64,000 bases of DNA from contig JAPPGB010000047.1 in assembly GCA_028821475.1 (NCBI GenBank), positions 1,136 to 65,135 on the forward strand, given 5' to 3'. The DNA comes from Spirochaetaceae bacterium (GTDB taxonomy: Bacteria; Spirochaetota; Spirochaetia; SZUA-6; Bin103). The notes under the pieces were generated by a model that was not told where the DNA came from, did not search any database, and was given only the letters and a program-made list of their open reading frames with translations. The position numbers were made by a program, and so were the translations under genes. Shown here piece after piece: positions 1 through 64,000 of the stretch (the first letter of the stretch is position 1; every line of letters starts with the position of its first letter).

Positions 1-951
1 GTGAAGGCCCTGCCGCGGCGCCCGCGGGCCGCCCGGCGTCCTTCGGGGATCCGCCACGCGCGCGAGGACCGCCTGTTCTACCTGATCAACGGGACGCTGA
101 TGACGCTGCTGTTCATCATCGTCGTCTACCCCCTGATCTACATCGTCAGCTCCTCCTTCTCCGATGCCAACGAGGTGCTGGCGGGGCGCGTCTGGCTGCT
201 GCCGCGCAAGCCCTCGCTGGAGGGCTACCAGGCGGTGTTCGAGTTCAGGCAGCTCTGGGTGGGCTACGGCAACACCGCCTTCTACACCGTGTTCGGGACC
301 GTCTACAACCTGCTGATGACCATGCTGGTCGCCTACCCGCTGTCGCGCCGCGACTTCGTGGGGCGCAGCCTGCTGATGTTCCTGTTCGCCTTCACCATGT
401 TTTTCCAGGGCGGGCTGATTCCCACCTACCTGCTGATCCGCAGCCTCGGCCTGCTGGACACGCGCGCGGTGATGATCGTGCCGTGGGCGATCGTGGTGAT
501 CAACGTGATCATCACCCGTACCTTCCTGGAGGCCAACGTGCCCAACGAGCTGTACGAGGCGGCGTGGGTGGACGGCGCTTCCAACACCCGCATGCTGTGG
601 GCGATCGTGGTGCCGGTGTCGGGGCCGATCATCGCCGTGATCACCCTGTTCTACGCGGTGATGCACTGGAACCAGTTCTTCAACGCGCTGATCTACCTGC
701 GCGACGAGAAGCTGGTGCCGCTGCAGATCGTGCTGCGCGAAATCCTGATCATGAACTCGTCGGCGGCGATCGACGACCTGATGGCCGACATCACCGAGGA
801 GCAGTTGCTGCAGATGACCAAGCGCGAGTACCTGCAGGCGCTGATCCAGTTCGCGCTGATCGTGGTCGCCACGGTGCCGGTGCTGGTCGCCTACCCGTTC
901 GTGCAGAAGTACTTCGTGCGCGGCGTCATGATCGGGGCGATCAAGGGATGA
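1..951 (+). CDS. Carbohydrate ABC transporter permease (CUT1 family, LplC/YtcP-like inner-membrane component)
   Basis: 316-aa multi-TM protein from a GTG at nt 1. It has the typical N-terminal DRxFY..N and the EAAxxDGA permease signature region (YEAAWVDGAS), and is followed 80 nt later by a solute-binding protein gene. It may be 5'-complete (GTG start) or cut by the window edge. Confidence 0.8.
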   Translation: MKALPRRPRAARRPSGIRHAREDRLFYLINGTLMTLLFIIVVYPLIYIVSSSFSDANEVLAGRVWLLPRKPSLEGYQAVFEFRQLWVGYGNTAFYTVFGTVYNLLMTMLVAYPLSRRDFVGRSLLMFLFAFTMFFQGGLIPTYLLIRSLGLLDTRAVMIVPWAIVVINVIITRTFLEANVPNELYEAAWVDGASNTRMLWAIVVPVSGPIIAVITLFYAVMHWNQFFNALIYLRDEKLVPLQIVLREILIMNSSAAIDDLMADITEEQLLQMTKREYLQALIQFALIVVATVPVLVAYPFVQKYFVRGVMIGAIKG

Positions 952-1030
952 TTCTTTGAGGACTCTTTTGAGAACATTGAGGGTCGGGTGTCACCCGACG
1001 TCGTTATTCAACAACGAAAGGAGCGTATCC

Positions 1031-2752
1031 ATGAGGAAGACGCTTTTGGCAGCGCCGCTGTTGGCGCTGGTAACCATGCTGGCCGTGGCCGGCGGAGAGG
1101 GGGAAGGTGTTGCCGCCGCCGGCCTGGAGCTGAGCGCGCCCGGCGAGTATCCCATCGTGCAGGAGAAGCAGACCATCTCGGTGATCGGCACCTACGATCA
1201 GCGGCTGGCCTCGGGCACGCTGGAAGACGCCAAGTTCACCCTGTGGTTCGAGGAGCTCACCAACATCCACATCGACTGGGTGGAGATGATCGAGTGGGAG
1301 GAGGCGGTCGAGAAGTACAACCTGATCCTCGCCTCCGGCGACCTGCCCGACGTGCTGATTCCGCACTCGCGGATCACCGTGCAGCAGGCGTTCGACCAGG
1401 GCGCCGCCGGGGCCTTCGTCGGCCTCAAGGACCTGATCGCCGAGCACATGCCCGGCCTCAGCGCGCGGCTGGCCGAGGTGCCGGAGGTGCACAAGCGCAT
1501 CACCATGCCGGACGGGGAGAACTACTACTTCCCGATCGTTTCCGCGGGCTGCTTCCACTGCCAGTACTCGACCAAGATGTGGGTCTACAAGCCGTGGGTC
1601 GACCAACTCGGCCTGAAGTGGCCGCCGGAGACCCCGGACGAGTTCGCCGACATGCTGCGCGCGTTCCGCGACCAGGATCCCAACGGCAACGGCAAGCAGG
1701 ACGAGATCCCGTTCCTGTCCGCCACCACCGGCTGGAACGTCGATCCGATCTCGTTCCTGATGAACGCCTGGATCTACACCGTGCACCCCTACGACCTGAA
1801 CTACGGGGCGCTCCTGGAGCGCTCGCCGAGCGACGTGCGCTTCGTGGCCAACACCGAGGAGTGGCGCGACGGGTTGAAGTACCTGCGCATGCTGCATGAC
1901 GAGGATCTGCTGGCCGAGGAGTCGTTCGTGTGGACCGAGAAGGAGGCCAAGCAGACCACCGAGAATCCCGACTATCCCATCGTCGGATCGTTCCAGGGCG
2001 GCTGGTTCGGCCGCTTCACCATCCACGGCGGCGGCACCGGGCGCTTCGCCGACTTCAAGCCGATTCCGCCGCTGCGCGGTCCCAGCGGGCTGCAGCAGAC
2101 GCGCTACCATCCGCCTTCCGTGAACGTGCAGTCGGTGATCACCAGCGCCGCCGAGCACCCGGCGATGATCGCCAAGATGGTCGACTGGTTCTACGAGGAC
2201 CCGATCGCGCACGCGCTGCTGGCGCGCAACTTCCTGCAGGAGGGATCGGAGTGGCGCTACCTCACCGAGGAAGAGAAGACGCTGGGCTGGGTGACGCGCG
2301 ACGGCGGACCGGCCAAGACCATCCGCCTGGAGAGCGCGGTCTACTCGCTGGACCTGGATGACGACGGCTGGTCGCGCACCACGCTCGGGAACTGGGAGTG
2401 GAACGCGCACAGCGCCATGCCGCCGGAGTGGGAAGGCGATCCGACCCGCGTCGAGTGGCGGCTGATGGTGGCGACGCGCGACCTGATGCTGCCCTACCGG
2501 GTGGAGAAGCACATCCCGCCGGACGTGATCTTCCAGGGCATGGATCAGGAAGAGCTGGTCGACTTGACCGAGACCATCACCAGCCGCAACGGCCTGGTGA
2601 TGCAGCGCGCCGCGGAGTTCATCACCGGCAGGCGCGACATCCACGACGACGCCACTTGGGACGCCTACGTGGACGAGCTGGAGCGCGCCGGCGTGGGCCG
2701 CTACGTCGAGCTGTGGCAGGCGGCGCTGCAGGGGTCCGGCTACTTCAACTGA
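1031..2752 (+). CDS. ABC transporter extracellular solute-binding protein (family 1, LplA-like)
   Basis: ATG at 1031 is preceded by AAGGAG (1016-1021). The product has a signal peptide (MRKTLLAAPLLALVTMLAVAGG) and length and composition typical of large CUT1-associated SBPs. It lies immediately downstream of the permease. Confidence 0.8.
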   Translation: MRKTLLAAPLLALVTMLAVAGGEGEGVAAAGLELSAPGEYPIVQEKQTISVIGTYDQRLASGTLEDAKFTLWFEELTNIHIDWVEMIEWEEAVEKYNLILASGDLPDVLIPHSRITVQQAFDQGAAGAFVGLKDLIAEHMPGLSARLAEVPEVHKRITMPDGENYYFPIVSAGCFHCQYSTKMWVYKPWVDQLGLKWPPETPDEFADMLRAFRDQDPNGNGKQDEIPFLSATTGWNVDPISFLMNAWIYTVHPYDLNYGALLERSPSDVRFVANTEEWRDGLKYLRMLHDEDLLAEESFVWTEKEAKQTTENPDYPIVGSFQGGWFGRFTIHGGGTGRFADFKPIPPLRGPSGLQQTRYHPPSVNVQSVITSAAEHPAMIAKMVDWFYEDPIAHALLARNFLQEGSEWRYLTEEEKTLGWVTRDGGPAKTIRLESAVYSLDLDDDGWSRTTLGNWEWNAHSAMPPEWEGDPTRVEWRLMVATRDLMLPYRVEKHIPPDVIFQGMDQEELVDLTETITSRNGLVMQRAAEFITGRRDIHDDATWDAYVDELERAGVGRYVELWQAALQGSGYFN

Positions 2753-2931
2753 GCCGGTAAACCGGTTCCGGCCGCACCGCTTCGGGTACAGGCGGGGCAG
2801 GCGGCGGGCCACGGTCCGCCGCCTGGGTGCCGCCGTGCGCCACGCCTGGCTTGCACGGCGGGCAGGAGCAGGCGGGAGCCGCCTTGACGGGCCATTTCGG
2901 ACACAGTGTATGGTATGCCGCGAGCAGACCA

Positions 2932-5100
2932 ATGGCAACGACCAGCATACTGATCGTCGATCGGAGCCTGGACCGTGCACACCACCTGGAGCAGGGCGTT
3001 CGCGGCCTCGGCTACGCGGTGTGCGGCGTCGCAACCTGCGGCACGGAGGCGGTCGCGCTCGCCGGCGCCGGTGGAGCCGACTTGGTGCTGATCGACGCCG
3101 CGCTCCAGGGGGAGGTGTCCGGGGCGGACGCCGCCGCGCAGATCGGCGCCCGCCTTGCGATCCCGGTCGTGTTCGTCGTCGACTCCGCCGCCGGCGACGA
3201 ATCGGCCGCGCCCGACCTGCACCGGCAGGCGGCAAGCCGGCCGTCCGGGTACGTGCTGCGCCCCGTGCAGTGGCGGCAACTGGACCTGATCATCCGCACG
3301 GCGCTCGCCGCACGCGCCCGCGAGCGGGAGCTGACCGCCGAACGGCGCGCACTGCGGCATCGGCTCGACCGACTGCAGGAGCTCAACCGGCAACTCGAGT
3401 CCGGGTTCGACTGCCTCGACGATGCCGTGATCCTCTTCGATCGCGAGCGCAGGCCGCTGTTCCCCAACGCAGCCGCGCGGCTCCTGTGCGGAGACGCGAT
3501 ACTGAATCCCGACGCCGACCGGTGGCTCGACGAGTACGAACTGTTCGAGGTGGACGGGACGACGCCGGTCGATCTCGAGGAGGGTCCGCTCAGAAAGGCG
3601 CTGCGCAGCACGCAGGCGGTAACCGCCGACATGTTCGTTCGCAGAAGGAACCGCCCCGGGGGTGCCTACGTCAACGTCACGGCCAAGCCGCTCGGCGACC
3701 ATCCGGACGGTCCGCGCGGGGGGATGCTCGTCATCCGCGAGGTAACTCGGCACCGGGAGCGCGACGCGCAACTGCACGACACGCTCGCGGAGTTGCGCGA
3801 GCAGAACGAGTTGATCGACGCCGCGTTCAAGAGCATCAGCGATGGCATCGTGGTGGCCAACGCCGAGGGCATGTTTCTGTACGTAAACCCGGCCGCCGAG
3901 CAGATCGTCGGCATGGGACTCACCGACGCTCCACAGGAGCAGTGGTCGCAGCGGTACGGCGCCTACTATCCCGACCGTGTAACCCCCATGCCTTCCGAGG
4001 ACCTGCCGCTGCTGCGTGCCATCCGGCGCCGCGAGTCGGTGGACGAAGAGGACCTGTTCATCCGCAACCCGGGCCGGCCCGACGGCGTATACGTGCGCGT
4101 GAGCGCCCGTCCGCTGCTCAACGACGTCGGCGGCGTCCGAGGCGGCGTGATCGTGTTCCGCGACGTGACGGTACGCAGATTCGCCGAAGAAGCGCTGACC
4201 AACGCGTTCGCCGAGGGCCGGTCGGAGGTACTCGATACGCTTGTGCACAACATCGGTAATGCGATCACCAGCGTCACCACCGGCGTGGAGACGCTGCGCC
4301 GGACGCTCGCGAACGACCCGCTGCAACGCTCCCTGGCCGGGCTGGCCGCGGTGCTCGACGAGCACCGCGACCACTGGCTGGAGTTCCTCCGCGACGACGC
4401 GCGCGGCCGGCAAGTCCTGCCCTCCATTCTCTCACTCGCGGCACACTACGAGACGCGCGGCCGTGCGCTGATGAAGACCATCCAACGGGTGCGCAACCGG
4501 GCGTGGCGGATTGCCGACGTGATCCGCACCCAGCGCGAGGTCGACAGCGCCGGCATGGACCGCTCGAACGTCGACCTGAAGGGAGCGCTGCGGAACGCGG
4601 TGCGGGTGGTGAGCGAGTCGCTCGACCGGGCTCGGGTCCGCACCACCGTCGACTGCCGAGGGGCGCCGCGCGAGATTCGCATTCGCGAGAGCCGGTTTCA
4701 CCAGGCGCTGGTCAACCTGATCAAGAATGCCGTCGAGGCGATCGACGACCGCGGCGCCACGGACGGGCGCGCCCCGGCCCCCCGCATCCGCATCTGCGCC
4801 TGGTCCGGCGACCGGTACCTGAACCTGGAGGTTGCCGACAACGGCATCGGCATCCCAAGCACGGATTCCAGCTTGCTGTTCGCCCCCGGATACACCACCA
4901 AACGGAACGGCAGCGGGCTCGGTCTGCACTCGGTGGCGAACTTCGTTATCGGTTCGGGTGGCCGCATTCAGGCCCTGAGCGACGGCGCCGGCAAGGGAAC
5001 GACCATGCGCGTCATGCTGCCTCTCTCATCGGTGCTCGTCGCCGCGCCGCCGGCCCCCGCGAGCGCCGGACGGAACGGCCCGGCGCGGGAGCGGTCGTGA
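2932..5100 (+). CDS. Hybrid sensor histidine kinase (degenerate N-terminal receiver, PAS domains, HisKA-like H-box, HATPase_c)
   Basis: The N-terminus is receiver-like (ILIVDRS...LVLIDAAL). The middle is PAS-like. The H-box is LVHNIGNAITSV, and the N/G1/G2 boxes are LIKNAVEAI...DNGIGIP...GSGLGL. The start is placed at the ATG at 2932; the ORF-track frame opens at 2827. Confidence 0.75.
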   Translation: MATTSILIVDRSLDRAHHLEQGVRGLGYAVCGVATCGTEAVALAGAGGADLVLIDAALQGEVSGADAAAQIGARLAIPVVFVVDSAAGDESAAPDLHRQAASRPSGYVLRPVQWRQLDLIIRTALAARARERELTAERRALRHRLDRLQELNRQLESGFDCLDDAVILFDRERRPLFPNAAARLLCGDAILNPDADRWLDEYELFEVDGTTPVDLEEGPLRKALRSTQAVTADMFVRRRNRPGGAYVNVTAKPLGDHPDGPRGGMLVIREVTRHRERDAQLHDTLAELREQNELIDAAFKSISDGIVVANAEGMFLYVNPAAEQIVGMGLTDAPQEQWSQRYGAYYPDRVTPMPSEDLPLLRAIRRRESVDEEDLFIRNPGRPDGVYVRVSARPLLNDVGGVRGGVIVFRDVTVRRFAEEALTNAFAEGRSEVLDTLVHNIGNAITSVTTGVETLRRTLANDPLQRSLAGLAAVLDEHRDHWLEFLRDDARGRQVLPSILSLAAHYETRGRALMKTIQRVRNRAWRIADVIRTQREVDSAGMDRSNVDLKGALRNAVRVVSESLDRARVRTTVDCRGAPREIRIRESRFHQALVNLIKNAVEAIDDRGATDGRAPAPRIRICAWSGDRYLNLEVADNGIGIPSTDSSLLFAPGYTTKRNGSGLGLHSVANFVIGSGGRIQALSDGAGKGTTMRVMLPLSSVLVAAPPAPASAGRNGPARERS

Positions 5101-5987
5101 GCGCCGCGCAGTATCCCAACAGACGGGTTCTGATCGTCGACGACGAGCCGGACATCCACGACGACTTCACCGAGATGCTGTCCACCTCGTACCTGCCGCC
5201 GACCGCCGGCGGCACCGCGGAGCACGGCGTGCAACGGGCGCCGTTTCCGCCCACGTTCGAGTTGCTGCACGCCACCAGCGGCGAGCAGGCCTGCGACATC
5301 ATCCTGAACGCCAGGAGGTGGAGTCAGCCCATTGCCGTGGCGTACGTCGACATCAGGATGCCGGCGGGGATCGACGGCCCCGAGACGATCCGGCGGGTAC
5401 GCACGATGGATCGCGACGTCGAAGTCGTGATGATGACCGCGTACACCGACAAGACGCTTGCCGAGATCATCCAGGACATGGAACTGCTGCACAAGCTGCT
5501 GTACATCAGGAAGCCGTTCGTGCACGAGGAGATTCAGCAGATTACCGTGGCCCTGGTCGGCAAGTGGAACCTGGAGCAGGACCTGGCGGAGAAGCAGCGG
5601 CAGCTCGCCGGAAGCCAGCGCCGCCTGGAGGCCGTGCTCAACGCCACCCGTGACGCCATGGCGATGCGGGATCGCACGGGACGGCTGATGTACGCCAACA
5701 AGGCGTACCTGGCACTGATGGATATGACCCTCGACGAGTTGAAGAACCTCACGCCGGACGAGCTGGCGGCGCGAACCAGGGAACGCTTCAGCGAGCCGCG
5801 GCCGGGCGAGGTGGAGGGCGGGTTCGCGCTCCGCGGCCTCCGGCTGACCACCGCCGCCGGCGCCGGCGACCGCCAACCGGACCAGCGGCTGTACTACCGC
5901 ACCGCCACCGAGGTGCGTGACGGTGCCGAAGTGATCGGCGAGCTGGAAGTGTTCCGGGACGCGTCGCAGGAGATCGAGTCCGAGTAG
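5097..5987 (+). CDS. Response regulator: receiver with inserted loop plus C-terminal PAS-like module
   Basis: GTG at 5097 overlaps the kinase stop (GTGA). The receiver reads RVLIVDDEPD...VDIRMPAGIDG...MMTAY...IRKPF and is followed by a coiled coil and a PAS-like region. The N-terminal about 230 aa are paralogous to the N-terminus of the sigma-54 activator at 13144-15063. Confidence 0.7.
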   Translation: MSAAQYPNRRVLIVDDEPDIHDDFTEMLSTSYLPPTAGGTAEHGVQRAPFPPTFELLHATSGEQACDIILNARRWSQPIAVAYVDIRMPAGIDGPETIRRVRTMDRDVEVVMMTAYTDKTLAEIIQDMELLHKLLYIRKPFVHEEIQQITVALVGKWNLEQDLAEKQRQLAGSQRRLEAVLNATRDAMAMRDRTGRLMYANKAYLALMDMTLDELKNLTPDELAARTRERFSEPRPGEVEGGFALRGLRLTTAAGAGDRQPDQRLYYRTATEVRDGAEVIGELEVFRDASQEIESE

Positions 5988-6085
5988 ACCAAGGCGATGC
6001 CGCGGCCCGGCGCTCGCCGGCCAGCCGCGGTTTGGACGCGCTGGCCCCGGATCGGATCGTCGTCAGCCGATCCCGCCCGTCTGCC

Positions 6086-7543
6086 CTACCGGTCCAGGGG
6101 CAGCCCCAGGGCGCGCGCCACGCCGGCCCCGTAGGCGGGATCGGCCTTGCTGAAGTGGCCGACCTGGCGGCGCTGGATCTCCTCCGGCACGCCGGCCATC
6201 GCGCGGCCGAGGTTCGTGAACAGCCGCTCCTGCTGCTGCCGGGTCATCAGGCGGAACAGGTTGCCCGGCTGAGTGTAGTCGTCGTTGCCCGCGCGCTGGA
6301 TGGAACGGTCCGCCCGGCCCTCGAAGACCGGCGGCAGCCCCGGGTCGCCGTGCTCGTCGGCCGTGGCGCCGCGGCTGTCCGGCTCGTCGGTCGCGGTGCC
6401 GGCGGCGCGCGTGGCGCCGTCCCGGTGCGAGGTGTGCATGCGACCAGCGGCCCGATTCACCGGCAGCGTCTCGTAGTCGACGCCGAGCCGGTGGCGGTGT
6501 GCGTCCGCGTACGCGAAGATCCGGAACTGCAGCACCTTGTCGGGGCTGTAGCCGATGCCCGGTACCTGGTTGGCGGGGGAGAAGACGGCCTGCTCCACAT
6601 CGGCGAAGTAGTTGTCGGGGTTGCGGTTGAGCTCGACGATGCCCACCTCGACCAGCGGGAAGTCGCCCTGCGGCCACACCTTGGTCAGGTCGAACGGGTC
6701 GAAGGCCAACGAGGCGGCCTGGTCGTCGGTCATCACCTGCACGCACATGCGCCAGCGCGGACAGTCACCGTTTTCGATCGCGTGGTACAGGTCGCGCTGG
6801 TGGCTGTCGCGGTCGCGGCCGACCAGTCGCGCACCCTCCTCGTCGGTCAGGGATTCGATGCCCTGCATGGTCTTGAGGTGGAACTTGCACCACACCCGCC
6901 GAGCGTCGGCGTTGACCAGGCTGAAGGTGTGCGAGCCGTAGCCGTTCATGTGCCGGTATGACCTGGGTCGGCCGCGGTCCGAGAACAGGATCGTGACCTG
7001 GTGCAGGCTCTCCGGCGACCGCGACCAGAAGTCCCACATTGCGGCCGTGCTGCGCATGTTGGTGCGCGGATCGCGCTTCTGGGTGCGGAGGAAGTCCGGG
7101 AACTTGTAGGGGTCACGCACGAAGTGCACCGGGGTGTTGTTGCCGACCAGGTCCCAGATGCCCGCGTCGGTGTAGTACTTCATGGCGAAGCCGCGCATGT
7201 CGCGCTCGCCATCGGCGGCGCCGCGCTCGCCGGCCACCGTGGAGAATCGCCAGAAGCACGTGGTCTGCTTGCCCACCTCCGCGAAGGCGCCGGCCCGGCT
7301 GTAGCGCGTGATGTCGTTGGTGATGGTCAGGGTGCCGTAGGCGCCCGAACCCTTGGCGTACACGACGCGCTCGGGAATCCGCTCGCGGTTGAAGTGCGCG
7401 TGCTGCTCGAACAGTTGCCAGTCCTGGACCAGCAACGGCCCGCGAGGTCCGGCGGTGATGCCGCTGTGCCGGTCGCCGATCGCCGCTTCGTTCGCGTCCC
7501 GGCCGACCGGGCCGGTGGCCGCACCATCCATGGAGACACTCAC
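6086..7543 (-). CDS. katA: Monofunctional heme catalase
   Basis: 485 aa with the canonical catalase core: [41 protein letters not shown] and NGYGSHTF. Its start overlaps the stop of the upstream S24 ORF (ATGA). Confidence 0.9.
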
Positions 7544-7860
7544 AGTACGCGGGAGGACCAGCGGACTTCGCCGATGAGCCGAAAGAACGGGTGCAGGGGC
7601 AGGGTTGGGTAGCGCGTGTTGTCACTGACCAGGAACCAGGCGCCGCCGCGGAGATCGAGCCGTTTCACGATGACGCGAGTGGCGGTTCTGAACGCGTAAA
7701 TCCGGCAGCACTCAAGGTGCCGGCGGCTGCGGTCGACCAGGATCTCGCTGCCGTCCGGCAGCGTGGGGTGCATCGAGTCTCCGGCGATCTGCAGCATCTC
7801 GCACTGGTCGAGGTCGATGCTGTGCCGGAGTTGCCACTCCCGCGAGGCGAGCAGCCTCAC
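7540..7860 (-). CDS. S24 (LexA/CI-type) peptidase domain, C-terminal half of a split repressor
   Basis: Has the GDSMHP catalytic-Ser motif and the VKRL catalytic-Lys motif. GTG start sits inside a GTGA overlap with the upstream HTH ORF. The S24 domain actually begins (AAGNP cleavage site) in the upstream ORF, which is a different frame. Confidence 0.6.
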
Positions 7861-8186
7861 CGTCCGTCCTCGGGGCGTGCCGGCGGGCGCCGTGCGTCGC
7901 CCTCTATGGTCATCGGATTGCCGGCGGCGGCGAGGCCCCCGACGGCGATGGTGTTGCGGTCGATCTCCGTCAGCATGCGGCTCATGTCCTCGGCCGGGCG
8001 CGGGTCGTCGGTAAGCCCGGCGAGGTAGTCGAGGGAAGTGCGAAGTACGCGCGCGGCCCGGATGGCACGCGTGAATGACGGCGTGTTCTGACCCGTCTCG
8101 ATCATCGAGATCATCGACTGGTTGACGCCCATCGCCACGGCAAGGTCAGCCTGCTTGATCCCAAGCTGCCTGCGCCGCTCCGACAT
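7857..8186 (-). CDS. HTH XRE-family DNA-binding domain with LexA-type AAG cleavage-site region, N-terminal half of a split repressor
   Basis: MSERRRQLGIKQADLAVAMGVNQSMISMIETGQNTPS is an HTH_XRE. ...VGGLAAAGNPMTIEG matches the LexA VAAGEP cleavage region. The ORF stops 18 codons later, with a -1 shift into the S24 ORF. Confidence 0.6.
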   Translation of the reverse strand: MSERRRQLGIKQADLAVAMGVNQSMISMIETGQNTPSFTRAIRAARVLRTSLDYLAGLTDDPRPAEDMSRMLTEIDRNTIAVGGLAAAGNPMTIEGDARRPPARPEDGR

Positions 8187-8359
8187 ACGACCGCCGACCA
8201 TGCAAACCACTGTAATCGATCGCGGGGAAGAATCCAACACGCACCGGCAGGCACCAGGCAGGCACCACGGCACCACGAGCACGCCGACGTGCCCGGCCAA
8301 CGCCGGACGAGCGCACGCCGCTGGTGCCCGGTGCAAAAAGTCGCAGGAGGGGTTGACGT

Positions 8360-8402
8360 ATCACTATGGCTGATATTACCCATCTATATCAGTATGAGTG
8401 AT
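8360..8402. promoter_or_regulatory. Nested AT-rich palindrome (ATCACT..TGATAT..N9..ATATCA..AGTGAT): candidate operator in the divergent intergenic region
   Basis: Outer inverted repeat ATCACT (8360-8365) / AGTGAT (8397-8402); inner TGATAT (8371-8376) / ATATCA (8386-8391). TTGACG lies at 8353-8358. The palindrome overlaps the start codon of the giant gene and is markedly AT-rich in a 70% GC genome. Confidence 0.45.
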
Positions 8403-11400
8403 ATTCATGAGACGCAGTTCCACCCGGCCGCGCGACTGGCACGGCCACAGGCCTCACCCCGCGGGAGCCGGCGGCGGGCGGCGACGAAGCAGGTCCCGCT
8501 CCTGGTCGCGGTGCTGCTTGCCGCCCTGGCACTGGCGCCGGCGGCGGCGCAGGACACGGAGTCCACGGTCGCCCTCCTGAGCAACGTCGGCCAGCCCCGG
8601 CGATCTTCGGTGAACTTCCAGAGCCCTGAACGGGCGCAGGGGTTCACGACCGGGCCTAACCTCAAGGGCTATGCCCTCGCGAACATCGAGGTCGGCTTCA
8701 ACGCGGTAGAGGGCGGCGGTTCCGTCACGGTGTCGTTGTGGTCCGACAGCGGCGGCAAACCGGGAACCAAGCTGTTCGACCTGACCAACCCCTCCGGGTT
8801 CTCCGGGGCCGGGATGCACCGGTTCGCGGCGCCATCGAACACGGTGCTTGCGCCAAGGACCTCCTACCACCTGCACATGGCTCACGCCGGCAGTGAAGCG
8901 GAGCGATTGGCGACGTCGATCAAGCTCGTCAGCTCTTCGTCGGGGGTAGACGCAGGCGGCGCACCGGGGTGGGGCTTCGACAAGTGGCATTCGAAGCGCT
9001 ATTCCCATTTCAGCTACACCGAGGGGTCAGGCAAGGTCATGATCAACGTCAATGGCAGCACGGTACCGCCGGACCCCGCGATTCAGCTTGTCAGCAACCT
9101 CCAACAGACCCCGCCGTCATCGTCGGTCAACCTCCGGGGGACCCCCGAGCAGGCGCAGGGGTTCACCACCGGTACGGCCGGCGACGGCTACGTCCTGGCG
9201 CACGTGGCGATCGACTTCGACGACGTACGGGGCGGCGACTCCGTGGTCGTGTCCCTGTGGTCCGACAGCGGCGGCAAACCCGGACGCAAGCTGTTCGGCC
9301 TGAGTAACCCCGCCGGGTTCTCGGGCAGAGCGGTGCACCGCTTCACCGCGCCACCGAACACGGTGCTCGCACCAGGCACTACCTACTACGTGCACGTCAC
9401 CCATTCCGGTGACGCTACGGCCGTGGACGGGACTGCCATCGACCGCGCCTCGTCCGGCGGGGAGGATGCCGGCGGCATGGCGGACTGGAGCATTGCGGAC
9501 CGACACCACTATCGAGCCCGTCCCAACTTCCAGTTCAGCAACGGGGCCAGCGTGCTGTTGATCAAGGTGAGTGGGTCGACCGCGCCGGCGGGCAGCCTGC
9601 TGACCCCGACGCTGAAGCTCAGTGCCGGGACCATCGGCGAGGACGGCGGCGAGACGACGGTAACGGCGGTGTTGAGCCGCACCTCCAGCGTCGACACCAC
9701 GATCACCGTAAGCGCAACGCCGGTATCACCGGCAACCGACGACGACTTCACGCAAAGCGGCACGACGCTGACGATCCCGGCGGGGAGTACGACCAGCACC
9801 GGCACGGTAACCATCGCCGCGGTAAACAACGACGTCGACGCGGACGACAAGGAGGTGACGGTGTCGGCCACGGCGAGCGGCGTAGGCGTGGCGGCGCCGG
9901 CGGATCGGACGCTGACGATCACCGACGACGACACCCGTGGCGTGACGGTATCGGAGAGCACGCTGGCGTTCGGGGAAGGCGGCAGCGCGACCTACACGGT
10001 GGTGCTGGACTCGCAGCCGACGGCGGACGTGACGATCGGCGTGGCGTTCGCGCCGGGGACGGACGCGGACCTGACCGTGGACGAGGCGACGCTGACCTTC
10101 ACGGCCGGCGACTGGCGCGACGCGCAGACGGTGGAGGTACGGGCAGCGGAGGACGCGGACGACGTGCAGGACGTGGGGACGGTGCAGCACACGGTAAGCG
10201 GCGGGGACTACGGCGCCAACAGCGTGGCCGCGGCGGACGTTTCGGTCGAGGTTACCGACGACGAATCGCCGTCCACCACGGTGGTGCTGGCGGTGCAGCC
10301 GGAGGCGGTGGCCGAGGACGTGGGCGCCGGCGGCCGGGAGGTGACCGTGACCGCGACGCTGAACGCCGCGCCCCGCGCGACCGCCACCGAGGTGACGGTC
10401 TCCGTCGCTCCGGAGACGGCCACGGCCGCGGACTACGCGGCGGTGGCGGACTTCACGCTGACCATCGACGCGCAAGCGACGAGCGCGACCGGGTCGTTCA
10501 CGCTGCAGCCGGTGGACGACAGGTTGTCGGAGGGTGGCGAGACGGTCGCGGTGAGCGGCACGGCGGACTTGGCGGTGACCGGTACGACGGTGGCGATCAC
10601 CGACGATGAGGCCCCCCCGACGGTGACCCTGACGCTTGGTGCGCCGTCGATCAGCGAGCGCGGCGGCGAGACGACGGTGACGGCAACCCTCGACCACGGC
10701 TCCGCTGCCGAGACCACGGTCACGGTGACCGTGACGCCGGTGGCGCCGGCGGCGGGCGGCGACTACACGCTGAACGGCAGCACCCTGACGATCGCCGCGG
10801 GCAGCACGACCAGCACCGGCACGGTGACCATCGCGGCGGTGGACAACGCCGTGAACGCGGCGGACAAGCAGGTGACGGTGTCGGCGACCGCCACCAACAG
10901 CGTCGGCGTGACGGCCCCGGCGGACCGGACGCTGACGATCGCCGACGACGAAGTGAGCGCAGCCAAAGTGAATCCGGCGGGCGGGACCGAGCGCAATGAC
11001 CCGCCGCCTCCGCCACCCCCACCGCCACCGCCACCGCCGCGGGTGAGCATCGCGGATGCGAGCGCGCGTGAGGGCAGCGGCGTCATGGCGTTCACCGTGC
11101 GGCTCGGCGCGGCGACCGAGCAGCCGGTGACGGTGGCGTGGATGACCGCCGACGGCACGGCGGCGGCGGCCGCCGATTACACCGCGGTTACCGCCGGCAC
11201 CGTGACCTTCGCACCCGGACAGACCCGGCAGACGATCCGGGTAGATGTCCTGGACGACCGGCTGGACGAGTCGGACGAGACCTTCCTGGTACGGCTGAGC
11301 GACCCGGTGCACGCGCGGATAGAGTCCCCCGGCGGCGCCGCCACCGGGACGATCGTCGACGACGACGAGACCCCGGCGCTGACGATCGCCGATGCGCGCG

Positions 11401-13127
11401 CGGTCGAGAGCAGCGGCGAGATCGCGTTTCTGGTAACGCTGGAGGCGGCCAGCGGGCGGCCGGTGAGCGTTGCGTGCAGCACCGCGGACCAAACGGCGAC
11501 GGTGGACGAGGACTACCTCGGCGAGCGCGGCGTGCTGACTTTCGCGCCCGGGGAGACGCAGCGGACGATCCGCATCGTGGTGCTGGACGACAACCGGCAG
11601 GAGAAGGACGAGACATTCATGCTCGACCTGAGCGAACCGACCAACGCACGGATGGCGGCGGATGTGCTACGGGCCACCGGGACCATTGCGGATGACGACC
11701 GGCAGGTGACGGCGGCATGGCTGGCGCGCTTCGGGCGCACGGCAGCCAGTGAGGTGCTGGACTCGATAGTGGCGAGGATGGAAGGCGGCGCCGGCGCCGG
11801 CTCGTACATGACCCTTGCCGGCCAGCGTCTGCACGCCGTGCAGCCAGCGGCGGAGGGGGCGGATCAGCCGGCCCCGGTTGCCGTCGCCCACCGCACCATC
11901 AGCGACCGGGAGCTGCTGGCCGGGAGCGGGTTTCAGTTGGAGATTGCCCGGAGCGCGGCGCCGGAGGTCACCGCCGTGCCGCCGGGCGACGCCGCGGGCG
12001 CCCGCTGGACGGCCTGGGGCCGCGGCGCCACGACCTTCTTCGAGGGCCGGGATGCAGGGCTGTCGATGCAGGGCGAGGTGCTGACCGGCTCGTTCGGAAT
12101 CGACCGCGAGCACGGCGGGGTGCTGGCCGGCCTGGCGGTGGCGCACAGTGGCGGTGCCGGCGGCTACGCGGTGCCGGGCGGCGCCGCGGCGCCGGGCGGC
12201 GACGGTCGCCCGGCACGCGAAGGTGATCTGCGGGCAGCGTTGACCAGCGTGCACCCGTACGGACGACTGTCGCTGAACGAGCGCGTGCAGGTGTGGGGCG
12301 TGCTTGGCTACGGGATCGGCACGCTGGAACTGCGCGAAGCGAACCAGGCTGAGCGGGCCGGCATCGGCATGCTGCTGGGGGCATTCGGGGGGCGTGCGGA
12401 GCTGATGAACGGCGAGTGGAGCGGTGTCCGCCTTGCGCTGAAGACGGATGGCTACCTGTTGCGTATGACCTCGGAAGCGACCGCGGAGCTGCCGGCGGTA
12501 GCGGCGCACGTGAGCCGGCTGCGGTTGTCGGCGGAGGGCTCTACCGCCCTGGACGTCGGAGCGCGCCGCGTGCTGATGCCCTCCCTGGAGATAGGCGTAC
12601 GCCACGACGGTGGTGACGCGGAGACCGGGGCGGGTCTGGAGACGGCCGCCGCGCTGCGCTGGTTCGACCCCGCGTGGGGGCTGACGCTGGCGGCCAGCGG
12701 GCGGGTGCTGCTGACGCACCAGGATCGCGGCTACCGGGAATGGGGAGCCGGTGGTTCGCTGCATCTCGACCCGGGCGCCGCGGGGCGCGGCCCGGCGCTG
12801 ACCGTGAACTCCTCCTACGGCGCGCCCGGCGGCGCGGGAGTGCTCTGGTCGCTGCGCGACGCGACCGGCCTGGCTGCTAGCAACAGCGCCGGGGCGCCGG
12901 CGGGCCGCGTGGCCGCGCAACTGGGATACGGCCTGGAGCTGCCCGGAGGCGGCAGCGTGGTACCCTACGCCGGCGCCGAGTTGACCGAACGCGACCGCCG
13001 CACGTGGCGGCTGGGCAGCCGTTTCAGCCCGGGTGCGTTCGACGTGGCCGCCGAGGTTACCCGCCGGGACGCCGCCGGCACCGCTCCGATGCACAGCCTC
13101 ACCCTCAACGCGTCGGTGCGGCTGTAG
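8394..13127 (+). CDS. Giant secreted multi-repeat surface protein: signal peptide, 2 tandem novel ~140-aa domains, Ig-like repeats, poly-Pro linker, 2 Calx-beta domains, autotransporter-like C-terminal barrel
   Basis: Cleavable signal peptide (VPLLVAVLLAALALAPAAAQ). Two tandem repeats (VNFQSPERAQGFTTG...VSLWSDSGGKPGTKLF...NTVLAP vs VNLRGTPEQAQGFTTG...VSLWSDSGGKPGRKLF...). Repeated TLTIxAGSTTSTGTVTIAAV modules. P13 run at about 10990-11040. Two Calx-beta domains (DY..TFAPGQTRQTIRVDVLDD..DETF...ATGTI(V/A)DDD). The C-terminal about 470 aa have an alternating pattern reminiscent of type Va autotransporter barrels. Confidence 0.75.
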   Translation: MSDIHETQFHPAARLARPQASPRGSRRRAATKQVPLLVAVLLAALALAPAAAQDTESTVALLSNVGQPRRSSVNFQSPERAQGFTTGPNLKGYALANIEVGFNAVEGGGSVTVSLWSDSGGKPGTKLFDLTNPSGFSGAGMHRFAAPSNTVLAPRTSYHLHMAHAGSEAERLATSIKLVSSSSGVDAGGAPGWGFDKWHSKRYSHFSYTEGSGKVMINVNGSTVPPDPAIQLVSNLQQTPPSSSVNLRGTPEQAQGFTTGTAGDGYVLAHVAIDFDDVRGGDSVVVSLWSDSGGKPGRKLFGLSNPAGFSGRAVHRFTAPPNTVLAPGTTYYVHVTHSGDATAVDGTAIDRASSGGEDAGGMADWSIADRHHYRARPNFQFSNGASVLLIKVSGSTAPAGSLLTPTLKLSAGTIGEDGGETTVTAVLSRTSSVDTTITVSATPVSPATDDDFTQSGTTLTIPAGSTTSTGTVTIAAVNNDVDADDKEVTVSATASGVGVAAPADRTLTITDDDTRGVTVSESTLAFGEGGSATYTVVLDSQPTADVTIGVAFAPGTDADLTVDEATLTFTAGDWRDAQTVEVRAAEDADDVQDVGTVQHTVSGGDYGANSVAAADVSVEVTDDESPSTTVVLAVQPEAVAEDVGAGGREVTVTATLNAAPRATATEVTVSVAPETATAADYAAVADFTLTIDAQATSATGSFTLQPVDDRLSEGGETVAVSGTADLAVTGTTVAITDDEAPPTVTLTLGAPSISERGGETTVTATLDHGSAAETTVTVTVTPVAPAAGGDYTLNGSTLTIAAGSTTSTGTVTIAAVDNAVNAADKQVTVSATATNSVGVTAPADRTLTIADDEVSAAKVNPAGGTERNDPPPPPPPPPPPPPRVSIADASAREGSGVMAFTVRLGAATEQPVTVAWMTADGTAAAAADYTAVTAGTVTFAPGQTRQTIRVDVLDDRLDESDETFLVRLSDPVHARIESPGGAATGTIVDDDETPALTIADARAVESSGEIAFLVTLEAASGRPVSVACSTADQTATVDEDYLGERGVLTFAPGETQRTIRIVVLDDNRQEKDETFMLDLSEPTNARMAADVLRATGTIADDDRQVTAAWLARFGRTAASEVLDSIVARMEGGAGAGSYMTLAGQRLHAVQPAAEGADQPAPVAVAHRTISDRELLAGSGFQLEIARSAAPEVTAVPPGDAAGARWTAWGRGATTFFEGRDAGLSMQGEVLTGSFGIDREHGGVLAGLAVAHSGGAGGYAVPGGAAAPGGDGRPAREGDLRAALTSVHPYGRLSLNERVQVWGVLGYGIGTLELREANQAERAGIGMLLGAFGGRAELMNGEWSGVRLALKTDGYLLRMTSEATAELPAVAAHVSRLRLSAEGSTALDVGARRVLMPSLEIGVRHDGGDAETGAGLETAAALRWFDPAWGLTLAASGRVLLTHQDRGYREWGAGGSLHLDPGAAGRGPALTVNSSYGAPGGAGVLWSLRDATGLAASNSAGAPAGRVAAQLGYGLELPGGGSVVPYAGAELTERDRRTWRLGSRFSPGAFDVAAEVTRRDAAGTAPMHSLTLNASVRL

Positions 13128-13143
13128 GGCAACGCAAGTGCAC

Positions 13144-15063
13144 TCACTGCATCACGCCGTGCTTCTTCAACTTTCGGTACAGGGTGGCACGGCTTATGCC
13201 CAACGCTTCCGCCGCCTGCTTCACGTTGTGGCCCGCCGCCTGCAGCGCGTGCGACAGCGCCAGCCGCTCCGCCTCCTCGAGCGCCATGGCGGCGCCCGGC
13301 ACGGCGGCGCCCGGCGCCGCACGCACGTGACCGCCGCCGACAGCGGCGATCGGCGACAGCGGCGGCGGCAGGCTGCCGGCCTGCAGCACCTCGGTCTGCT
13401 CCATCCGCACGGCACGCCCCATGGCGTCCTCCAACTCGCGCACGTTGCCCGGCCAGTCGTACTGCAGCAGCAGACGCATCGCCGAGTAGGAGATGCCGGT
13501 GATCGACTTGCCGGCGCGCGCCGCGTGCCGCTCCAGGAGGTGGCGCGCGAGCACCGGCACGTCCTCCTTCCGCTCGCGCAGCGGCGGGATCACGATCGGG
13601 AACGCGGCCAGGCGGTACAGCAGGTCTTCGCGGAACTCGCCCGCCATGACCGCCCGCTCAAGGTCCTTGCTGGTCGCCGTGATCACCCGGACGTCGACAC
13701 GGATCAAGGCGTCGCCGCCGACCCGCCGGATGGTGCGCTCCAGCAATACCCGCAACAGCTCGCGCTGTACGGTGTACGGCACCGCCTCGATCCGGTCGAG
13801 CAGTACCGTGCCGCCGTCGGCACGCTCGAACGCGCCGACGCGCTGCGCGGTCGCTCCCGCCGGGGTGCCGCGCTCACCCCCGAACAGCTCGCTCTCGATG
13901 AACGCCTCCGGGGTGGCACCGCAGTCCACGACCACGAACGGTCCCTCTTTGCGCAGACTGTTGCGATGAAAAGACCGGGACACCAGCTCCGTTCCGGTAC
14001 CGGGCTCGCCACGCACCAGGACCGTGACGTCGGCCTCGGCCGCCTGCTGCATCAGCGCGTACACCTGCCGCATGCGCGGGCTCGCGCCCGCCATGCCGGC
14101 GAACGAGTGGCCGGTCTCCGGGGTGCCGCGCAGGTGCAACACGTCGGCCTTCCTCCGGTCGGCCTCGATCTCCAGGGCTACGTCCCGGTACACCTCGAGC
14201 CGGCCGATCTCCTCGCCGGCGCCATCGTGCACCGGCACCGAGGAGCGATGGAACAGCCGCTGCTTCGGCACCGGTCCGGGGCCGGTGTCGGCAGCATCCG
14301 CCACGTCGCTGCTGTCGATCAGGAAGCGGGCCTCCACGTCGCTCGGGTCCGGCTCCCGGAGGCGCTCGTCGACGAGTGCCGTGAGCACGTCCGGCGCTAT
14401 CTGTTGCATCTCGGCGTCCCCCAGTCCCAGGATCCTCTTGTAGGCGCGATTGGCGAATACCCGGCGTCCGGCGCCGTCGAGCAGGGCGATGGCGTCGCCG
14501 GTGGCGTCGAGCAGCGCTTCCAGGCGGCGATAGCGGCCGACGAGCTCGCGCTGTTCTTCCGCCAGGTCCCGCTCGGCGTTCCACTTGCCGACCAGGGACA
14601 GGGTGGTCTGCTGGATCTCCTCGTGCACGAACGGCTTTCTGATGTAGAGCAGCTTGTGCAGCGCATCCAGGTCGCGGACGATCTCCGGCAGCGACCGGTC
14701 GGAGTAGGCAGTCATCACCACGATTTCGACGTCGCGATCGATCTTGCGCACGCGGCGGATTGTCTCTACCCCGTCGATGCCGGGCGGCATGCGAACGTCG
14801 ATGTAGGCCACGGCGATGGGACGGTTCGCTTCCTTGCTCCCGCTGACGATCGAGCACGCTTGCTCCCCAGTGTTCGCGTGCAGCAGTTCCAGCTTGGGCA
14901 GGAACGGCGCCTCCGCTTCCATGTCCGCGTTCGTGTCTGCCACCACGTCGAAGTCCGGCGTGACCGACGCGGGCTGCAACATCTCCGCGAAGTCCTCGTG
15001 GATCGTGTCCTGATCGTCGACGATCAGGACGCGGGTGTTATAGTGCGGCAACCCCGGCGTCAT
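13144..15063 (-). CDS. Sigma-54-dependent Fis-family transcriptional activator (receiver-PAS-AAA+-HTH)
   Basis: ATG at 15063 is preceded by AAGGAGG. The receiver is RVLIVDDQD...IDVRMPPGIDG. The AAA+ sigma-54 interaction domain has GEPGTGTE and a GAFERADGGTVLLD-type motif. HTH_8 lies at the C-terminus. Confidence 0.8.
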   Translation of the reverse strand: MTPGLPHYNTRVLIVDDQDTIHEDFAEMLQPASVTPDFDVVADTNADMEAEAPFLPKLELLHANTGEQACSIVSGSKEANRPIAVAYIDVRMPPGIDGVETIRRVRKIDRDVEIVVMTAYSDRSLPEIVRDLDALHKLLYIRKPFVHEEIQQTTLSLVGKWNAERDLAEEQRELVGRYRRLEALLDATGDAIALLDGAGRRVFANRAYKRILGLGDAEMQQIAPDVLTALVDERLREPDPSDVEARFLIDSSDVADAADTGPGPVPKQRLFHRSSVPVHDGAGEEIGRLEVYRDVALEIEADRRKADVLHLRGTPETGHSFAGMAGASPRMRQVYALMQQAAEADVTVLVRGEPGTGTELVSRSFHRNSLRKEGPFVVVDCGATPEAFIESELFGGERGTPAGATAQRVGAFERADGGTVLLDRIEAVPYTVQRELLRVLLERTIRRVGGDALIRVDVRVITATSKDLERAVMAGEFREDLLYRLAAFPIVIPPLRERKEDVPVLARHLLERHAARAGKSITGISYSAMRLLLQYDWPGNVRELEDAMGRAVRMEQTEVLQAGSLPPPLSPIAAVGGGHVRAAPGAAVPGAAMALEEAERLALSHALQAAGHNVKQAAEALGISRATLYRKLKKHGVMQ

Positions 15064-15234
15064 GCGAGTCCGCCTCCTTGCCTGCTGCGCCAAAACAGTG
15101 CTCTTCCGGACATATCATCCAAAATGAACGGCACGTCTCGAACGGGAGTTGAGCGCGTGTGCGGCAATCACCGGCGGATCGGAGGGCGCCCACGGCCCGC
15201 CCCGCCATATGGGGCGCCGCCACCCGCCGAGCGG

Positions 15235-16359
15235 TTACTCCTGCGCCAGCCAGGTGGCGTAGGGGTTGTCGCGGTTGGCGAGCGGGAAGGGCACGCGGGT
15301 GCCGAGGCGGTTGGACTCGTGCACGGCCATGATCATCTCCAGCGCGGCGCGCGAGTCGGCGCCGGAGGACACCTCGCGGACGTCGCGGTCCTCGTCGATG
15401 GCGGCCAGGAGCTCGTTCACGATCATCAGGTTGCTCGCCAGGCCGCTGTTCTGCCGCTCCCACTCGGGAATGCGGATGCGTTCCCACGGGCGGGTGTCGG
15501 TGTCCGGGATCCACAGGTCGTGACGGTGCAGGTACAGCTCGCCGCCCGGCGAATTGCGCACCGAGACGATGCCCCTGGTGCCGTACACTTCGAAGCCGAG
15601 GTGGCGGTTGTGGTCGTGGGCGTCGTCCGGGAAGCCCTGGAACGACTCGTAGTGGGCGGTGATGCCGTTCTCGAACACGTAGTAGGCGGCCACCCGGTTG
15701 CCGGCCAGCAGGCCGACGCCCTCGTCGCCTTCCTTGATGTCGTCGGTGGTGACCGGGCGCCCGTCCTGGGTCACGTGGCCGTGCGCCCAGGCGACGTCGC
15801 TGCCGGCCACGTAGCGGATGCCGTCCAGGATGTGGGTGCCGAGGATCATCAGGTCCAGCGATCCGGCGCGGTGGTCGCCCTTGCCGTGGCCGCGCATCAC
15901 CTGGATGTCGCCGATCTCGCCCGAGTCGACGATCTGCTTGAGGCGCTGCTCGTGGGCCGCGGCGCGCCGGTGCGCCACCACCACCCGCACGCCGTTCCGG
16001 TCGCACGCCTCCATCATGGCGTCGGCGTCGGCGAGGGTGGCCGCGAACGGCTTCTCGCAGAAGATGCCCTTGACGCCAGCCTCCGCGGCCGCGACCACCA
16101 TGTCGCGGCGCTGGTCGGTCCAGCGCGGGCTCACCGCCACCACGTCGAGTTGCTCGCGGGCGAACATGTCGCGGTAGTCGCGGTAATGGTTGTCGGTGCC
16201 GAACCGGCTCGCCGCCTCGGCGCCGCCGGCCCGGTCCGCGTCCGCGACCGCCACCACCGGGGTGCGGTCCAGGGCGGCGAAGGCGTCTCCGAGGCCATGG
16301 CCGTAGTTGCCGCGGCCGGTGGCGCCGATCACCCCGGCGCGCAGCGTTGCATCACTCAT
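15235..16359 (-). CDS. Gfo/Idh/MocA family NAD(P)-dependent oxidoreductase
   Basis: Rossmann N-terminus LRAGVIGATGRGNYGHG and the EKP motif (IFCEKPFA). Start placed at the ATG at 16359; the ORF track extends upstream, probably spuriously. Confidence 0.8.
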   Translation of the reverse strand: MSDATLRAGVIGATGRGNYGHGLGDAFAALDRTPVVAVADADRAGGAEAASRFGTDNHYRDYRDMFAREQLDVVAVSPRWTDQRRDMVVAAAEAGVKGIFCEKPFAATLADADAMMEACDRNGVRVVVAHRRAAAHEQRLKQIVDSGEIGDIQVMRGHGKGDHRAGSLDLMILGTHILDGIRYVAGSDVAWAHGHVTQDGRPVTTDDIKEGDEGVGLLAGNRVAAYYVFENGITAHYESFQGFPDDAHDHNRHLGFEVYGTRGIVSVRNSPGGELYLHRHDLWIPDTDTRPWERIRIPEWERQNSGLASNLMIVNELLAAIDEDRDVREVSSGADSRAALEMIMAVHESNRLGTRVPFPLANRDNPYATWLAQE

Positions 16360-16496
16360 GTCGCGGCAGAGGGTAGCCGGCCCGCGTGCGTGTGTACACG
16401 CCTCCACCGATACGGCAGGCCGGTCGCCTTCGGGTTGGGCCAGTGGCTGCCATCCCTGGCGGGCGCCCGAGCCTGATGAGCCTGATGCGGAACCGT

Positions 16497-16526
16497 TGAC
16501 CGGGAGTGGGCGCCGACCTATGCTCG
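16497..16526 (+). promoter_or_regulatory. Candidate sigma-70 promoter (TTGACC-N17-TATGCT) upstream of the PhyH gene
   Basis: Hexamers read directly in the divergent intergenic region between the oxidoreductase and the PhyH gene. Confidence 0.3.
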
Positions 16527-16663
16527 TGGGGCAAGATCCGCGGGCCCGGTACCCCCGGGACGCCCGAGGCGGCGAAACCGATGCGCACGGGGCGCGTCGG
16601 CTGACCACCGTGGCCGTCCGGCGGGATTCGATAGCAGGGCGCCGCGGACGGGAGATTCCGGGT

Positions 16664-17869
16664 ATGAGTGCAGCCTTCACCCCATCCTTGAGCCGGCAGC
16701 AGCTTGCCGACTTTCACGACGACGGCTACCTGATCGTGCGCGACGCCCTGTCCGCCAAGGAGGCCGCCGACCTGCGCGGCGTGGTCCGGGAACAGGTGCA
16801 GCGTGAGGCCTATCCGCCGCGTCGTTCCTACCCGGAACCGGCCAAGTACACCGTCAGCGGCAACCGGATGGCGGAACCGGGATTGGCGGCGATTGCCGAG
16901 CATCCAACGGTGGTCGGGGCCGTGGAGTCGGCGCTCGGCGGCCCGGCGCACCTGACCGCGTCGGTCGCCTACCTGCGCACGCCGGGCGACAAGGGCGGCG
17001 GCGCCCACTCCGACTACAAGCGCTGGCGCCCGGTCGGCTCGTCCATGAACTGGGTGTTTGCCATCGTGCCGCTGAACGACTTCGATCCTTCGTTCGGTCC
17101 GTTCATGGTGTCGCCGGGGTCGCACAAGCTGCCGCGGGTCATCGACCCACGGGCGCACGTCCTGGACCTGACCGCTCCCGACCGGGAGCAACTGCCGCCG
17201 TTCATCGATCCGGAGTTGAAGGCCGGCGACCTGCTGGTGGTCAACGAGCATGTCTGGCACCAGGCTCCCGCCGGCACCACCAGTGAGGACCGCTGCGGCA
17301 TCTTCAACAAGTACTGCGCCGCCGACGCGCCGCCCGCGGCGGGCTACTACCCGTACAACCGGGCCGCCTTGGAGGCCCTGAGCGACGCCGGCAAGCGCCT
17401 GCTGCCGGTCTGTTTCGACCGCCCGCTCACCACCACCCGGCTGCTGATCGAGTGCCCCACCGGTTTCGACTCCAGATTCCTGTTGTGCCGCGAGGCAGAT
17501 TCGGATGCGTGGGAACTGCCCGGCGGCGAAGGCTGGGAAGAGAAATCGTCCGGCTGGGACGTCGGCTCACGGATCGGCTCGCTGCAAGCGCTGGTGCACG
17601 CCCAGCTTGGGTTGGACGTGCCCTGGATGTCCTACATCGAAGACTGGGTCGAGGAGGACGGCGTGTGCCGGGTATACGGTTATGCCGCCGACAAGGTGAA
17701 AGTCGATGCACTGGCGAACGGCACCTGCGACTGGTTTACGCCCGGCGAAATGCGCTACAATTTGGGCGACGCTCACCCGATATGCTGCGCGCTCGATGCC
17801 TGGGAGCGGACCGACATCGTCCGCGGCAAGGGCAAGGCGTGCAGCCAGAGCAAGCATCAATTCGAATAG
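16664..17869 (+). CDS. Phytanoyl-CoA dioxygenase (PhyH) family Fe(II)/2OG oxygenase fused to a C-terminal Nudix-like domain with degenerate Nudix box
   Basis: PhyH-like core: HSDYKRW...NWVFAIVPL...FMVSPGSHKL...HVWHQA. The C-terminal 150 aa (RFLLCREADSDAWELPGGEGWEE...) have Nudix-fold architecture but lack REx2EE. Confidence 0.7.
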   Translation: MSAAFTPSLSRQQLADFHDDGYLIVRDALSAKEAADLRGVVREQVQREAYPPRRSYPEPAKYTVSGNRMAEPGLAAIAEHPTVVGAVESALGGPAHLTASVAYLRTPGDKGGGAHSDYKRWRPVGSSMNWVFAIVPLNDFDPSFGPFMVSPGSHKLPRVIDPRAHVLDLTAPDREQLPPFIDPELKAGDLLVVNEHVWHQAPAGTTSEDRCGIFNKYCAADAPPAAGYYPYNRAALEALSDAGKRLLPVCFDRPLTTTRLLIECPTGFDSRFLLCREADSDAWELPGGEGWEEKSSGWDVGSRIGSLQALVHAQLGLDVPWMSYIEDWVEEDGVCRVYGYAADKVKVDALANGTCDWFTPGEMRYNLGDAHPICCALDAWERTDIVRGKGKACSQSKHQFE

Positions 17870-18052
17870 CGCCTGGTCGAATGATATCCTCATCGGCGTG
17901 GCCGGCCACCTGCGGGACCAGTGTCGCGAACCCCGTGCCCAGCGTCATGCGCTATGAGCGTCCGGACCGCCCGGCAAGGGTCGAGTGGCCGCATCACGGC
18001 TGATGGTGGCAAGTGGCGATGACCGTCATTGGTCGGTATATTGTGGTGGCAC

Positions 18053-18394
18053 ATGGACTCGACGACGCTTTCGAAAGTCAGGGATTTCGTGCAGGAGGCC
18101 CTTGCTGAGGGCCATCCGCGCGGTGGAGTAGCATTCGGTCCGATCGAGGTGCGGCGTACCTATGACGCTGACGATGGCTCTCCGTATCTCCGCATCGTGA
18201 TCGTCTTCGACGGCTCCAAGGATGACCTTGATGTCGCGTGGTTGGGTGGCATGCCAAGGCGACTGCTAGCGAGGCTCTCGGATGTGGGGATAGAAGACTA
18301 TCCCAACCTTTCCTACGTGTCTAGCGAAGAATGGGGCAGTGGTGTGGAGAAATGGCTGAGCACGTATCCCGAAGTCAACATTGAATCCTGCTGA
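18053..18394 (+). CDS. Hypothetical protein (first gene of a low-GC two-gene islet)
   Basis: 113 aa from the ATG at 18053. Local GC is about 52-55% versus about 70% in the flanks. It overlaps the next ORF by 14 nt. It has a GS-KDDLD segment faintly reminiscent of a minimal nucleotidyltransferase motif but is not canonical. Confidence 0.4.
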   Translation: MDSTTLSKVRDFVQEALAEGHPRGGVAFGPIEVRRTYDADDGSPYLRIVIVFDGSKDDLDVAWLGGMPRRLLARLSDVGIEDYPNLSYVSSEEWGSGVEKWLSTYPEVNIESC

Positions 18395-18863
18395 TCTGCT
18401 GACCGCCGCCAGAAACTCGATCTTGGGTCTCGGGGCGGGTCGCCCTTTGCAAGCTACGCTTCGGCGGGCAGTCAGCACGATTTACTATGCAGCATTCACT
18501 TGTCTGGCCAATGTCTGTGCCGACAAGGTGGTCGGTCAGTATCGCAGTCTCGACGACAGCGGGAAACGAGCGTGGGTCCAAGTCTACCGCGCCGTGGATC
18601 ATGGGAAGGCAAAGAACCGTTGCAAGAACAACCAAATCATGGGCCAGTTTCCCTCGGCAATCCGTGACTTTGCTGCGCCGTTCGTAGACCTGCAGTACGA
18701 CCGTACGATTGCGGATTATGTTCCCTACGAGAACTTCTTCAAGGCTGAGGTTGACATACTCGCCGATACCGCTGAAGGAATAATTCACCGCTTCATGGGT
18801 CTTCCATCCGGCGTGCTTCGCGCCTTCGCGGTGTACGTACTGTTCGACTCACGGAAGAACTAA
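18381..18863 (+). CDS. HEPN-like domain protein (second gene of the low-GC islet)
   Basis: 160 aa. The pattern AADLLTAARNS...RRAVSTIYYAAFTCLANV...KRAWVQVY...YDRTIADY resembles PF05168-type HEPN helices with an R-x4-DY motif. The call is made by eye and is uncertain. Confidence 0.45.
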   Translation: MNPADLLTAARNSILGLGAGRPLQATLRRAVSTIYYAAFTCLANVCADKVVGQYRSLDDSGKRAWVQVYRAVDHGKAKNRCKNNQIMGQFPSAIRDFAAPFVDLQYDRTIADYVPYENFFKAEVDILADTAEGIIHRFMGLPSGVLRAFAVYVLFDSRKN

Positions 18864-18969
18864 TCGTGCGTTTCGGTTGTTCGTGGCGGCTGCTCCGTCT
18901 CACGTTGGCGGCGGAATCGCGGCGCGGTGCAGGTGATGGAATTGTTTCCGACTTCCTTGGCGGACGATT

Positions 18970-19743
18970 GTGAAGCTCGGCATTCTGGACACGTTTCGGC
19001 TGGACGGGCGGGTGGCGCTGGTGACCGGGGCCAGCCGCGGCTTCGGCGAGGTGATCGCCAGCGCGCTGGCGGAGGCGGGGGCGTCGCTGGCACTGCTGGC
19101 GCGCGGCGAGCGCGTGCAGGAAGTCGCGCGCGAGCTGAGCGCCGAGCACGGGGTGGCGTGCCGCGCCTACCGGTGCGACGTGAGCGACCCGGCCGCGGTG
19201 GAGCAGGCGGTGGCAGGTGTGATCGCGGACTGCGGCGGGCTTCACATCGTGGTGAACAACGCAGGCATCAACATCCGCGGGCCGATCGAGGAGCTGAGCC
19301 TGGAGCAGTTCCGGCAGGTGCAGGACACCAACCTCACCTCGATGTGGCTGGTGTGCCGTGCCGCCGCCGGCCACCTGAAGGAGCAGGGCTACGGACGGGT
19401 GATCAACATCGGCTCGCTGCTGTCGGTGCTCGGCATGGCCGAGCGCACCCCCTACGCGGTCAGCAAGGGCGGCGTGCTGCAACTCACCCGCGTGCTGGCG
19501 CTGGAGTGGGCGCAGGCCGGCATCACCGTCAACTGCATCATCCCCGGCATGTTCGCCACCGAGCTGAACCTCCCGTTGCTCGGCGTTCCCGAGATCGCCG
19601 CCCGCGTGGTGGCGAAGGTGCCGATGGGGCGCTGGGGCGAGCCGCGCGAGATTGCGGGGCTGGCCCTTTACCTGGCCGGCGATGCCGCGAGCTACGTCAC
19701 CGGCGCCGCGCTGACCATCGACGGCGGCTGGAGCGTGCACTGA
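18970..19743 (+). CDS. SDR family oxidoreductase (classical short-chain dehydrogenase)
   Basis: TGASRGFG cofactor motif, NNAG, and a YAVSK active-site motif. GTG start. Its stop overlaps the next gene's start (TGAGTG). Confidence 0.85.
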   Translation: MKLGILDTFRLDGRVALVTGASRGFGEVIASALAEAGASLALLARGERVQEVARELSAEHGVACRAYRCDVSDPAAVEQAVAGVIADCGGLHIVVNNAGINIRGPIEELSLEQFRQVQDTNLTSMWLVCRAAAGHLKEQGYGRVINIGSLLSVLGMAERTPYAVSKGGVLQLTRVLALEWAQAGITVNCIIPGMFATELNLPLLGVPEIAARVVAKVPMGRWGEPREIAGLALYLAGDAASYVTGAALTIDGGWSVH

Positions 19744-21036
19744 GTGAGCACCCTGGACATCCTGTTCCTGGAGCCGTTCTACGGCGGCTCGCACCGCGAG
19801 TTCGCCGACGGCCTGGTGCAGCACTCCCGCCACCGGATCGATCTGCACACGCTGCCGGCGCGCTTCTGGCGCTGGCGGATGCGCGGCGCCGCGCTCCACT
19901 TTGCCCGCGCGGTGGCGCGCCCGGCGGACTACGACCTGCTGCTGGTCACCGACCTGATGAACGTGGCCGACCTGAAAGCCCTGTGGGGAGCGGAGTGTCC
20001 GCCGATCCTCCTGTACGTGCACGAGAATCAACTCAGCTATCCGAAACCGGAGGGCGAGCAGCGCGACTTTCAGTTCGCCTTTACCGACATCGCCTCGGCA
20101 CTGGCCGCCGACGTGGTGGTGTTCAACTCCCGCTACCATCGCGACGCCTACTTCGCGGTGCTGCCGGAGGTGTTGCGGCGCATGCCGGAATACGAGCCGG
20201 CGTGGATTCCGGACGCGCTGGCGGCCAAGGCGCGCGTGCTGTACCCCGGCTGCCGATTGCCGGCGCCGTCCGTGGAACCGGCGCCGGGCGGCGCGACCGC
20301 GGTGCCGACTGTCGACCGCGGCCGTGCAGCCGAGCCTTGGTCGGCGCCGTCCTCGGAGAGCATGGGTCCGCCGGCGGCGTCCCCGCCGCCCGAGTCCCGC
20401 GCCGGCGGGGACGCCGGAGCAGCGGGACGGCAACCCGGCGCTGCCGACATCGCGTCAACGGTTGCGGGACCGGCACGTTGCGCGGTGAGGCCTGGAACAC
20501 CCCTGATGATATGGAACCATCGCTGGGAGTTCGACAAGCAGCCGGCGGCGTTCTTCGCCGCCCTGCGCAGGGTGCAGCGGGCAGGGGTGGCGTTCGAGGT
20601 GGCGTTGCTCGGCGAGAACGCCCAGTACGTGCCGCAGGAGTTCATCGCCGCGCGCAAATGGCTCGGAGAAAGGGTGGTACAGTACGGCTATCTGCCGAGC
20701 CGGGCGGCATACCTGGAGTGGCTTGGCCGCGGCTCGGTGGTGGTGTCGACCGCCATCCAGGAGAACTTCGGCATCTCGGTGGTGGAGGCGGTGGCGGCGG
20801 GCTGCCATCCGTTGCTGCCCAACCGGCTCGCCTACCCGGAAGTGATCCCGGCGGCCTTCCACGAAGAATGCCTGTACGACGGCGACGAGGCCCTGGCCGA
20901 CCGGTTGATCGCCCTGCTGTCGAGCCCGCCGGTGAAGTCGCCGCCGGGACTGGCCGCGGCCATGCGGCGCTACTCGTGGGCCTGCCTCGCTGAGGAATAC
21001 GACAACCTGTTCGACGCATGGCGGCGAATGGGCTGA
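19744..21036 (+). CDS. DUF3524/GTDC1-like glycosyltransferase (homolog of eukaryotic tRNA-queuosine mannosyltransferase) with internal low-complexity insert
   Basis: The N-terminus ILFLEPFYGGSHREF...LLYVHENQLSYP...QRDFQFAF...ADVVVFNS matches the GTDC1 N-domain. The C-terminus is GT1-like. An Ala/Pro/Gly-rich insert of about 80 aa sits between the two domains. Confidence 0.7.
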   Translation: MSTLDILFLEPFYGGSHREFADGLVQHSRHRIDLHTLPARFWRWRMRGAALHFARAVARPADYDLLLVTDLMNVADLKALWGAECPPILLYVHENQLSYPKPEGEQRDFQFAFTDIASALAADVVVFNSRYHRDAYFAVLPEVLRRMPEYEPAWIPDALAAKARVLYPGCRLPAPSVEPAPGGATAVPTVDRGRAAEPWSAPSSESMGPPAASPPPESRAGGDAGAAGRQPGAADIASTVAGPARCAVRPGTPLMIWNHRWEFDKQPAAFFAALRRVQRAGVAFEVALLGENAQYVPQEFIAARKWLGERVVQYGYLPSRAAYLEWLGRGSVVVSTAIQENFGISVVEAVAAGCHPLLPNRLAYPEVIPAAFHEECLYDGDEALADRLIALLSSPPVKSPPGLAAAMRRYSWACLAEEYDNLFDAWRRMG

Positions 21037-21243
21037 CCGGCAACGCGCGGTCGCCGCTGCCGAGGGGCGCCGCGGACGGGGTGCGGTGGCTGCGAATGTG
21101 TTCGCGGACCCGCTGGCGTGCCCAGCGAGCAGCGCGCGGAGCGGCGCGGCGACTGGCGCTGGTGCAGCCGCGAGCGACGGCGGCGGGATAGCGCGGCGGG
21201 CGCTCGTGAGGGGGCGCTCGAGTGCCGAGGGTGGGGGTTGCGT

Positions 21244-22011
21244 TCAGTCCCGGTAGGATGGGTCTTCGCGGTCCAGAATCGCTTGCAGTTCGCGGAAGTG
21301 GTCGTCGCTCAGATCCGGATAGTCGAGCCACTGCCGGCGTGTCGTCGCGGCCACCTGGTCGCAGGGGATCTTCAGTTCGCGCCCGGTTTGCAGCGCCGTG
21401 ATGTAGGTCTCGCAGGCGCGCTCGAAGTAGTACAGGTCGTCGAACGCCTGCGCAACCGTTGCGCCGATCACCATCACCCCGTGGTTGCGCATCAGCAGAA
21501 TCGGGTTGTCGCCGGCCATCGACGCCACCCGCTCCGCCTCGTCGTCCAGGCCCATGCCCTCGAACTGCTCGTCCACGGTCACGCGGCCCCAGAAGCGCAT
21601 CGCGTTCTGGTCGATCGGCGGCAGCGCCGGGTCGGCGAGGCAGGCGAGCACCGTGGCGTAGCGCGAGTGCACGTGCAGCAGGCAGCGCGCGTGCGGCACC
21701 CGGCGGTGGATGGCACCGTGCAGCCCCCAGGCGGTGGGGTCGGGGGCGTCCGGGCGCTGCATCGTGGAGTCGTCCTCGGCATCGAGCAGGAGCAGCTCGC
21801 CGGCCCGGATCAGCGAGAAATGGCGCCCGCGCGGGTTCATCAGGAAGCGCGTGCCGGCGTCGTTCACGGCCAGACTGAAGTGGTTGGCCACCGATTCGTG
21901 CAGGTCGTAGCGTGCCGCCCACCGAAACGCGCAGGCCAGCGCGATCCGCTCCTCGGCGTATTCCATTTCGGGATGACCGTGAGCTGCAAGTGCGAGTCGG
22001 TCGGCCGCCAT
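21244..22011 (-). CDS. Class II aldolase/adducin family protein
   Basis: The N-terminus is ERIALACAFRWAARYDL...NHFSLAV. His-rich metal site (HVHS, HGAIH). Start uncertain (M at 22011 or 21969; ORF open to 22113). Confidence 0.7.
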   Translation of the reverse strand: MAADRLALAAHGHPEMEYAEERIALACAFRWAARYDLHESVANHFSLAVNDAGTRFLMNPRGRHFSLIRAGELLLLDAEDDSTMQRPDAPDPTAWGLHGAIHRRVPHARCLLHVHSRYATVLACLADPALPPIDQNAMRFWGRVTVDEQFEGMGLDDEAERVASMAGDNPILLMRNHGVMVIGATVAQAFDDLYYFERACETYITALQTGRELKIPCDQVAATTRRQWLDYPDLSDDHFRELQAILDREDPSYRD

Positions 22012-22247
22012 GATCTCGACACGGTAGCCCCGTCGTCGGTGCATGTCCACACCCGAGCTCATGGTGTGGTTTGCTCCGCCGGCAGGCGGAGGGTCGTCGG
22101 CGTGCTCCTCCAACGCGAGTCGCGCCGTACCAACAGCGGACTGGCGCTCTTTCGCCTGGAACCTGTACCGCTTCGTAGGCCACGAGTTGCCCGCTGCCCG
22201 GTCGACGCCCTTCCGATGCTCGGCCCAACGGTGCTACGCTGAGTGCT

Positions 22248-22475
22248 ATGGACTATCGAGAGATCATCACTATTGAGCCGGGGAAGCGTGGGGGCAAGCC
22301 ATGTATTCGGGGGCTCCGCATCACCGTCTACGATGTTCTCGAATACTTGGCGTCAGACATGACTCGGGAAGAGATACTCGCCGATTTACCAGATCTTACA
22401 CCGGATGACATCAAGGCATGTCTATCTTTCGCGGCTGACCGAGAGCGCCGATTCGTCTCGGTACCGGCCGAGTGA
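22248..22475 (+). CDS. DUF433 domain protein (putative antitoxin)
   Basis: 75 aa, ...RGGKPCIRGLRITVYDVL..., with its stop overlapping the DUF5615 start. Local GC is lower than the flanks. Confidence 0.8.
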   Translation: MDYREIITIEPGKRGGKPCIRGLRITVYDVLEYLASDMTREEILADLPDLTPDDIKACLSFAADRERRFVSVPAE

Positions 22476-22804
22476 AGCTGCTCTTCGACCAGAATCTGTC
22501 GCCGCGATTGATCGACCGCCTTGCGAGTATGTATCCCGAATCCGCACATGTTCGGGATCTTGGTCTACACCGAGCCGTGGACCGGCAGGTGTGGAAACAC
22601 GCAGGTGAGAACGGTTACGCCATTGTCTCGAAGGACTCCGACTTCCATCAGCTGAGCTTTCTGTACGGACACCCGCCGAAGGTGGTTTGGATCCGGAGGG
22701 GTAACTGCACCACTAATGAAATCGAGGCGATACTGCGCGAGTTCTCCACACGGTTGGCTGAGTTCGACGCGGACGAGGCCGCATCGTACTTGGCAATCTC
22801 GTAG
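22472..22804 (+). CDS. DUF5615 (PIN-like/Mut7-C) protein, putative toxin partner of DUF433
   Basis: 110 aa, MKLLFDQNLSPRL...VSKDSDF. This is the canonical DUF433-DUF5615 pair arrangement. Confidence 0.75.
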   Translation: MKLLFDQNLSPRLIDRLASMYPESAHVRDLGLHRAVDRQVWKHAGENGYAIVSKDSDFHQLSFLYGHPPKVVWIRRGNCTTNEIEAILREFSTRLAEFDADEAASYLAIS

Positions 22805-22881
22805 TAGCTCGCAATCGAATCTGCGTGCCTTGGCCATCTGCCACGGCCATCGGCCGGAGCCGGGCGATTCGCGACGATGTA

Positions 22882-25098
22882 CTACCGGCTGCCAGCCGGC
22901 GAACCGGTTGCGGTCACGAACAGGGTGGCGACGCGCCAGTCGAGCACGGCGCCGAGGCGGTTTTCGAGTCCGCGGCGCAGGGCCGCGACTGCCGCGGCGG
23001 AGACGCCGGCGGTCAGCAGCACGTGGGCGTAGGAAGTGGCGGGAACCTGCGCGCCGTTCGGGAACCAGCGTTCCAGGAGGGTGCGCGTCACTGCCAGCCG
23101 GCCCGGCTGTTCCACGATCTCGGCGGTCAGGCCGGTGACGTGCGGCGCCAGGGCGGCCTCGACTTCGGCGCCGGTGAGTGCCGGGCGGGCGCCGTAGTGC
23201 GCTTCCTCGGCGGCGGCGACGGCGGCGCGGTCGGTCTCGTCCAGCCCGTCGAGGTCCAGCACCTCGTGCAGCCGCGGAGCCCGTTCCGGCAGCGGCTCGG
23301 CCAGCACCAGGCGTCCGCCCTCGGTCAGGGCGCCGGCGGCGGCCAGCACCAGCGCTTGCCCACCGTCCGCCCGCCACACGCCGCGGCCCACCACGGCGTC
23401 GAAGCACACCGCCGGGTCGATCTGCGCCGGCTCCGCCACCAGGGTGGGCTGCATGGCGGCGGGCAGGGCGGCCAGTTGCTCGCGCACGCCCTTGGCCTCC
23501 GGCGGCGCCAGCGCCCACACGCCGCCCTCCGGGCAGCGGCGCAGCAGTTCGAAGGTGAGCAGGCCGCTGCCGAGCGCCAGGTCCAGTACCACGCCGTGGC
23601 GCTGCAGGCCGGCCGCCGCCACGATGCGGTCGCGCTCATCGGCCAGCCGCCCGGCGGCGTCGGACAGCGCCCGCTCCAGCCAGCGGTCCAGGTCGCGCTG
23701 CACGTCCTTGCCGGCGTTGGTCAGGATCTCGCCGCCTTGCTCGGTGCCCTCCCAGGCGGCCGCCAGGTTGGCTTCGCGGCGGCGCGCCACCTGGTCGCGG
23801 ATGGCGCGCTCGTGGCCGGTGTCGCCGGGCTGGTAGAACACCCGCCCCTGCAACTCCGACGGCAGGTACTGCTGCGCCACCCAGTGGTCGGTGAAGGCGT
23901 GCGGATACTGGTAGCCGGCGCCGTGGCCGAACCCCTCGGCATCGCGGCTCCCGTCGCGCAACGACGACGGCACCTGCGCCTCGCGCTCCGCCTCCACCGC
24001 GCGCAGCGCGTCGAAGAAGCCCAGGGTGCTGTTGCTCTTCGGCGCCGTGGACAGGTACAGCGCCGCCTCGGCCAGGTGGAAGCGCCCCTCCGGCAGGCCC
24101 ACGTAGTCGAACGCGGCGGCGCAGGCGGTCACCACGCCGATCGCCGCCGGGTCCGCCATGCCGATGTCCTCGGACGCCAGGATCAGCATGCGCCGGAACA
24201 GGTAGCGCGGATCCTCGCCCGCGTACACCATGCGCGCCATCCAGTACAGCGCCGCGTCGGGATCGGAGCCGCGCACGCTCTTGATGAACGCGCTGATGGT
24301 GTCGTAGTGGGCGTCGCCCTCCTTGTCGTACAGCACCGCGCGGCGCTGGATCGACTCCTCCGCCACCAGACGGTCGACGCGCACCACGCCGTCCGCGCCG
24401 GCCGGCGTGGTGGTGACCGCCAGTTCCAGGGCGTTGAGCAGGCTGCGCGCGTCGCCGTTGGCCACGTTCAGCAGGTGCTCCATCGCCTCCTCGCTTACCT
24501 CGGAGCGGTAGCCTCCCAAACCGCGCTCGGTGTCGGCCAGCGCCATCCGGGCCACCCGCTCCAGCTCCTCGCGCCCGAGCCCCTGGAGCTGGAAGATGCG
24601 GCTGCGGCTCACCAGCGGCTTGATCACCTCGAAGTAGGGGTTCTCGGTGGTGGCGCCGATCAGCACGATGGTGCCGTTCTCGACACTCGGCAGCAGCGCG
24701 TCCTGCTGCGCCTTGTTCCAGCGGTGCACCTCGTCGATGAACAGGATGGTGTGCTGGCCGTGCAGGTCGCGCGCCTCGCGCGCCGCGGCGATCGCCTCGC
24801 GGAGCTGCTTCACCCCGGCGAGCACCGCGTTCAGCGCCGTGAAGCGGGCGCGGGTGGTGCCGGCGATCACCTGCGCGAGGGTGGTCTTGCCGGTGCCGGG
24901 CGGCCCGTAGAAGATCAGCGACGAGAGCTGGTCTGCCTGGATCGCGCGCCGCAGCAGCCGCCCCGGCCCGACGATGTGGTCCTGGCCGACGAATTCGTCC
25001 AGCGTGCGCGGCCGCATGCGCGCCGCGAGCGGCGCGCCGCTCGCCTGCTCGGCCGCGCCGCGGGCCTGAAACAGGTCGCGATCTTCAGCTCTCGCCAT
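22882..25098 (-). CDS. rarA: Replication-associated recombination protein A (RarA/MgsA AAA+ ATPase) fused to a C-terminal class I SAM-methyltransferase-like domain
   Basis: Walker A GPPGTGKTT, Walker B LFIDEVHR, and the RarA C-terminal GYQYPHAF...QQYLP. A further about 290 aa follow with the VLDLALGSG motif I and motifs II/III of Rossmann methyltransferases. Confidence 0.8.
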   Translation of the reverse strand: MARAEDRDLFQARGAAEQASGAPLAARMRPRTLDEFVGQDHIVGPGRLLRRAIQADQLSSLIFYGPPGTGKTTLAQVIAGTTRARFTALNAVLAGVKQLREAIAAAREARDLHGQHTILFIDEVHRWNKAQQDALLPSVENGTIVLIGATTENPYFEVIKPLVSRSRIFQLQGLGREELERVARMALADTERGLGGYRSEVSEEAMEHLLNVANGDARSLLNALELAVTTTPAGADGVVRVDRLVAEESIQRRAVLYDKEGDAHYDTISAFIKSVRGSDPDAALYWMARMVYAGEDPRYLFRRMLILASEDIGMADPAAIGVVTACAAAFDYVGLPEGRFHLAEAALYLSTAPKSNSTLGFFDALRAVEAEREAQVPSSLRDGSRDAEGFGHGAGYQYPHAFTDHWVAQQYLPSELQGRVFYQPGDTGHERAIRDQVARRREANLAAAWEGTEQGGEILTNAGKDVQRDLDRWLERALSDAAGRLADERDRIVAAAGLQRHGVVLDLALGSGLLTFELLRRCPEGGVWALAPPEAKGVREQLAALPAAMQPTLVAEPAQIDPAVCFDAVVGRGVWRADGGQALVLAAAGALTEGGRLVLAEPLPERAPRLHEVLDLDGLDETDRAAVAAAEEAHYGARPALTGAEVEAALAPHVTGLTAEIVEQPGRLAVTRTLLERWFPNGAQVPATSYAHVLLTAGVSAAAVAALRRGLENRLGAVLDWRVATLFVTATGSPAGSR

Positions 25099-25109
25099 GA
25101 CCGATGTAG

Positions 25110-25412
25110 TCAGTTGTCGCCTGGTTCGGACGGATCAAGAAGACGAGCACTGTGGTGGATCGTCAGGAGCTGGACTTCATCGCCAATCAGCCGATAGACG
25201 ATTCGGTAGTTGCCGTGAAGCATTTCCCGAATGTCGTCCCGATTTGACTCGGGTACAACTCTGCCAACCTGCGGAAACGATTCCAATGCTGATGCCTTAT
25301 CGACTATCTGGGTCGCGAAAACCTGGGGATAATTTCGGGAGTCGCGCGCGATCTAGGCACATATTGCTGCTACGTCTGCAAGCGCTTGCGGAGTCCATCT
25401 CAATCGAGCCAC
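25110..25412 (-). pseudogene. parE: ParE/RelE-family toxin with in-frame amber codon after codon 19
   Basis: GTG at 25412-25410 overlaps the antitoxin stop. The N-terminus ARLRWTPQALADVAAICA is followed by TAG (25353-25355), then IARDS...VFATQIVDKASALESFPQVGRVVPE...YRIVYRLIGDEVQLLTIHHSAR (ParE core). There is no alternative start downstream of the amber. Confidence 0.55.
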
Positions 25413-25597
25413 CTACGTAACCGCTGTCGTGCCTCGTCATGTGACACGGTAAGGCCGGCATCTGCTTGTTCTATGCCCTTTTCGATTTTGTGGAGCAGGA
25501 AGAGCCTCTCTATCGCATCCTCGATACTTGCATTCTCCGGCAGATTGCGAATCAAGCTTTCCATTTTCGATTTCATTGTTTTCATTGTTGATGGCAT
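25400..25597 (-). CDS. parD: ParD-like antitoxin (RK2 ParD-type)
   Basis: ...ESLIRNLPENASIEDAIERLF...ADAGLTVSHDEARQRLRRWLD resembles RK2 ParD (QYALERLF...GLAGKVST...). Start uncertain (candidates 25597, 25585, 25576, 25564). Confidence 0.5.
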   Translation of the reverse strand: MPSTMKTMKSKMESLIRNLPENASIEDAIERLFLLHKIEKGIEQADAGLTVSHDEARQRLRRWLD

Positions 25598-25683
25598 AGG
25601 ATTGAACCGGATCAGGAGTATAGCGGGGTCATCATCCGCCGTCCACTTGCGCCCGGGCGGCCAAGGCCGGTACCATCCGCGGC

Positions 25684-26436
25684 GTGACATCATCGACGAC
25701 CGACAGGATCGCCGTGCAGAGCTACTGCTTCCGCGGCTTTGCCAGCAACGAAGAGGTCGCCGCCAAGGCCGGGGAGATCGGGCTGGCGGCGGTCGAGCCG
25801 TGTGGCGTGCACGTCGACTTCGCCGACGAGGCCGCGCAGGACGCGGCCATCGCCGCGTACCGCGACGCCGGCGTGCGGCTGGTGAGCTGCGGAGTCAACT
25901 CGATCCGCGGCGACGGCAGCGGCGCCGAGTGCTACTTCCAGTTCGCCCGCAAGGCCGGCCTGCCGGTGATCAGCGCCGACGTCACCCCGCCGGCGTCGTG
26001 GGACACGTTCGCCGCCGCCGAGCGCCTGGCCGAGCAGTACGACGTGAACGTGGCGCTGCACAACCACGGCGGCGCGCACTGGCTCGGCAACGCGCAGATG
26101 CTGGAGGAGGTGTTCCGGCGCACCGGCCCGCGCATCGGGCTGATGTTGGACACCGCCTGGGCGATCGACTCGCGCGAGGACCCGGTCAAGATGGTGCGCC
26201 GCTTCGGCAACCGGCTGATGGGCGTGCACCTCAAGGACTTCGTCTACTCCCGCAACCGCGAACCGGTGGACGTGGTGATCGGCACCGGCATCCTCGACCT
26301 GCCCGCCCTGGTCACGGCACTGGGCGACGTCGGCTTCGACGGCGTGCCGATCATCGAGTACGAGGGCGACGTCAACAACCCGGTCCCGGCGCTCACCGAG
26401 TGCGTAAAGGAAATCGCCGCCGCCTGGAACCTGTAG
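25684..26436 (+). CDS. Sugar phosphate isomerase/epimerase (xylose-isomerase-like TIM barrel)
   Basis: 250 aa with conserved H/D/E metal ligands in TIM-barrel spacing (ALHNHGGAHW, MLDTAWA, EYEGD). Confidence 0.75.
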   Translation: MTSSTTDRIAVQSYCFRGFASNEEVAAKAGEIGLAAVEPCGVHVDFADEAAQDAAIAAYRDAGVRLVSCGVNSIRGDGSGAECYFQFARKAGLPVISADVTPPASWDTFAAAERLAEQYDVNVALHNHGGAHWLGNAQMLEEVFRRTGPRIGLMLDTAWAIDSREDPVKMVRRFGNRLMGVHLKDFVYSRNREPVDVVIGTGILDLPALVTALGDVGFDGVPIIEYEGDVNNPVPALTECVKEIAAAWNL

Positions 26437-26482
26437 ACTCGTACACTCTCCGGTTCCGCGCAGCGGCGTCCAAGTACGAGGA

Positions 26483-26914
26483 TCAGCTCGGAGCAGCGAG
26501 GGAGTTCAGAAACGCCGCGGGGGTCAGGATTGGAATCCCGCGAAACGGAGTCATGTCCAGAAGGTGGCGATCCCCAGTGATCAGGCAGTCTGCCTCGCCA
26601 ACCATCGCCGTCTCCAGGAACTGGTCGTCCTTCGGGTCCAGGCATCCGAGCTTGGCCCCGGTGATCGAAACGCGTTCGGAAACGCCCAGGAGCTGGACAA
26701 GGAACGGTGTCCTTATTGTCCGACTCACGTAGCGGTCGAACTTCGGGCGAAAGAGGCGGCTGTGCAGCTCCTTGATGGTCTCGTTGGCGAACAGGAGCAC
26801 GCCGCCCGCTTGCCGTATCGTGTCCACAACGGCGCGCGGCGTTCCCGGAGGTCTCAGTGCTGAGCTGATCAGGACGTTGGTGTCGACAACGACTCGCTCA
26901 ACTGTCATCCGCAA
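26483..26914 (-). CDS. PIN-domain toxin (TIGR00305-like)
   Basis: VVDTNVLISS...CLITGDRHLL. It overlaps the upstream Phd/YefM-type antitoxin gene. Confidence 0.75.
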   Translation of the reverse strand: MRMTVERVVVDTNVLISSALRPPGTPRAVVDTIRQAGGVLLFANETIKELHSRLFRPKFDRYVSRTIRTPFLVQLLGVSERVSITGAKLGCLDPKDDQFLETAMVGEADCLITGDRHLLDMTPFRGIPILTPAAFLNSLAAPS

Positions 26915-27149
26915 GAAGGGCGTCGAGCTTGGCGTCGGTCAGGCCCTTTGCGGTTGCCTCCGCTCCCATCGTGTCCATGGTCGCGGTGAGCCGTTCCCAC
27001 GCCGCGCCGCGGAGCTGGTCATAGAGCTCGGTCGACAGCATCACCGTGACGGCGCGGCCGTTCTTGGTCACGCTGACCGGACTCCGCTGCGCGGCATCGA
27101 GCAACTGGCCGAAGCGGTTCTTGGCCTCTCGCGCGGCTATTGCCTTCAT
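26898..27149 (-). CDS. Phd/YefM-family antitoxin
   Basis: 83 aa, MKAIAAREAKNRFGQLLDAAQRSPVSVTKNGRAVTVMLS. Confidence 0.75.
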   Translation of the reverse strand: MKAIAAREAKNRFGQLLDAAQRSPVSVTKNGRAVTVMLSTELYDQLRGAAWERLTATMDTMGAEATAKGLTDAKLDALLADDS

Positions 27150-27215
27150 AAGAGCTATAGTAGCTACTTCAGCTTGTTTGAGTCAATGGACTTTCAACTG
27201 CGTGCCCGGCGTGGC

Positions 27216-28871
27216 CTACTGTGAGGCGTGGCGCCAGGCGGCGGATTCCACCGTTTCGGCGAGCGCTCGGTAGCGCTGGTAGCCTTCGGTGTACTGCGCG
27301 GCACGCGCCGGGTCCGGTTCGTAAGTGGTCTTGAAGCCGGGCGCCATGGCGGCCTGCGCCTCCTGCACGGTGGCGTAGTGGCCGGCGGCGGTGGCGGCGC
27401 ACATCGTGGCGCCGAGAGCGGGGCCCTCCTCGGTGGCCGACACCTTGATCGGCATGCCGAGCACGTCGGCGGCCACCTGTACGGCGAAGTCGGAGCGCTG
27501 CGAGATGCCGCCGAGGGCGATGATCTCGTCTACCGGGATGCCGGCGGCGGCCAGGTGCTCGTTGATGGCGCGGCTGCCGTAGGCGGTGGCTTCGACCAGG
27601 GAGCGGTACACCGCCGGGGCGTCGGCGCCGAGGGTGAGGCCGGTGATCGCCGCCTTCAGGCCGGCGTCGGCGTTCGGGGTGCGCCGGCCGTTGAACCAGT
27701 CCAGGCTCAGGATGCCGGCCGGGTCGGGCGGCAACGCGGCGGCGGCGTCGGCGAGGTCGTCGAGCAGGCGGTCGGCGATTCCCGCGCGCTGCCCGGCGGC
27801 CAGTGAGCGCAGCGGCCAGCACAACAGGTCGCGGAACCAGGCGTACACGTCGCCGTAGGCCGACTGGCCCGCCTCCAGGCCGGTCAGGCCGGGCACGATG
27901 GAGCCGTCCACCTGGCCGCAGATGCCGGCGATGGTGCGGTCGCCGATGGCGCCGGGGTCGGCGACGATCATGTCGCAGGTGGAGGTGCCCAGGATCTTGG
28001 CCACGGTGCCGGGGCGCACGCCGCCGCCCACGGCTCCGAAGTGCGCGTCGCAGCCGCCGACCGCGACCGTGATGCCGGCCGGCAGCGCGAGCCGCCGCGC
28101 CCACTCGCCGGACAGCGTGCCGGCGCTCTGGTCGGAGGTGGACGAGTCGTCGTACAGCCGCTCGCGCAGGGTGGCCAGCCGTGGATCGAGGCGGCCCAGG
28201 AAGTCGGCGCCCGGCAGGCCGCCCCAGGACGCGTGCCACATCGCCTTGTGGCCGGCGGCGGCGCGCCCGCGGCGCAGCTCGCCGGGCGCGGTGGTGCCGG
28301 TCAGCAGGCCGGGGATCCAGTCGCAGTGCTCGGTCCACGACCAGGCCGCCGCCGCCACCTCGGCGTCGGCGCGCAGCACGTGCAGCGCCTTGGCCCAGAA
28401 CCATTCCGAGGAATAGACGCCGCCCGAGTAGCAGGTGTAGTCGATGCCGCCCCAGGTGTGGGCCAGGGTGTTGATCTCGTCCGCCTCGCGCACCGCGGTG
28501 TGATCCTTCCACAGCACGAACATGGCGTTGGGGTTGTCGGCGAACCGCTCGCCGAGCGCCAGCGGGGTGCCCGCCTCGTCCACGGCGGCCAGCGTGGAGG
28601 CGGTGGTATCGATGCCGATGCAGATGATGCTGTCCCGCTGCGCCCCGTTCAGTTGGGCGGAAGCCGCCCGGCAGGCGCGTTCCAGGCTCTCGATGTAGTC
28701 GAGCGGATGCTGGCGGAACCGGTTGGCCGCGGCGTCGCAGTAGCGGCCTTCGCTCCAGCGCGGGTAGGCCTCCACGACGCGCGTTTCCTGCGCCCCGGTG
28801 TCGGCGCGGATCACCACCACGCGCACCGAGTCGGTGCCGAAGTCAATGCCAATACAACGCGGTTCGCTCAT
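27216..28871 (-). CDS. araB: L-ribulokinase (FGGY family)
   Basis: The product is collinear with E. coli AraB along its full length (CIGIDFGTDSVR...YPRW..G.YCDA..N.FRQHP.DYIES...NPNAMFVLWKDHTAV...). Start at the ATG at 28871. Confidence 0.85.
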   Translation of the reverse strand: MSEPRCIGIDFGTDSVRVVVIRADTGAQETRVVEAYPRWSEGRYCDAAANRFRQHPLDYIESLERACRAASAQLNGAQRDSIICIGIDTTASTLAAVDEAGTPLALGERFADNPNAMFVLWKDHTAVREADEINTLAHTWGGIDYTCYSGGVYSSEWFWAKALHVLRADAEVAAAAWSWTEHCDWIPGLLTGTTAPGELRRGRAAAGHKAMWHASWGGLPGADFLGRLDPRLATLRERLYDDSSTSDQSAGTLSGEWARRLALPAGITVAVGGCDAHFGAVGGGVRPGTVAKILGTSTCDMIVADPGAIGDRTIAGICGQVDGSIVPGLTGLEAGQSAYGDVYAWFRDLLCWPLRSLAAGQRAGIADRLLDDLADAAAALPPDPAGILSLDWFNGRRTPNADAGLKAAITGLTLGADAPAVYRSLVEATAYGSRAINEHLAAAGIPVDEIIALGGISQRSDFAVQVAADVLGMPIKVSATEEGPALGATMCAATAAGHYATVQEAQAAMAPGFKTTYEPDPARAAQYTEGYQRYRALAETVESAAWRHASQ

Positions 28872-29136
28872 CTGCCTCCGTTCCCCGCCGCCAGTGTAGG
28901 CGCCCGCACGCGCTGACGTCCACCATGGCAGGCCCGCACCCCGCCCGTGCCCATGCCGGTGCAAGCGCGGCACGCGCGTGCGGGGAGCCGCCCGGAGTTG
29001 ACCGATGCCGACCGAAAAGGAGACTGCCGGCGCCGCGTGCGAAGCCAGAGAAATACGTCAATGGTCGCTTCTCCGGTGAAGGGGGCATGCTCGTGGACGA
29101 GGCGACATTCCTGGCCCCGGGTTCGGAGATCACCGG

Positions 29137-29637
29137 TTAGACGGTGCGGGCTTCGAGCCAGTCGAGGGTGGCTTCGATGCCGAAGCCGGGGGCGTCGCTG
29201 GGGACCAGGTAGCCGTCGCGGATTGCCGGCGAGCCGGGCACGTAGACCATCTCCTGCAGCGGCACGCCGGGCGGCGACACGCCCTCGGAGCGCTCGCCCC
29301 ACTGCACCGCGGGCATGGCGAAGGAAAGGTGCTGGCCGAACGGGGTGTTCATGCCGCCGTGGGCGATCACGGTAAGGCCGGCGGCGTCGGCCAGGTGGCA
29401 GATGCGCACCGCGTTGCTGAGGCCGCCGCACCACTGCAGGTCGGGTTGCAGGATGTCGACCAGCCGGCGCTGCACGGCGCTCGCGAAACTGCCGATGCCG
29501 TACCAGTGCTCGCCGGAGGCCAGCGTGATGCCCGGCAAGCCGTTGACTATCCACACGAACAACACGGTACCGAGAACGGCTATTCCTCCGGCGGTCCGGC
29601 GGTAGTAAATGCTTCCAGAAAACCATTTACCATCCAC
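29137..29637 (-). pseudogene. C-terminal fragment of an enolase-superfamily (MR/MLE) enzyme gene
   Basis: Only the distal barrel is present (PGITLASGEHWYG...VDILQPDLQWCGGL...). The first codons (LLFVWIVNG) duplicate the DUF4340 C-terminus (LLFVWMVNG), flanked by the 17-bp direct repeat ATCCACACGAACAACA (29551 and 29630). Confidence 0.6.
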
Positions 29638-30506
29638 ACGAACAACAGGAAGGGGTAGTCGGAGCCCGTCGAGGTGGCCGGGTAGCTGTTGCCGGAACGG
29701 GCGTACACGGTCAGCGTGTGGGTGGCGCCCACCTCGGTCCTGAGGGTGACCTCAAGCACCTCGCCGCCGGGCTCCGGCGGCCCCTCGGCGAACCGGAACG
29801 TGCTCAGGTTGGCGAGCCGCTGCAGCGACTCGGCCACCTTCGCGGAGTTCCACTCGCCGCCGCCGGCGGTGACCCACTCCGGGGCGCCGCCCTCCTCCAG
29901 CGGCGGGCGCTTGCGCAGCACCAACTCCTCACCCGGGCTGCGGGCGACGATCTCGCCCACGGTTTCGATGTCCACCTGCAGCACCAGCTTGTCGCGCAGC
30001 ACGTCGCCGACCACCGGGAAGTAGTTGCCCAGGTCGCCCTCCGCCTGGTAGACGCGCCGGTCGCCCTCCACCTTGACGTAGGTGTGCTGGTAGGTGCGCG
30101 CCTCCTTGCCGAGTTCGACGGTGCGCAGCACGGTGTCGCCCCGGAACGCGGTGACCCGCATTGCGGACTCGGGGTCGAGCTCGAAGCGGCTGTAGGCGGC
30201 GTGCTCCGACACCAGGTCGGTGATCTGCAGGGTGGCCAGCGCGCGTACCATGGTGTCCACCTGGGCGGTGGCGGCCGGAAAGTCCCCCGGCTCCAGCAGC
30301 CAGCCGTCGCCCTGCTTGCGTACCGCAACGCGCTTGTCGCCCTTGGCGATCTCGAACCGGTCCACGTCCGCCACTGCCATCTCGGGTAACTGCGGCAGGT
30401 CGTATAACAGGCGGTCGCGGTTGCGCAGCCCCAGGTAGAGCGCCAGCGACACGATGATCAGCGCCGGCAGCGCGTACCGGAGCAGTACTCGGTCCAAGCT
30501 CATCAC
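29580..30506 (-). CDS. DUF4340 domain protein (GldG-associated)
   Basis: N-terminal TM helix then a periplasmic domain. Last gene of a four-gene ABC-2 operon with 4-nt overlaps. Confidence 0.65.
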   Translation of the reverse strand: MMSLDRVLLRYALPALIIVSLALYLGLRNRDRLLYDLPQLPEMAVADVDRFEIAKGDKRVAVRKQGDGWLLEPGDFPAATAQVDTMVRALATLQITDLVSEHAAYSRFELDPESAMRVTAFRGDTVLRTVELGKEARTYQHTYVKVEGDRRVYQAEGDLGNYFPVVGDVLRDKLVLQVDIETVGEIVARSPGEELVLRKRPPLEEGGAPEWVTAGGGEWNSAKVAESLQRLANLSTFRFAEGPPEPGGEVLEVTLRTEVGATHTLTVYARSGNSYPATSTGSDYPFLLFVWMVNGFLEAFTTAGPPEE

Positions 30507-32863
30507 GACGCACCCCCCGATGGGCGCTTCGACTTCGCCGCCCCGGCCTCGCCGGTACCGGCGCCATCACGTGCACCGCGGCCTCGTGTGGCGCGCCTCG
30601 CGGATGCCTGCGGTTCCGCGCCGGCACCGCTGCCACCTCCGCCTCTGCCACCGGCTCGGCCGCCGCCGGTACTTGGCGTACCGCTCGTGGAACCGCCTCC
30701 GGAGGCGGGATTGCCGTATTCCGCGCGGATGCGGTTGCGATGCAGGCCGCCGAGGATCCACACCAGGATGCCCACCACGATCACCAGCGCCGGCAGGCCG
30801 GCCACCGCGAACGTCTTGATGGCGGTGCGCGCCGGCGGCTCGATCTCGCGCAGCGGCCGCACCCGGCGCCCCTTGCTGCGCATCTCGGCGCGTTCGTCGC
30901 GCCCGTTCATGGCGTCGATCAGGTTGAGCAGGAACAGCGAGTTGGGGTTGCGGCCCTGCACGTCGATGAAGCCGCTGCCCAGGATGGCCGAGGTGCCGAC
31001 CACGAACAGCCTGCCCTCGCCCTCGGCCGTGAAGCTTGCCTCGGCTTGCAGTTCCTCGGCGGAGATCAGCGGCGCCGCCTCCTCCTCGTCGTCGTCCTGC
31101 GAGCCCGGCTCGTCGCGCGGGCGCTCGGGAATCTCGCGATCGGCGAAGTAGCTGGTGAAGGTGCCCTCGGCCAGGACCGCGAGCGGGAACGACGTGCGTA
31201 CGTCCTCGCCCGGCGGCTCGGCGCCCATCAGGTCGATCTGCCCGGCCATCTCCCAGGCGGTCGGCGAGGTGCGCAGCGCCACGGTGTAGTCCACGCCCGG
31301 CTGGCCGGCGCCGACCACCGTCAGCGGCGACACGTTGAGCATCACCAGCTCCTCCAGGCCGGACAGGAACGGCACCGAACGGTCGATCTCGTCCTCCTTC
31401 AGCAGCGGCGCGAAGTAGATCTCGCTCTCCACGTAGCCGCCGCGCTGCGACGCCTGGCGCTGCACGAACGACTGCTCGTCCAGGACGTAGGACTGCTCCA
31501 GGCGGACACCGTAGTGCTCCAGCATCGCCTCCAGGCCGGTCTCGCGCGGCAGGTGGAAGGCGCCGCCGCCCCCGAAGCCGCTGCCCTGGCTGATCCAGAT
31601 GTGGTGCGAGTCCAGGAACAGCATCAGCGAGCCGCCGCGCAGCAGGAACTGGTCGATCTGGAACAGCGCCCACTCGTTGAGCGGCTCCTGCGGCCCCACC
31701 ACCAGCATGCTGCGCACCCCCTCCGGTACGAAGCGGTCCTCCAGCAGCAGGCCGCGGAAGGTGTACTCCTGCGACACCAGTTGGAACAGGTTGGACAGCT
31801 CCGCCTCCACCACGTCGGTGGGGGTGGTGGCATTGGCGCGCCCGCGGTAGGGCGGCGTCTCGAAGTCGGCCAGGTAGCCCATCTCCTCCTGGGTGCCGAG
31901 GATGTTCTTGAGGGTGTCGTCCAGGGAGCGGCGGATCGTATCCAGGTCGGCGAGCTGGTAGCCCATGACGCTGCTCTGCAGCAGGTTCATGGTGATGGTG
32001 GTGCCCTCCGAGGTCACCGACAGGCCCGCGTACGCCAACTCGGCGCTGCCGTCCGGCGCCTGCAACTGCAGCGGCGCCAGCCGCAGCCGGCGGCCCTCGT
32101 CGATCGGCACGGTGTCCTCGTTGGCGTCGACAAGCTCGAACTGCAGGCGGTCGAAGTAGCTGGCGTTGAGCTCCTTGACCAGCGCCTCGACCTCGCCGGG
32201 CACCTGGTCCACGCCCGGCGCCAGCGCCGCCAGCGGCGACGAGAAGTAGAGCGTGACCTGGATGTCCTCTTCCAGGGCGATCAGCCGGCTGACCCGCTCG
32301 GTGAGCTTGCTGATCGCCTCCGTGATGGTCAGCTCCAACTGGCTGGTGTCGGTGATCGACGAGATGGTCTCGATCAGATCGCCGTGGATCAGCGCCATGC
32401 CGAGGTAGGCGGTACTCAGGGTCACCTCGTCGCGGTCGAGCTGCTCGATCTGGATCGGGTAAATCAGGTACTGGCGCGCCAGCTCCTCGTTGGCGATCGC
32501 CTCCTCCTGGCCCACCTCCTCTGCGCCCATGGAGACGAACTGGAAGTTGAACAGGTCGCCGCCGTGCACGGCGTACTCGTCGAGCAGGTCGCGCACCGCC
32601 TGCTCCACGGTGTTGTAGGGGGCGGGCAGGTTGGGCGTGAAGAAGGCGCGGATGGTGAGCGGCTCACGCAGCGCGCTGACCGCATCGATGCTCGGCGGGG
32701 ACAGTTTGTACAACCCCGACTCGGTGACGTCGAAGCGCTCGAACAGCCCCGACGCCGACGACACGTTGATCATCACCAGGGCGCCCGCGAACAGCACGAT
32801 CTCGACCACGCGCAGGCCGGTGCGCAGCGGTTTGCGCCCGGTCATCCCGGTCGTCCCGGTCAT
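30503..32863 (-). CDS. GldG-like ABC-type transport system accessory protein
   Basis: About 786 aa from MTGTTGMTGRKP..., with TM helices at both ends and a large periplasmic domain. It overlaps the permease stop (ATGA). The ORF-track extension to 33541 is an out-of-frame read-through of the permease. Coordinates near 32860 may be off by 1 nt relative to the ORF track. Confidence 0.7.
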   Translation of the reverse strand: MTGTTGMTGRKPLRTGLRVVEIVLFAGALVMINVSSASGLFERFDVTESGLYKLSPPSIDAVSALREPLTIRAFFTPNLPAPYNTVEQAVRDLLDEYAVHGGDLFNFQFVSMGAEEVGQEEAIANEELARQYLIYPIQIEQLDRDEVTLSTAYLGMALIHGDLIETISSITDTSQLELTITEAISKLTERVSRLIALEEDIQVTLYFSSPLAALAPGVDQVPGEVEALVKELNASYFDRLQFELVDANEDTVPIDEGRRLRLAPLQLQAPDGSAELAYAGLSVTSEGTTITMNLLQSSVMGYQLADLDTIRRSLDDTLKNILGTQEEMGYLADFETPPYRGRANATTPTDVVEAELSNLFQLVSQEYTFRGLLLEDRFVPEGVRSMLVVGPQEPLNEWALFQIDQFLLRGGSLMLFLDSHHIWISQGSGFGGGGAFHLPRETGLEAMLEHYGVRLEQSYVLDEQSFVQRQASQRGGYVESEIYFAPLLKEDEIDRSVPFLSGLEELVMLNVSPLTVVGAGQPGVDYTVALRTSPTAWEMAGQIDLMGAEPPGEDVRTSFPLAVLAEGTFTSYFADREIPERPRDEPGSQDDDEEEAAPLISAEELQAEASFTAEGEGRLFVVGTSAILGSGFIDVQGRNPNSLFLLNLIDAMNGRDERAEMRSKGRRVRPLREIEPPARTAIKTFAVAGLPALVIVVGILVWILGGLHRNRIRAEYGNPASGGGSTSGTPSTGGGRAGGRGGGGSGAGAEPQASARRATRGRGARDGAGTGEAGAAKSKRPSGGAS

Positions 32864-33563
32864 ATGCGCCGCTCCACCACCAGGTTGGTGGCGTACAGCC
32901 CGACGAAGGTGGCGCTCAGGAAGTACACCACGTCGCGCGAGTCGATCACGCCCTTGGCCACGTTGCCGAAGTGGTAGTCGGCGCCCAGGTACTGCAGCAC
33001 GCCGGTGAGGCCGGCCGGGATGAAGAACAGCACCTTGTCGATCAGCACCAGGAAGGCGCACAGCGTCAGGCCGATGATGAACGCCACGATCTGGTTCTTG
33101 GTCAGCGCCGAGGCGAACAGCCCCACCGAGCAGTACAGCGCCGCCAGCAGGACGGTGCCCAGGTAGCCGCCCGCCACCGGTCCCGGATCCAGGTCGCCGA
33201 GCGTGGCCACGATGATCGGGTAGGCCAGCGTCGGCACCAGCATCAGGAGGATGAACAGCAGGCTGCCGGTGAACTTGCCGAGCAGCACGTCGAAGCGGGT
33301 CATCGGCAGCGTGCTGAGCACCTCGTAGGAGCCGGTGCTGAACTCCTCGGCGAACACGCGCATGGTCACCGCCGGCACCACCAGCCCCAGGGTCATCGGC
33401 AGCAGGCGGAAGAACTCGCGCAGGTCGGCGCGCCCATTGAGGAAGAACGGGGTGAAGAAGAACCAGCCGGTCACGGTGAGGAAGATCACCGTGACGATGT
33501 AGGCCACCGGCGAGCCGAACGCCGCCCGCAGCTCGCGCCACACCACGCGGAAGAAGGCGCCGC

Positions 33564-33567
<4 letters not shown>
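32860..33567 (-). CDS. ABC-2 family permease (GldF-like)
   Basis: 235 aa with six TM segments. GTG start overlaps the ATPase stop. Confidence 0.75.
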
Positions 33568-34562
<995 letters not shown>

Positions 34563-34736
34563 GGGAGTCGCGGGCTGCCGCGGCGGCGGCCGCCGTCTCC
34601 CCATAGATGTACTACAAATCCTCCGCCAAAGTGAAGATCCGTCAGCGGGCCACGGCAGCCACCGGGCCGCGGGTGCACCGGCGGAGTTGTGGGAGATGCC
34701 GGCGGCGGCGAGGCGAGGGGACCGGTGCGTCAGCGG

Positions 34737-34838
34737 ATCCAATCCTCCACGTCGAGCCCGCCGATGTTCGCGAAGTGCTCCCGGTTGCCGGTTACCAGGA
34801 TGCAGCCGCTGGCCACGGCGATCGCCGAGATCTACAGC
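34737..34838 (-). pseudogene. VapC/PIN toxin C-terminal remnant preceded by in-frame TAG
   Basis: ISAIAVASGCILVTGNREHFANIGGLDVEDWIR* matches the VapC C-terminal consensus (IAAtA...LvTrN..dF). An amber lies immediately upstream and there is no intact N-terminus. Confidence 0.4.
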
Positions 34839-35096
34839 AGCGGTCGGCCCGGCGGTTCAGATAGGCCTGCTCGATGCCCTCCTGGATCTCGTGAAAGTCC
34901 GGCCAGGCCCCGCCAGCGCCGCCAGACCGGACGGTGAATCCACGGTTCCCACCTCGCCCATCACGGGAGTGATCACCGCTATCGGTCCCGCGCTGCAGGA
35001 CGTCACCGGCAGTGTCATCCTGTTGTCCGACAGGCTACTCCGGCTGGATCGTGGTATTCAGACCGGCTCTCGATCCCTGGGGTTGAAGTGACCATG

Positions 35097-35113
35097 TGAT
35101 GTCCATATGATAG
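35097..35113. promoter_or_regulatory. Perfect inverted repeat CATATGA-N3-TCATATG overlapping the phd start codon (candidate TA autoregulatory operator)
   Basis: Read directly. The ATG of the Phd gene (35118) lies just 3' of the right half-site. Confidence 0.35.
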
Positions 35114-35117
35114 TCAT

Positions 35118-35360
35118 ATGCGTTCGATCACCATTGCCAAGCTGAAGGCGACACTGAGTGCCGAGTTGCGGCGAGTCCGCGCGGGGGAGCGGGTCACGGT
35201 CCTCGATCGCACCACTCCGGTGGCGCTCCTCGCGCCGGTTCCGGCGGCGATCCGCGTGGTGCGGGCAGCGAAGGCGCCCTACGCCCACCGGACGCTGACG
35301 CCTCTGATGGCGCGCGATCCGTTGCCCTATCTGGACGAGGAGCGCGGCGAAGCTTGGTAG
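35118..35360 (+). CDS. Phd/prevent-host-death family antitoxin
   Basis: MRSITIAKLKATLSAELRRVRAGERVTVLDRTTPVALLAP. It overlaps the vapC start by 7 nt. Confidence 0.75.
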   Translation: MRSITIAKLKATLSAELRRVRAGERVTVLDRTTPVALLAPVPAAIRVVRAAKAPYAHRTLTPLMARDPLPYLDEERGEAW

Positions 35361-35782
35361 CCTATCTGGACTCCTCGGTTGTGCTGCGTCACATCCTGCT
35401 GGGCGAGGCATCCATCAGGCATGCGCTGGCGTTCCCACGCGTGGTGTCGAGTGAGCTGATCGAGATCGAGTGCCGAAGGGTACTGCATCGCTGCCGCCTC
35501 GCCGGCGAACTCGACGACGAGACCCTGGCGGCGGCGCACCAACGTCTGGATGCCGTGCTGGCCGGAATCGACCTCCTGGAGATGTCGACGCAGATCAAAC
35601 GGCGAGCAGCGGAACCGTTCCCGGTGCACGTGCGCACCCTCGACGCGCTGCATGTCGCGACCGCGCTCGCGGTCGGCGAGGATGTCGGTGGGCAGGATGT
35701 CGGTGGGACTGTACTGTTCTCGCACGACAAGGGCATGAACCTCTGCGCCGGATGCCTCGGGCTCACGGCAGCCTTGGTATAG
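35354..35782 (+). CDS. vapC: VapC family PIN-domain toxin
   Basis: MVAYLDSSVVLRHILLGE...DALHVATAL. Confidence 0.8.
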   Translation: MVAYLDSSVVLRHILLGEASIRHALAFPRVVSSELIEIECRRVLHRCRLAGELDDETLAAAHQRLDAVLAGIDLLEMSTQIKRRAAEPFPVHVRTLDALHVATALAVGEDVGGQDVGGTVLFSHDKGMNLCAGCLGLTAALV

Positions 35783-35920
35783 GCCCGGCCGCGACACGAT
35801 CCATGCGTACCCTCGCCAGGAACCGATGCAGTTCGTTGGACTCGGCGGGGTCGAGCGGGCGCGCCAACACCTCGTCTCGAACTTGCTGCGGCACGACGAC
35901 ATCGCCTCCCAGGACGCGGT
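35764..35920 (-). pseudogene. Internal fragment of a DUF3368 PIN-domain gene (paralog of 50259-50750)
   Basis: Encodes RVLGGDVVVPQQVRDEVLARPLDPAESNELHRFLARVRMDRV, about 80% identical to residues 25-66 of the intact copy. It lacks both ends and abuts the dppC 3' end at the junction ...caggacgcggt|cagacgctgccgc. Confidence 0.5.
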
Positions 35921-36792
35921 CAGACGCTGCCGCGCAGGCGGGGGTCGAGCAGGTCGCGCAGCGCGTCGCCGAACATGTTCAGACTGAACACGGTGATCGT
36001 CAGGCAAAGTCCCGGCCAGGCGGCCAGCCACGGCGCCCGCTCCATGTACTCACGTCCTTCCCGGCTGAGCAAGCCTCCCCAGCTCGGAACGGTGGGCGGC
36101 AGTCCAAACCCGAGGAAGCTCAGAGACGCCTCGGATATCATCACCCCGCCGATATTGATGCTGAACACGATGATTGCGACAGGCATGATATTGGGCAGGA
36201 CATGGCGCACGAACGCTCGCCACTTCGAGGCGCCAAGCGCCTCCGCGGCCTGAAAATAGAGATTCTCCTTGATGCCGACGACCGCGCCTCGCACCACCCG
36301 CGAGCCGCCGATGCCGCCGGCTATGCCCAGGACGACTATTATCTGCGTTACGCCGCGCCCGACCAGCGACATTATCGTCAACAGGATCAACAATCCCGGG
36401 AACGCCATCCAGGCATCGACGAATCTCTGCACGGCCAGGTCGAACTTGCCGCCGAGGAATCCGGACGTGCCCCCGATCAGGAGCGCCACCACGACATTGA
36501 TACTGGTGGCCGCCAGACCGACCGCTATCGACAGCCGGGCTCCGTAGATGACCCGGCTCAACAAGTCGCGCCCCAACTGGTCGGTGCCCAGCGGATGCCG
36601 GGCCGATGAGCCCTGCAGTCTGTCCCTGAGGTGCACTTCAAGGAAGCCGTAAGGGGCCAGAACATCGGCGAATACAGCCACGAGAATCAATAGCAATACG
36701 ACAATACCGCAACCGACACCGAGTGGCTGTTCCCTGACCATCCTGGCAACGAAATCAGCCAGCGCGGTACGCCTCCTGGTCGCTTCACGCAT
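35920..36792 (-). CDS. ABC transporter permease (DppC/OppC-like)
   Basis: Binding-protein-dependent permease fold with the EAAxxxGA region and the C-terminal MFGDALRDLLDPRLRGSV. Start overlaps the dppB stop (ATGCGTGA). Confidence 0.85.
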   Translation of the reverse strand: MREATRRRTALADFVARMVREQPLGVGCGIVVLLLILVAVFADVLAPYGFLEVHLRDRLQGSSARHPLGTDQLGRDLLSRVIYGARLSIAVGLAATSINVVVALLIGGTSGFLGGKFDLAVQRFVDAWMAFPGLLILLTIMSLVGRGVTQIIVVLGIAGGIGGSRVVRGAVVGIKENLYFQAAEALGASKWRAFVRHVLPNIMPVAIIVFSINIGGVMISEASLSFLGFGLPPTVPSWGGLLSREGREYMERAPWLAAWPGLCLTITVFSLNMFGDALRDLLDPRLRGSV

Positions 36793-37744
36793 AGCGGACC
36801 CGGGGGTCGAAAAGAGGATAAACCAGGTCTATCATCAAATTGAAGCACACCACCGCGGTTGCGAAAAACAGGTTCACCCCGGAGACCACCGGGTAGTCTC
36901 TTTCTTCGAGCGCCAACACCATGAGGCGACCCAATCCGGGCAGGTTGAAGATGTTCTCCATGATAACGGAGCCACCAACCAGGATAGGCAACTGCAGGCC
37001 GATCAGGGTAACCACCGGGATCAGGGCGTTCTTGATTGCGTGTCTCATGATGACGAATCGCTCCTTGAGGCCCTTGGACCACGCCGTCCTGATATAGTCC
37101 TGCCTCAGCACCTCCAGCATCATGGTACGCGTCAGCCGCATGGTGCCGGCAGCAAGAGCCGTGCCCAGAATCAGGCTCGGAACGATGAACACCGCGAGAT
37201 TGCCCAGCGGGTCTTGGGTGAAAGAGACCAGCCGCATCGGCGGCGACCAGCCCCACCAGAGTGCCGGGTAAATAATCACCATCAGGGCCAGCCAGAAGTT
37301 GGGCGTTGCCAGGCCGATGACGGCGGCGGCGCGCCCCACGTAGTCGGCGGCCGAATTACGGCGCACCGCCGAGTAGATGCCGACCGGCACGGCGATCACC
37401 AACCCGATCAGGATTGCCAGAACACCCAGCTCGATGGTCACCGGAAGTCTAGCCGATATTCTCTGCTCTATCGAAACATCGGTTCCCCACAGTGAATTTC
37501 CAAGCGTGCCGCGCAACAGGATACCTCCGATCCAGCGTCCATACTGCACGTGGAACGGCACGTCCAATCCAAGCTGTTTCTCGAGAGCTTCACGATCCGG
37601 CACAAACCCCATCATTTCCAGTTGAACCGTCATTGCGTCTATTGCATCGCCGGGGATGAAGCGCACCGAGAGAAACGTCACGACGGTGACGATGAACAGG
37701 GTGGGAATCATCAGCAGGAGCCGGCGGATGATGTAGGCTCTCAT
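36785..37744 (-). CDS. ABC transporter permease (DppB/OppB-like)
   Basis: 319 aa. The N-terminal MRAYIIRRLLLMIPTLFIVTVVTF is typical of DppB. Confidence 0.85.
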   Translation of the reverse strand: MRAYIIRRLLLMIPTLFIVTVVTFLSVRFIPGDAIDAMTVQLEMMGFVPDREALEKQLGLDVPFHVQYGRWIGGILLRGTLGNSLWGTDVSIEQRISARLPVTIELGVLAILIGLVIAVPVGIYSAVRRNSAADYVGRAAAVIGLATPNFWLALMVIIYPALWWGWSPPMRLVSFTQDPLGNLAVFIVPSLILGTALAAGTMRLTRTMMLEVLRQDYIRTAWSKGLKERFVIMRHAIKNALIPVVTLIGLQLPILVGGSVIMENIFNLPGLGRLMVLALEERDYPVVSGVNLFFATAVVCFNLMIDLVYPLFDPRVRYA

Positions 37745-37827
37745 GTCACATCACGTCAGTTCCGACGGGTAGAGGAAAACCGGGGGGCCTGAGCCCCCCA
37801 GTCTCAGCGGGCACTAGTTTACCAGTA

Positions 37828-39636
37828 CTAATTTAGCAGTTCTGCCTTCAGCTCCTGGTCAATCCAGACACGGGCGTACAGGTCGCTCATTTGCCAATTC
37901 CCCATGGTCGCTTCGCCGTTATACCCCTTCAACCACGGCTGGCTGACATGATACATCGGGGAAACGGGACCCCAGATATTCCAATGTTGCTCCAGCGCGT
38001 ACATGTCTATCTCGCGGAACCACCCGTGGTACTCGTCGAGACTCGTGCTCGCCTTCAGGGCATCAATCATGGCGTCCATGTGAGGATCGCTGACGACCGC
38101 GGCGTTACCTGAAGTGCCTGAATGCCACCCCGTTGCATGAGCCTCATTGAAGTAGTTGGCGCCCGATATCGAGCCTATGAGATCCTCGAATGTGCCTTCA
38201 CGCAGGACCGCGCCGAACTCGGCCCCTGTAGACAGCACCTGAATCTCCAGATCAATGCCAAGCTCGCTCCAGTATGCAGCCGCCAATTCAAAGTAGCTGA
38301 GAACAGAATTTGCGTGAAGGACAACGGAGGTCTTGAATCTCGTGCCGTCGGCGCCGCGCGGGTAGCCGGCCTCATCGAGGAGCTTCTCGGCACCTTCGGG
38401 ATCGTACCTGTGGCCCCTCTTCACCTCGTCCGGCCACTCCTCGAACGGGACGAAGAGCCCCTTCTGAGCTGTTCCGACCTTCCCATGAGGCGTGATATCT
38501 CCCCTCCCTCCGAGGTAGGTTTCGTTGATCGTCTCCATGTCCAGCGCCATCTGCAGTGCCTTGCGCACCCTGATGTCGTCGTACGGCGGGTTGCTGGTGT
38601 TGAACCCGAAAGCGAACTCGGACCGTACATAGTACGGCCACTGCGTAATTTCGGGGTTGCTCTTGGCGAGACTCTCCGCCAAGTCTATGGTCCGCAATTG
38701 GGCTTCACCTGCATACCCCCTGTAGTCGAGCTTGCCGGAGCGCAGTGCCGCCGTACGGGTAGCCTCTTCTCGCATGATCAGCGCCACCAGCTCGTCAATG
38801 TAGGGCAGGCGGTTGTCCGGGTACTTTTCGTCGAAGCCCCAGTAGTTGGGATTCTTGAGCCAGGTGACGGACGATCCTTCGACATAGTCGGTCAGCATGA
38901 ACGGCCCCGTGCCGACCAGGTTCCTCCAGTCGTTGATGTTGCCGTGTTCCTCGATCACCTCCGGTGGATGGATGTCGAACGTGTACCACTGGAGGAGCGT
39001 AAACAGCGCAACAGGGTTGGGCTGCGCCAGCTCGATAACGACCGTCCATTGGTCGGTGGCCGTTACCGATTCGACTCCCACTGCGCCCAGCGGGCCCGCT
39101 CCCGGGGCAACCTCCGTAAAGCCGCTGCCCAGGCCGAGATAGCGGTGATAGTTGTATGCGATGTCATCGGCAGTCAGCTCGCGACCGTTCATCGGCGGCT
39201 TGTCATGCCAGTGAACGCCCTGGCGGATGTTGAGAACGATGGTCGTGTCGTCGGGTGTTTCCCAGCTCTCCGCCAGCGATCCCGTGAGACTCCAGAGCGG
39301 CGTGTCGGAGCTGACCATGCTCCGGCCCCATTCGTCTGCCGGCAGAGCCCAGTTCGCTATCGATGGTTTCTCAAGCACGCCTTGGACGAGCAAGAGACCG
39401 GAGCGACCGTTCAACGCTTCGTCGGCGGCGCCCGTCTCGGGCATGACGGTGGCATAGGTCAATGTCCCGCCGTATCGTGGCGCCTCCACCATCTCCCCGG
39501 TTCTGGGGTCGAGCACCATTTCCTTCTCGGCCGCCGCGGCCGGCTGGTCGCTCTCGCCGCTGGCCCAGACGCCGGTCGCGGCCAGGACGAACACGAGCAC
39601 AACCACGAAAGGGTGTGCAATTCCTGGAAGATTCAT
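37828..39636 (-). CDS. ABC transporter substrate-binding protein (family 5, peptide/nickel type)
   Basis: Signal peptide MNLPGIAHPFVVVLVFVLAATGVWA and a GGGAG RBS. About 600 aa, typical SBP_bac_5 size. No ATPase genes in the operon. Confidence 0.8.
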   Translation of the reverse strand: MNLPGIAHPFVVVLVFVLAATGVWASGESDQPAAAAEKEMVLDPRTGEMVEAPRYGGTLTYATVMPETGAADEALNGRSGLLLVQGVLEKPSIANWALPADEWGRSMVSSDTPLWSLTGSLAESWETPDDTTIVLNIRQGVHWHDKPPMNGRELTADDIAYNYHRYLGLGSGFTEVAPGAGPLGAVGVESVTATDQWTVVIELAQPNPVALFTLLQWYTFDIHPPEVIEEHGNINDWRNLVGTGPFMLTDYVEGSSVTWLKNPNYWGFDEKYPDNRLPYIDELVALIMREEATRTAALRSGKLDYRGYAGEAQLRTIDLAESLAKSNPEITQWPYYVRSEFAFGFNTSNPPYDDIRVRKALQMALDMETINETYLGGRGDITPHGKVGTAQKGLFVPFEEWPDEVKRGHRYDPEGAEKLLDEAGYPRGADGTRFKTSVVLHANSVLSYFELAAAYWSELGIDLEIQVLSTGAEFGAVLREGTFEDLIGSISGANYFNEAHATGWHSGTSGNAAVVSDPHMDAMIDALKASTSLDEYHGWFREIDMYALEQHWNIWGPVSPMYHVSQPWLKGYNGEATMGNWQMSDLYARVWIDQELKAELLN

Positions 39637-39861
39637 ACTGATCTCTCCCACATGTGAGATTGTGAGAGTGCTTCCGGTGCGAGTTGCCGTTCCCTGCCCA
39701 CTCTCGCGCCCGCAACGCAGGCGGCCAAAGCCGAGACGGCAATCTCAGGTGGTCACGCGCGCGGCATGAGTGTGACTCACTCTAGCAGCTAGGCCGCGCG
39801 CATGCTGCGATTAGTGTTGCAGACGCGCGACTACCCGTCAACTCCGTCAGTTGTGCGGCTA

Positions 39862-39901
39862 TTGACCGAAGACCACATATGACACTATATGCGGTGTCAT
39901 G
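39862..39901 (+). promoter_or_regulatory. hicAB promoter/operator copy 1: TTGACC-N17-CTATAT with inverted repeat ATGACAC-N8-GTGTCAT overlapping -10 and start codon
   Basis: Read directly. An identical arrangement is present at 44974-45013 upstream of the second hicAB copy. Confidence 0.45.
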
Positions 39902-40306
39902 CCGGGGGTTGGACCGGGTGTCAACGCTGCCATCGTCTGGCTCAACGCGTATGCGTACAACATCACGGTGCGGGAGTGCGTCTTCGAAGGCGAACCACTG
40001 TTCGAGGCTCGCGTCAAGGAGCTGCCGGACGTTCGGGAATATGCGGAGTCCGCACAGGAAGCCTACGATCTGGCCATCGACACCATCGAGACGGCAGCCG
40101 GGATGTTTGCCGAGACCGGCCGGCCGTTCCCGCCCCCGACCAGCCCGCAGGATGAATTCAGCGGCCGCGTTACGCTGCGCATTCCCAGAAGCCTGCATCG
40201 TGCGCTGGCGAGCGCGGCCGAAGACGAGGGCGTGAGCCTCAACCAACACCTCGTCACGGCCCTGACCCGCCTACACGCGAGTGCCGGCGCCAAGCGGCAC
40301 GGATAG
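39899..40306 (+). CDS. hicB: HicB-family antitoxin fused in frame to the first 12 codons of hicA (hicA deleted)
   Basis: MPGVGPGVNAAI (hicA N-terminus) is joined to LNAYAYNITV...RIPRSLHRALASAAEDEGVSLNQHLVTAL (HicB C-terminal RHH-like). Apart from the deleted hicA segment and the altered junction (IVW here, M+MKR there), the HicB-coding part is identical to 45303-45680. Confidence 0.7.
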   Translation: MPGVGPGVNAAIVWLNAYAYNITVRECVFEGEPLFEARVKELPDVREYAESAQEAYDLAIDTIETAAGMFAETGRPFPPPTSPQDEFSGRVTLRIPRSLHRALASAAEDEGVSLNQHLVTALTRLHASAGAKRHG

Positions 40307-40406
40307 GGAGCCGGCACGCCGGATTGGCCGCGGCGCCGTCTCCCGTATCGCCCACGCCGGAGACGCCGCTTGACTTTGGCGCTGACCCAAGGCACACCAT
40401 CCACCC

Positions 40407-41525
40407 ATGCCACCTGTCACGGGACCCACGGACGGGCCGGTCGCCGTTACCGGCGCCTCCGGCTACATCGGATCGCACGTCGTCAAGAACCTGGTCGAGG
40501 CGGGCTACGCGGTGCGCGCCAGCGTGCGCGACGCCAGCCGCCGGGACAAGACAGAGTTCCTCCTGGCCATGAACGACCTTGGCGCGGGCAGCGTCGAGAT
40601 CTTCGCGGCCGACCTGCTGCAGGCCACCGGCGGCGCCTACGACGAGGTGTGTGCCGGCTGCTCGGCGGTGTTTCACGTCGCCGCCGACCTGGGCACCGAC
40701 GCCGCGTACGGAGAAGGCAGCGCGCAACGCACCTACAACGCCATCATGGACGGCACCAGGGGCGTGCTGGAGTCGTGTCGCAGGGCCGGCACCGTCAAGC
40801 GGGTGGTGTACACCTCGTCGTGCGCGGCGGTATGGAGTGGCTGGCGGGGTGGAGCCGACCCCAGCGGCTACGAGTTCACCGAGCGGGACTGGGGCGGCCA
40901 CGGCACCGCCGAGCACCTGTGGAACGTCGAGACGGCCTCCTACGCCAAGGGCAAGGTGGATGCCGAGAAGTATGGCTATGCCTGGGGCGAGGAGACCGGC
41001 ATCGACGTGGTCTCCAACATGCCCAGCCACGTGCTCGGTCCGGTGCTCAACAGGACACAGAACAATGTGTGGCAGAAGAAGATCGGCCAGGCGCTGTCCG
41101 GGCAAAGCGGGCTGGACGCCGCCGGGAACTGGATCGGCCTCGGCTTCGGGCCGGCCATCGCGACGCTGGAGGGCGCGTCGCCCGGCTTCCTGTGGAACGT
41201 GATCGACGTGCGCGACATCGGCCAGGCGCAGCGCCTGATGGCAACCAGCAGCGTCGCCACCAACGGATCCCGATACATCCTGGGCGCCACCGACGAGTCC
41301 GGCGAGCTCACCGCGCGGCAGATGCGCGCTGCGCTCAGCGAGCTGTATCCCGATGTCGCGGTGGGCGGCGACTGGCAGACGCCGGACACGCCGGACTTCT
41401 GGCACGCCAAGTGCACCAGGGCCATTCGCGAATTGGGGCTGGAGACCCACCCCGTGCTGGACACGCTCCGGGCCACCGGTGACTCGCTGCTGGAGTGCGG
41501 CGCCATCGAGCTGGCCAGGAAATAG
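40407..41525 (+). CDS. NAD-dependent epimerase/dehydratase family protein (extended SDR, reductase-like)
   Basis: N-terminal VAVTGASGYIGSHVV, and YAKGK (YxxxK) active site. Confidence 0.8.
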   Translation: MPPVTGPTDGPVAVTGASGYIGSHVVKNLVEAGYAVRASVRDASRRDKTEFLLAMNDLGAGSVEIFAADLLQATGGAYDEVCAGCSAVFHVAADLGTDAAYGEGSAQRTYNAIMDGTRGVLESCRRAGTVKRVVYTSSCAAVWSGWRGGADPSGYEFTERDWGGHGTAEHLWNVETASYAKGKVDAEKYGYAWGEETGIDVVSNMPSHVLGPVLNRTQNNVWQKKIGQALSGQSGLDAAGNWIGLGFGPAIATLEGASPGFLWNVIDVRDIGQAQRLMATSSVATNGSRYILGATDESGELTARQMRAALSELYPDVAVGGDWQTPDTPDFWHAKCTRAIRELGLETHPVLDTLRATGDSLLECGAIELARK

Positions 41526-41527
41526 CG

Positions 41528-41622
41528 CGCACTTCCCGGACCTGGAAACCGCGGACATTCGGGCCTGCCTGCAGTTCGCTGCGGATCGTGAGCGCAGGTT
41601 GGTATCGATACCGCTGGAGTGA
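41528..41622 (+). pseudogene. 3' remnant of a DUF433 antitoxin gene
   Basis: AHFPDLETADIRACLQFAADRERRLVSIPLE* versus the intact copy ...LPDLTPDDIKACLSFAADRERRFVSVPAE* at 22248-22475. It begins 1 nt after the epimerase stop and continues 7 nt into the DUF5615 start (GTGAAGCT) before diverging. Confidence 0.55.
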
Positions 41623-41632
41623 AGCTTAGAAG

Positions 41633-42106
41633 CTAATCGGCTGCGCCGGCGGACGGCTCCCGGTCACCGCCGGCCTGCTCCTGCCGTGCGGCAGCCGCCC
41701 GTTCGATATCCGCGGCGATGCGGGCGCACAGGCGCTGGATGCGGCGCGCGTCGGCCGCCGCCCCGCGAGCGCCGGCCGGCTCTTCGTCGTACTCGAAGTA
41801 GAACGCCGGCGCGCGTCGCTCGGCCAATCGCGCGGAGACGGCGTGCACGTCGGCCGCTTCCACCTCGCTCAGGGGCATCTGCCGGGCGGCAAGCGTAGCC
41901 ACGAACAGTTCGGCGGCGTCGTGCACCTTCGGATAGTCGATGCACAGGTAGGTGAGCACCGCCTTCAGTGCCAGCTCCACGACTTCCTGCGCGCGGCGCA
42001 CCGCGATGTTCCACGAACCGCGGCGCAGCGCGCCCTCCATCTCCGCGAGGTGCTCGCGCGACGCCGCCAGCAGTTTGCGGCCGCGCTCGCCGTTGCTCAT
42101 CGCCAA
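41633..42106 (-). CDS. HEPN domain protein (toxin of HEPN/MNT pair)
   Basis: 157 aa, AVRRAQEVVELALKAVL...DYPKVHDAAELF (KTHDL-type HEPN motif). Downstream of the MNT gene. Confidence 0.7.
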   Translation of the reverse strand: MAMSNGERGRKLLAASREHLAEMEGALRRGSWNIAVRRAQEVVELALKAVLTYLCIDYPKVHDAAELFVATLAARQMPLSEVEAADVHAVSARLAERRAPAFYFEYDEEPAGARGAAADARRIQRLCARIAADIERAAAARQEQAGGDREPSAGAAD

Positions 42107-42116
42107 ACCCGCATGA

Positions 42117-42656
42117 TCACAACTCGATCATCTCTCCGGGGCGCAGGTCGGGCTTGAGATCCCAGTACCACGAGCCGTCGGCCAACTCGATGCGCCGCGA
42201 CCCCAACTCGGCGAGCCGCCTCCGGAGCGCCGCCAGCTTGGCGTGCAGCACTTGACGCGGATCGAACAGAACGATGCCGTGGTGAGAGACGTCCAGCAGC
42301 AGCCACGGGGTGTCGACCAGCGCTGCTTCCGACCGGAACACCGGCATCGGGTTGGTGGGCACGCCACGCGCCTGCAACTCCGCCGTGAGCGGCGCAGCAC
42401 GCAGCGCCAACTCCACTTCGACGAAGCTGTCCGCGACGCGCTCGCCGTCGCCCCGATACACCAGGAACAGGTCGATGTCGCTCTCCGCTCGCGCCTCACC
42501 GCGAGCCACCGACCCGTAGAGCGCGACCGCGACCAGTCGCTCATCCAGCTCGGCGCCCAACCTGGCGAGCAAACAGTCGGTGAGCGGCTTGACCTCAGCA
42601 TAGCCGGACCTGCGCCCCGTGCCGCATCTCTCTGAAGATGCTTCCATTGCTGCCAT
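42117..42656 (-). CDS. Minimal nucleotidyltransferase (MNT) domain protein
   Basis: LYGSVARGEARAESDIDLFLV is the canonical GSxxRG...DIDL. Start uncertain (42656 or 42647; ORF open to 42770). Confidence 0.75.
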   Translation of the reverse strand: MAAMEASSERCGTGRRSGYAEVKPLTDCLLARLGAELDERLVAVALYGSVARGEARAESDIDLFLVYRGDGERVADSFVEVELALRAAPLTAELQARGVPTNPMPVFRSEAALVDTPWLLLDVSHHGIVLFDPRQVLHAKLAALRRRLAELGSRRIELADGSWYWDLKPDLRPGEMIEL

Positions 42657-42708
42657 GATAGCACATGCCACTACCCGGGAAGCCGGTCGGATGCGGCCAA
42701 CGTCCTGA

Positions 42709-42891
42709 TCAAACTCCGCGGTGGAGAGGCTTGGGCCGCTCGGCACGGCGGGCCAGGAAGTACTCGGCAACCACTGAGAGCTGCTCGATCACGAGCAGTT
42801 TGTCGCGCAACGGGAGTGCGCGGAACTCCTCCCGTTGGCGGCGGCGGTTGCCGGCAAACGTGACCACCCGCCAATCGTTCTCGTCAGCCAT
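42709..42891 (-). CDS. Small hypothetical protein
   Basis: 60 aa (MADENDWRVVTFAGNRRRQREEF...). Its ATG overlaps the stop of the upstream fragment (ATGGCTGA). No recognizable family. Confidence 0.3.
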   Translation of the reverse strand: MADENDWRVVTFAGNRRRQREEFRALPLRDKLLVIEQLSVVAEYFLARRAERPKPLHRGV

Positions 42892-42906
42892 TTCCTTCCC
42901 TCCGAT

Positions 42907-43120
42907 CAAGCCGAGTCAGCTCCGCGATATCCGCCAGGTCTTGGGGCCTGCCCGCCGCGCGCTTCAGCCGCAGCAGGACTTCCAGCCGCACGATCCGTAT
43001 CGGCACTCCGGGCGACACCTCCTCGACCAGCGCCGCCGCGTACTCGGCAGCGAAGTCGAACGGTTCCGCGGCGAACAGGTCGACCGACGTCTCGCGGTGC
43101 CGGTCGCTGTGGAAGCCCAG
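42907..43120 (-). pseudogene. Start-less 3' gene fragment (...IVRLEVLLRLKRAAGRPQDLADIAELTRL)
   Basis: This reading frame opens immediately after the TAG of the PIN fragment, with no start codon. The C-terminal motif KRAAGRPQDLADIAEL is reminiscent of nucleotidyltransferase-like Abi/TA proteins, but the family is not identified. Confidence 0.3.
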
Positions 43121-43318
43121 CTACGACCGGTCGATTTCGCGAATCACCGCGGCATACAGCTCCACCCCGATGCGGAAGCCATGGGAGCGCACGAGGTCGT
43201 CCACGAGCCGGCGCACCTCGGCCCGGTCGACCAGTCCCCGCCGCAACGCGAGCAGCAATACGCCGAGCGTGCCGAGCGGTCGAATGCCTTCGACTGCGGC
43301 GACCGGTGAGCGGATCCC
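43121..43318 (-). pseudogene. 3' fragment of a DUF3368 PIN-domain gene
   Basis: The last about 65 codons (VEGIRPLGTLGVLLLALRRGLVDRAEVRRLVDDLVRSHGFRIGVELYAAVIREIDRS) are about 92% identical to the C-terminus of 50259-50750. Upstream sequence is unrelated GC-rich filler. Confidence 0.55.
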
Positions 43319-43708
43319 GATAGCGGCAGCGTCCCCCGTCGCGCAGCCAGACGTGACGCCGGACCGCCGCCGGAATGGGGCGCCGCAGCCGCTTGCGGCG
43401 CGCCCGATGCCCCGGCCCGGCGGGCGCCGCCCACCGCCACAGCGGATGCGGTCAGGCGCGCAGCACCGGACGCCGCTGCAGCGGCAGCCGGTGGAGTTGG
43501 CGGCACCCGAGTCCAATCGCACCGGCTGCGCACCCGCCGCTGCCGGGCCGGCAACGACCGCCGCCGACTCGTCAGGATACCCTCCGCGGCGGCTGCTCCC
43601 GGTGCATCGGTCTTCGCGGCCTCCGGCGTCAAAACATCGTGGATACCAGCTATGGGGTTTATCGAGCCCGAGCCGCTTCTTCAGGGCCTCCTCATCAGGT
43701 CAGCCCGG

Positions 43709-44740
43709 TCAGCCAAGCGGCGCCTCGGCCGCCGCCTTCCGCGCGCGTATTCGCGTCTGCGCGCGGGCGCGCATCTTGGCGTGCGCCTCGGCCGTGCCGT
43801 CGTGCATGCTGCCGAACAGCTTGTCCAGGAACATGTCCTCGTCGGAGGCGTAGTTGCACTCGAAGTAGCGGTGGTGCAGGTAGTGAAAGTAGCTGCCGTG
43901 GGCCAGCGCGGCCTTCTCGTGACCGAGCTCCATCTTCGAAAAGCCGGTGTGTCCCAGCGCCGGCGTCAGGCCGGCGTACTGCAGGTGGAAGATCGCATGC
44001 AGCGGATGCGACGGGACGATCAAGTGCACGAACATGTAGCTGAAGTAGATCAGGCTCTCGATGGGGTGCATCGAGATGCCCGACCACGGGCCCACGTTGA
44101 CGTTGCGGTGGTGGACGTAGTGGGCGGCCTTGTACAACGGCTTCCAGTGCATCAGCCGGTGGACTACGTAGAAATGGGCGGCGCGGAAGAACGGGATCGC
44201 AAGGAACAGCAGCACGAATGCGACCGGGCTGGTACGGAACGCCATGAAGGGAAGCAGGCCGTTGGCGTACGCCCACAGGGTAACCACCTCATACGCCGTC
44301 CAGATCCCGCCGCCGCTGACGATGCTGTAGAAGACGTTGTCGGCCGTCTGGCCGCCGAGGAAGAAGGCCCGGCTTTTCTCGGCGAGCCAACGGTTGTTGA
44401 ACTTGTAGCGCAGTCCCTGGGCGCGCTGGACGTGCAGGCGCACGTGAAAGATGCTGTACCACACGGCAATCAGGGCGACATTCCGTAGCAGGATCAGCGC
44501 GATCCAGCCCGGCCGCAGCGTCGCCATCGTCTCCAGGGGCGGCGTCAGGAAGAACCAGGTCACCGCGGTCAGGCCGAAGATCACCGCCTTGTAGGGCCAC
44601 AAGAAGCCGGGAAACCCGAACAGCCACGTGAGGAAGGGGGCGAGCCTGAACGGCCAGCGTGGGAACGCGGGCAACTCGATGCGCGCTACCGGCTTCCAGT
44701 TGCCCCGGGCGTCCCTACCCGGGAGGTCTGCGTACTCCAT
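43709..44740 (-). CDS. Fatty acid hydroxylase superfamily / sterol desaturase-like membrane protein
   Basis: Multi-TM protein with histidine boxes HRLMHW, HYVHH and HYLHH. Confidence 0.75.
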   Translation of the reverse strand: MEYADLPGRDARGNWKPVARIELPAFPRWPFRLAPFLTWLFGFPGFLWPYKAVIFGLTAVTWFFLTPPLETMATLRPGWIALILLRNVALIAVWYSIFHVRLHVQRAQGLRYKFNNRWLAEKSRAFFLGGQTADNVFYSIVSGGGIWTAYEVVTLWAYANGLLPFMAFRTSPVAFVLLFLAIPFFRAAHFYVVHRLMHWKPLYKAAHYVHHRNVNVGPWSGISMHPIESLIYFSYMFVHLIVPSHPLHAIFHLQYAGLTPALGHTGFSKMELGHEKAALAHGSYFHYLHHRYFECNYASDEDMFLDKLFGSMHDGTAEAHAKMRARAQTRIRARKAAAEAPLG

Positions 44741-44769
44741 TCGCCGACCGTACCTCCCCCGTCTCCCAA

Positions 44770-44820
44770 GGTCAACCGGGCCGCCGGTTGACCCCCTGAC
44801 CGGGCCGCGCGGTCAACCGG
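44770..44820. repeat. Three copies of the self-complementary 10-mer unit GGTCAACCGG/CCGGTTGACC (perfect 10-bp stem hairpin plus a third copy)
   Basis: GGTCAACCGG at 44770-44779, its reverse complement at 44784-44793 (4-nt loop), and GGTCAACCGG again at 44811-44820. It lies 30 nt upstream of the desaturase start and upstream of the hicAB promoter. Confidence 0.5.
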
Positions 44821-44973
44821 CACACGGCGCCGTACTCGGCACCTGTAGCCCAGCGCCAGGCGGTGAACGCGGGCCCACCGGGTAGCGGATGTGCGGGCGA
44901 AACAGGCGCCTGAGCGTACCAGGGCTCTGGAGTCGGCAATGCGCGAGATGCGCGAAAATGCCCGATGCGGCCA

Positions 44974-45013
44974 TTGACCGAAGACCACGTATGACACTAT
45001 ATACGGTGTCATG
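44974..45013 (+). promoter_or_regulatory. hicAB promoter/operator copy 2 (TTGACC...ATGACAC-N8-GTGTCAT)
   Basis: ATGACAC at 44991-44997 and GTGTCAT at 45006-45012 overlap the ATG at 45011. About 95% identical to 39862-39901. Confidence 0.45.
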
Positions 45014-45306
45014 CCGGGGGTTGGGCCGGGTGTCAACGCTGCCATCGCCTATCTGTCTACCGGCGCGCGTATTCGATGCGACGCGATGATCCGGTTGCTG
45101 ACCGGTCTCGGCTTTTCCGTCCGCGATGGCCGAAAGCAGGGCCACAAGGTCATCACCCACCGGGGCCTGGATGCCTTTACGTCGGCCGCCTTTCTTGCGG
45201 CCATGGCAAGAACCCGCAGGTCAAGCCGGTGTACGTGGCGAGTATCCGCTCGTTGCTCGCGTCCCATGCGGATGACTTGCAGAAACTGCCGGGAGGTCAG
45301 GAGTGA
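45011..45306 (+). pseudogene. hicA: HicA-family toxin gene requiring a frameshift
   Basis: Frame A reads MIRLLTGLGFSVRDGRKQGHKVITH (the HicA fold through the SHH-type motif). The C-terminal part (...GHGKNPQVKPVYVASIRSLLASH...QE*) is in a second frame ending in TGA, which overlaps the hicB start. Confidence 0.5.
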
Positions 45307-45680
45307 TGAAGAGGCTCAACGCGTATGCGTACAACATCACGGTGCGGGAGTGCGTGTTCGAAGGCGAACCACTGTTCGAGGCTCGCGTCAAGGAGCTGCC
45401 GGACGTTCGGGAATATGCGGAGTCCGCACAGGAAGCCTACGATCTGGCCATCGACACCATCGAGACGGCAGCCGGGATGTTTGCCGAGACCGGCCGGCCG
45501 TTCCCGCCCCCGACCAGCCCGCAGGATGAATTCAGCGGCCGCGTTACGCTGCGCATTCCCAGAAGCCTGCATCGTGCGCTGGCGAGCGCGGCCGAAGACG
45601 AGGGCGTGAGCCTCAACCAACACCTCGTCACGGCCCTGACCCGCCTACACGCGAGTGCGGGCGCCAAGCGGCACGGATAG
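45303..45680 (+). CDS. hicB: HicB-family antitoxin
   Basis: Identical protein to the hicB part of 39899-40306. C-terminal RIPRSLHRALASAAEDEGVSLNQHLVTALTR. Confidence 0.75.
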   Translation: MMKRLNAYAYNITVRECVFEGEPLFEARVKELPDVREYAESAQEAYDLAIDTIETAAGMFAETGRPFPPPTSPQDEFSGRVTLRIPRSLHRALASAAEDEGVSLNQHLVTALTRLHASAGAKRHG

Positions 45681-45735
45681 GGAGCCGGCACGCCGGATTG
45701 GCCGCGATTGGTCATTGTATCAACTCTGCGGGGTA

Positions 45736-46689
45736 TCAACTCTGCGGGGCCGCGGCGTCGGCGCCGTAGCGGCCGAGGCGGCCGCGCAGGCGGGGGTCGA
45801 GCAGGTCGCGCACCGCGTCGCCGAACATGTTGAGGCTGTAGACGACCACGGTCAGGCACAGTCCCGGCCACAGCGCCAGGTGCGGCGCCATCTCCATGTA
45901 CTGCCGACCCTCGCGGCTCAGCATGCCGCCCCAGCTCGGTATGTCCGGCGGCAGTCCGAAGCCCAGGAAGCTCAGCGCCGCCTCCGACATGATCACCCCG
46001 CCGACGTTGATGCTGAAGATGATGATGATCGGCGCCGCGATGTTGGGCAGCACGTGGCGCAGCAGCGAGCGCCGGCGCGAGCTGCCGATCGCCTGCGCCG
46101 CCTGGAAGTAGACGTTCTCCTTGACCCCCAGCACCGCGCCGCGCACCACCCGCGAGGCGGGGATGCCGCCCGACACCCCGAGCACGATGATGATCTGCAG
46201 CATGCCACGGCCGGCAATCGACATGATGGTGAGCAGCAGCAGCAGCCCCGGGAACGCCATCCAGGCGTCGACGAAGCGCTGCGTCACCAGGTCCAGCCGG
46301 CCGCCGATGAAGCCGGTGGTACCGCCGATCAGCACCGCCACCACGACGGTGAGGGCGGTGGCGGCCAGCCCCACCGACAGCGACAGCCGCGCCCCGTGGA
46401 TGAGGCGGCTCAGCAGGTCGCGCCCGACGTGGTCGGTGCCCAGCAGGTACGCGGCCGAGGGGGCCTGCAGGCGGTCGCGCAGGTGGATCTCCTCGAAGCG
46501 GTAGGGCGCCAGCGAATCGGCGAAGATGCTCACCAGCACCAGGAGCAGGATGACGATGCCGCCGGCGGTGCCCAACGGCTGTTCACGGAGCAGCCGGGCG
46601 AAGAAACGCCGCGCTCCCGCGTGCCCGGGCGCAGCCGCCCCGGTGGCCGGCTCGGCGCCGGCCGGAGTGATCTGTGATACGTCACCCAC
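45736..46689 (-). CDS. DppC/OppC-like ABC permease, paralog copy 2
   Basis: 317 aa, about 75% identical to 35920-36792. GTG start with an AGGAGAG RBS. The C-terminus is altered (DPRLRGRLGRYGADAAAPQS), with a 14-nt tandem duplication (TATCAACTCTGCGGGG x2) just 3' of it. Confidence 0.75.
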   Translation of the reverse strand: MGDVSQITPAGAEPATGAAAPGHAGARRFFARLLREQPLGTAGGIVILLLVLVSIFADSLAPYRFEEIHLRDRLQAPSAAYLLGTDHVGRDLLSRLIHGARLSLSVGLAATALTVVVAVLIGGTTGFIGGRLDLVTQRFVDAWMAFPGLLLLLTIMSIAGRGMLQIIIVLGVSGGIPASRVVRGAVLGVKENVYFQAAQAIGSSRRRSLLRHVLPNIAAPIIIIFSINVGGVIMSEAALSFLGFGLPPDIPSWGGMLSREGRQYMEMAPHLALWPGLCLTVVVYSLNMFGDAVRDLLDPRLRGRLGRYGADAAAPQS

Positions 46690-46710
46690 GGGCTCTCCTC
46701 ATTGCACTCG

Positions 46711-46800
46711 CCTGGTCCGAAGAAGCCGGCCGGCAGCCGATGCTTCGGCATCGGTATTCATCGTCTTCGATGTCACGGAGTGACCGTACAGACTCATTCG
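46711..46800 (-). promoter_or_regulatory. Conserved ~90-nt two-hairpin leader element, copy A (5' of the dppC paralog)
   Basis: In transcript sense: GGUCAC-ucc-GUGAC hairpin, then gacgaugaaua, then CCGAUGC-cgaa-GCAUCGG hairpin, then GCCGGCCGGC, then the RBS. About 85% identical to 61432-61520. Confidence 0.4.
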
Positions 46801-46949
46801 TAGCGGATCCGCGGGTCCAGCGACGCGTACAGCAGGTCGGTCAGCAGGTTGACCGCCGCCACCACCGTGGCGAAGAACAGGTTCACCGCCGACACCACCG
46901 GGTAGTCGCGCTCGTTGAGCGCGTCCAGCATCAGCCCTCCGAGCCCCGG
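46794..46949 (-). pseudogene. 3' fragment of a DppB-like permease gene
   Basis: Encodes only ...ENIFNLPGLGGLMLDALNERDYPVVSAVNLFFATVVAAVNLLTDLLYASLDPRIRYE*. Sequence upstream is an out-of-frame dppC 3' end. Confidence 0.6.
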
Positions 46950-46965
46950 CAGGTTGAAGATGTTC

Positions 46966-47688
46966 TCAGACCTGCCTGGCGGCATCGGCATCGAGGCGTC
47001 CGCCGCCGCCGCGCAGCCGCGGGTCGAGCAGGTCGCGCACCGCGTCGCCGAACATGTTCGAACAGTACACGACAATCGTCAGGCACAGGCCCGGCCAGAC
47101 CGCCAGCATGGGCGCCACCTCCATGAACTTGCGCCCTTCCCGGCTGAGCAGACCTCCCCAGCTCGGCACGCCGATCGGCAGCCCGAACCCCAGGAAGCTC
47201 AAGCTGGCCTCACTCATGATCACCCCGCCGATGCTGATGCTGAATATGATGATCATGACCGGCATGATATTGGGCACGACGTGGCGCACCAGTGTCGCGG
47301 CGCCGCCGCTGCCGATCGCGGGGGCGGCCAGAAAGTAGTCATTCTCCTTGATGCCGATGACCGCCGCCCTGACTACTCTCGAGGTGCCGATTCCTCCCGC
47401 TATCCCCAGGACCAGTATTATCTGCAACACACCGCGTCCCGCTATCGACATCACGGTCAACAACATCAGCAGCCCCGGGAAAGCCATCCAGGCATCGACG
47501 AATCTCTGCACAGCCAGGTCCAGTCTCCCACCAAGGAATCCTGAAATGCCGCCGATCAGGGCAGCGACCACGACCGTGAGAGCGCTCGCCGCCAGGCCGA
47601 CAACTATGGAAAGACGAGCCCCTACGATGAGGCGGCTCAAGAAGTCCCGCCCTGCAGCCGGTCTGCCAGGTGCATTTCGGAGAGACAA
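46966..47688 (-). pseudogene. DppC-like permease paralog copy 3, N-terminally truncated with altered C-terminus
   Basis: Lacks the first about 50 codons including TM1. The C-terminus reads DPRLRGGGGRLDADAARQV instead of DPRLRGSV. Confidence 0.6.
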
Positions 47689-47689
47689 C

Positions 47690-47804
47690 GGAGGCGATCG
47701 TTCACGGCTACCACGTCGAGGAGATCGACATACAGGCAGCGCTCCAGTATGCGGCGGACCTGGGCCGCGATCGCGTCGTTGTTGTTCCTGCGCGTGATGC
47801 GTGA
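47690..47804 (+). pseudogene. 3' fragment of a DUF433-family gene (paralog)
   Basis: ...VEEIDIQAALQYAADLGRDRVVVVPARDA* aligns with the DUF433 C-terminus (DIKACLSFAADRERRFVSVPAE). Confidence 0.45.
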
Positions 47805-47807
47805 CGA

Positions 47808-47960
47808 GTGGAGTTCAAGATAGATGAGAACCTGCACTCTGACGCGGCCGCCCTATTGCGGCGCCATGGTCACGACGCCGTAACGGTCTACGAGCAGCGC
47901 CTGCGCGGAGGAAGTGACGAGGAAGTCATTGGCGTCTGCCGACGTGAAGGACGTGCACTT
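47808..47960 (+). pseudogene. 5' fragment of a DUF5615 (PIN-like) gene
   Basis: GTG start. MEFKIDENLHSDAAALLRRHGHDAVTVYEQRLRGGSDEEVIGVCRREGRAL aligns with the DUF5615 N-terminus (MKLLFDQNLSPRL...), after which the frame decays. Confidence 0.45.
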
Positions 47961-48311
47961 CGGCGCCGGTCATCCTCGACGAGGAGCAGTAAGCGCCCGA
48001 CCTGCTGCCCTATATCAAGGAGAAGATCGACGCCAACCGCGCCACGAGGTAAAGCTGTCCGCGACGCGGCGCCCGGCCATGGCCGCCGCCATCAAGACGT
48101 TGCACGGCGATTTGTGCCGCGCGGCACTGCCTGGATACGTGGTTCATCACGGCGCAGCGCCGCCACGGCATCGATTCGCCCGGTTGGCCACAGATCGAGC
48201 TGCGTCGGCTGCGGGACGAGCGCCAGCTCCTCGCCGAAGACGCTGCTGCGGCTGCTGCGACCCGGCGGTTGGCGCTGATGGGTTGGATTGATATACGTTA
48301 CGTTGGTCGAC

Positions 48312-49481
48312 ATGAAGACAACGGAGCAGCGCTTGTTCACTCCCGGCGACGGCGCAACGCCGCCAGCCCTCACCGGACGCGAGCGGGAGGAGGCGGTGCT
48401 GACGCGGTGCCTGGGCGACCTGCTCAGTGGCCGGGCACCACCGCACAACGTTGTCCTGACCGGGCCGCGCGGTACCGGCAAGACGGTGCTGCTCAACTGG
48501 TTCGAGCGCACCTGCCGCGACCACGTATCGGACGTCGACGTGCTGAAACTGACCCCGGACGATATTCCGACCCGGGACGCGCTGATCGAGGTTCTGGCGC
48601 CGACGCCCAAGTTAGCGAAGCTGCTGCCCCGCAAGCTGGGCGTGGCAACGGTGGGCTCGGTCGAGTGGGCGCCGCCCGCCGGGGGCATGCGCAACCTGCG
48701 GGATGAGTTGACCGCCCGGTGCCGCAGGAAGCCGCTGGCGACGCTGGTCGATGAGGCGCACACACTCGACCTGGTGGTGGGAAGAGCGCTGCTCAACGCC
48801 AGTCAAAAGGTGCGTGCCGACGCGCCGTTTCTGCTGGTGCTGGCGGGCACGCCAGGGTTGGCTGCGCATCTCGGCGCCATGAATGCGTCCTTCTGGAGCC
48901 GCTTGGGAGAGGGGCGCCTGGGCATCGGCCTGCTGAGCGACGCGGCCGCCCGCGCCGCCCTGGTCGAGCCGCTGGCCGCCCACGACGAGGGCATCGACGC
49001 CGACGCCCTCGCCACGGTGGTCGACGACAGCCAGTGCTATCCCTACTTTATCCAACTCTGGGGCGAGGCCCTGTGGGAGCGGCATCTGACTACCGGCGCG
49101 ACCCAACTCACCATCGCCCACGCAACTGCCGCGCGGCCCGGCGTGACCGCCAGGATCACCGACTACTACGAGGATCGATACCTGGAGTTGGATCGATCCG
49201 GCTGGCTGGCCGTTGCCGAGCGCGTGGCCGACCGCTTTCACTCCACGCCGACGCTGACCTACGAGCAGTTGAAGTCCGCGGTCGCCGCCGGTCTCGCTGC
49301 GAACGCGGACCCGCAGCAGGTGCATGCAGCCCTGACCGCCCTGCAACGCCTGGGTTTCGTCTGGCGCCCGCCCGGCCAGCTTCCGCCGGTCCGCTACGAG
49401 CCCGGCATTCCCTCGCTCATGGCCTACGTACTCGACCATGCCGCACCGACGCATGGAGAAGCACTTCCCGGAACCAGATAG
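48312..49481 (+). CDS. AAA+ ATPase domain protein (AAA_16/archaeal-ATPase-like)
   Basis: Walker A LTGPRGTGKTVLL, preceded by a (F)TGREREEAVL motif. Start at the ATG at 48312 (ORF track opens at a TTG at 48288). Its 5' end is repeated at 50192 and 52935. Confidence 0.7.
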   Translation: MKTTEQRLFTPGDGATPPALTGREREEAVLTRCLGDLLSGRAPPHNVVLTGPRGTGKTVLLNWFERTCRDHVSDVDVLKLTPDDIPTRDALIEVLAPTPKLAKLLPRKLGVATVGSVEWAPPAGGMRNLRDELTARCRRKPLATLVDEAHTLDLVVGRALLNASQKVRADAPFLLVLAGTPGLAAHLGAMNASFWSRLGEGRLGIGLLSDAAARAALVEPLAAHDEGIDADALATVVDDSQCYPYFIQLWGEALWERHLTTGATQLTIAHATAARPGVTARITDYYEDRYLELDRSGWLAVAERVADRFHSTPTLTYEQLKSAVAAGLAANADPQQVHAALTALQRLGFVWRPPGQLPPVRYEPGIPSLMAYVLDHAAPTHGEALPGTR

Positions 49482-49629
49482 CTCTGCACTTCGGCCGCGT
49501 TCGGATCAGATCGCGAACCAGGGTCTGACGTCGATGCCGTGGCGGCGCTGGTGGCCGGCGCTGATCGGCGCGCCACTCACCCCGGGACGGCGGCGGCGTG
49601 CGCCGTAATCACGGAGCGACGGTGCCGAC

Positions 49630-49878
49630 TCACTCGTAGTGCGTCCACATTCGGAGCACCTTGACGACGCGCTCGCGTTCAAGGACCTGGTACACGAGGC
49701 GGTGCTGGATGTTGATCCGACGCGAACACGCTCCGGTCAGATCGCCAATCAGTTTCTCGAACGGTGGCGGGCTGCGCCAGGGATCCTCACGGAGCACCTG
49801 AAGGAGGCGCTCCACGTTCGTACGGAGCCCGGACGCAGCCACCTTCCGTGCGTCCTTTCGGGCTTGCCTGGTGAACAC
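49630..49878 (-). CDS. yoeB: YoeB/Txe family toxin
   Basis: ...LIGDLTGACSRRINIQHRLVYQVLERERVVKVLRMWTHYE. Confidence 0.8.
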   Translation of the reverse strand: MFTRQARKDARKVAASGLRTNVERLLQVLREDPWRSPPPFEKLIGDLTGACSRRINIQHRLVYQVLERERVVKVLRMWTHYE

Positions 49879-49888
49879 CAGTCGGTAG

Positions 49889-50131
49889 TCACCACCCAGG
49901 CTCTGCGTCGCACTCCTCCACGGGAGTTTCGAGTCCCTTCCGTATCGAATCGGTCATGCCGGGGATGGCGGACAGGTACAGCGTCTCCTGTATTGCATTC
50001 CAGTCTTCTTCGCTCACCAGGACCGCCGACCGCTCTTTTCCCGTTATCGTGACCGGAACATGCGATTCATTCACTTCATCGATGAGCCGGTACAGGTTCT
50101 TCCGTGCATTGGTGACATTCAAGGTCGCCAT
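49889..50131 (-). CDS. yefM: YefM/Phd family antitoxin
   Basis: MATLNVTNARKNLYRLIDEVNESHVPVTITGKERSAVLVSEEDWNAIQETLYL. Confidence 0.8.
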   Translation of the reverse strand: MATLNVTNARKNLYRLIDEVNESHVPVTITGKERSAVLVSEEDWNAIQETLYLSAIPGMTDSIRKGLETPVEECDAEPGW

Positions 50132-50191
50132 GGGCTGCCTCCCGTACGTCATACCGTACGCTACGGACTGCTCAGGGTCAAGTCGTCACAC

Positions 50192-50250
50192 TGTCGATAT
50201 GAAGACGACGGAGCACGCCTGTTCACTCCCGGCGACGGCGCCGCGCCGTG
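50192..50250 (+). pseudogene. 5' fragment of the AAA ATPase gene (copy 2, about 17 codons)
   Basis: GTCGATATGAAGACGACGGAGCACGCCTGTTCACTCCCGGCGACGGCGCC matches the start of 48312-49481 and then runs into the 3' end of the opposite-strand PIN gene. Confidence 0.5.
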
Positions 50251-50258
50251 CGCGCCAG

Positions 50259-50750
50259 CTACGGCCTGTCGATCTCGCGCATCACCGCCGCATACAGTTC
50301 TACCCCGATGCGAAAGCCATGGGAGCGCACGAGGTCGTCGACCAGCCGGCGCACCTCGGCCCGGTCGACCAGTCTCCGCCGCAGCGCCAGCAGCAATACG
50401 CCAACGGTGCCGAGCGGTCGAATTCCTTCCACCGTGGCCAGGCGGCGAACGGTCCGGTCGTCGGCGAGCAGCAGGTCCGCTTCGAGTCGGACGGCCAGCG
50501 TCATGGCCGCATTGTCGGCGCGGCTCATGCCGACGGCAAAGCCGCGCGGGCTGTCGACGCGTTCCATGCGTACCGCCGCCAGAAACCGATGCAGTTCATC
50601 GGACTCGGCCCGGTCGAGCGGACCCGCCAACACCTCGTCTCGAACCTGTTGCGGCACCGCGACATCGTCTCCCAGGACGCGGTGAATCAGGTCAAGGCGC
50701 CGGATCTTGCCCAGAAATATCAGCGGACTTGCATCGGCGACGACGGTCAA
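50259..50750 (-). CDS. DUF3368 PIN-domain protein (toxin)
   Basis: 163 aa, VVADASPLIFLGKIRRLDLI...LLLADDRTVRRLA...GIRPLGTVGVLL. Confidence 0.75.
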   Translation of the reverse strand: MTVVADASPLIFLGKIRRLDLIHRVLGDDVAVPQQVRDEVLAGPLDRAESDELHRFLAAVRMERVDSPRGFAVGMSRADNAAMTLAVRLEADLLLADDRTVRRLATVEGIRPLGTVGVLLLALRRRLVDRAEVRRLVDDLVRSHGFRIGVELYAAVMREIDRP

Positions 50751-51073
50751 AGCGGCTGCAGGTCCGCCGCCAAGTCCTCCGGACCGTAGTTCAACACCAA
50801 GTCCTGATCGCGCAAACGGAGAATCAGGTCACGGAGGCTCAGGCCGGCAATCTCGGCGGCACGCGAGAGGGTTACTTCCCCGCGCCGGTACTCGTGGCAA
50901 GCACGTTCGAGCAGGAGCGCGCTGGTACCTCGTCGAACCGCCCACCGCAACAGGGTGGAGCGGTCGACACCCATAGCCTGCGCGGTGCTCTCCAGGCGAG
51001 ACACCTCGGACTCCGGCAGTCGCAGCGATACGGTTACCGTTTGCACGTATACAACTCCGCACCATGTATACAC
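50747..51073 (-). CDS. UPF0175 family protein (antitoxin partner of DUF3368)
   Basis: ...ACHEYRRGEVTLSRAAEIAGLSLRDLILRLRDQDLVLNYGPEDLAADL matches UPF0175 (YRrGelSlgkAAelAGms..eF). Start uncertain. Confidence 0.7.
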   Translation of the reverse strand: MYTWCGVVYVQTVTVSLRLPESEVSRLESTAQAMGVDRSTLLRWAVRRGTSALLLERACHEYRRGEVTLSRAAEIAGLSLRDLILRLRDQDLVLNYGPEDLAADLQPL

Positions 51074-51134
51074 GGTGCGGTGCCCACCGTCAACTACGAT
51101 GTCGATGTCCGGGTTGGTCAGCTTGAAGCGGCGG

Positions 51135-52076
51135 TCAGACGCTGCCGCGCAGGCGGGGGTCGAGCAGGTCGCGCAGCGCGTCGCCGAACATGTTGATGCT
51201 GTACACGACGATGGTCAGGCACAGGCCCGGCCAGATCGCCAGCCGCGGCGCCATCTCCATGTACTGGCGGCCCTCCCGGCTCAGCATCCCGCCCCAGCTC
51301 GGCACCCCGGGCGGCAGCCCGAACCCCAGGAAGCTCAACGACGCCTCCGCCACGATGATGCCGCCGATGGTGATCGAGAAGATCACGATGATCGGCGCCA
51401 TGATGTTGGGCAGCACGTGCCGCAGCAGGGTCGCGAAGGTGCGCTCGCCAATGGCCTGCGCGGCCTGGAAGTAGTCGTTCTCCTTGATGCCGATCACCGC
51501 GCCGCGCACCACCCGCGAGTTGGTGATGCCGGACGATACCCCCAGAATCACTATGATCTGCAGCAGCCCCTGCCCGGCGATCGACATGATGGTGAGCAAC
51601 AGCAGCAGGCCCGGGAACGACATCCAGGCGTCCACGAACCGCTGCACCAGGAGGTCCAGCTTGCCACCGATGAACCCCGCGGTGCCGCCGATCAGCACCG
51701 CGACCACCACGTGCAACGTGGTCGCCGCCAGGCCGACGAACAGCGAGATGCGCGCCCCGTAGATCAGGCGGCTCAGAAAGTCGCGCCCGAGCTGGTCGGT
51801 GCCGAGCGGATACTCGCCCGACGGGCCTTGCAGCCGGTCGGCCAGCGTCATCTGGTTGGGATCGTGCCCTGCCAGGTACGGTGCGAAGATGCTGACCAGG
51901 ACCAGCGCCAGCAGCACCACGCCCCCGAACGCACCCAGGGGCTGCTCCTTGATGAATCGTCGCGGCAACCCGCCCAGGAACAACCGGCGCTCCACTCGCT
52001 TTGTCGCCGAACCGGCGGCTGCCCGTTCGGCTCCTCGTTCGTCCGGCGCTCGCCCGGACGGCACTCGCCCGGCCAT
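51135..52076 (-). CDS. DppC/OppC-like ABC permease, paralog copy 4
   Basis: Full length from MAGRVPSG... Its ATG overlaps the stop of the truncated dppB upstream. Its 3' 65 bp are 100% identical to the 3' end of copy 1 (35915-35975). Confidence 0.75.
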   Translation of the reverse strand: MAGRVPSGRAPDERGAERAAAGSATKRVERRLFLGGLPRRFIKEQPLGAFGGVVLLALVLVSIFAPYLAGHDPNQMTLADRLQGPSGEYPLGTDQLGRDFLSRLIYGARISLFVGLAATTLHVVVAVLIGGTAGFIGGKLDLLVQRFVDAWMSFPGLLLLLTIMSIAGQGLLQIIVILGVSSGITNSRVVRGAVIGIKENDYFQAAQAIGERTFATLLRHVLPNIMAPIIVIFSITIGGIIVAEASLSFLGFGLPPGVPSWGGMLSREGRQYMEMAPRLAIWPGLCLTIVVYSINMFGDALRDLLDPRLRGSV

Positions 52077-52912
52077 CAGCGGTACCCGACCCGCGGATCC
52101 AGAACGGCGTAGATCAGGTCGACCACCAGGTTGATTGCCATCACCGAGGCCGCGAACGTCAAGTTTACGCCGGAGACCACCGGGTAGTCGCGGTCGTTGA
52201 GCGCGTCCAGCATGAGGCGGCCGAGCCCCGGCAGACTGAAGATGCTCTCCATGATCACCGAGCCGCCGATCAGGATCGGCATCTGCAGGCCGATCAGCGT
52301 CACCACCGGGATCAGGGCGTTCTTGATCGCGTGTCTGACGATCACGACCTGCTCCTGCAGACCCTTGGACCAGGCGGTCCTGACGTAGTCCTGCCGGAGT
52401 ACCTCCAGCATCATGGTGCGCGTCATCCGCATCGTGGCCGCGGCCAGGTAGGTGCCCAGAATCAGGCTCGGCACGATGAACACGCCGATGCTGCCCAGCG
52501 GATCGTCGCGGAACGGCACCAGCGTCAACGGTGGCGACCACGCCCACCAGATGGCAGGGAAGGTCAGAATCAGGGTCGCCAGCCAGAAGTTGGGGGTGGC
52601 CAGGCCGATGATGGCGACCGACCGACCGACGTAGTCGGCGGCCGTATTGCGGCGCATCGCGGAGTAGATGCCGACCGGCAGCCCGATCAGCAACCCGATC
52701 ACGATCGCCATCACTCCCAGTTGGACGGTTGCCGGTAACCTGGCGAGTATCTTCTCCTCGACCCGCCAGTCGCCCAGGAGGGAATTGCCCAGCGTGCCGT
52801 GCAGGAAGATATCCCCCAGCCAGCGTCCATACTGCACGTAGATCGGCCGGTCCAGTCCCAACATCCGCTCCAGCTTTTCACGGTCTATATCGGGATCCAT
52901 GAAACTCGCCAT
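52076..52912 (-). pseudogene. DppB-like permease paralog, N-terminally truncated (lacks first ~43 codons)
   Basis: Begins MASFMDPDIDREKLERMLGLDRPIYVQYGRWLG, corresponding to residue about 43 onward of the intact DppB. TM1 is missing. The 5' end abuts AAA-ATPase fragment copy 3. Confidence 0.6.
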
Positions 52913-52934
52913 TTGCGCCGCCAACGCCTGGTCG

Positions 52935-53152
52935 ACATGAAGACAACAGAGCAGCGCCTGTTCACTCCCGGCGACGGCGCCACGCCGCCAGCCCTCACCG
53001 GACGCGAGCGGGAGGAGGCGGTGCTGACGCGGTGCCTGGGCGAACTGCTCGGCGGCCGGGCGCCACCGCACAACGTCGTCCTGACCGGGCCGCGCGGTAC
53101 CGGCAAGACGGTGCTGCTCAACTGGTCGAGCGCGCCTGCCGCGATTACGTAG
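52935..53152 (+). pseudogene. 5' fragment of the AAA ATPase gene (copy 3, about 70 codons, 1-nt deletion then divergence)
   Basis: About 93% identical to 48309-48520 up to AACTGGT-CGAGCGC (a single T is missing relative to copy 1). A stop follows after ...LLNWSSAPAAIT*. Confidence 0.6.
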
Positions 53153-53182
53153 CGGACTGGTTCGTGGTATTCTGATTGCAAC

Positions 53183-53704
53183 GTGTCGTCTCCCAACCAG
53201 CAGCATCGGGGTCATGGATACCCCGAACTGAAGCCACTTCTGGATCTGTACCTGGGCAGGGTGCGCGACGGACTCGGGGAACGCGTGTCGGCGGTAGCCC
53301 TCTATGGCTCGGTGGCACGCGGACAGGCGCAGGCGGGGAGCGACGTGGATCTGTTCGTGGTCCATCGCGGCCCGCGTGCTGCCGTGTTCGAGGTATTCCT
53401 GCAGGTCGCGCTGCAGTTGCGCGACCATCCGCTCGTTCGTGAGTTGCAGGCGCGCAAGGTTCCGACCGAGCCGTACGCGGTGTTCCGTACCGAGACGGAG
53501 CTGGCCGATACCCCCTGGCTGCTGCTGGACATCACTGACCACGGCATCATTCTGTTCGATCCGCGCCACGTGCTGGCGCGCAAGCTGGCGAGCCTGCGGC
53601 TGCGGCTGCGCGAACTTGGCTCGCGCCGCGTGGAGCTGGCCGATGGCTCGTGGTATTGGGACCTGAAGCCCGATATGCGTCCCGGCGAGGTCATCGCCCT
53701 GTAG
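53183..53704 (+). CDS. Minimal nucleotidyltransferase (MNT) domain protein, paralog of 42117-42656
   Basis: LYGSVARGQAQAGSDVDLFVV, about 70% identical to the other MNT. Start uncertain (GTG at 53183). Confidence 0.7.
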   Translation: MSSPNQQHRGHGYPELKPLLDLYLGRVRDGLGERVSAVALYGSVARGQAQAGSDVDLFVVHRGPRAAVFEVFLQVALQLRDHPLVRELQARKVPTEPYAVFRTETELADTPWLLLDITDHGIILFDPRHVLARKLASLRLRLRELGSRRVELADGSWYWDLKPDMRPGEVIAL

Positions 53705-53720
53705 CGACGCAGCGGTTGCC

Positions 53721-53858
53721 ATGGACAACGGGGAGCGCGGCCGCAGGCTGATGGCGATGGCCGCCGAGTACTTGCAGGATATGGACGCCGCCGCCGGCCG
53801 CGGCTGCTGCGACTACGGCGGTGGCGAAAGAATCACCGAGCCGACACGGCCGATGTAG
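53721..53858 (+). pseudogene. Truncated HEPN gene remnant (45 codons)
   Basis: MDNGERGRRLMAMAAEYLQDMDAAAG... resembles the HEPN N-terminus (MSNGERGRKLLAASREHLAEMEGAL...) and then terminates. It is overlapped by the opposite-strand vapC. Confidence 0.5.
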
Positions 53859-54214
53859 GCGAAGTGGCGGTCGGTGGTGAGCACGGTGGCGCCCTCGCGC
53901 GCCGCGAGGGCGGCAATCCAGATGTCGTTCGTGGGAATCGGCATTCCGTGACGGCGCAACTCGACCACGATGTCGGCGTAGTGCGATGCCGCTTCGTCGT
54001 CCACGGACAGGATGGCAACCACCGATTCCTCGATGAACTGCCGGAGCCGCTCCTCGTTCTCGGCGCGGCGCGTGCCGCGGCGGAACCCCACCCTGAGTTC
54101 GCCCAGGACGATGGCCGGCAGCAACACCGTCCGCGCCCGGGTCACGGTTCGCACCGCCTCCGGCATGCCTCGCCTGAAGTGGCTGTAGCCGGAGGTGTCC
54201 AGACAGATGCGCAT
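53813..54214 (-). CDS. vapC: VapC family PIN-domain toxin
   Basis: MRICLDTSGYSHFRRG...LAAREGATVLTTDRHF. Confidence 0.8.
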   Translation of the reverse strand: MRICLDTSGYSHFRRGMPEAVRTVTRARTVLLPAIVLGELRVGFRRGTRRAENEERLRQFIEESVVAILSVDDEAASHYADIVVELRRHGMPIPTNDIWIAALAAREGATVLTTDRHFAYIGRVGSVILSPPP

Positions 54215-54465
54215 CAGCGCCAGAGTTCCTCGTCGACCTGCTCGAACATCCTGGTGTTGGCCTCGAATTCCTGCAGGTCGGCCTTGCTCCAGTCGCCTGC
54301 ATGGCGGCCGAGCCCGTTGTCATACGATGCATCCGGAGCGACTCCGAGTGCGCGGCGCAGCAGATCGATCACGGTCGCGTTCAGGGAGCCGCCGCGGCGC
54401 GTTTTCTCCGCCATGAGAGCCTCCGCCAGTTCGGCCGGTACATTGCGAACGGTGAGATGTGTCAT
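54214..54465 (-). CDS. vapB: VapB/FitA-like ribbon-helix-helix antitoxin
   Basis: MTHLTVRNVPAELAEALMAEKTRRGGSLNATVIDLLRRALGV. Its stop overlaps the vapC start. Confidence 0.7.
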   Translation of the reverse strand: MTHLTVRNVPAELAEALMAEKTRRGGSLNATVIDLLRRALGVAPDASYDNGLGRHAGDWSKADLQEFEANTRMFEQVDEELWR

Positions 54466-54570
54466 GCGCCCTTCCTTATGTGCATTCACTGAATACACTA
54501 TTTGAACGCATTACTCGCGTCAACCACGGGCGCGCCGCCTCCACGCCGCCTCCTCATCGATTCTGGCCGT

Positions 54571-54954
54571 TCAGGCGCGCGCAGGCAGGACGTTCACCGC
54601 GTATTCGTGGATCATCGCGTCGGTCGTGACCAGCGTCAGCCCAAGCGTCTGCGCCTGCGCAATCAGGAGCCGGTCGAAGGGATCGCGATGCAGCATCGGG
54701 AGTGCTTCGACCAACTCGGCGTGCTGCCAGCGGACCGGCAGTTCCAGGAACCCCTGCTCGGCGATTTCGGTGACGTAGTCGTCGCCGATTTCGAGCTTGC
54801 CGAGCGCCCGCTTGATGGCGATCTCCCAGATGGCGGCAGCGCTCACGTAGACGACGTTGTCGGTGTCCTGAACGGCCGCGCGAGCCTCGTCAGGCAACTC
54901 GGGCGTGTCGCCGAGCCACCACAGCACGATCTGCGTGTCAAGGAGCAGATTCAC
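54571..54954 (-). CDS. vapC: VapC family PIN-domain toxin
   Basis: GTG start inside a GTGA overlap with the antitoxin stop. LLLDTQIVLWWLGD...DPFDRLLIAQAQTLGLTLVTTDAMI. Confidence 0.75.
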   Translation of the reverse strand: MNLLLDTQIVLWWLGDTPELPDEARAAVQDTDNVVYVSAAAIWEIAIKRALGKLEIGDDYVTEIAEQGFLELPVRWQHAELVEALPMLHRDPFDRLLIAQAQTLGLTLVTTDAMIHEYAVNVLPARA

Positions 54955-55184
54955 CGTGCGCCAAACGCCTCCGCCAGGTCCTCCGGTAGATCGTCGAAAT
55001 CGGGTGCGATGCGTATCTTGCCGCGCATGGTTCCCGGCCGTCGTTGCGGCGAGGAACTCTGGTAGGAGCGGAGCACGGCAGCCGGCTTGCCCGCCTTGCC
55101 GATGATCACTTCCTCGCCGGCCTGCACCCGCGCGATGAGTTCGGACAGCCGCGCCTTCGCCTCGGTAACGGTGTTCACGACCAT
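54951..55184 (-). CDS. Phd/prevent-host-death family antitoxin
   Basis: MVVNTVTEAKARLSELIARVQAGEEVIIGKAGKPAAVL. Confidence 0.7.
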   Translation of the reverse strand: MVVNTVTEAKARLSELIARVQAGEEVIIGKAGKPAAVLRSYQSSSPQRRPGTMRGKIRIAPDFDDLPEDLAEAFGAR

Positions 55185-55281
55185 GACGGATCGTACCACA
55201 CTCTCCCGGGGCAGGACCAGACCAGACCAGATCAGACCGCCTTGCCGAAGTCACCGGTGGTTGCGGCCGGCGCCCTTGGGT

Positions 55282-55773
55282 ATGCTCCCGGTGATGGCAG
55301 TGGCGATCGATGCGAGTTGGTATGAGCGGCCGCCCGGCACGCCGGAGCGGCTGACCGCCGGGGGATTGGTGTGCGCGCTGCGCGGAGGTGCGGTGGTCGT
55401 GGCGCTGGTGCGCGAGGGCGACTGGCCGGCCTGGCTCCTTCCCAAGGGCGGCGTGGAGGCCGGCGAGGCGATCGAGGCGGCGGCGCGGCGCGAGATCGCG
55501 GAGGAGGCGGGGTTCACCCGGCTCACCCTGCTCGGCAAGATCGGGGTGCTGGAACGCCTCAACTTCGACCGCGTGCAGTGGACCGTGACCCACCTGTTCG
55601 CCTACGCCACCGGCGAGCGCGACGCGGTGCCGCTCGACCGCGGCGCCCATCCCCAGCCGCCGCGCTGGTTCCGCATCGACGCGCTGCCGGACATGCTGTG
55701 GCCGGACCAGCGGCGGCTGATCGAACGCAGCCACGACCGACTGCGCCGCTGGCTGGCCGGCTCGAACGCCTGA
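55282..55773 (+). CDS. NUDIX hydrolase
   Basis: Canonical Nudix box GGVEAGEAIEAAARREIAEEAG. Start at 55282 or 55294. Confidence 0.8.
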   Translation: MLPVMAVAIDASWYERPPGTPERLTAGGLVCALRGGAVVVALVREGDWPAWLLPKGGVEAGEAIEAAARREIAEEAGFTRLTLLGKIGVLERLNFDRVQWTVTHLFAYATGERDAVPLDRGAHPQPPRWFRIDALPDMLWPDQRRLIERSHDRLRRWLAGSNA

Positions 55774-55856
55774 ACCGACGGCCGCCGCTCCCAGTGAACG
55801 GCACTCCCGGTGTCCGGCGCTCCCGGTGATCGGCGCCGCACCGTGGTGCCGGGCTG

Positions 55857-56807
55857 CTAATACTTCAGCGACTTGTCCACCACGTTCTCCAGCGGCTCGC
55901 CGGCCAGGTAGCGCTGCAGGTTGCGGCGTATCATGGTGCCGACCAGCTCGCCGGTGCGCGCCGAGGTGGGCGACGAGTGCGGGCTGATCAGGATGTTCGG
56001 TGCGTCCCACAGTTCGCTGTCGGCGGGCAGCGGCTCGACCGCGGTCACGTCCAGTCCGGCCCCGGCCAGGGCGCCTTCGCGCAGCATGCGCACCAGCGCC
56101 GCCTCATCGATGATCCCGCCGCGTGACATGCCCAGCAGGTAGGCGGTCGGCTTGAGCAGGGCCAGCCGCTCGGCGCTCAGCATGCCGCGCGTGGCGTCGG
56201 TGATCGGGGTCGCCACCGCCACCACGTCGGCGCGCCGCAGCAGGTCGTCCAGACCGTCGAGCAGGCCCAGCTCCGCCACGTGGTCGGGCCGCGCCACCGG
56301 GTGCGCGTCGACGGCGATAACCGGCATCTCGAACGCGTGCGCCCGCACCGCGATCGCGCGTCCGATGTTGCCCAGTCCGATCACGCCCATGGTCAGGCCG
56401 GCCAGCCCCACGGTGGGTTGCGGCGCCGGCCGCAGCCACACCTTGTCGCGCTGCGCCTGGCGCAGGTCATCGAAGCGCCGCGCCAGCGCGATCAGCATGC
56501 CGAAGGCGTGCTCGGCGATGGTTGCCGCGTGCGCGCCGCGGGTGTTGGTCACCACGATGTCGGTAGCGGCCAGCTCCGGCGGGATCCACTCCACGCCGGC
56601 GCTCCCCGACTGCACCCACTTCAGGCGCGGCGCGGCGGCCAGCAGCTCGGCGGTCACGCTGCCCAGCGCCACCTCGGCATCGGCGGCCGCGGCGAGCTTC
56701 TGCTCCTCGGTGTCCGGAACGATGAACTCCACCGCCGGCAACTCGCGCCGCAGCGCATCGACGAAGCCGACAATCCACTCATTGGTCACCAGAACCTTCA
56801 AACTCAT
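55857..56807 (-). CDS. D-isomer-specific 2-hydroxyacid dehydrogenase family protein
   Basis: 316 aa. NAD-binding GVIGLGNIGRAIA, and the catalytic region ...MSRGG..D..AL...L..G...GA.LDV...EP. Start at the ATG at 56807. Confidence 0.85.
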   Translation of the reverse strand: MSLKVLVTNEWIVGFVDALRRELPAVEFIVPDTEEQKLAAAADAEVALGSVTAELLAAAPRLKWVQSGSAGVEWIPPELAATDIVVTNTRGAHAATIAEHAFGMLIALARRFDDLRQAQRDKVWLRPAPQPTVGLAGLTMGVIGLGNIGRAIAVRAHAFEMPVIAVDAHPVARPDHVAELGLLDGLDDLLRRADVVAVATPITDATRGMLSAERLALLKPTAYLLGMSRGGIIDEAALVRMLREGALAGAGLDVTAVEPLPADSELWDAPNILISPHSSPTSARTGELVGTMIRRNLQRYLAGEPLENVVDKSLKY

Positions 56808-56821
56808 ATCTTGGACTCTCC

Positions 56822-58018
56822 TCAATCGGCGGTCCGCGGGAACACCTCGGACGCTTCGTAAGCATGGCTCGCCGCGACCTGTTCGTTCAACTCGACCCCC
56901 AGGCCGGGGCCGTCCGGCGGGATGATGTAGCCGTCCTGCCACCGGATCGGCCGGCTCAGGAGCTCCGCGTAGAACCCGCCGAAGGTCTCGATGCTCTCCT
57001 GGATGAGGAAGTTGGGACTGCAGGTGGCCAACTGGATGTTGGCGGCCGCCTCGATCGGACCGGCGTACAGGTGCGGCGCCACGTGCACGTAGTGCGCCTC
57101 CGCCATGCCGGCGATCTTCTTCGCCTCCAGGATGCCGCCGACGCGGGCGAGCGCGGGTTGCAGGATCGCGGCCGCCTGCCGGTTCAGCAGCTCGGCGTAC
57201 TCGTACTTGGTCGCCAGCCGCTCGCCGGTGGCCACCGGGATGCTGGTGCCGCGCGCCACCAGCGCCATCTCGGCGCGGTTCTCCGGCGGCACCGGCTCCT
57301 CGAACCACAGCGGATCGAACGGCTCCAGGCGCTTGGCCAAGCGGATCGCCGCGGCGGCGGTCATCTGTCCGTGGGTGCCGATCAGCAGGTCGCAGCGGCG
57401 CCCGACCGCCTCGCGCACGTTGCGTACCACCAGCTCCGTGTTGTCCAGCTCGTGCAGGCTGAGCTGGTGCGGGTCGAGCACCGACATGTGGTGGACCGGG
57501 TCGAGCTTGACCGCCGTGAAGCCCTGGTCCGCGTACGCCGCGGCCCGCGCGGGCGCCGCCACCGGGTCCATCTGGACCGACGTTGCGCGGCCGGACGGCG
57601 GCGCTCCGGCAACCGGGCCCGGGTACAGGTAGGTGTAGGAGCGCAGCCGCTCGTGCACCTTGCCGCCGAGCAGGTTGTAGATCGGCTGCTCCAGCGCCTT
57701 GCCGACGATGTCCCAGCAGGCGATCTCGATGCCGCTGAGCACGCCGATCACGGTGAAGTCGGGGTGCTGGTTGTAGCCGCTGGCGTACACGGTGCGCCAC
57801 AGGCGCTCGATCCGGAACGGGTCCCAGCCGGCGACGTGGCGCTCGAACACGTCCTCGATGAGCCCGGCCACCCGCTGCGGACCGAACGGCACGCCGTACA
57901 CCTCTCCGTAGCCGGCGATACCGGTGTCGGTGGTCAGCTTCAGGAACACCCAGCAGGGGCCGCCCTTGTGGGGCGGCGGGTTGGCCACCACCCAGGTGGC
58001 AAGATCGGTGATTTTCAT
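56822..58018 (-). CDS. Enolase-superfamily enzyme (mandelate racemase/muconate lactonizing enzyme family dehydratase)
   Basis: N-terminal capping domain MKITDLATWVVANPP, then barrel metal-ligand motifs. About 399 aa. Confidence 0.85.
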   Translation of the reverse strand: MKITDLATWVVANPPPHKGGPCWVFLKLTTDTGIAGYGEVYGVPFGPQRVAGLIEDVFERHVAGWDPFRIERLWRTVYASGYNQHPDFTVIGVLSGIEIACWDIVGKALEQPIYNLLGGKVHERLRSYTYLYPGPVAGAPPSGRATSVQMDPVAAPARAAAYADQGFTAVKLDPVHHMSVLDPHQLSLHELDNTELVVRNVREAVGRRCDLLIGTHGQMTAAAAIRLAKRLEPFDPLWFEEPVPPENRAEMALVARGTSIPVATGERLATKYEYAELLNRQAAAILQPALARVGGILEAKKIAGMAEAHYVHVAPHLYAGPIEAAANIQLATCSPNFLIQESIETFGGFYAELLSRPIRWQDGYIIPPDGPGLGVELNEQVAASHAYEASEVFPRTAD

Positions 58019-58171
58019 CGGTGGCACTCCGGGACCCACAGGGTCGTATGCGGCTTATGCGGGGACTGCGCTTTGCACGGTCCGCCCGTGGCATCGTATC
58101 ATGGACGCAGCCACGATTGCCGAACTACTCGACTGCCGAACGACTCGTTGCCCAAACGAAAGGAGATCACG

Positions 58172-58570
58172 ATGCCAATCGAACCGATTCTCTCGAGCGC
58201 CCTGAACACCATCAACCTGGAGGAGATCAAGCGCGAGATGGGGCCGCCGCCGTGGTTCCGCGCCGTGGCGCTGTCCGAGTACGTGATGGGCGCCGTGATC
58301 TGCCAGACCGCGGCCGTCATCACCGACAACCACGTGCACGACTACGACGAGTGGTGGCTGGTGCTCGAAGGCGAGATCCACTGGCAGATCGAGGGCCGCG
58401 CCGAGCCGGTCCGCGCCCGGGCGGGCGACTTCGTCTTCGTGCCCGCGCTCACCTTCCATCACATCTTCCCGCAGGGCGACACCCCCTCGATCCGGCTCGC
58501 GGTGTCGATGCCCGGCCACCCGCACCTGCACACCCGCCCCGAACGCAAGGCCCAGGTCACCATCACCTGA
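58172..58570 (+). CDS. Cupin domain protein
   Basis: AGGAG RBS at 58161-58165. Cupin motifs HVHDYDEWWLVLEGE and GDFVFVPALTFHH. Confidence 0.7.
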   Translation: MPIEPILSSALNTINLEEIKREMGPPPWFRAVALSEYVMGAVICQTAAVITDNHVHDYDEWWLVLEGEIHWQIEGRAEPVRARAGDFVFVPALTFHHIFPQGDTPSIRLAVSMPGHPHLHTRPERKAQVTIT

Positions 58571-58600
58571 CCGGGGCGTCGGCCGGGCGCCGAGGAACGG

Positions 58601-59218
58601 TTACCGGTCGAGAAATGCCACGGTCTGCCGTACGGCCTCGGCGGTGTTTTCCTCCAAGGTGCGACCGGAGCGCTTGCGCGGCCGGAAACCGTGGTCGCCG
58701 TCCGCGATCCAGTGCACGGTGATTGCCGGCGACAGGTCGTAGCCGGCCACCTCGTCGCGGTTGCCCATCGCATCGCGCTCGCCCTGCAGGATCAGGGTGG
58801 GGGTTCGCAGCGTCGCCAGGTGCGCGGTGCGCAGCCTGTCAGGCCGCCCGAGAGGGTGAAACGGGTAGGCGTAGCAGATCAGCGCCTGCGCGGCGCACTC
58901 GTCGGCCACCAGGCTGGCGATGCGCCCGCCCATGGAGCGTCCGCCGATCGCCACGTCACCGCCGACCGCGGTCCGGACGCGTGCGATCACGTCGCGCCAG
59001 GTCTGCTCCAGCACCGGCTGGCGGTCGGGAGCACCGCCCCGGCCGTTTACCCGGCGGCGGTGCATGTACGGGAACTCGAACCGCGCCACCCGCAGCCCGG
59101 CGTCGTTGAGTCCGTCGGCGAGCGCGTTCATCGCCGGATGGTCCATCGCCTGGCCGGCGCCATGGGCCAGGATCACGGTATGCCGGGCATCGATCGGCCC
59201 GGTGATCAGCGCCTGCAT
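58601..59218 (-). CDS. Alpha/beta hydrolase (COG3571/KANL3-Tex30-like)
   Basis: VILAHGAG...GGRSMGG nucleophile elbow ...DGDHG. Its ATG overlaps the GGT stop (ATGA). Confidence 0.7.
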   Translation of the reverse strand: MQALITGPIDARHTVILAHGAGQAMDHPAMNALADGLNDAGLRVARFEFPYMHRRRVNGRGGAPDRQPVLEQTWRDVIARVRTAVGGDVAIGGRSMGGRIASLVADECAAQALICYAYPFHPLGRPDRLRTAHLATLRTPTLILQGERDAMGNRDEVAGYDLSPAITVHWIADGDHGFRPRKRSGRTLEENTAEAVRQTVAFLDR

Positions 59219-60924
59219 CACAGCCCCGCCGCGTGCGCGCTGTGGAAGGTATCGGCGCCGCCGCGCAGGCCGCCGGCGGCGCGCGCGGCGGCGACCGGGC
59301 TGGCGAACGGGCTGAGGCCCTCGGTGACGTAGCGCGAATCGATGGCGCCGACATGGTGGCGGCGCGCGCGCAACTCGTCGATCACCGCGGGGTCGACGCG
59401 GCCGTCGACGGCGGTCAGCGGCGTGCTGCAGTCGAGCCGCGGCGCGTCGATGGCGGCCTGCGGGCCGAGCCCGAAGTCGAGCATCTTCACCACCAGGCTG
59501 GTAACGCAGTTGGTGATCCGGCGCCCGCCGGAAGCCCCCACCGCCAGCCGTGCCCCCCCGCCGTCGAGCACCAACAGCGGCGACATGTTGTTGAGCGGCA
59601 GCCTGCGCGGCGCGACCGAGTTGACGTGGCCGGGCACGGGATCGAACCACATCATGCCGTTGTTGAGCACCACGCCGGTGCCGGGCGCCACCACGCCGGA
59701 GCCGAAGCCGGCCATCAGCGTGTTGGTGAGCGACACCGCGTTGCCGTCGCCGTCGAGCACGCACAGGTGGGTGGTGCCGTCCTGGTAGCCGGGCGCGCTG
59801 CCGGGTGGACGCCGCGGCGCGCGCCTGCCCTCCTCCCGCCACGGGTCGCCGGCCTTGAAGTGGTGCGGCGCCTTGCGTCCGACCGCCGCCCAGCGGCGCG
59901 CGGCGTAGGCGGGCGATGTGAGGCCGCGCCACGGTACGTCGGCGCTTTCCGGGTCAGCCAGAAAGGCGAACCGGTCGGCGTAGGCGAGGCGGGCGGCGCA
60001 GATGTAGCGGTGCAGCGCCTCGGCGCTGTTGTGCCCGCAGGCGGCCAGGTCGGCGTTGGCAAGCATCTGCAGGGTCATGGCGCTGGTGATGCCGCCGCTC
60101 GCGAACGGAGCCACGCGCACGCGCAGGTCGCGGTAACGCACCTCCAGGGGGCCGTCCCCGGACACGCCCGCCTGCCAATGCAACGGGCGGTAGGTCTCCA
60201 GGTCGGCGCGGCTCAGCACGCCGCCGCCGGCGCGCACGGCGTCCACGATGCGGCCCGCCACGCCGCCGCGGTAGAAGCCGGCGGCGCCGCCGCGGGCAAT
60301 TCCCTCGAGCGTATCGGCCAGTTCCGGCTGGCGGATCTTGGCCGGTTCCGCGCGCACCGGATCGCCGCGCCGGTAGCCGGGGCCGGGAATCTGTATGCCG
60401 TGCGGCAGGTCTCCGTTCGGCAGAAACACGCGCCGCAGCTCCGCATGGCGGGTCAGCTTGCCGGCCTGCTGGCCGAACGCCATCAGGTCGTGGAACTCCA
60501 GCGCGAAGCCGCCGCGCGCCAGCTCGATGGCGGGGGCGAGCACGTCCTCCAGCGGCAGGCGGCCAAGTTCCCGCTGCGCCGCGGTCAGGCCGGCCACCGC
60601 GCCGGGGGTGGCCACCGAACGCGGCCCCTCCAGGTTGGCGTCGTCCTCGACCCCCGGCCAGCCGAACGCGCCGACCGCGGGGGTACCCGTGAGTCGGTAC
60701 ATGCCGGGGGTCACCCCCAGCGGCGCGCGCATCGGGAACCCGAACACGCCGCCGCGCCCGCCCACCTGGTACACCAGGTAGCCGCCGCCGCCGATGCCGC
60801 TGCTCCACGGCTCCACCACGCCGACCGCGAACGCCGCCGCCACCGCCGCGTCCACCACGTTGCCGCCGCCGCGCAGCATGTCCAGCGCCGCCTTGGTCGC
60901 CAGCCGGTGCTTGGTGGCCACCAT
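59218..60924 (-). CDS. ggt: Gamma-glutamyltransferase
   Basis: About 568 aa from MVATKHRLATKAALDMLRGGGNVVDAAVAA. Contains the GGT family TTH autoprocessing region (GTTHLCV). The upstream ORF-track extension is spurious. Confidence 0.85.
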   Translation of the reverse strand: MVATKHRLATKAALDMLRGGGNVVDAAVAAAFAVGVVEPWSSGIGGGGYLVYQVGGRGGVFGFPMRAPLGVTPGMYRLTGTPAVGAFGWPGVEDDANLEGPRSVATPGAVAGLTAAQRELGRLPLEDVLAPAIELARGGFALEFHDLMAFGQQAGKLTRHAELRRVFLPNGDLPHGIQIPGPGYRRGDPVRAEPAKIRQPELADTLEGIARGGAAGFYRGGVAGRIVDAVRAGGGVLSRADLETYRPLHWQAGVSGDGPLEVRYRDLRVRVAPFASGGITSAMTLQMLANADLAACGHNSAEALHRYICAARLAYADRFAFLADPESADVPWRGLTSPAYAARRWAAVGRKAPHHFKAGDPWREEGRRAPRRPPGSAPGYQDGTTHLCVLDGDGNAVSLTNTLMAGFGSGVVAPGTGVVLNNGMMWFDPVPGHVNSVAPRRLPLNNMSPLLVLDGGGARLAVGASGGRRITNCVTSLVVKMLDFGLGPQAAIDAPRLDCSTPLTAVDGRVDPAVIDELRARRHHVGAIDSRYVTEGLSPFASPVAAARAAGGLRGGADTFHSAHAAGL

Positions 60925-60989
60925 CGCCCGCTCGCCGCGCGCCGCCTGCTTGCCACTGCTGAACGCGCTCTCGCGCACGGCCGCCTCGC

Positions 60990-61418
60990 TCACGACGCGT
61001 TTCCGCCCGCAGACGTGTCCAGAGGCGCGGGCGCCAGTGCGCTCTCGAATTGGCCTGTTGCCAGCAGCACGAGCGTGCATGCCTCCAGGTACGGAATGCC
61101 GTGCTCGTCGAGCGCCCGCTCCAACTGCTCCGACTCGGTGCCGGGGTTGAGGATGACCCGCCGCGGGCGGGCGGCGACGATGCCGTCGATCAACGGGACG
61201 ACGTGGCGCGGCCCGACGTACACGGTGAGGGTGTGCACCCGGCGCTGCAGCGCGCCCAGGCCGGGCACCACGGGCAATCCCTCTATTTCCTCGTGCGCAG
61301 GGTTGATCGGCACCACGCCGTAGCCGTGCTGCTGCAGGGCACGCACGGCGCGGTTGGCGTAGCGCTGCCGGTTGCGGCTGGCCCCGAGAACGGCGACCTG
61401 GTGATTGCTGGCTGCCAT
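60990..61418 (-). CDS. CoA-binding domain protein (COG1832)
   Basis: 142 aa, VAVLGASRN..RYANRAVRALQQHGYGVVPINP. Confidence 0.7.
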   Translation of the reverse strand: MAASNHQVAVLGASRNRQRYANRAVRALQQHGYGVVPINPAHEEIEGLPVVPGLGALQRRVHTLTVYVGPRHVVPLIDGIVAARPRRVILNPGTESEQLERALDEHGIPYLEACTLVLLATGQFESALAPAPLDTSAGGNAS

Positions 61419-61431
61419 GACTGCTTCCTAT

Positions 61432-61520
61432 GCCTGGTCCGGAAAAGCCGGCCGGCGGGCGATGCCTGAGCATCGGATTTCATCGTCTCCAAGTCACGGA
61501 GTGACCGTTCAGACTCGTTC
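61432..61520 (-). promoter_or_regulatory. Conserved ~90-nt two-hairpin leader element, copy B (5' of the CoA-binding/ggt operon)
   Basis: Same hairpin pair (GUCAC-ucc-GUGAC; CGAUGC-ucag-GCAUCG), GCCGGCCGGC palindrome and spacing as 46711-46800, ending about 15 nt before the AGGAAG RBS and ATG. Confidence 0.4.
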
Positions 61521-61705
61521 TCAATTGTACGCCGCCGGCCCCGCCCTGACCATGCCGACTGCGGTGTGAGCGTAACGAGCGTTTTCGTCCATGCTGCACC
61601 GTTGCACCGGTTCGGTCTCAGTGTACGGAGAGCAGGCTCCCGTGACCCGGGGCACGTCGCAGTGGACGATGGGGTGATCCGCATGGGGAGCCGCCTGCCG
61701 AGCCG

Positions 61706-63001
61706 TCAGCCGAAGTACTCGTTCCCGCGGCGGTCGGCCACCCGAGGATAGCGGATCAGGAAGCGGGTGATCTCGGCGAGCAGCTCTTGCTGCCGGGCGC
61801 GGTAGGCGGGATCGTCGTAACGGTTCGTCGCTTCCTCCGGGTCGTCGGCCAGGTCGTACAGTTCACACCTGTCATCGGCGTAGAAGTTCAGCTTCAGGCG
61901 CTCGGTGCGCGCCATCTGACCCTCCAGCAGCATCGCGTGCACGATCCGCCGATGCACGGAGTCGGCGTGCGCCACCACCGGGACAAGACTGCGCCCGGCC
62001 GGCGCCTGCAGGCCCTCGGGATGCGGCACGCCGAGGAGGTCGCAGATGGTCGGGAACAGGTCCACCATCTCGACAAGCTGCTGCCGGTCGGCGCCGGCGT
62101 GGGCGGCGCCCGGCAGGCGGATCACCAGCGGCACGCGGACCGACGCCTCGTACAGGTTGCCCATCTTGCCCGCCATGCCGTGCTCGCCGAGCTGGTCGCC
62201 ATGATCGGAGACCAGCACCACGAGAGTGTCGTCGAGCGTTGCCGTTGCGCGCAGCGTGGCGAGGATGCGACCGACGCAGTCGTCGAGCAGCGTGATCAGC
62301 GCCAGGTAGGTGGCGATCACCTGGCGGCGCGTCGCGTCGGGATAGGAGTCCCAGCGCCGGCGCGGGACGCCCTGGATCGACGGGCGCGCGGCGTCGTGGC
62401 GCACCGACGGCCGCGGCGGCAGCGTGATCCGGTCCGCGGAGTAGAGGCCGGCGTACTCGAGCGGCGGGTACAACGGAGGGTGGGGCGCGTAGATGCCCAC
62501 GAATGCCGCGAACGGTGCGCCGGCGGCGCGGCCGCGCAGGTAGTCGTCGAACTGCCGGCAGGCCACGAAGTCGCAATACTCCTCCGCCGGCCGGTCGAAC
62601 ACGCCGGTGATCCGCTCGGGATCTTCCAGGTAGCCGTGGTTCTCGAATCCCATGGTGGCCACCTTGTCGTAGGTGACCGACCGGAAGCCGCGGTTGACGC
62701 CGTGCGTCTTGCCGAACGCCACGCAGTCGAAGCCGTGCGCGGATAGGTGGTGGCCCAGATCGCGCTCGCCGGCCGGCAGGCGGTGGGTGTTGTGCAGCAC
62801 GCCGACCTGGTGCGGGTAGCGCCCGGTGATCAACGACGCTCGCGACGGCACGCACACCGGGTAGTTGGCGAAGCAGTTGCCGAACGACACCGCTTCGGCG
62901 CGCAGCGCGTCGATGTTCGGGGTGCGTGCGAACGGATAGTGTTCATGGAACAGCACGTCCTTGCGCGCTTCGTCGGACATGATCAGCACCAGGTTGGGCA
63001 T
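61706..63001 (-). CDS. Sulfatase (formylglycine-dependent arylsulfatase family)
   Basis: CVPSRASLITGRY signature (C-x-P-x-R). Start at M 63001 or 63022. Confidence 0.8.
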   Translation of the reverse strand: MPNLVLIMSDEARKDVLFHEHYPFARTPNIDALRAEAVSFGNCFANYPVCVPSRASLITGRYPHQVGVLHNTHRLPAGERDLGHHLSAHGFDCVAFGKTHGVNRGFRSVTYDKVATMGFENHGYLEDPERITGVFDRPAEEYCDFVACRQFDDYLRGRAAGAPFAAFVGIYAPHPPLYPPLEYAGLYSADRITLPPRPSVRHDAARPSIQGVPRRRWDSYPDATRRQVIATYLALITLLDDCVGRILATLRATATLDDTLVVLVSDHGDQLGEHGMAGKMGNLYEASVRVPLVIRLPGAAHAGADRQQLVEMVDLFPTICDLLGVPHPEGLQAPAGRSLVPVVAHADSVHRRIVHAMLLEGQMARTERLKLNFYADDRCELYDLADDPEEATNRYDDPAYRARQQELLAEITRFLIRYPRVADRRGNEYFG

Positions 63002-63183
63002 CGCCGCCTCCGCGCCCATCATACCCGTGCCGGCGGCGCCCGCACCTGCCCGGTAGCGTGGAGCGGACGATGGTCGTGTTGCGCGGCGTCACCGGCGCAA
63101 AGTCCGGCGGAGCCGGTCGGGGTTGACCGTCGGTCCGGTCCATGAAACGGTGAGGCGGGCAGTCGGCCCGCGAGGAGTACCAC

Positions 63184-64000
63184 ATGAAGTTCGGAATCCA
63201 GGTCAACGTCTACGGTGTCACCTGGGACGAGATTGCGCGTTCGATCAACGCCATGGAGGCGGGGCCATGGCACAGCCTCTGGTTCGCCGACCATTTCTTC
63301 CCGCCGTGGGGCGGGCCCAAGGGCCAGCGCTCGAGCGAGCACCGGCCGGCGTTCGAGGGCTACACGATGGCCGCGGTCGCCGCCGGCATGACCAGCAAGC
63401 TGCGGCTCGGGCACCTGGTGCTGGGCAACACCTACCGCAACCCGGCGCTGCTCGCCAAGATGGCCACCTCGCTCGACCAGGCATCCAAGGGCCGGTTTAC
63501 CCTGTCGCTGGGCGCCGCCTGGTGCGAGCGCGAGCACTACGGCTTCGGGTGGAAGTTCCCGACCATGCGCGAACGCTCGGACCGCTTCGAGGAGGCGTGC
63601 AAGCTGATCCGCACGCTGTTCACCACCGAGGGGCCGATCGACTTCCGCGGCCGCTACTACTGGGCCGACCAGTTGCAGATGTCTCCGGGCTGCTACCAGA
63701 AGCCGCACATTCCGATCCTGGTGGGCGGTACCGGCGAGCGGCGCACCCTGCGCACCCTGGCCAAGTACGGCGACATGCTCAACCTGGACGGCTGGGCCGG
63801 GCAGGGCGTGTCGCTGGATATGTTCCGCCACAAGGTGTCGGTGCTGGAGCGCCATTGCGAGCGCGTCGGGCGCGACCCGGCCGAGATCCGGCGCACCATC
63901 CTGATGCCGATCGTGGTCGGCGACGACGCCGCGGCAGAGAAGGCGGGCGCTGCCCTGACCAAGTCGTTGGGCGAGGGCACGATGGTGGGCAGCCGCCAGC
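63184..64000 (+). CDS. LLM-class (luciferase-like) flavin/F420-dependent oxidoreductase, 3'-partial at window edge
   Basis: MKFGIQVNVYGVTWDE...WFADHFFP...LGHLVLGNTYRNPALLAKMATSLD is typical of the LLM family. It continues past 64000. Confidence 0.75.
   Translation, partial: MKFGIQVNVYGVTWDEIARSINAMEAGPWHSLWFADHFFPPWGGPKGQRSSEHRPAFEGYTMAAVAAGMTSKLRLGHLVLGNTYRNPALLAKMATSLDQASKGRFTLSLGAAWCEREHYGFGWKFPTMRERSDRFEEACKLIRTLFTTEGPIDFRGRYYWADQLQMSPGCYQKPHIPILVGGTGERRTLRTLAKYGDMLNLDGWAGQGVSLDMFRHKVSVLERHCERVGRDPAEIRRTILMPIVVGDDAAAEKAGAALTKSLGEGTMVGSRQ

Follow-up and report, generated by a model that had tools for sequence, protein, structure and literature searches.

A phage-type XRE-S24 repressor divided into two adjacent genes at a conserved GTGA overlap in sponge-associated bacteria

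Organization of the locus

Frame translations and Pfam searches were performed on the window, the whole 64,000-nucleotide stretch of Spirochaetaceae DNA analyzed here (GCA_028821475.1). An HTH ORF (ORF 1), a Peptidase_S24 ORF in the -1 frame (ORF 2) and a catalase gene follow one another on the reverse strand, and a gene for a giant secreted protein diverges from them (Table 1). The HTH/S24 split with a -1 shift at GTGA, as described in the initial annotation, was thereby confirmed: the GTG start of ORF 2 (7860-7858) precedes the TGA stop (7857-7859) by one base, giving the GTGA overlap and the -1 shift. The two ORFs are separate adjacent genes overlapping by 4 nt, and one added G would join their frames. 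All lineages retain GTGA together with the AGG core that lies 6 nt upstream of it, with differing adjoining bases (GGACGGTGA, GACCGGTGA, GGTCGGTGA, CGACGGTGA and GCGGGTGA); the Shine-Dalgarno sequences of other genes in the window are of the AAGGAG type. Rfam and tRNA scans of the window and of the intergenic region gave no matches.

Table 1. Features of the locus, numbered from the first nucleotide of the window.
Feature	Position	Strand	Description
Catalase gene	6086..7531	-	Clade-3-type monofunctional, 481 aa; 8 nt downstream of ORF 2
ORF 2	7540..7860	-	106 aa; S24 catalytic core; Ser29 codon 7774-7776, Lys66 codon 7663-7665
Junction GAGGAcggacgGTGA	7857..7871	-	Shine-Dalgarno-like purine block 6 nt 5' of ORF 2 GTG; GTG overlaps ORF 1 TGA
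ORF 1	7857..8201	-	114 aa; XRE/434-type HTH (1-60), predicted helix 70-86, GGLAAAGNP, 20-residue Pro/Arg-rich tail to TGA
Tail/linker, residues 95-114	7860..7919	-	Sequence hypervariable, length fixed
Cleavage-site region LAAAGNP	7914..7934	-	Scissile Ala93-Gly94 codons 7920-7925
Promoter-like block TTGGAT-17 nt-TACAGT	8209..8237	-	Ends 7 nt 5' of ATG 8201
Variable GC-rich spacer	8238..8352	.	Dyads to repressor promoter; 11-bp tandem repeat GGCAGGCACCA x2 at 8246-8267
Promoter-like elements of giant gene	8353..8379	+	-35-like TTGACG 8353-8358, extended -10-like TGATATTAC 8371-8379; overlap proximal dyad
Proximal operator-like dyad TATCAcTATGGcTGATA	8359..8375	.	Exact TATCA-N7-TGATA
Distal operator-like dyad TATCAgTATGAgTGATA	8387..8403	.	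Giant gene ATG (8394-8396) central
Giant secreted protein gene	8394..13127	+	1577 aa; divergent; presumed repressor target

An HTH_3 domain was detected in ORF 1 (Pfam, E = 3.9e-15, for the ORF 7857..8186(-)), and the profile of the homologue family matched the 434 repressor at 1e-7. The domain, the LAAAGNP motif and the stop stand as annotated initially; the start assigned then, ATG 8186 (an alternative gene-caller choice, 109 aa), is less likely than the ATG five codons earlier. As judged by alignment, ATG 8201 is most likely the start of a 114-aa product: MVGGRMSERRRQLG aligns residue for residue with the homologue N-termini MLGERLAEARRRVG, and this form is annotated by NCBI in two MAGs (MDE0228669.1 and MDE0026646.1). 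Across 76 family members G94 never varies and A93 is conserved to at least 90%, and LAAAG is identical in 10/10 haplotypes and in lineage Y, where GSP replaces GNP and VEGL replaces VGGL near the site. The only length variant found in the tail was an in-frame one-codon deletion (P0140/L110), and, by a hand count on the alignment, 9 residues more separate the scissile Gly from the catalytic Ser here than in the single-chain homologues. In PADLOC, ORF 1 gave weak, HTH-only matches to capH (1.2e-7) and ORF 2 was unmatched.

ORF 2 carries the Peptidase_S24 domain (Pfam, E = 1.4e-14) with the motifs GDSM (Ser29) and VKRL (Lys66). The Lys66 column (K180 in fused numbering) is invariant and Ser29 (S143) at least 90% conserved among 76 sequences; both are invariant in a 16-sequence alignment. 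Both halves of the pair fall in phrog_4, ORF 2 mapping to positions 242-337. The core was predicted by AF2 with pLDDT >90, and in Foldseek it superimposed on the C-terminal domains of lambda CI (1KCA/1F39) and M. tuberculosis LexA with rmsd 1.8-2.0 Å (1.8-2.4 Å when the UmuD' core is included), at a low identity to the solved structures of 18-30%. A PDB search with ORF 2 alone matched nothing, so that a family profile was needed for a PDB match, and a protein-database search with ORF 2 yielded four matches. The protein is labelled by NCBI as 'S24 family peptidase' (MDE0026645.1, MDE0228670.1 and MDE0446139.1).

In the alignment, the N-terminal RLLASRE of ORF 2 matches what is, in intact homologues, the second hairpin strand at the cleavage site. 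In one of these, P0004, AF2 placed strands at 97-108, up to the scissile Ala109-Gly110, and at 119-127 (RVGLLWFRN), a hairpin of only moderate AF2 confidence; RVGLLWFRN aligns with RVRLLASRE, which spans the junction in the window. In the AF2 model of fused ORF 1 and ORF 2 the cleavage region is undocked, with pLDDT <50 for residues 84-96 and 46-66 for residues 97-120.

The catalase gene (Pfam Catalase, E = 1.4e-170) was originally proposed to overlap the S24 stop as ATGA; what overlaps is the TGA at 7540-7542 and a GTG at 7541-7543, and the first catalase ATG (7531), chosen by the gene callers, lies 8 nt beyond that stop. Repressor-catalase synteny was present in five of the five lineages, and in tblastn searches against 80 single-chain homologue loci neither the catalase nor the giant gene adjoined the repressor; across the loci compared, the synteny is confined to the split clade. 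Co-transcription of the catalase with ORF 1 and ORF 2 is most likely. The link to SOS and oxidative-stress defence suggested earlier is unproven: in the alignment Tyr58 (codon 7358-7360) replaces the catalytic distal His (VVYAKG versus RMHAKG in PDB catalases), dN/dS between lineages is about 0.5 (0.41-0.62), and in one lineage the catalase is broken while both repressor ORFs are intact.

In the giant protein a pre-signal extension of variable sequence leads into the signal peptide; it also has two N-terminal repeats of ~190 aa and two Calx-beta domains (Pfam, 1.2e-39), and Pfam found no match in its N- and C-terminal thirds (the C-terminal 500 aa are unmatched). It had been described as a 1612-aa product starting within a palindrome; ATG 8394 does lie there and opens 1577 codons, and 1612 aa is the length of the maximal ORF from GTG 8289.

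Conservation of the split and selection on both ORFs

The split was found on ~30 independent contigs from NCBI MAGs labelled Spirochaetaceae, ENA, JGI and Logan, the samples carrying it being from Pacific and Mediterranean sponges. The GTGA junction and the ORF lengths were identical in five diverged lineages (W, P, X, Y and Z). The exact S24 protein of the window was present on 14 contigs, including GCA_028820165.1, GCA_028818735.1 and a 356-kb contig, and a Mediterranean sponge metagenome (Horn et al. 2016, PMC5099237) contained the GTGA split at 81% amino-acid identity.

Estimates of dN/dS were 0.11-0.16 for the HTH part of ORF 1 (codons 1-90), 0.16-0.42 for ORF 2 in its own frame, and about 1 (0.6-1.5) for the 20-residue tail of ORF 1. 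Between W and W2, ORF 2 showed nine synonymous and no non-synonymous changes (neutral simulation, P = 0.0017), and no frame-breaking indel was detected in a 662-nt region of 10 haplotypes. On this comparative evidence the split is kept by selection on both ORFs in a clade of sponge-associated bacteria, and since selection maintains both, sequencing error and gene death can both be dismissed.

The initial annotation had raised a sequencing indel and a recent frameshift pseudogene as possibilities. On such an explanation, to which an assembly indel may be added, the S24 part would be dead DNA. This explanation could draw on the single inserted G that would join the frames, on the other family members, which among the matches listed are all single ORFs, and on the visibly broken copies in long-read MAGs (in-frame stops in L009 and L063, indels in L040). 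It is nevertheless in effect refuted, given an identical junction recurring across independent samples, assemblers and oceans, the purifying selection on the S24 frame and the intact reading frames of the haplotypes. The comparison of lineages spoke against a plain error, because five of them share the split; the reading as a split regulator was supported.

Several candidates for further splits were discarded. The three long-read copies have their breaks elsewhere and resemble ordinary pseudogenes, and the S24-only tblastn matches L047-L082 proved to be either truncated remnants or single ORFs carrying a different HTH at the N-terminus. Contig L096, where the end of a 97-aa HTH product matches the locus's own reverse strand, was set aside as a chimeric low-coverage contig. 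Apart from these discarded candidates, P0148/L109 is 161 aa long and has a cleavage site of its own.

A programmed -1 ribosomal frameshift, or other recoding, would produce a single-chain 220-aa repressor and make the split only apparent. The frames differ by exactly -1, a 24-nt stretch at the junction is identical between W and X, a small hairpin is possible over GTGA, and selection on both halves would be expected in this case too. We consider recoding improbable all the same, as was the frameshift-dependent regulator of the initial annotation: the junction (GAC GGA CGG TGA and variants) contains no X XXY YYZ heptamer, and the codons before the stop vary (GGA CGG, GAC CGG, GGT CGG, CGA CGG, GGC GGG). 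Folding of the region gave an MFE z of -0.69, with a covariation term of -0.16 kcal/mol and compensatory pairs at 1/26 in six closely related sequences. Moreover, the in-frame GTG with its upstream AGG block is an ordinary start for ORF 2, in whose frame no other ATG, GTG or TTG was found upstream. With no slippery heptamer, and no clear sign of a conserved RNA structure among the six closely related sequences, coupled translation into two separate polypeptides is the most likely outcome.

Tandem dyads and promoter-like elements between the divergent genes

A search of the 64 kb for TATCA-N7-TGATA, allowing one mismatch, returned only the two dyads of Table 1 (chance expectation, 0.13), and two matches anywhere occurred in 2/100 shuffles. 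The AT-rich nested palindrome annotated at 8360-8402 is real, and is better described as these two 17-bp dyads in tandem, 28 bp from start to start. In lineages W, P, X and Z both dyads keep their arms and differ in their centres, with the giant gene ATG central in the distal dyad; the centres of the proximal dyad, between constant arms, are GCCATAG, GCCATGA, TCTATAG, ACCACGA, GTTTAAT and GTACTGT. The proposal that the palindrome is an operator is well supported by this comparison, single-chain relatives having dyad pairs of their own in the same layout, and the dyads are a well-supported candidate operator of the repressor, the lineages that conserve them being rather closely related. Both ORFs are also present in lineage Y, which has neither dyads nor giant gene within 8 kb, so the link between dyads and giant gene is not universal.

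Lineages W, P and X conserve TGATATTACC and the TTGACG of the giant gene (as TTGTCA in X), and lineage Z has TTGACG with TGATATTAC, from which a promoter function at 8353..8379 is inferred. GTCAA, which is TTGAC on the other strand, lies next to the second dyad in 20/27 homologues.

On the repressor side, the promoter-like block recurs as TTGGAT-17-TACATT-5-ATG in lineage X and as TTGGAA-17-TATATT-5-ATG in lineage Y, with a differing spacer sequence, and a TAnnnT starting 10-15 nt (mostly 12-14) before the start codon was found in 19/27 single-chain homologues. No Shine-Dalgarno sequence was found before ATG 8201, and the repressor mRNA is predicted to be leaderless. A scan for consensus promoters and terminators returned nothing above threshold, the block at 8209..8237 included; the promoters proposed here are drawn from cross-lineage conservation only.

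The spacer between dyads and repressor promoter ranges from ~50 nt in L110 to ~135 nt in L092/L094, with indels and, in L092/L094, a 20-bp duplication. Control of the catalase operon through the dyads, as first suggested, is improbable in this layout, where the dyads lie on the divergent giant gene promoter, at least about 120 bp upstream of the operon's promoter-like block.

Single-chain relatives and genomic setting

A search with the fused ORFs gave 291 matches at E<=0.001, all with at most 47% identity, and the 120 matches listed, 195-339 aa in length, were each a single protein. The single-chain relatives, with identities of 38-47%, are repressors of mobile elements in sponge symbionts and share a fixed geometry, with a divergent cro/ner-like gene of 75-100 aa, two dyads and GTCAA; in homologue L028 the ATG of the cro-like gene lies inside its distal dyad. 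Their surroundings include AlpA, methylase, integrase, transposase and Mu-type genes. At the window locus the neighbours are the catalase and genes for a two-component system (RR/HK), a sigma-54 activator, an oxidoreductase and an ABC transporter, and no integrase or transposase was found within ~10 kb.

The best phage matches of ORF 2 are Mu-like c repressors (Pseudomonas D3112/MP29/JBD, Rhodobacter RcapMu and Xanthomonas PBR31; 29-37% identity over at least 83% of its length). Compared with these and with the single-chain family, the lineage of the window is split, has lost the cro/ner-like gene and is flanked by chromosomal genes (catalase, two-component system and giant surface protein); relative to the single-chain family it also has ~50-135 bp inserted between dyads and repressor promoter. 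The giant gene occupies the position of the cro/ner-like gene. An HMM of 16 cro/ner-like partner proteins, run on the six-frame window, matched only the repressor's own HTH, and the N-terminus of the giant protein, MSDIHETQFHPAARLARPQ, once considered a cro/ner-like remnant (compare MDSIHIKIRLARLG in L028), was rejected as such because this HMM did not match it.

A proposed two-gene repressor

Taken with the comparisons above, the pair is probably a domesticated immunity repressor of the lambda CI or Mu-like c type whose gene underwent fission in the loop of the cleavage-site hairpin, in one sponge-associated clade, and which acts as a trans-acting pair controlling the giant gene through the dyads. 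The ORF 1 product would comprise the HTH, a helix, the strand with the Ala-Gly cleavage site and a disordered tail, and the ORF 2 product the partner strand of the hairpin and the whole catalytic core. ORF 2 would be translated by termination-reinitiation at GTGA, aided by the AGG-type Shine-Dalgarno 6 nt upstream. The two chains could then re-associate through the hairpin strands, the S24 core providing dimerization and cutting the ORF 1 protein at A93-G94 in trans.

The ORF 1 protein would bind both TATCA-N7-TGATA dyads, and as these cover the -35/-10 elements and the first codons of the giant gene, the repressor would control that gene, at what may be the former early (cro/ner-side) promoter of the ancestral element. 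The repressor-S24-catalase operon would have its own promoter and a leaderless mRNA, and is probably not repressed via the dyads.

Both ORFs may instead be functional and uncoupled, ORF 1 as a non-inducible XRE repressor with a vestigial cleavage motif and ORF 2 as a free S24 protein with a UmuD-like role or another substrate. If ORF 1 lacked a dimerization domain and were not bound to the core, a cut 20 residues from its C-terminus would change little. The neutral evolution of the tail beyond the cleavage site, the undocked site in the AF2 model, the occurrence of lineage Y with the pair and without dyads, and the existence of short S24-only phage families (phrog_6201, 121 positions; phrog_8558, 114 positions) are consistent with such independence. 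Against it, LAAAG is the same in every haplotype despite the adjoining hypervariable tail, the GTGA overlap and fixed tail length hold translational coupling in all lineages, and ORF 2 has retained the partner with which, in intact homologues, the cleavage-site strand pairs; uncoupled function is therefore unlikely, if not negligibly so.

Within the trans-acting pair, a stricter arrangement can be put forward tentatively, as possible and somewhat doubtful: an obligate S24 switch in which a free core dimer would capture and dimerize the separate HTH repressor and, on a DNA-damage/RecA signal, cleave it, thus gating the giant Calx-beta surface protein in sponge symbionts, with the enzyme-to-substrate ratio set by translational coupling. 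Such a switch, if true, would be the serine-protease analogue to ImmA-ImmR and IrrE-DdrO, born of the fission of a phage repressor.

A natural, selected two-gene version, if true, would mean that evolution can turn an S24 module into a genuine pair of protease and substrate. Recognition of the cleavage-site strand in trans could be studied in this ready-made system, which would also be a clear case of a mobile-element immunity switch taken over for a host surface protein in animal symbionts. The NCBI labels at present treat the two ORFs as unrelated genes, one an "HTH transcriptional regulator" and the other an "S24 family peptidase", and frameshift filters would call the pair a pseudogene; neither label fits the comparison.

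Comparison with known systems

With lambda CI, 434 CI and P22 C2 the locus has in common an XRE HTH with an S24 domain, the Ala-Gly site, the Ser-Lys dyad and tandem 17-bp dyad operators between divergent promoters, but it has neither a cro-like partner gene nor a surrounding prophage. The window dyads (TATCAC...GTGATA) appear to resemble the lambda operator consensus half-site, TATCAC. The lambda cI mRNA from PRM is leaderless, and the repressor mRNA here is probably likewise.

LexA, CI and UmuD are textbook cases of regulated self-cleavage, and we know of none in which enzyme and substrate are not one chain. In LexA/CI-type proteins cleavage site and core lie on one polypeptide, whereas in the window a stop and a -1 change separate the cleavage-site strand from the core, so that cleavage cannot be intramolecular. 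Kim and Little reportedly found in 1993 that isolated C-terminal fragments of LexA and CI cleave in trans; those were laboratory constructs, unlike the natural pair described here. A search of the literature, covering open-access text, found no description of a split S24 repressor.

The intermolecular cleavage of UmuD is explained by the RecA-UmuD cryo-EM structure (PMC9926225). There, as proposed here, an S24 core cuts the Ala/Cys-Gly site of another chain, but the substrate arm and core of UmuD are one gene product forming a homodimer, whereas in the window they belong to separate natural genes. ImmA-ImmR (ICEBs1), IrrE-DdrO (Deinococcus) and CapP-CapH (CBASS) also pair an XRE repressor with a protease encoded by an adjacent gene; their proteases are COG2856 zinc metallopeptidases, in contrast to the S24 Ser-Lys enzyme of ORF 2, which derives from the repressor's own C-terminal domain. 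Recruitment of a phage-type XRE-S24 protein to chromosomal regulation has been described for the non-canonical LexA of Bacteroidetes (Sanchez-Osuna et al. 2021, PMC8565304), a single polypeptide with DNA-repair targets, whereas the repressor of the window is split and its only inferred target is the giant surface-protein gene.

Organization of the split repressor locus

The minus strand encodes, in order, an HTH ORF (ORF 1), an S24 ORF (ORF 2) and a catalase gene, and a giant gene lies divergently from them (see the table below). Frame translation placed the GTG of ORF 2 one base upstream of the TGA stop of ORF 1 and, together with the Pfam matches, confirmed with minor corrections the initial annotation of a split repressor with a GTGA overlap followed by catalase. 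The start of ORF 1 is almost certainly ATG 8201, because the alignment sets MVGGRMSERRRQLG against MLGERLAEARRRVG of the homologues; the resulting protein has 114 aa, against 109 aa for a later start, and this longer form was annotated by NCBI in two MAGs. The S24 stop, described earlier as overlapping the catalase ATG (ATGA), in fact overlaps a GTG, and the ATG chosen by the gene callers lies 8 nt further on.

Coordinates of the features of the repressor locus and of other regions in the window
Feature	Position	Strand	Length	Description
Histidine kinase ORF	2827..5100		757 aa	Followed in an overlapping frame by a response-regulator/PAS ORF ending at 5987
Response-regulator/PAS product	2925-5987	+	1020 aa	Single product in the contig gene table
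Catalase codon 58	7358-7360	-		Distal catalytic His replaced by Tyr (VVYAKG)
Catalase start	7531	-		ATG of the gene callers
ORF 2	7540..7860	-	106 aa	Start GTG 7860, -1 frame; Peptidase_S24, GDSM and VKRL (Pfam E=1.4e-14)
ORF 1	7857..8201	-	114 aa	Stop TGA 7857-7859; HTH_3 and LAAAGNP (Pfam E=3.9e-15)
GC-rich spacer	8238-8352
Tandem repeat	8246-8267		11 bp, x2	GGCAGGCACCA
Proximal dyad	8359-8375		17 bp	TATCAcTATGGcTGATA
Distal dyad	8387-8403		17 bp	TATCAgTATGAgTGATA
Giant gene	8394-13127	+	1577 aa	ATG 8394, inside the AT-rich palindrome; Calx-beta protein (translation, Pfam)

Distribution and conservation of the split

When ORF 1 and ORF 2 were joined as one query, the relatives among the matches listed were all single-chain proteins of 195-339 aa, with HTH and S24 in one polypeptide and at most 47% identity. 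A scan of JGI metagenomes yielded one ortholog, LXNJ01025586.1 (81% identity), belonging to the Mediterranean sponge metagenome data of Horn et al. 2016 (PMC5099237); its two ORFs match those of the window in length (114 and 106 aa), meet at an identical ...GGACGGTGAGG... junction and are followed by catalase. An exact-sequence look-up found the window ORF 1 and ORF 2 proteins as NCBI entries in three MAGs labelled Spirochaetaceae bacterium, where they are annotated as separate genes; each protein belongs to a small cluster of variants with identical lengths throughout.

Among the contigs fetched, which had been assembled from different sponge samples (ENA, NCBI, JGI and Logan), the split was present in five lineages: W (the window type, sub-types W1 and W2; 14 contigs with an identical S24 protein, one of 356 kb), P (8 contigs), X, Y (one 195-kb contig) and Z. 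The 662-nt two-ORF region showed 10 haplotypes across 18 loci and no indel; the single length variant seen among the split loci was a one-codon deletion in the ORF 1 tail. A short aberrant contig, L096, looks chimeric.

Pairwise Nei-Gojobori estimates of dN/dS were 0.11-0.16 for ORF 1 codons 1-90, 0.6-1.5 for the tail of 24 codons before the stop, and 0.16-0.42 for the S24 ORF in its own frame. The S24 ORFs of two W sub-lineages (W and W2) differed by nine synonymous and no non-synonymous changes, and the 38 substitutions between W and X produced only 17 amino-acid changes, against a mean of 25.4 expected from neutral simulation (P=0.0017). In every split lineage the Ser-Lys catalytic residues and the Ala-Gly cleavage site were unchanged; their columns in the family alignments are invariant or nearly so. 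A sequencing indel and a recent frameshift pseudogene, both entertained initially, are refuted by a junction shared by five lineages, 10 haplotypes free of indels and selection on the S24 frame: the split is neither a sequencing error nor a recent accident, and the split-regulator reading is supported. Being common to all lineages, the split is older than their divergence and, given the selection in the S24 frame, the protease half has stayed functional ever since.

Translation of ORF 2

A programmed frameshift at the junction is unlikely, since no X XXY YYZ slippery heptamer was found there, the codons preceding the ORF 1 stop vary by lineage (GGA CGG, GAC CGG, GGT CGG, CGA CGG and GGC GGG), the junction RNA was about as stable as shuffled controls (z=-0.69), and the predicted pairs showed essentially no covariation among six closely related sequences. 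In all lineages the overlap reads GTGA and a purine block with AGG at its core lies 6 nt upstream of the GTG, and the ORF 2 frame contained no other ATG, GTG or TTG upstream of GTG 7860, which makes termination-reinitiation at the overlap, yielding two polypeptides, the simplest reading. AAGGAG-type Shine-Dalgarno sites precede other genes of the window.

Relationship to mobile-element repressors

ORF 1 and ORF 2 matched neighboring stretches of one PHROG profile, phrog_4 (transcriptional repressor). Among phage proteins, ORF 2 was most similar to the c repressors of Mu-like transposable phages (D3112, MP29, JBD phages, RcapMu and PBR31; 29-37% identity). The single-chain family occurs in multiple copies in the MAGs of sponge symbionts from many phyla (Dehalococcoidia, Vicinamibacterales, Bryobacterales, Longimicrobiales and Spirochaetia among them), in a mobile-element context (AlpA, methylase, integrase, transposases and Mu-type genes), and its members usually adjoin a divergent cro/ner-like gene. 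The 75-100-aa products of these partner genes share the motif ...SRYLRGxRPPPxGFExRVxxALDRLExAExAAxEA and matched no Pfam family above threshold.

Neither a remnant of the cro/ner-like gene nor mobile-element genes close to the split repressor were found in the window, indicating that the split clade carries a domesticated copy of a mobile-element repressor; neither catalase nor the giant gene was found near the homologues (0/80 loci). The window locus is a CI/c-type S24 repressor that has undergone a natural and conserved gene fission. Several single-chain copies are plain pseudogenes, broken elsewhere than at the window junction by in-frame stops (homologue loci L009, 5986-6867, and L063, 5935-6753) or by indels in the HTH (L040, 5917-6741). 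Several Dehalococcoidia genomes hold many repressor copies together with truncated S24-only remnants (L047, L066, L068, L071 and L074). Two short phage families restricted to the S24 core, phrog_6201 (121 positions) and phrog_8558 (114 positions), match most of ORF 2, so stand-alone S24 cores may exist in phages too.

Break point and possible cleavage in trans

In the AF2 model of the fused sequence, the HTH (residues 1-60) and the core (residue 121 onward) were confident, a helix was predicted at 70-86, and confidence was low at 84-120; the core superposed at 1.8-2.4 A on the C-terminal domains of lambda CI (1F39/1KCA) and M. tuberculosis LexA and on UmuD'. In the intact homologue P0004, modeled as a control, the cleavage-site region was predicted as a hairpin with only moderate confidence: strand 97-108 stops just short of the Ala109-Gly110 cleavage site, and the second strand (RVGLLWFRN) spans 119-127. 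By alignment, the first hairpin strand is kept in ORF 1 and the second (RLLASRE) opens ORF 2, which places the break in the predicted loop of the cleavage-site hairpin. A hand count in the alignment gave nine more residues between the scissile Gly and the catalytic Ser than in relatives, and these extra residues evolve neutrally.

A break in this loop offers a plausible route by which the two chains could re-associate through the hairpin strands and cleavage could occur in trans; docking of the cleavage-site region in the split version was not confirmed by the AF2 model of the fused sequence, and the proposal is accordingly put forward as a hypothesis. Isolated C-terminal fragments of LexA and CI are able to cleave in trans. 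S24 cleavage between chains, as proposed here for ORF 1 and ORF 2, is documented in UmuD (PMC9926225).

Putative operators and promoters

The nested palindrome of the initial annotation, which does contain the giant gene start, is better resolved as two tandem dyads, 28 bp start to start, whose pattern had no further match in the 64 kb (chance expectation 0.13). The arms were kept in lineages W, P, X and Z, with two variants carrying one changed arm base each, the 7-bp centers vary freely, and the two dyads lie 26-28 bp apart within the clade; TTGACG, or TTGTCA in its place, was likewise retained along with TGATATTAC, and the giant gene ATG lies at the center of the distal dyad in each of these four lineages. 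A dyad pair specific to the locus was also seen in most single-chain homologues, with a start-to-start spacing of 25-29 bp where the pair was clearest. Arm conservation and these homologous pairs support well the earlier suggestion that the palindrome is the operator of the repressor; the ORF 1 protein would bind the dyads and repress the giant gene from the ancestral early promoter.

Upstream of the single-chain genes (about 120 nt, loci L003-L046), the divergent cro/ner-like gene and the dyads belong to an immunity-region layout that recurs very regularly across phyla. The promoter arrangement was regular in 18/27 homologue loci, with GTCAA (TTGAC on the opposite strand) ~31-35 nt upstream of the start codon, or 40-42 nt at a few loci, and a TAnnnT hexamer ~12-14 nt upstream of it. 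A TAnnnT at about -13 implies leaderless repressor mRNAs, and the layout resembles the back-to-back promoter region of lambda with its leaderless repressor mRNA.

In the window, the repressor operon has a conserved promoter-like block of its own, TTGGAT-17-TACAGT-7-ATG, with equivalents in X and Y, separated from the dyads by a variable spacer of ~50-135 bp; the dyads therefore appear ill-placed to repress the catalase-containing operon. The spacer differs in length among strains: L092/L094 carry a 20-bp duplication, and the L091 and P types have lost tens of bp. Lineage Y kept the two ORFs and the repressor promoter, has ThuA as neighbor, and showed no dyads within 8 kb.

Catalase

Catalase was syntenic with the split repressor in all five lineages, which makes co-transcription very likely; ORF 2 and the catalase gene are separated by 8 nt in W, P and Z and by about 80 nt in X. 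Close lineages alternate at residue 58, where W, W1 and P have Tyr and W2 and X have His (loci L087-L108), and the TPVFF of other catalases reads TPVHF in the window. The catalase dN/dS between lineages (0.41-0.62) was above that of either repressor ORF, and the lineage Y copy (L108) is split over three ORFs. The catalase thus looks less constrained than the regulator and may be decaying or changing function, so that the link to oxidative-stress defence drawn initially is weak for this window.

Giant protein and other features of the window

The signal peptide and mature part of the giant protein were conserved across the split lineages that carry it, and between 27 and 50 aa, depending on the lineage, separate its start codon from the signal peptide. 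The window protein comprises two N-terminal repeats of ~190 aa, a 13-proline run and two Calx-beta domains; the repeats and the C-terminal 500 aa had no Pfam match, and the latter might be an outer-membrane anchor.

No tRNA genes or Rfam matches were detected anywhere in the window. The single 1020-aa response-regulator/PAS product is probably a gene-calling artefact; sister contigs have two genes at this site (722-726 aa and 295-301 aa). The G+C content falls to 57-62% at 18000-19000, 22000-23000, 25000-26000 and 36000-39000, against a background of ~69%.

Follow-up and report, generated by a model that had tools for sequence, protein, structure and literature searches.

The window, a 64,000-nt stretch of DNA from a Spirochaetaceae bacterium, carries a gene for a predicted secreted protein that combines a signal peptide, two choice-of-anchor R domains, four Calx-beta-like spacer modules, a proline run, two canonical Calx-beta domains, and a C-terminal region predicted to form an outer-membrane beta-barrel (Table 1). 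No paralogues were found within the window. An earlier, sequence-only reading of the locus had assigned a 1612-aa protein to 8394-13127. The open reading frame is real, but these coordinates yield 1577 aa; 1612 aa require that translation begin at the farthest upstream GTG, at 8289 (ORF 8289..13127, + strand). Two independent public gene calls take ATG 8394 as the start, among them an exact 1577-aa call in ENA (ERZ23495471, scaffold_951), and both this ATG and the sequence upstream of it are kept in a 90% identical locus (L001).

By inspection, the signal peptide comprises an n-region (aa 1-33, with RRR..K), an h-region (V34-A48), and a likely cleavage site after A50-A-A52, before Q53. It contains no cysteine and hence no lipobox. 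There is no alternative in-frame start ahead of the h-region, the signal peptide is conserved in the L001 orthologue, and long n-regions are common among members of the family described below. A Pfam scan of the protein gave no match to ESPR (PF13018). Predicted secretion through a signal peptide with a long n-region, as first proposed, is thus retained.

Table 1. Features of the gene and its product (nucleotide positions in the window)
Feature	Residues (aa)	Position (nt)	Strand	Basis
Complete gene, 1577-aa precursor plus stop		8394..13127	+	ORF list, translation
Sec-type signal peptide, long n-region, predicted cleavage between AAA and QD	1-52	8394..8549	+	Sequence inspection
Choice-of-anchor R domain, copy 1	55-230	8556..9083	+	NF041539, E=9e-48, two stretches
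Choice-of-anchor R domain, copy 2, predicted lectin/CBM-like beta-sandwich	231-400	9084..9593	+	
Four ~115-aa Calx-beta-like/LapA-type Ig-fold spacer modules	401-512, 513-625, 626-740, 741-856	9594..10961	+	PF20579, mutual similarity
13-proline run	870-882	11001..11039	+	Inside low-complexity linker aa 857-882
Two canonical Calx-beta domains	883-994, 995-1102	11040..11699	+	PF03160
Linker alpha-helix, motif AWLARFGRT	1101-1130	11694..11783	+	AF2 model
Helix-to-barrel region	1131-1203	11784..12002	+	AF2 secondary structure, family consensus
Predicted outer-membrane beta-barrel region	1204-1577	12003..13124	+	Predicted meander, ~18 antiparallel strands

N-terminal repeats, spacer modules, and Calx-beta domains

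The two N-terminal repeats are identical at 86 of 168 positions (51%). They had been put forward as a novel, unrecognized domain and a possible new family; the tandem arrangement holds, but a profile scan places both copies in the curated NCBIfam family NF041539 (choice-of-anchor R), which carries no functional assignment, with 162.2 bits against a cutoff of 30 and coverage of profile positions 1-154 of 155. Although the family resides in NCBIfam and not in Pfam, its curated status undoes the claim of novelty in spirit. The repeats model as a lectin/CBM-like beta-sandwich. All 10 tested homologues of the N-terminal region carry the NF041539 domain, 6 of them in 2-3 matching stretches. The choice-of-anchor series in NCBIfam is defined by its occurrence on surface proteins that differ in their sorting signals.

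The four spacer modules that follow resemble one another (z = 4.4-34 against shuffles), and module 4 also resembles the Calx-beta domains (z = 6-7). A weak match to the LapA family PF20579 extends over three stretches (28.7 bits; cutoff, 27). The motif TLTI.AGSTTSTGTVTIAAV lies at aa 458 and 797, within modules 1 and 4, which share 67% identity; the repeated TLTI. modules noted earlier are therefore borne out, with two occurrences. The proline run likewise contains exactly 13 residues. It is not a family feature: runs of at least 6 prolines occur in just 4 of 262 homologues.

The assignment of two Calx-beta domains was correct as well. PF03160 matches three stretches with E = 1.2e-39 and 135.4 bits (gathering cutoff, 27), the two canonical domains are 53% identical to each other, and the acidic motifs DDxxDExDE and DDD are visible in the protein sequence. 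A family alignment profile that includes the pre-barrel Calx-beta domain matches the Ca2+-binding domains of NCX1 in the PDB. The second Calx-beta domain adjoins the linker helix, and a Calx-beta domain is placed directly next to this helix in 195 of 200 homologues.

This arrangement bears on the fate of the passenger. Many type Va passengers are cleaved, and here the polyproline linker and the junction with the helix might be exposed. The passenger might be released after export as a soluble protein of the matrix or biofilm that binds Ca2+, the barrel serving as a disposable exporter in the manner of SPATEs. However, Pfam and NCBIfam scans revealed neither a protease domain nor a conserved cleavage motif, and the near-invariant position of Calx-beta at the helix suggests a structural junction rather than a cleavage linker. 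We consider release of the passenger improbable.

The C-terminal helix and predicted barrel

The C-terminal region (478 aa) was modeled by AF2 as a helix followed by a beta meander (pLDDT 82.7, pTM 0.76). The helix spans residues 2-31 of the construct (pLDDT 91-96), 76 of the 120 homologues listed share its AWLARFGRT motif, and it is assumed to lie inside the predicted barrel pore. Between helix and barrel are a variable stretch, a small hairpin, and a conserved RELLxGSSFxL segment with a short strand, E0. AF2 pLDDT is lower in this region (50-82), and covariation backs a pairing of E0 with the first strand, S1, which ranks 10th and 13th of 171.

Covariation was computed with mean-field DCA and a pseudolikelihood model on 257-336 sequences (Neff 159-214), and it independently recovered 12 of the 18 predicted hairpins. 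It gave no signal for barrel closure: S1-S18 ranked 167-170 of 171, and S1-S12 ranked 152 (mean-field DCA) and 27 (pseudolikelihood) on the same scale. The sequence-only reading had set a barrel of 12 or 16 strands against a soluble domain. The prediction is a barrel-like meander, but one of ~18 strands.

Autotransporter translocators are the nearest solved structures to the predicted barrel and score highest; Foldseek against the PDB returned weak matches only (TM 0.56-0.64 to BrkA). At the sequence level, the C-terminal segment alone matched nothing in Pfam at E<=10, including PF03797, and no PDB sequence at E<=10 by phmmer. A full-length NCBIfam scan at E<=1 found no barrel match at the C-terminus of the query, including TIGR01414, and a PDB search with the family profile at E<=10 returned Calx-beta matches only and nothing for the C-terminus. 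Some homologues do reach the known profiles: 17 of 62 match TIGR01414 (autotransporter barrel), 7 match PF13505, and 1 matches PF03797. The homologue P0100, for example, aligns to profile positions 122-377 of TIGR01414 with 29.7 bits (cutoff, 16). The proposal of an autotransporter-like barrel therefore stands as a predicted outer-membrane barrel with translocators as nearest structures, but not as a profile match of the query itself.

Translation confirmed that the protein ends in leucine (...NASVRL) and lacks the aromatic residue of a beta-signal. The last strand is nevertheless beta-signal-like, keeping the alternating hydrophobic pattern L-x-L-x-A-x-V-x-L. A terminal W, F, or Y is present in 128 of 146 complete homologues (88%), and leucine is limited to the clade of the query.

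An enlarged barrel could instead act as a porin-like channel for solutes or glycans, with the lectin/CBM-like heads capturing substrate for a nutrient device rather than an adhesin. We regard this as very improbable. Translocators take the top structural scores, Pfam scans detected no TonB box or plug-domain family, no uptake genes were seen adjoining the gene, and a stalk of six Ig-like modules would put the heads far from the pore.

Family distribution and a proposed export route

The barrel domain defines a very large family that is without a name in curated databases: clustering at 50% identity yields 6,661 clusters, and those relatives that we looked up at NCBI are annotated "hypothetical protein". 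The domain is C-terminal in every member, the proteins reach 6407 aa, and their passengers are built from adhesin-type domains (Calx-beta, cadherin-like, Big_9, fn3, PKD, and LRR). Calx-beta and this barrel occur together in thousands of database proteins, at least 10 of which have choice-of-anchor R domains as well, and the suggestion that the architecture is unusual is not supported on those counts. In the literature, searches on choice-of-anchor domains and on Calx-beta with autotransporters found no description of this architecture. A GTDB scan with a 13-sequence alignment as query located the family in MAGs of >10 phyla, with matches confined to diderm lineages; the same scan with a single query sequence gave no matches. 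Several of these phyla are named in sponge studies, and published work reports an enrichment of Calx-beta among the symbionts of sponges (PMC9531527, PMC11706023). The few gene neighborhoods inspected revealed no conserved partner gene.

These family data also bear on a further alternative, in which the barrel is merely an outer-membrane anchor of the OmpA or OmpM type and the long N-terminal part remains periplasmic, perhaps serving as a scaffold of the envelope that binds Ca2+. Passengers of up to several thousand residues with adhesin-type repeats argue against it, as does the typical occurrence of choice-of-anchor domains on surface proteins. Translocators with a pore helix match best in structure, and Pfam scans found no peptidoglycan-binding domain. 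A periplasmic location thus has a low probability in our estimate.

In the hypothesis that we favor, and to which we assign a probability of about 0.7, the protein is a surface adhesin of the type V (autotransporter-like) kind that anchors itself, and its bearer is a spirochaete associated with sponges. For this adhesin we infer an extracellular location, an export mechanism, a role for Ca2+, and a ligand, as follows. The Sec signal peptide would direct the precursor into the periplasm. The C-terminal ~480 aa (helix, ~70-aa segment, and outer-membrane barrel) would then constitute the translocation and anchor unit, its barrel being inserted by the general BAM machinery. Export of the passenger may proceed C-terminus first, so that the helix-adjoining Calx-beta domain emerges before the rest; its folding outside, in Ca2+-rich seawater, could play an autochaperone- or ratchet-like role. 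The mature protein would stay tethered to the barrel, with a stalk of two Calx-beta domains, the polyproline linker, and four Calx-beta/LapA-like modules. This stalk is probably stiffened by Ca2+. The two distal lectin/CBM-like choice-of-anchor R domains may recognize a glycan or some surface ligand, for which the sponge matrix is a plausible location.

A broader hypothesis is that the Calx-beta junction, the AWLARFGRT helix, the ~70-aa insert, and a barrel of up to ~18 strands together represent a distinct, unnamed type V subclass, spread horizontally among sponge symbionts of >10 phyla, whose Ca2+-dependent Calx-beta adhesins engage or mimic the sponge aggregation factor. We think this unlikely. 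If the barrel truly has >12 strands and Calx-beta acts as a folding junction, type V secretion would cover a wider range than is now known, and heterologous display combined with binding assays would offer a concrete way to study how symbionts adhere to their sponge hosts; if not, the protein is simply a divergent autotransporter adhesin. The locus offers a clean full-length example of a large family without a curated name, in which a Calx-beta passenger is fused to an autotransporter-like barrel. The literature that we searched gives no account of how the eukaryotic-like Calx-beta proteins of sponge symbionts, whose enrichment has been reported repeatedly, are delivered to and retained at the surface.

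Comparison with known surface and secretion systems

The predicted C-terminal barrel is structurally nearest to the translocators of type Va autotransporters (AIDA-I, NalP, Hbp, EspP, EstA, and BrkA). The type Va barrel has ~270 aa and 12 strands, whereas the beta region of the query has ~372 aa, ~100 aa more, and ~18 predicted strands. The classical helix directly precedes strand 1; in the query, ~70 aa intervene. The classical passenger is a beta-helix with an autochaperone, in contrast to the Ig-like and Calx-beta modules here, and the query has no profile match and a terminal leucine. Given the missing profile match, the longer beta region, and the gap after the helix, "textbook" autotransporter is too strong a description.

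Other type V classes fit less well. In two-partner secretion (type Vb: FhaC and CdiB), passenger and barrel are separate, whereas the query joins them in one polypeptide. Pfam and NCBIfam scans of the query matched no POTRA or Omp85 family, and the pre-barrel region consists of the helix and the ~70-aa segment, which rules out types Vb and Vd. An inverse autotransporter is ruled out because the barrel is C-terminal.

With the repeat adhesins of type I secretion (LapA, SiiE, and MpIBP), the query shares tandem Calx-beta, cadherin-like, or Ig-like extenders and a distal ligand-binding domain, and the logic of a Ca2+-stiffened stalk would apply to both. BapP of Pseudoalteromonas tunicata (PMC12153261) falls under the same comparison. 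LapA, SiiE, MpIBP, and BapP, however, carry RTX repeats or a T1SS signal at the C-terminus and a retention module at the N-terminus, and they lack a C-terminal barrel, whereas the query has an N-terminal Sec signal, predicted N-terminal ligand-binding heads, and the barrel at its C-terminus. The Sec-type signal, the C-terminal barrel, and the lack of any RTX family in Pfam and NCBIfam scans rule out an RTX/LapA-type adhesin.

Choice-of-anchor R proteins are related through NF041539, which both N-terminal repeats match; the difference lies in the anchor, an autotransporter-like barrel that would add one more type to their range. Lastly, the sponge aggregation factor is a host proteoglycan rich in Calx-beta domains (PMC5400394, PMC11670116). 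It is eukaryotic and has no barrel, but it shares with the query Calx-beta repeats, an extracellular site (predicted for the query), a context of Ca2+-dependent adhesion, and the same habitat; that the query interacts with it or mimics it is our speculation.

Gene start, export signal and locus

The sequence-only reading had assigned a 1612-aa product to 8394-13127. The open reading frame is real, but these coordinates translate to 1577 aa, and the greater length is reached only from the farthest GTG (see table). ATG 8394 is the start in two independent public gene calls, and there are no alternative in-frame start codons between it and the hydrophobic core. An ENA entry (ERZ23495471, ROBB21-1_SAMN13943213_METAG-scaffold_951) matches the 1577-aa product exactly, and the orthologue on a second ENA contig, L001, has a gene call with the same ATG.

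On direct reading, residues 1-52 resemble a Sec signal peptide whose n-region is long and basic, as had been proposed: RRR..K in the n-region, a predicted h-region at V34-A48, and AAA/QD. By a crude heuristic, 35 of 121 long relatives carry a recognisable signal peptide, whose n-region is often comparably long; many others are N-terminal fragments. In many full-length barrel-family relatives (P0183, P0188, P0205, P0209, and others), an unusually long, query-like n-region of 25-55 aa precedes the hydrophobic core. Such n-regions recall the extended signal peptides known from large type V proteins, but Pfam gave no ESPR match.

Features of the adhesin gene and its surroundings (nucleotides of the window unless marked aa)
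Feature	Position	Strand	Remark
Catalase gene	6086-7531		Beside HTH_3/Peptidase_S24 pair
Peptidase_S24 gene	7540-7860	-	4-nt overlap with HTH_3/XRE gene
HTH_3/XRE gene	7857-8186	-	Divergent neighbour
Short tandem repeats in intergenic leader	8246-8276		GGCAGGCACCA x2, then GGCACCAC x2
Long ORF	8289..13127	+	1612 aa solely with farthest GTG as start
Palindrome TATCA-N7-TGATA, two copies	8359-8375 and 8387-8403		28 nt apart, within 19-nt direct repeat
P13 run	11001-11039	+	Exactly 13 Pro
Four ~115-aa modules	aa 401-856	+	Mutually related, z=4.4-34 versus shuffles

The adhesin gene is solitary between a divergent HTH_3 gene, followed by Peptidase_S24 and catalase genes, and a convergent sigma-54 response regulator. 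This order is the same in L001, and the HTH_3/Peptidase_S24 split is identical in both public contigs. The pair resembles a split LexA/CI-like self-cleaving repressor and might regulate the adhesin gene. The two TATCA-N7-TGATA palindromes are the only matches in the 64 kb window (0 expected); an AT-rich island surrounds them, L001 preserves them, and the second overlaps the adhesin ATG. They look like putative operator sites of a dimeric HTH repressor.

In L001 (ENA ERZ24894577, a long-read assembly), the orthologue at 2782-7512 is split into five gene calls, with 89 gaps across 5.1 kb at 90% DNA identity to the query locus; the adjacent catalase is split too. These breaks are probably assembly frameshifts rather than pseudogenisation, and many database "homologues" of 500-800 aa are fragments like these broken calls. 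Elsewhere, 36000-40000 has a GC content of ~0.60 (~0.69 in the rest of the window); its genes are for unremarkable components of ABC peptide/oligopeptide transporters (SBP_bac_5 and BPD_transp_1).

A predicted C-terminal barrel and its family

For the C-terminal 478 aa, searches of Pfam, NCBIfam, and PDB sequences gave no match, and a family profile did not change this. Relatives are numerous: a word-indexed search gave 455 matches, and an exhaustive phmmer search of 1.84 billion cluster representatives gave 6,661 at E<=1e-3 and 2,623 at E<=1e-30. The domain invariably sits at the C-terminus of its proteins, which reach 6407 aa. Among 62 aligned relatives, 17 match the autotransporter barrel model TIGR01414, 7 match PF13505, and 1 matches PF03797. 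One relative, P0100, scores 29.7 bits against TIGR01414 (curated cutoff 16), colinear across positions 122-377 of 432, approximately model strands 1-10.

An AlphaFold2 model built from the 62-sequence alignment (pLDDT 82.7, pTM 0.76) predicts a 30-residue helix with a conserved AWLARFGRT motif, ~70 less confident residues with a small hairpin and a conserved RELLxGSSFxL motif, and then ~18 consecutive antiparallel strands across 372 aa. Because the model is a meander and not a soluble domain, the earlier barrel reading stands. In Foldseek, the model reached a TM of 0.56-0.64 against BrkA, no higher. Two covariation analyses (Neff 159 and 214) placed 10-12 of 18 predicted hairpins within the top 16 of 171 strand pairs, which lends the meander independent support; a strand pair closing the barrel wall was found in neither. 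In the covariation maps, domain residues 112, 229/230, 274/275, 305, 321, and 354, within aa 1211-1453 of the full protein, couple to several distant strands. These hubs may face the lumen, in contact with the helix or plug; noise is the alternative, given the low Neff. That such a barrel is porin-like and serves uptake, with tethered modules for binding, seems very unlikely to us.

The last residue is W, F, or Y in 128 of 146 relatives with complete C-termini, and a terminal L occurs only in the query's clade. Translation bears out the Leu noted earlier, and the query's C-terminus retains the hydrophobic alternation of a beta-signal.

Two motifs of the family, scanned against GTDB species representatives, yielded at least 447 confirmed loci. 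The top 80 all come from MAGs, spanning Spirochaetia, Nitrospirales, Gemmatimonadetes, Latescibacterota, Acidobacteriota, Binatia, Thermodesulfobacteriota, Alpha- and Gammaproteobacteria, and Nitrospinota. Several single genomes hold multiple paralogues, three to four or more each, which suggests lineage-specific expansion; one Binatia MAG has loci L015, L023, L039, and L043, and one Spirochaetia MAG has L006, L007, and L009. Some of the MAG names, for example APA_bin and SB0661_bin, trace to genome sets of symbionts of the sponges Aplysina aerophoba and Ircinia ramosa (PMC11706023), and Calx-beta is reported to be enriched in sponge symbionts from different phyla (PMC9531527, PMC11706023). 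The closest NCBI relative is a partial "hypothetical protein" of a Spirochaetaceae MAG (97% identical).

A proposed Calx-beta stalk with choice-of-anchor R heads

Calx-beta domains occur in 204 of 262 barrel relatives and end within ~5 residues of the helix in 195 of 200 relatives that have the helix; Calx-beta, helix, and barrel are a conserved unit. The family's other passengers consist of adhesin-type repeats (cadherin-like, Big_9, fn3, PKD, HYR, LRR, and He_PIG). A matrix protein that is cleaved and then released is an improbable reading of the query. The query's two canonical Calx-beta domains (PF03160, 135 bits; 53% mutual identity), recognised in the sequence-only reading, follow the P13 linker and carry acidic DDxxDExDE and DDD motifs, which bind Ca2+ in NCX1 CBD1. 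A family-alignment profile, which takes in the Calx-beta domain ahead of the barrel in homologues, supports homology to the NCX1 domains.

The four modules are more weakly related to the Calx-beta domains (module 4, z=6-7) than to one another; scanned alone, the modules barely exceed the threshold of the Pfam LapA domain PF20579 (28.7 bits versus 27). The repeated TLTI.AGSTTSTGTVTIAAV motif reported earlier occurs twice, in modules 67% identical. The 13-proline run, likewise as described, is specific to the query's lineage; runs of at least 6 Pro occur in 4 of 262 relatives.

The two tandem N-terminal copies are present (86/168 identical), but they are not novel: the NCBIfam model NF041539, named "choice-of-anchor R domain", has two matches here (E=9e-48, 162 bits versus a cutoff of 30). 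A known family was thus found in NCBIfam, and none in Pfam. All 10 tested homologues of the N-terminal region carry this domain, 6 with two or three matching stretches. Its predicted fold resembles the mycobacteriophage Bxb1 tail spike, the lectin-like domain of Cwp84, PHR domains, and CBMs of SGNH carbohydrate esterases; judged from fold, the pair would be distal heads that bind a ligand, probably a glycan. At least 10 barrel relatives combine choice-of-anchor R with the barrel, so the overall plan recurs. With Calx-beta so common besides, the architecture is not rare; calling it undescribed was reasonable.

Proposed mechanism and type Va autotransporters

No dedicated transporter gene adjoined relatives' genes in the neighbourhoods examined, which, with the solitary gene, is consistent with a self-contained type V-like system dependent on BAM. 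Sec would take the precursor into the periplasm, where a scaffold merely anchored by the barrel is an unlikely end point. Instead, BAM-dependent insertion of the barrel would be followed by C-to-N passenger export, the junction Calx-beta domain emerging first and folding with extracellular Ca2+ as an autochaperone-like ratchet. Six Calx-beta-type modules and the polyproline rod would form a Ca2+-stiffened stalk, its tip bearing two lectin-like heads for a putative ligand. We give this whole mechanism (export, barrel insertion, Ca2+ stalk, and lectin-like heads) a probability of about 0.7.

The protein would work like a type Va autotransporter adhesin. The query differs from type Va autotransporters in lacking a profile match of its own, in its atypical helix-to-barrel spacing, in a passenger that is not a beta-helix, and in its terminal Leu, and it may differ in strand number (~18 predicted, no closure pair recovered). 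It is best described as one of a large family, outside curated models, in which autotransporter-like barrels are fused to Calx-beta passengers.

Follow-up and report, generated by a model that had tools for sequence, protein, structure and literature searches.

A PhyH-type oxygenase fused to a predicted Nudix-fold domain without a Nudix box in a Spirochaetaceae bacterium and relatives in several phyla

The gene described here encodes a cytoplasmic two-domain enzyme, in which a PhyH-type Fe(II)/2-oxoglutarate (2OG) oxygenase is joined to a C-terminal domain (C-domain) with a predicted, very divergent Nudix fold in which the Nudix box is no longer present. It is located in a 64,000-nt stretch of contig JAPPGB010000047.1 of a Spirochaetaceae bacterium, and this whole stretch is referred to as the window. 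For the role of the C-domain we favour, with about even chances, a module that recognizes the substrate of the oxygenase, probably an anionic compound, without hydrolysing it. What is new is the combination of a Nudix domain with an oxygenase, and the divergent and so far unannotated Nudix-like family itself; the two folds as such and the reuse of the Nudix fold as a binding module were known before. An initial, sequence-only reading of the locus was aware of no description of such a fusion. In agreement with this, our full-text literature searches found no account of a PhyH-Nudix fusion, the available part of Kamke et al. 2014 (PMC3909097) does not describe the architecture, and the public annotations of the full-length homologues name PhyH only.

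The features of the locus are listed in Table 1. The ATG at position 16664 was taken as the real start codon because the homologues share this start and a GGGAG site is present upstream of it: the N-terminus MSAAFTPSLS aligns with homologue N-termini such as MSATFTPTLS. A longer, TTG-initiated ORF starting at position 16307 was rejected as the gene on the same grounds. The G+C content of the gene (66-70%) is the same as that of the surrounding DNA. Full-length homologues fall into a close group with 67-92% identity to the window protein and a distant group with 32-50% identity.

Table 1. Features of the fusion gene and its divergent neighbour (positions in the window; residue numbers are those of the fusion protein)
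Feature	Position	Strand	Basis or remark
PhyH oxygenase and degenerate Nudix-fold gene	16664..17869	+	401 codons and stop; ORF, translation, full-length homologues, AlphaFold2 model
GGGAG, Shine-Dalgarno-like site	16650..16654	+	9 nt 5' of the ATG; read from the sequence
PhyH-type Fe(II)/2OG oxygenase domain	16664..17413	+	residues 1 to about 250; Pfam, PDB profile, Foldseek
H115-x-D117, predicted iron-binding motif	17006..17014	+	aligned with HxD of SnoK and EctD; inside the HxDYK(R/P)(W/Y)RPVGSS block, called invariant
H199, predicted distal iron-binding His (W-H motif)	17258..17260	+	aligned with the second His of SnoK and EctD; 251/251
R210, predicted 2OG C5-carboxylate-binding Arg	17291..17293	+	aligned with Arg of SnoK, SnoN and EctD; 251/251
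Predicted divergent Nudix-fold domain without Nudix box	17426..17818	+	residues about 255-385; profile and fold searches
L285-P-G-G288, sole retained piece of the Nudix signature (box start)	17516..17527	+	aligned with LPGG/FPGG of 3o8s and 3id9
Helix I304-L315 and G316-L317, predicted equivalent of the Nudix catalytic helix	17573..17614	+	helix in both models
C-domain stretch with family-specific invariant W321, D327, R336, W357 and W380	17624..17806	+	each 251/251
R387-G-K-G390 motif, conserved C-terminal tail (residues 386-401)	17822..17833	+	R387 and G388 251/251; G390 248/251
Gfo/Idh/MocA oxidoreductase gene, divergent neighbour	15235-16359		

The assignment of the N-terminal part is straightforward. 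The Pfam model PF05721 (PhyH) matched residues 17-210 along model positions 1-211 of 213 (E=8.5e-19; 69.1 bits at a gathering score of 22). When a profile of the family was compared with the PDB, SnoK (1.2e-15) and EctD (5.5e-13) were found, and further matches were to SnoN, leucine hydroxylase, MysH, PAHX, KanJ and PHYHD1. An AlphaFold2 model based on a diverse alignment, to which distant family members had been added, reached a pLDDT of 92 and a pTM of 0.91. In a Foldseek search with this full-length model the best 50 PDB matches were all PhyH-type oxygenases, SnoK, MysH and EctD among them (E of about 1e-14 to 1e-12, TM(target) 0.5-0.7, identity 14-24%). The oxygenase domain consists of a double-stranded beta-helix core, which extends to about residue 219 and is followed by two short helices. 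Residues H115, D117, K119, H199 and R210 do not vary in any of the 251 full-length relatives, which are 32-92% identical. Thus, as far as can be judged from the alignments, this domain is a catalytically complete PhyH-type oxygenase with the predicted iron-binding triad H115/D117/H199 and R210 as the predicted 2OG-binding residue.

The protein shares its fold, the HxD...H triad, the 2OG-binding Arg and an N-terminal helix-strand start of the form L(S/T)xxQ...GY(L/V) with known PhyH oxygenases (SnoK/SnoN, EctD, MysH, HygX, KanJ, PHYHD1 and PAHX). It differs from them in its active-site block HxDYKRWRPVGSS, which is specific to the fusion family, and in its C-terminal Nudix-fold domain, which is present in no solved or described PhyH member. 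The test for membership in the ectoine hydroxylases (EctD; TIGR02408, an equivalog model) failed with 24.3 bits at a cut-off of 336.5, and the NCBIfam model for methylphosphonate hydroxylase gave 17 bits at a cut-off of 500. These scores are far below the cut-offs. The fusion protein is a PhyH-family member outside all characterised subfamilies.

The C-domain is much harder to recognize. The last 141-161 amino acids of the window protein matched no Pfam or NCBIfam model even at E<=10, and membership in Pfam NUDIX (PF00293) failed at this threshold; among 25 relatives, four touched the NUDIX model weakly, the best with E=0.0012. The window also contains a genuine Nudix gene (55276-55770), which served as a control and scored 1.2e-17 on Pfam NUDIX. 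A profile built from close homologues only found no Nudix protein in the PDB. When distant members were added, the resulting diverse profile had 27 PDB matches at E<10, of which 24 were Nudix proteins. Highest among these ranked the ADP-ribose pyrophosphatase 3o8s (E=7e-4), aligned over a strand and the W-x-LPGG sequence, and in a search with the full-length profile the Nudix protein YfcD was aligned at positions 259-382 (E=0.009). Together with the PF05721 match, these profile results bear out the proposal of the sequence-only reading that a PhyH-like oxygenase of about 270 amino acids and a Nudix-type domain reside in one protein. The strings on which that proposal was based are present as quoted, namely RFLLCR at residues 271-276, WELPGGEGWEE at residues 283-293 and GL at residues 316-317.

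The predicted structures point in the same direction. A first AlphaFold2 model had been obtained from a shallow alignment (at least 67% identity) and was poorer, with a pLDDT of 42.5 overall and of 58-85 in the C-domain. This model was used as the C-domain query in Foldseek because the best 50 matches of the good full-length model listed PhyH proteins only; the whole first model was submitted, and since its N-domain is unfolded, the search was de facto one with the C-domain. All 50 best matches were Nudix folds, and those named among them include the non-catalytic C-domain of MUTYH, NrtR with ADP-ribose and AraR with arabinose, the sensor domains of the latter two with E-values of 5e-5 to 9e-5. 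In both models the elements of the C-domain follow the order strand-strand-strand, helix, strand-strand, helix. A Foldseek search of the model against a viral library returned one named Nudix match. Thus, the Nudix architecture that had been proposed for the C-terminal 150 amino acids or so was recovered by profile and fold searches alike, and we regard the C-domain as a very divergent Nudix fold, a prediction that we consider established and that is partly based on a model of low pLDDT.

A profile search of 1.84 billion representative proteins with the C-domain retrieved only 79 proteins, so that this is no ordinary Nudix family. The distant full-length matches in this search are 387-432 amino acids long and have the same two-domain layout. 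In direct hhalign comparisons of the diverse profile with single Nudix sequences (the Nudix protein of the window and E. coli MutT) P was about 0.04 and not significant; the MutT sequence was nevertheless aligned in the right register.

Canonical Nudix hydrolases such as MutT, ADP-ribose pyrophosphatase, Ap4A hydrolase, RppH and YfcD share with the C-domain the alpha/beta/alpha sandwich, the strand and W-x-LPGG at the entry of the box and the helix-Gly-hydrophobic sequence at its exit. They carry the signature GX5EX7REUXEEXGU, whereas this signature, in strict or relaxed form, and the shorter REx2EE were found in none of the 251 members of the fusion family, and Ex2EE followed by xG in only one. 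We mapped the box by hand, using the helix I304-L315 followed by G316-L317 as the anchor. According to this mapping, the loop after LPGG is seven residues longer than the canonical one, and the REUxEE positions read A309-L-V-H-A-Q314 in the window protein, in line with the earlier remark that the catalytic glutamates are replaced. Position 310, which corresponds to the first Glu, is Glu in none of the 251 members; position 313 (middle Glu) is Thr in 105 and Glu in 75, and position 314 (last Glu) is Gln in 196 and Glu in 10. The start of the box is better preserved, with [LFMVY]PGG kept in 240 members and P286 in 249. The motif of the CoA-specific Nudix proteins, LLTxR[SA]x3[RK]x3Gx3FPGG (NuCoA/UPF0035, PROSITE PS01293), was also found in no member (0/251). 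With the metal-binding glutamates of REx2EE lost throughout the family, the C-domain, judged by its predicted motif positions, cannot function as a canonical Nudix pyrophosphatase.

When one genome per species was scanned, 280 relatives of the fusion protein were found. The best 80 of them come nearly all from metagenome-assembled genomes (MAGs) labelled Poribacteria, Latescibacterota or Spirochaetia, and two of these 80 are labelled "uncultured bacterium" only. Many of the relatives have isolate names which we take to indicate an origin from sponges or corals. The closest relative of the window protein belongs to a Spirochaetia MAG and is 90% identical. The median identity between the three phyla is 71-77%, compared with 82% within Poribacteria. 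Such high values across phyla are unusual and point either to gene transfer between symbionts that live together or to extreme constraint. The sponge-symbiont subfamily is single-copy-like and extremely conserved. The distant clade, with 32-50% identity, occurs in Acidimicrobiia/Actinomycetota and Pseudomonadota MAGs, where "phytanoyl-CoA dioxygenase family protein" is the sole annotation of the protein. One JGI entry, a fragment, is named MutT/NUDIX. The C-domain is a domain that is missed by the current Pfam and NCBIfam models.

Following the suggestion that the same fusion be sought elsewhere, we found the two-domain protein in full length in more than 250 protein clusters (32-92% identity) from many assemblies and several phyla. 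Among the short matches inspected, there was no genuine stand-alone copy of the C-domain: these matches start within the PhyH domain or correspond to split genes, and candidate stand-alone proteins were therefore rejected as truncated or split. In the split case that we examined, the PhyH ORF overlaps the C-domain ORF, and on the same contig the neighbouring UPF0261 gene is also called in three pieces, so that the split points to assembly frameshifts. One further short match is a chimera of SSB and the C-domain on a contig with 4.6x coverage. Across hundreds of proteins the two domains are always joined, and the fusion therefore appears, by this sequence survey, to be obligate.

Both domains are under purifying selection. 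In comparisons with two relatives of equal length, the dN/dS was 0.13-0.14 for the PhyH domain and 0.27-0.28 for the C-domain; Latescibacterota genes were excluded, since indels misalign their C-domain in an ungapped comparison. Seven residues of the C-domain, namely W321, D327, R336, W357, W380, R387 and G388, do not vary in any of the 251 members. The pLDDT of the linker in the AlphaFold2 model with the diverse alignment is high, and together with the pTM this indicates a fixed inter-domain geometry with rigid packing in the predicted structure; in the tail the pLDDT decreases from 84 to 66.

On this basis, we propose that the Nudix-like domain packs rigidly onto the oxygenase and would either hold a part of the substrate or shut the pocket around it, after which the Fe(IV)-oxo centre would hydroxylate or demethylate a defined C-H bond. 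Such a recognition role is suggested by the C-domain of MutY, by NrtR and by AraR, in which Nudix folds without the box bind a ligand for a neighbouring domain. An anionic substrate is suggested by the invariant K119, which lies next to the iron site, by R120/R122 beside it, which are basic in most members, and by R387 in the tail. The substrate could be a phosphorylated, a nucleotide- or nucleoside-like small molecule, or a sugar acid. The more specific proposal of the sequence-only reading, in which the domain would deliver the substrate to the oxygenase by binding its nucleotide or CoA moiety, would be plausible by analogy with these three proteins; the lack of the CoA-specific Nudix motif counts against it. 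It is equally conceivable that the invariant C-domain residues are needed for folding or for contacts between the domains or between the subunits of a dimer.

The latter point leads to a purely structural role, in which the Nudix-like domain would be a scaffold, a lid or an oligomerisation element without a ligand of its own and would stand in for the C-terminal helices by which single-domain PhyH enzymes close their active site. Typical PhyH proteins add 30-60 pocket-shaping residues to the core, and the core of the fusion protein stops at about residue 219; in our alignments SnoK is matched up to residue 245 of 279 and EctD up to residue 267 of 310, and C-terminal helices at the cavity opening are described in PMC12709175. 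The rigid packing (pTM 0.91) fits well, and so do the invariant residues, since several of them are Trp or Gly and D327 and R336 could form a pair on adjacent strands, all typical of core or interface positions. However, a plain lid would need no full fold of 130 residues at a dN/dS of about 0.27 with seven invariant residues, and LPGG, the substrate-loop motif of Nudix proteins, is retained in 240/251 members. We therefore consider a purely structural role unlikely, albeit worth serious attention.

A narrower version of the recognition role assumes that the part of the substrate gripped by the Nudix-like domain is a nucleotide or nucleoside. The family would then be a hitherto unknown class of oxygenases for nucleotide-linked metabolites or modified nucleosides, and the sponge clade would share it horizontally as a trait directed at a compound derived from the host or holobiont. 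Were this so, the reaction could be, for example, the hydroxylation or demethylation of a modified nucleoside or nucleotide or of an NDP-sugar. The Amidohydro_2 gene that recurrently overlaps the start of the fusion gene in Acidimicrobiia-type genomes would then echo the pairing of thymine 7-hydroxylase with isoorotate decarboxylase in pyrimidine salvage. There is a precedent for nucleoside-type substrates in the PhyH family, since PHYHD1/FJS enzymes were shown in a 2025 study to demethylate 2'-O-methyl nucleosides (PMC12709175), and enzymes from Poribacteria and Fadolivirus were among those rescuing growth on 2'-O-methylcytidine in that work. Membership of the fusion protein in the PHYHD1/FJS group was rejected: a BLASTP comparison with the Poribacteria enzyme, whose sequence was machine-read and may contain errors, gave at best E=0.047 over 31 residues, which is not significant, and no sequence kinship beyond the general PhyH fold was detected. 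The PHYHD1/FJS demethylases are single-domain proteins of about 260-290 amino acids, compared with 401 in the fusion protein, and in Foldseek human PHYHD1 (3obz) ranked no closer to our model than other members of the PhyH family. Among viral proteins, the best match in fold was a Fadolivirus PhyH protein, which may differ from the enzyme studied in PMC12709175. Taken as a whole, this narrower proposal is doubtful in our opinion.

It is improbable that the Nudix-like domain acts as an allosteric sensor, in which a metabolite other than the substrate, such as ADP-ribose, a nucleotide or a sugar, switches the oxygenase. The sensor domains of NrtR and AraR, with their ligands ADP-ribose and arabinose, are among the best fold matches and would be the models for such a switch. 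Yet sensor-type and catalytic Nudix folds are not distinguished by their Foldseek E-values, NrtR and AraR control DNA binding, and the rigid predicted geometry favours a shared active site over a switch. To our knowledge, no enzyme is regulated by a Nudix-fold sensor in the way known for NrtR and AraR.

A bifunctional protein, in which the Nudix-like domain would hydrolyse a (pyro)phosphate by means of E292, E293, D299 and D327 and thereby release or prepare the substrate of the oxygenase, is very improbable. W291-E292-E293 and D299 near the loop are conserved in the sponge-symbiont clade, and D327 is unvarying family-wide; but E292, E293 and D299 are not kept in the clade with 30-45% identity, the metal-ligand helix of the window protein contains no acidic residue at all, and the absence of REx2EE and near absence of Ex2EE-xG described above also argue against hydrolysis. 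That the fusion is an artefact, whether through faulty assembly, through a frameshift that joined two genes or as a pseudo-domain in decay, as could be thought from the two halves which appear as separate ORFs in some database entries, can practically be dismissed in view of 251 independent full-length members from many assemblies and phyla, the purifying selection on both domains and the frameshifts indicated in the split case.

If the recognition role of the Nudix-like domain is correct, the fusion protein would add an enzyme-linked case to the short list of Nudix folds that are reused as non-hydrolytic binding modules. In the C-domain of MutY/MUTYH, in NrtR and in AraR, a Nudix fold without the box is fused to another domain as well, and the ligands are 8-oxoG, ADP-ribose and L-arabinose, respectively. 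In these proteins the partner is a DNA glycosylase or a winged-helix DNA-binding domain, while it is an oxygenase in the fusion protein; the likeness is one of fold only, and no sequence kinship of these proteins to our C-domain was detected beyond the generic Nudix profile.

The identification of this family is also of interest for the physiology of sponge symbionts. In their genomes PhyH oxygenases are hugely expanded, and almost none of them has a known substrate; for Poribacteria, the expansion was reported by Kamke et al. 2014, with PhyH genes accounting for more than 1.9% of poribacterial genes (PMC3909097). The subfamily in Poribacteria, Latescibacterota and Spirochaetia MAGs would offer a tractable entry point to PhyH substrates, because a ligand screen on the built-in Nudix-like domain could reveal the substrate class.

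The gene neighbourhoods were compared by ORF clustering in 80 loci and 7 distant contexts, in which no universal partner gene was found, and no conserved neighbour in the loci compared points to a substrate class. The suggestion of a pathway shared with the divergent Gfo/Idh/MocA oxidoreductase gene was not supported: in the closest relative (L001) such a gene lies about 4.6 kb away from the fusion gene, and no adjacent counterpart is present in the Poribacteria or Latescibacterota loci. In the Spirochaetia relatives, an SDR gene and a QTMAN-like glycosyltransferase gene are located 3' of the fusion gene, a synteny restricted to this lineage, and in one locus (L004) the SDR gene begins 32 bp downstream of it. 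Nearby in the Poribacteria loci we noted a GNAT-like gene, a gene for a phosphatase-like membrane protein, a second PhyH-like gene and a UPF0261 gene; these labels were assigned by eye, with those for GNAT and UPF0261 backed by Pfam matches in one locus (L090). Of the seven distant contexts, three (L081, L087 and L088) have an amidohydrolase gene that adjoins the start of the fusion gene or overlaps with it, one has a TauD gene 5' of the fusion gene, and four have genes for luciferase-like monooxygenases nearby. These settings look catabolic, and their variability and richness in catabolic genes suggest a scavenging or catabolic role for the fusion protein rather than one in a dedicated biosynthetic cluster.

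In three Acidimicrobiia-type genomes (loci L081, L087 and L088 of the distant clade), an amidohydrolase gene ends at the fusion gene's start codon or overlaps with it, and therefore the two genes are probably co-translated. The PF04909 family includes isoorotate decarboxylase, the partner of thymine 7-hydroxylase, which is a 2OG oxygenase. The amidohydrolase neighbour may hint at the class of substrate on which the fusion enzyme acts. Only in Spirochaetia relatives was an SDR/QTMAN pair found near the PhyH-Nudix gene, on its downstream side; a tie of this pair to nucleoside modification is conceivable.

Features of the window and of the distant-clade loci
Feature	Position	Strand	Remarks
Amidohydrolase gene	L081 5818-6987		PF04909 Amidohydro_2, or Amidohydro_1/3
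Amidohydrolase gene	L087 4403-6004		as in L081
Amidohydrolase gene	L088 4829-6004		as in L081
ORF, 1612 aa, Calx-beta repeats	8289-13127	+	Pfam E=1.5e-39
Orphan ORF, 121 aa	18029-18394	+	in low-G+C stretch; overlaps ORF 18381-18863
Orphan ORF, 160 aa	18381-18863	+	in low-G+C stretch; overlaps ORF 18029-18394
SDR gene	18970-19743	+	stop adjoins start of QTMAN homologue
tRNA-queuosine alpha-mannosyltransferase homologue, bacterial	19744-21036	+	QTMAN_N PF12038 E=1.4e-62, and GT1 domain
DUF5615/PIN-like small protein	22472-22804	+	E=3.9e-36
AAA+ protein, MgsA/RarA-type	22882-25098	-	Pfam domains to residue 438
Canonical Nudix hydrolase gene	55276-55770	+	box intact, GGVEAGEAIEAAARREIAEEAGF; Pfam NUDIX E=1.2e-17

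While in relatives the SDR and glycosyltransferase genes follow directly 3' of the PhyH-Nudix gene (with a gap of 32 bp in the Spirochaetia locus L004), in the window they are separated from it by a stretch (17900-18900) which is also found in the closest relative, L001, and was not detected in L002-L004. This stretch looks like a small insertion. Its G+C content is 57-61% as compared to about 70%, and its two orphan ORFs have no Pfam or PADLOC matches.

The fusion proteins of the sponge-symbiont clade were compared in L001-L080, the best 80 of 280 relatives' loci (gene at about 8001-9206 of each). Median identity between MAGs of the three labelled phyla is 71-77%, compared with 82% identity within Poribacteria, and a quick NJ tree places three sequences labelled Latescibacterota (L069, L075, L077) among divergent Poribacteria ones. 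The high identity across phyla and this tree placement suggest inter-phylum transfer among co-resident symbionts, or else mislabelled bins.

In L091, a locus with a short C-domain match, an ORF of 224 aa (3001-3675) has the N-terminus of an SSB fused to the Nudix-like C-domain. It is surrounded by a phage-like gene run (HTH_17, Rad52-like, SSB), and the contig coverage is 4.6x. The ORF either is a chimeric assembly or reflects insertion of a mobile element in the fusion gene.

The canonical Nudix hydrolase gene of the window served as positive control for the degenerate C-domain of the fusion protein. Among the other genes, the Calx-beta ORF possibly encodes a secreted or surface adhesin; it contains 13 consecutive prolines and, at the C-terminal end, a long region rich in Gly/Ala. 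The MgsA/RarA-type protein carries an extra, unannotated C-terminal extension of about 300 residues. The DUF5615/PIN-like protein, probably the toxin of a toxin-antitoxin pair, shows 100% identity in L001.
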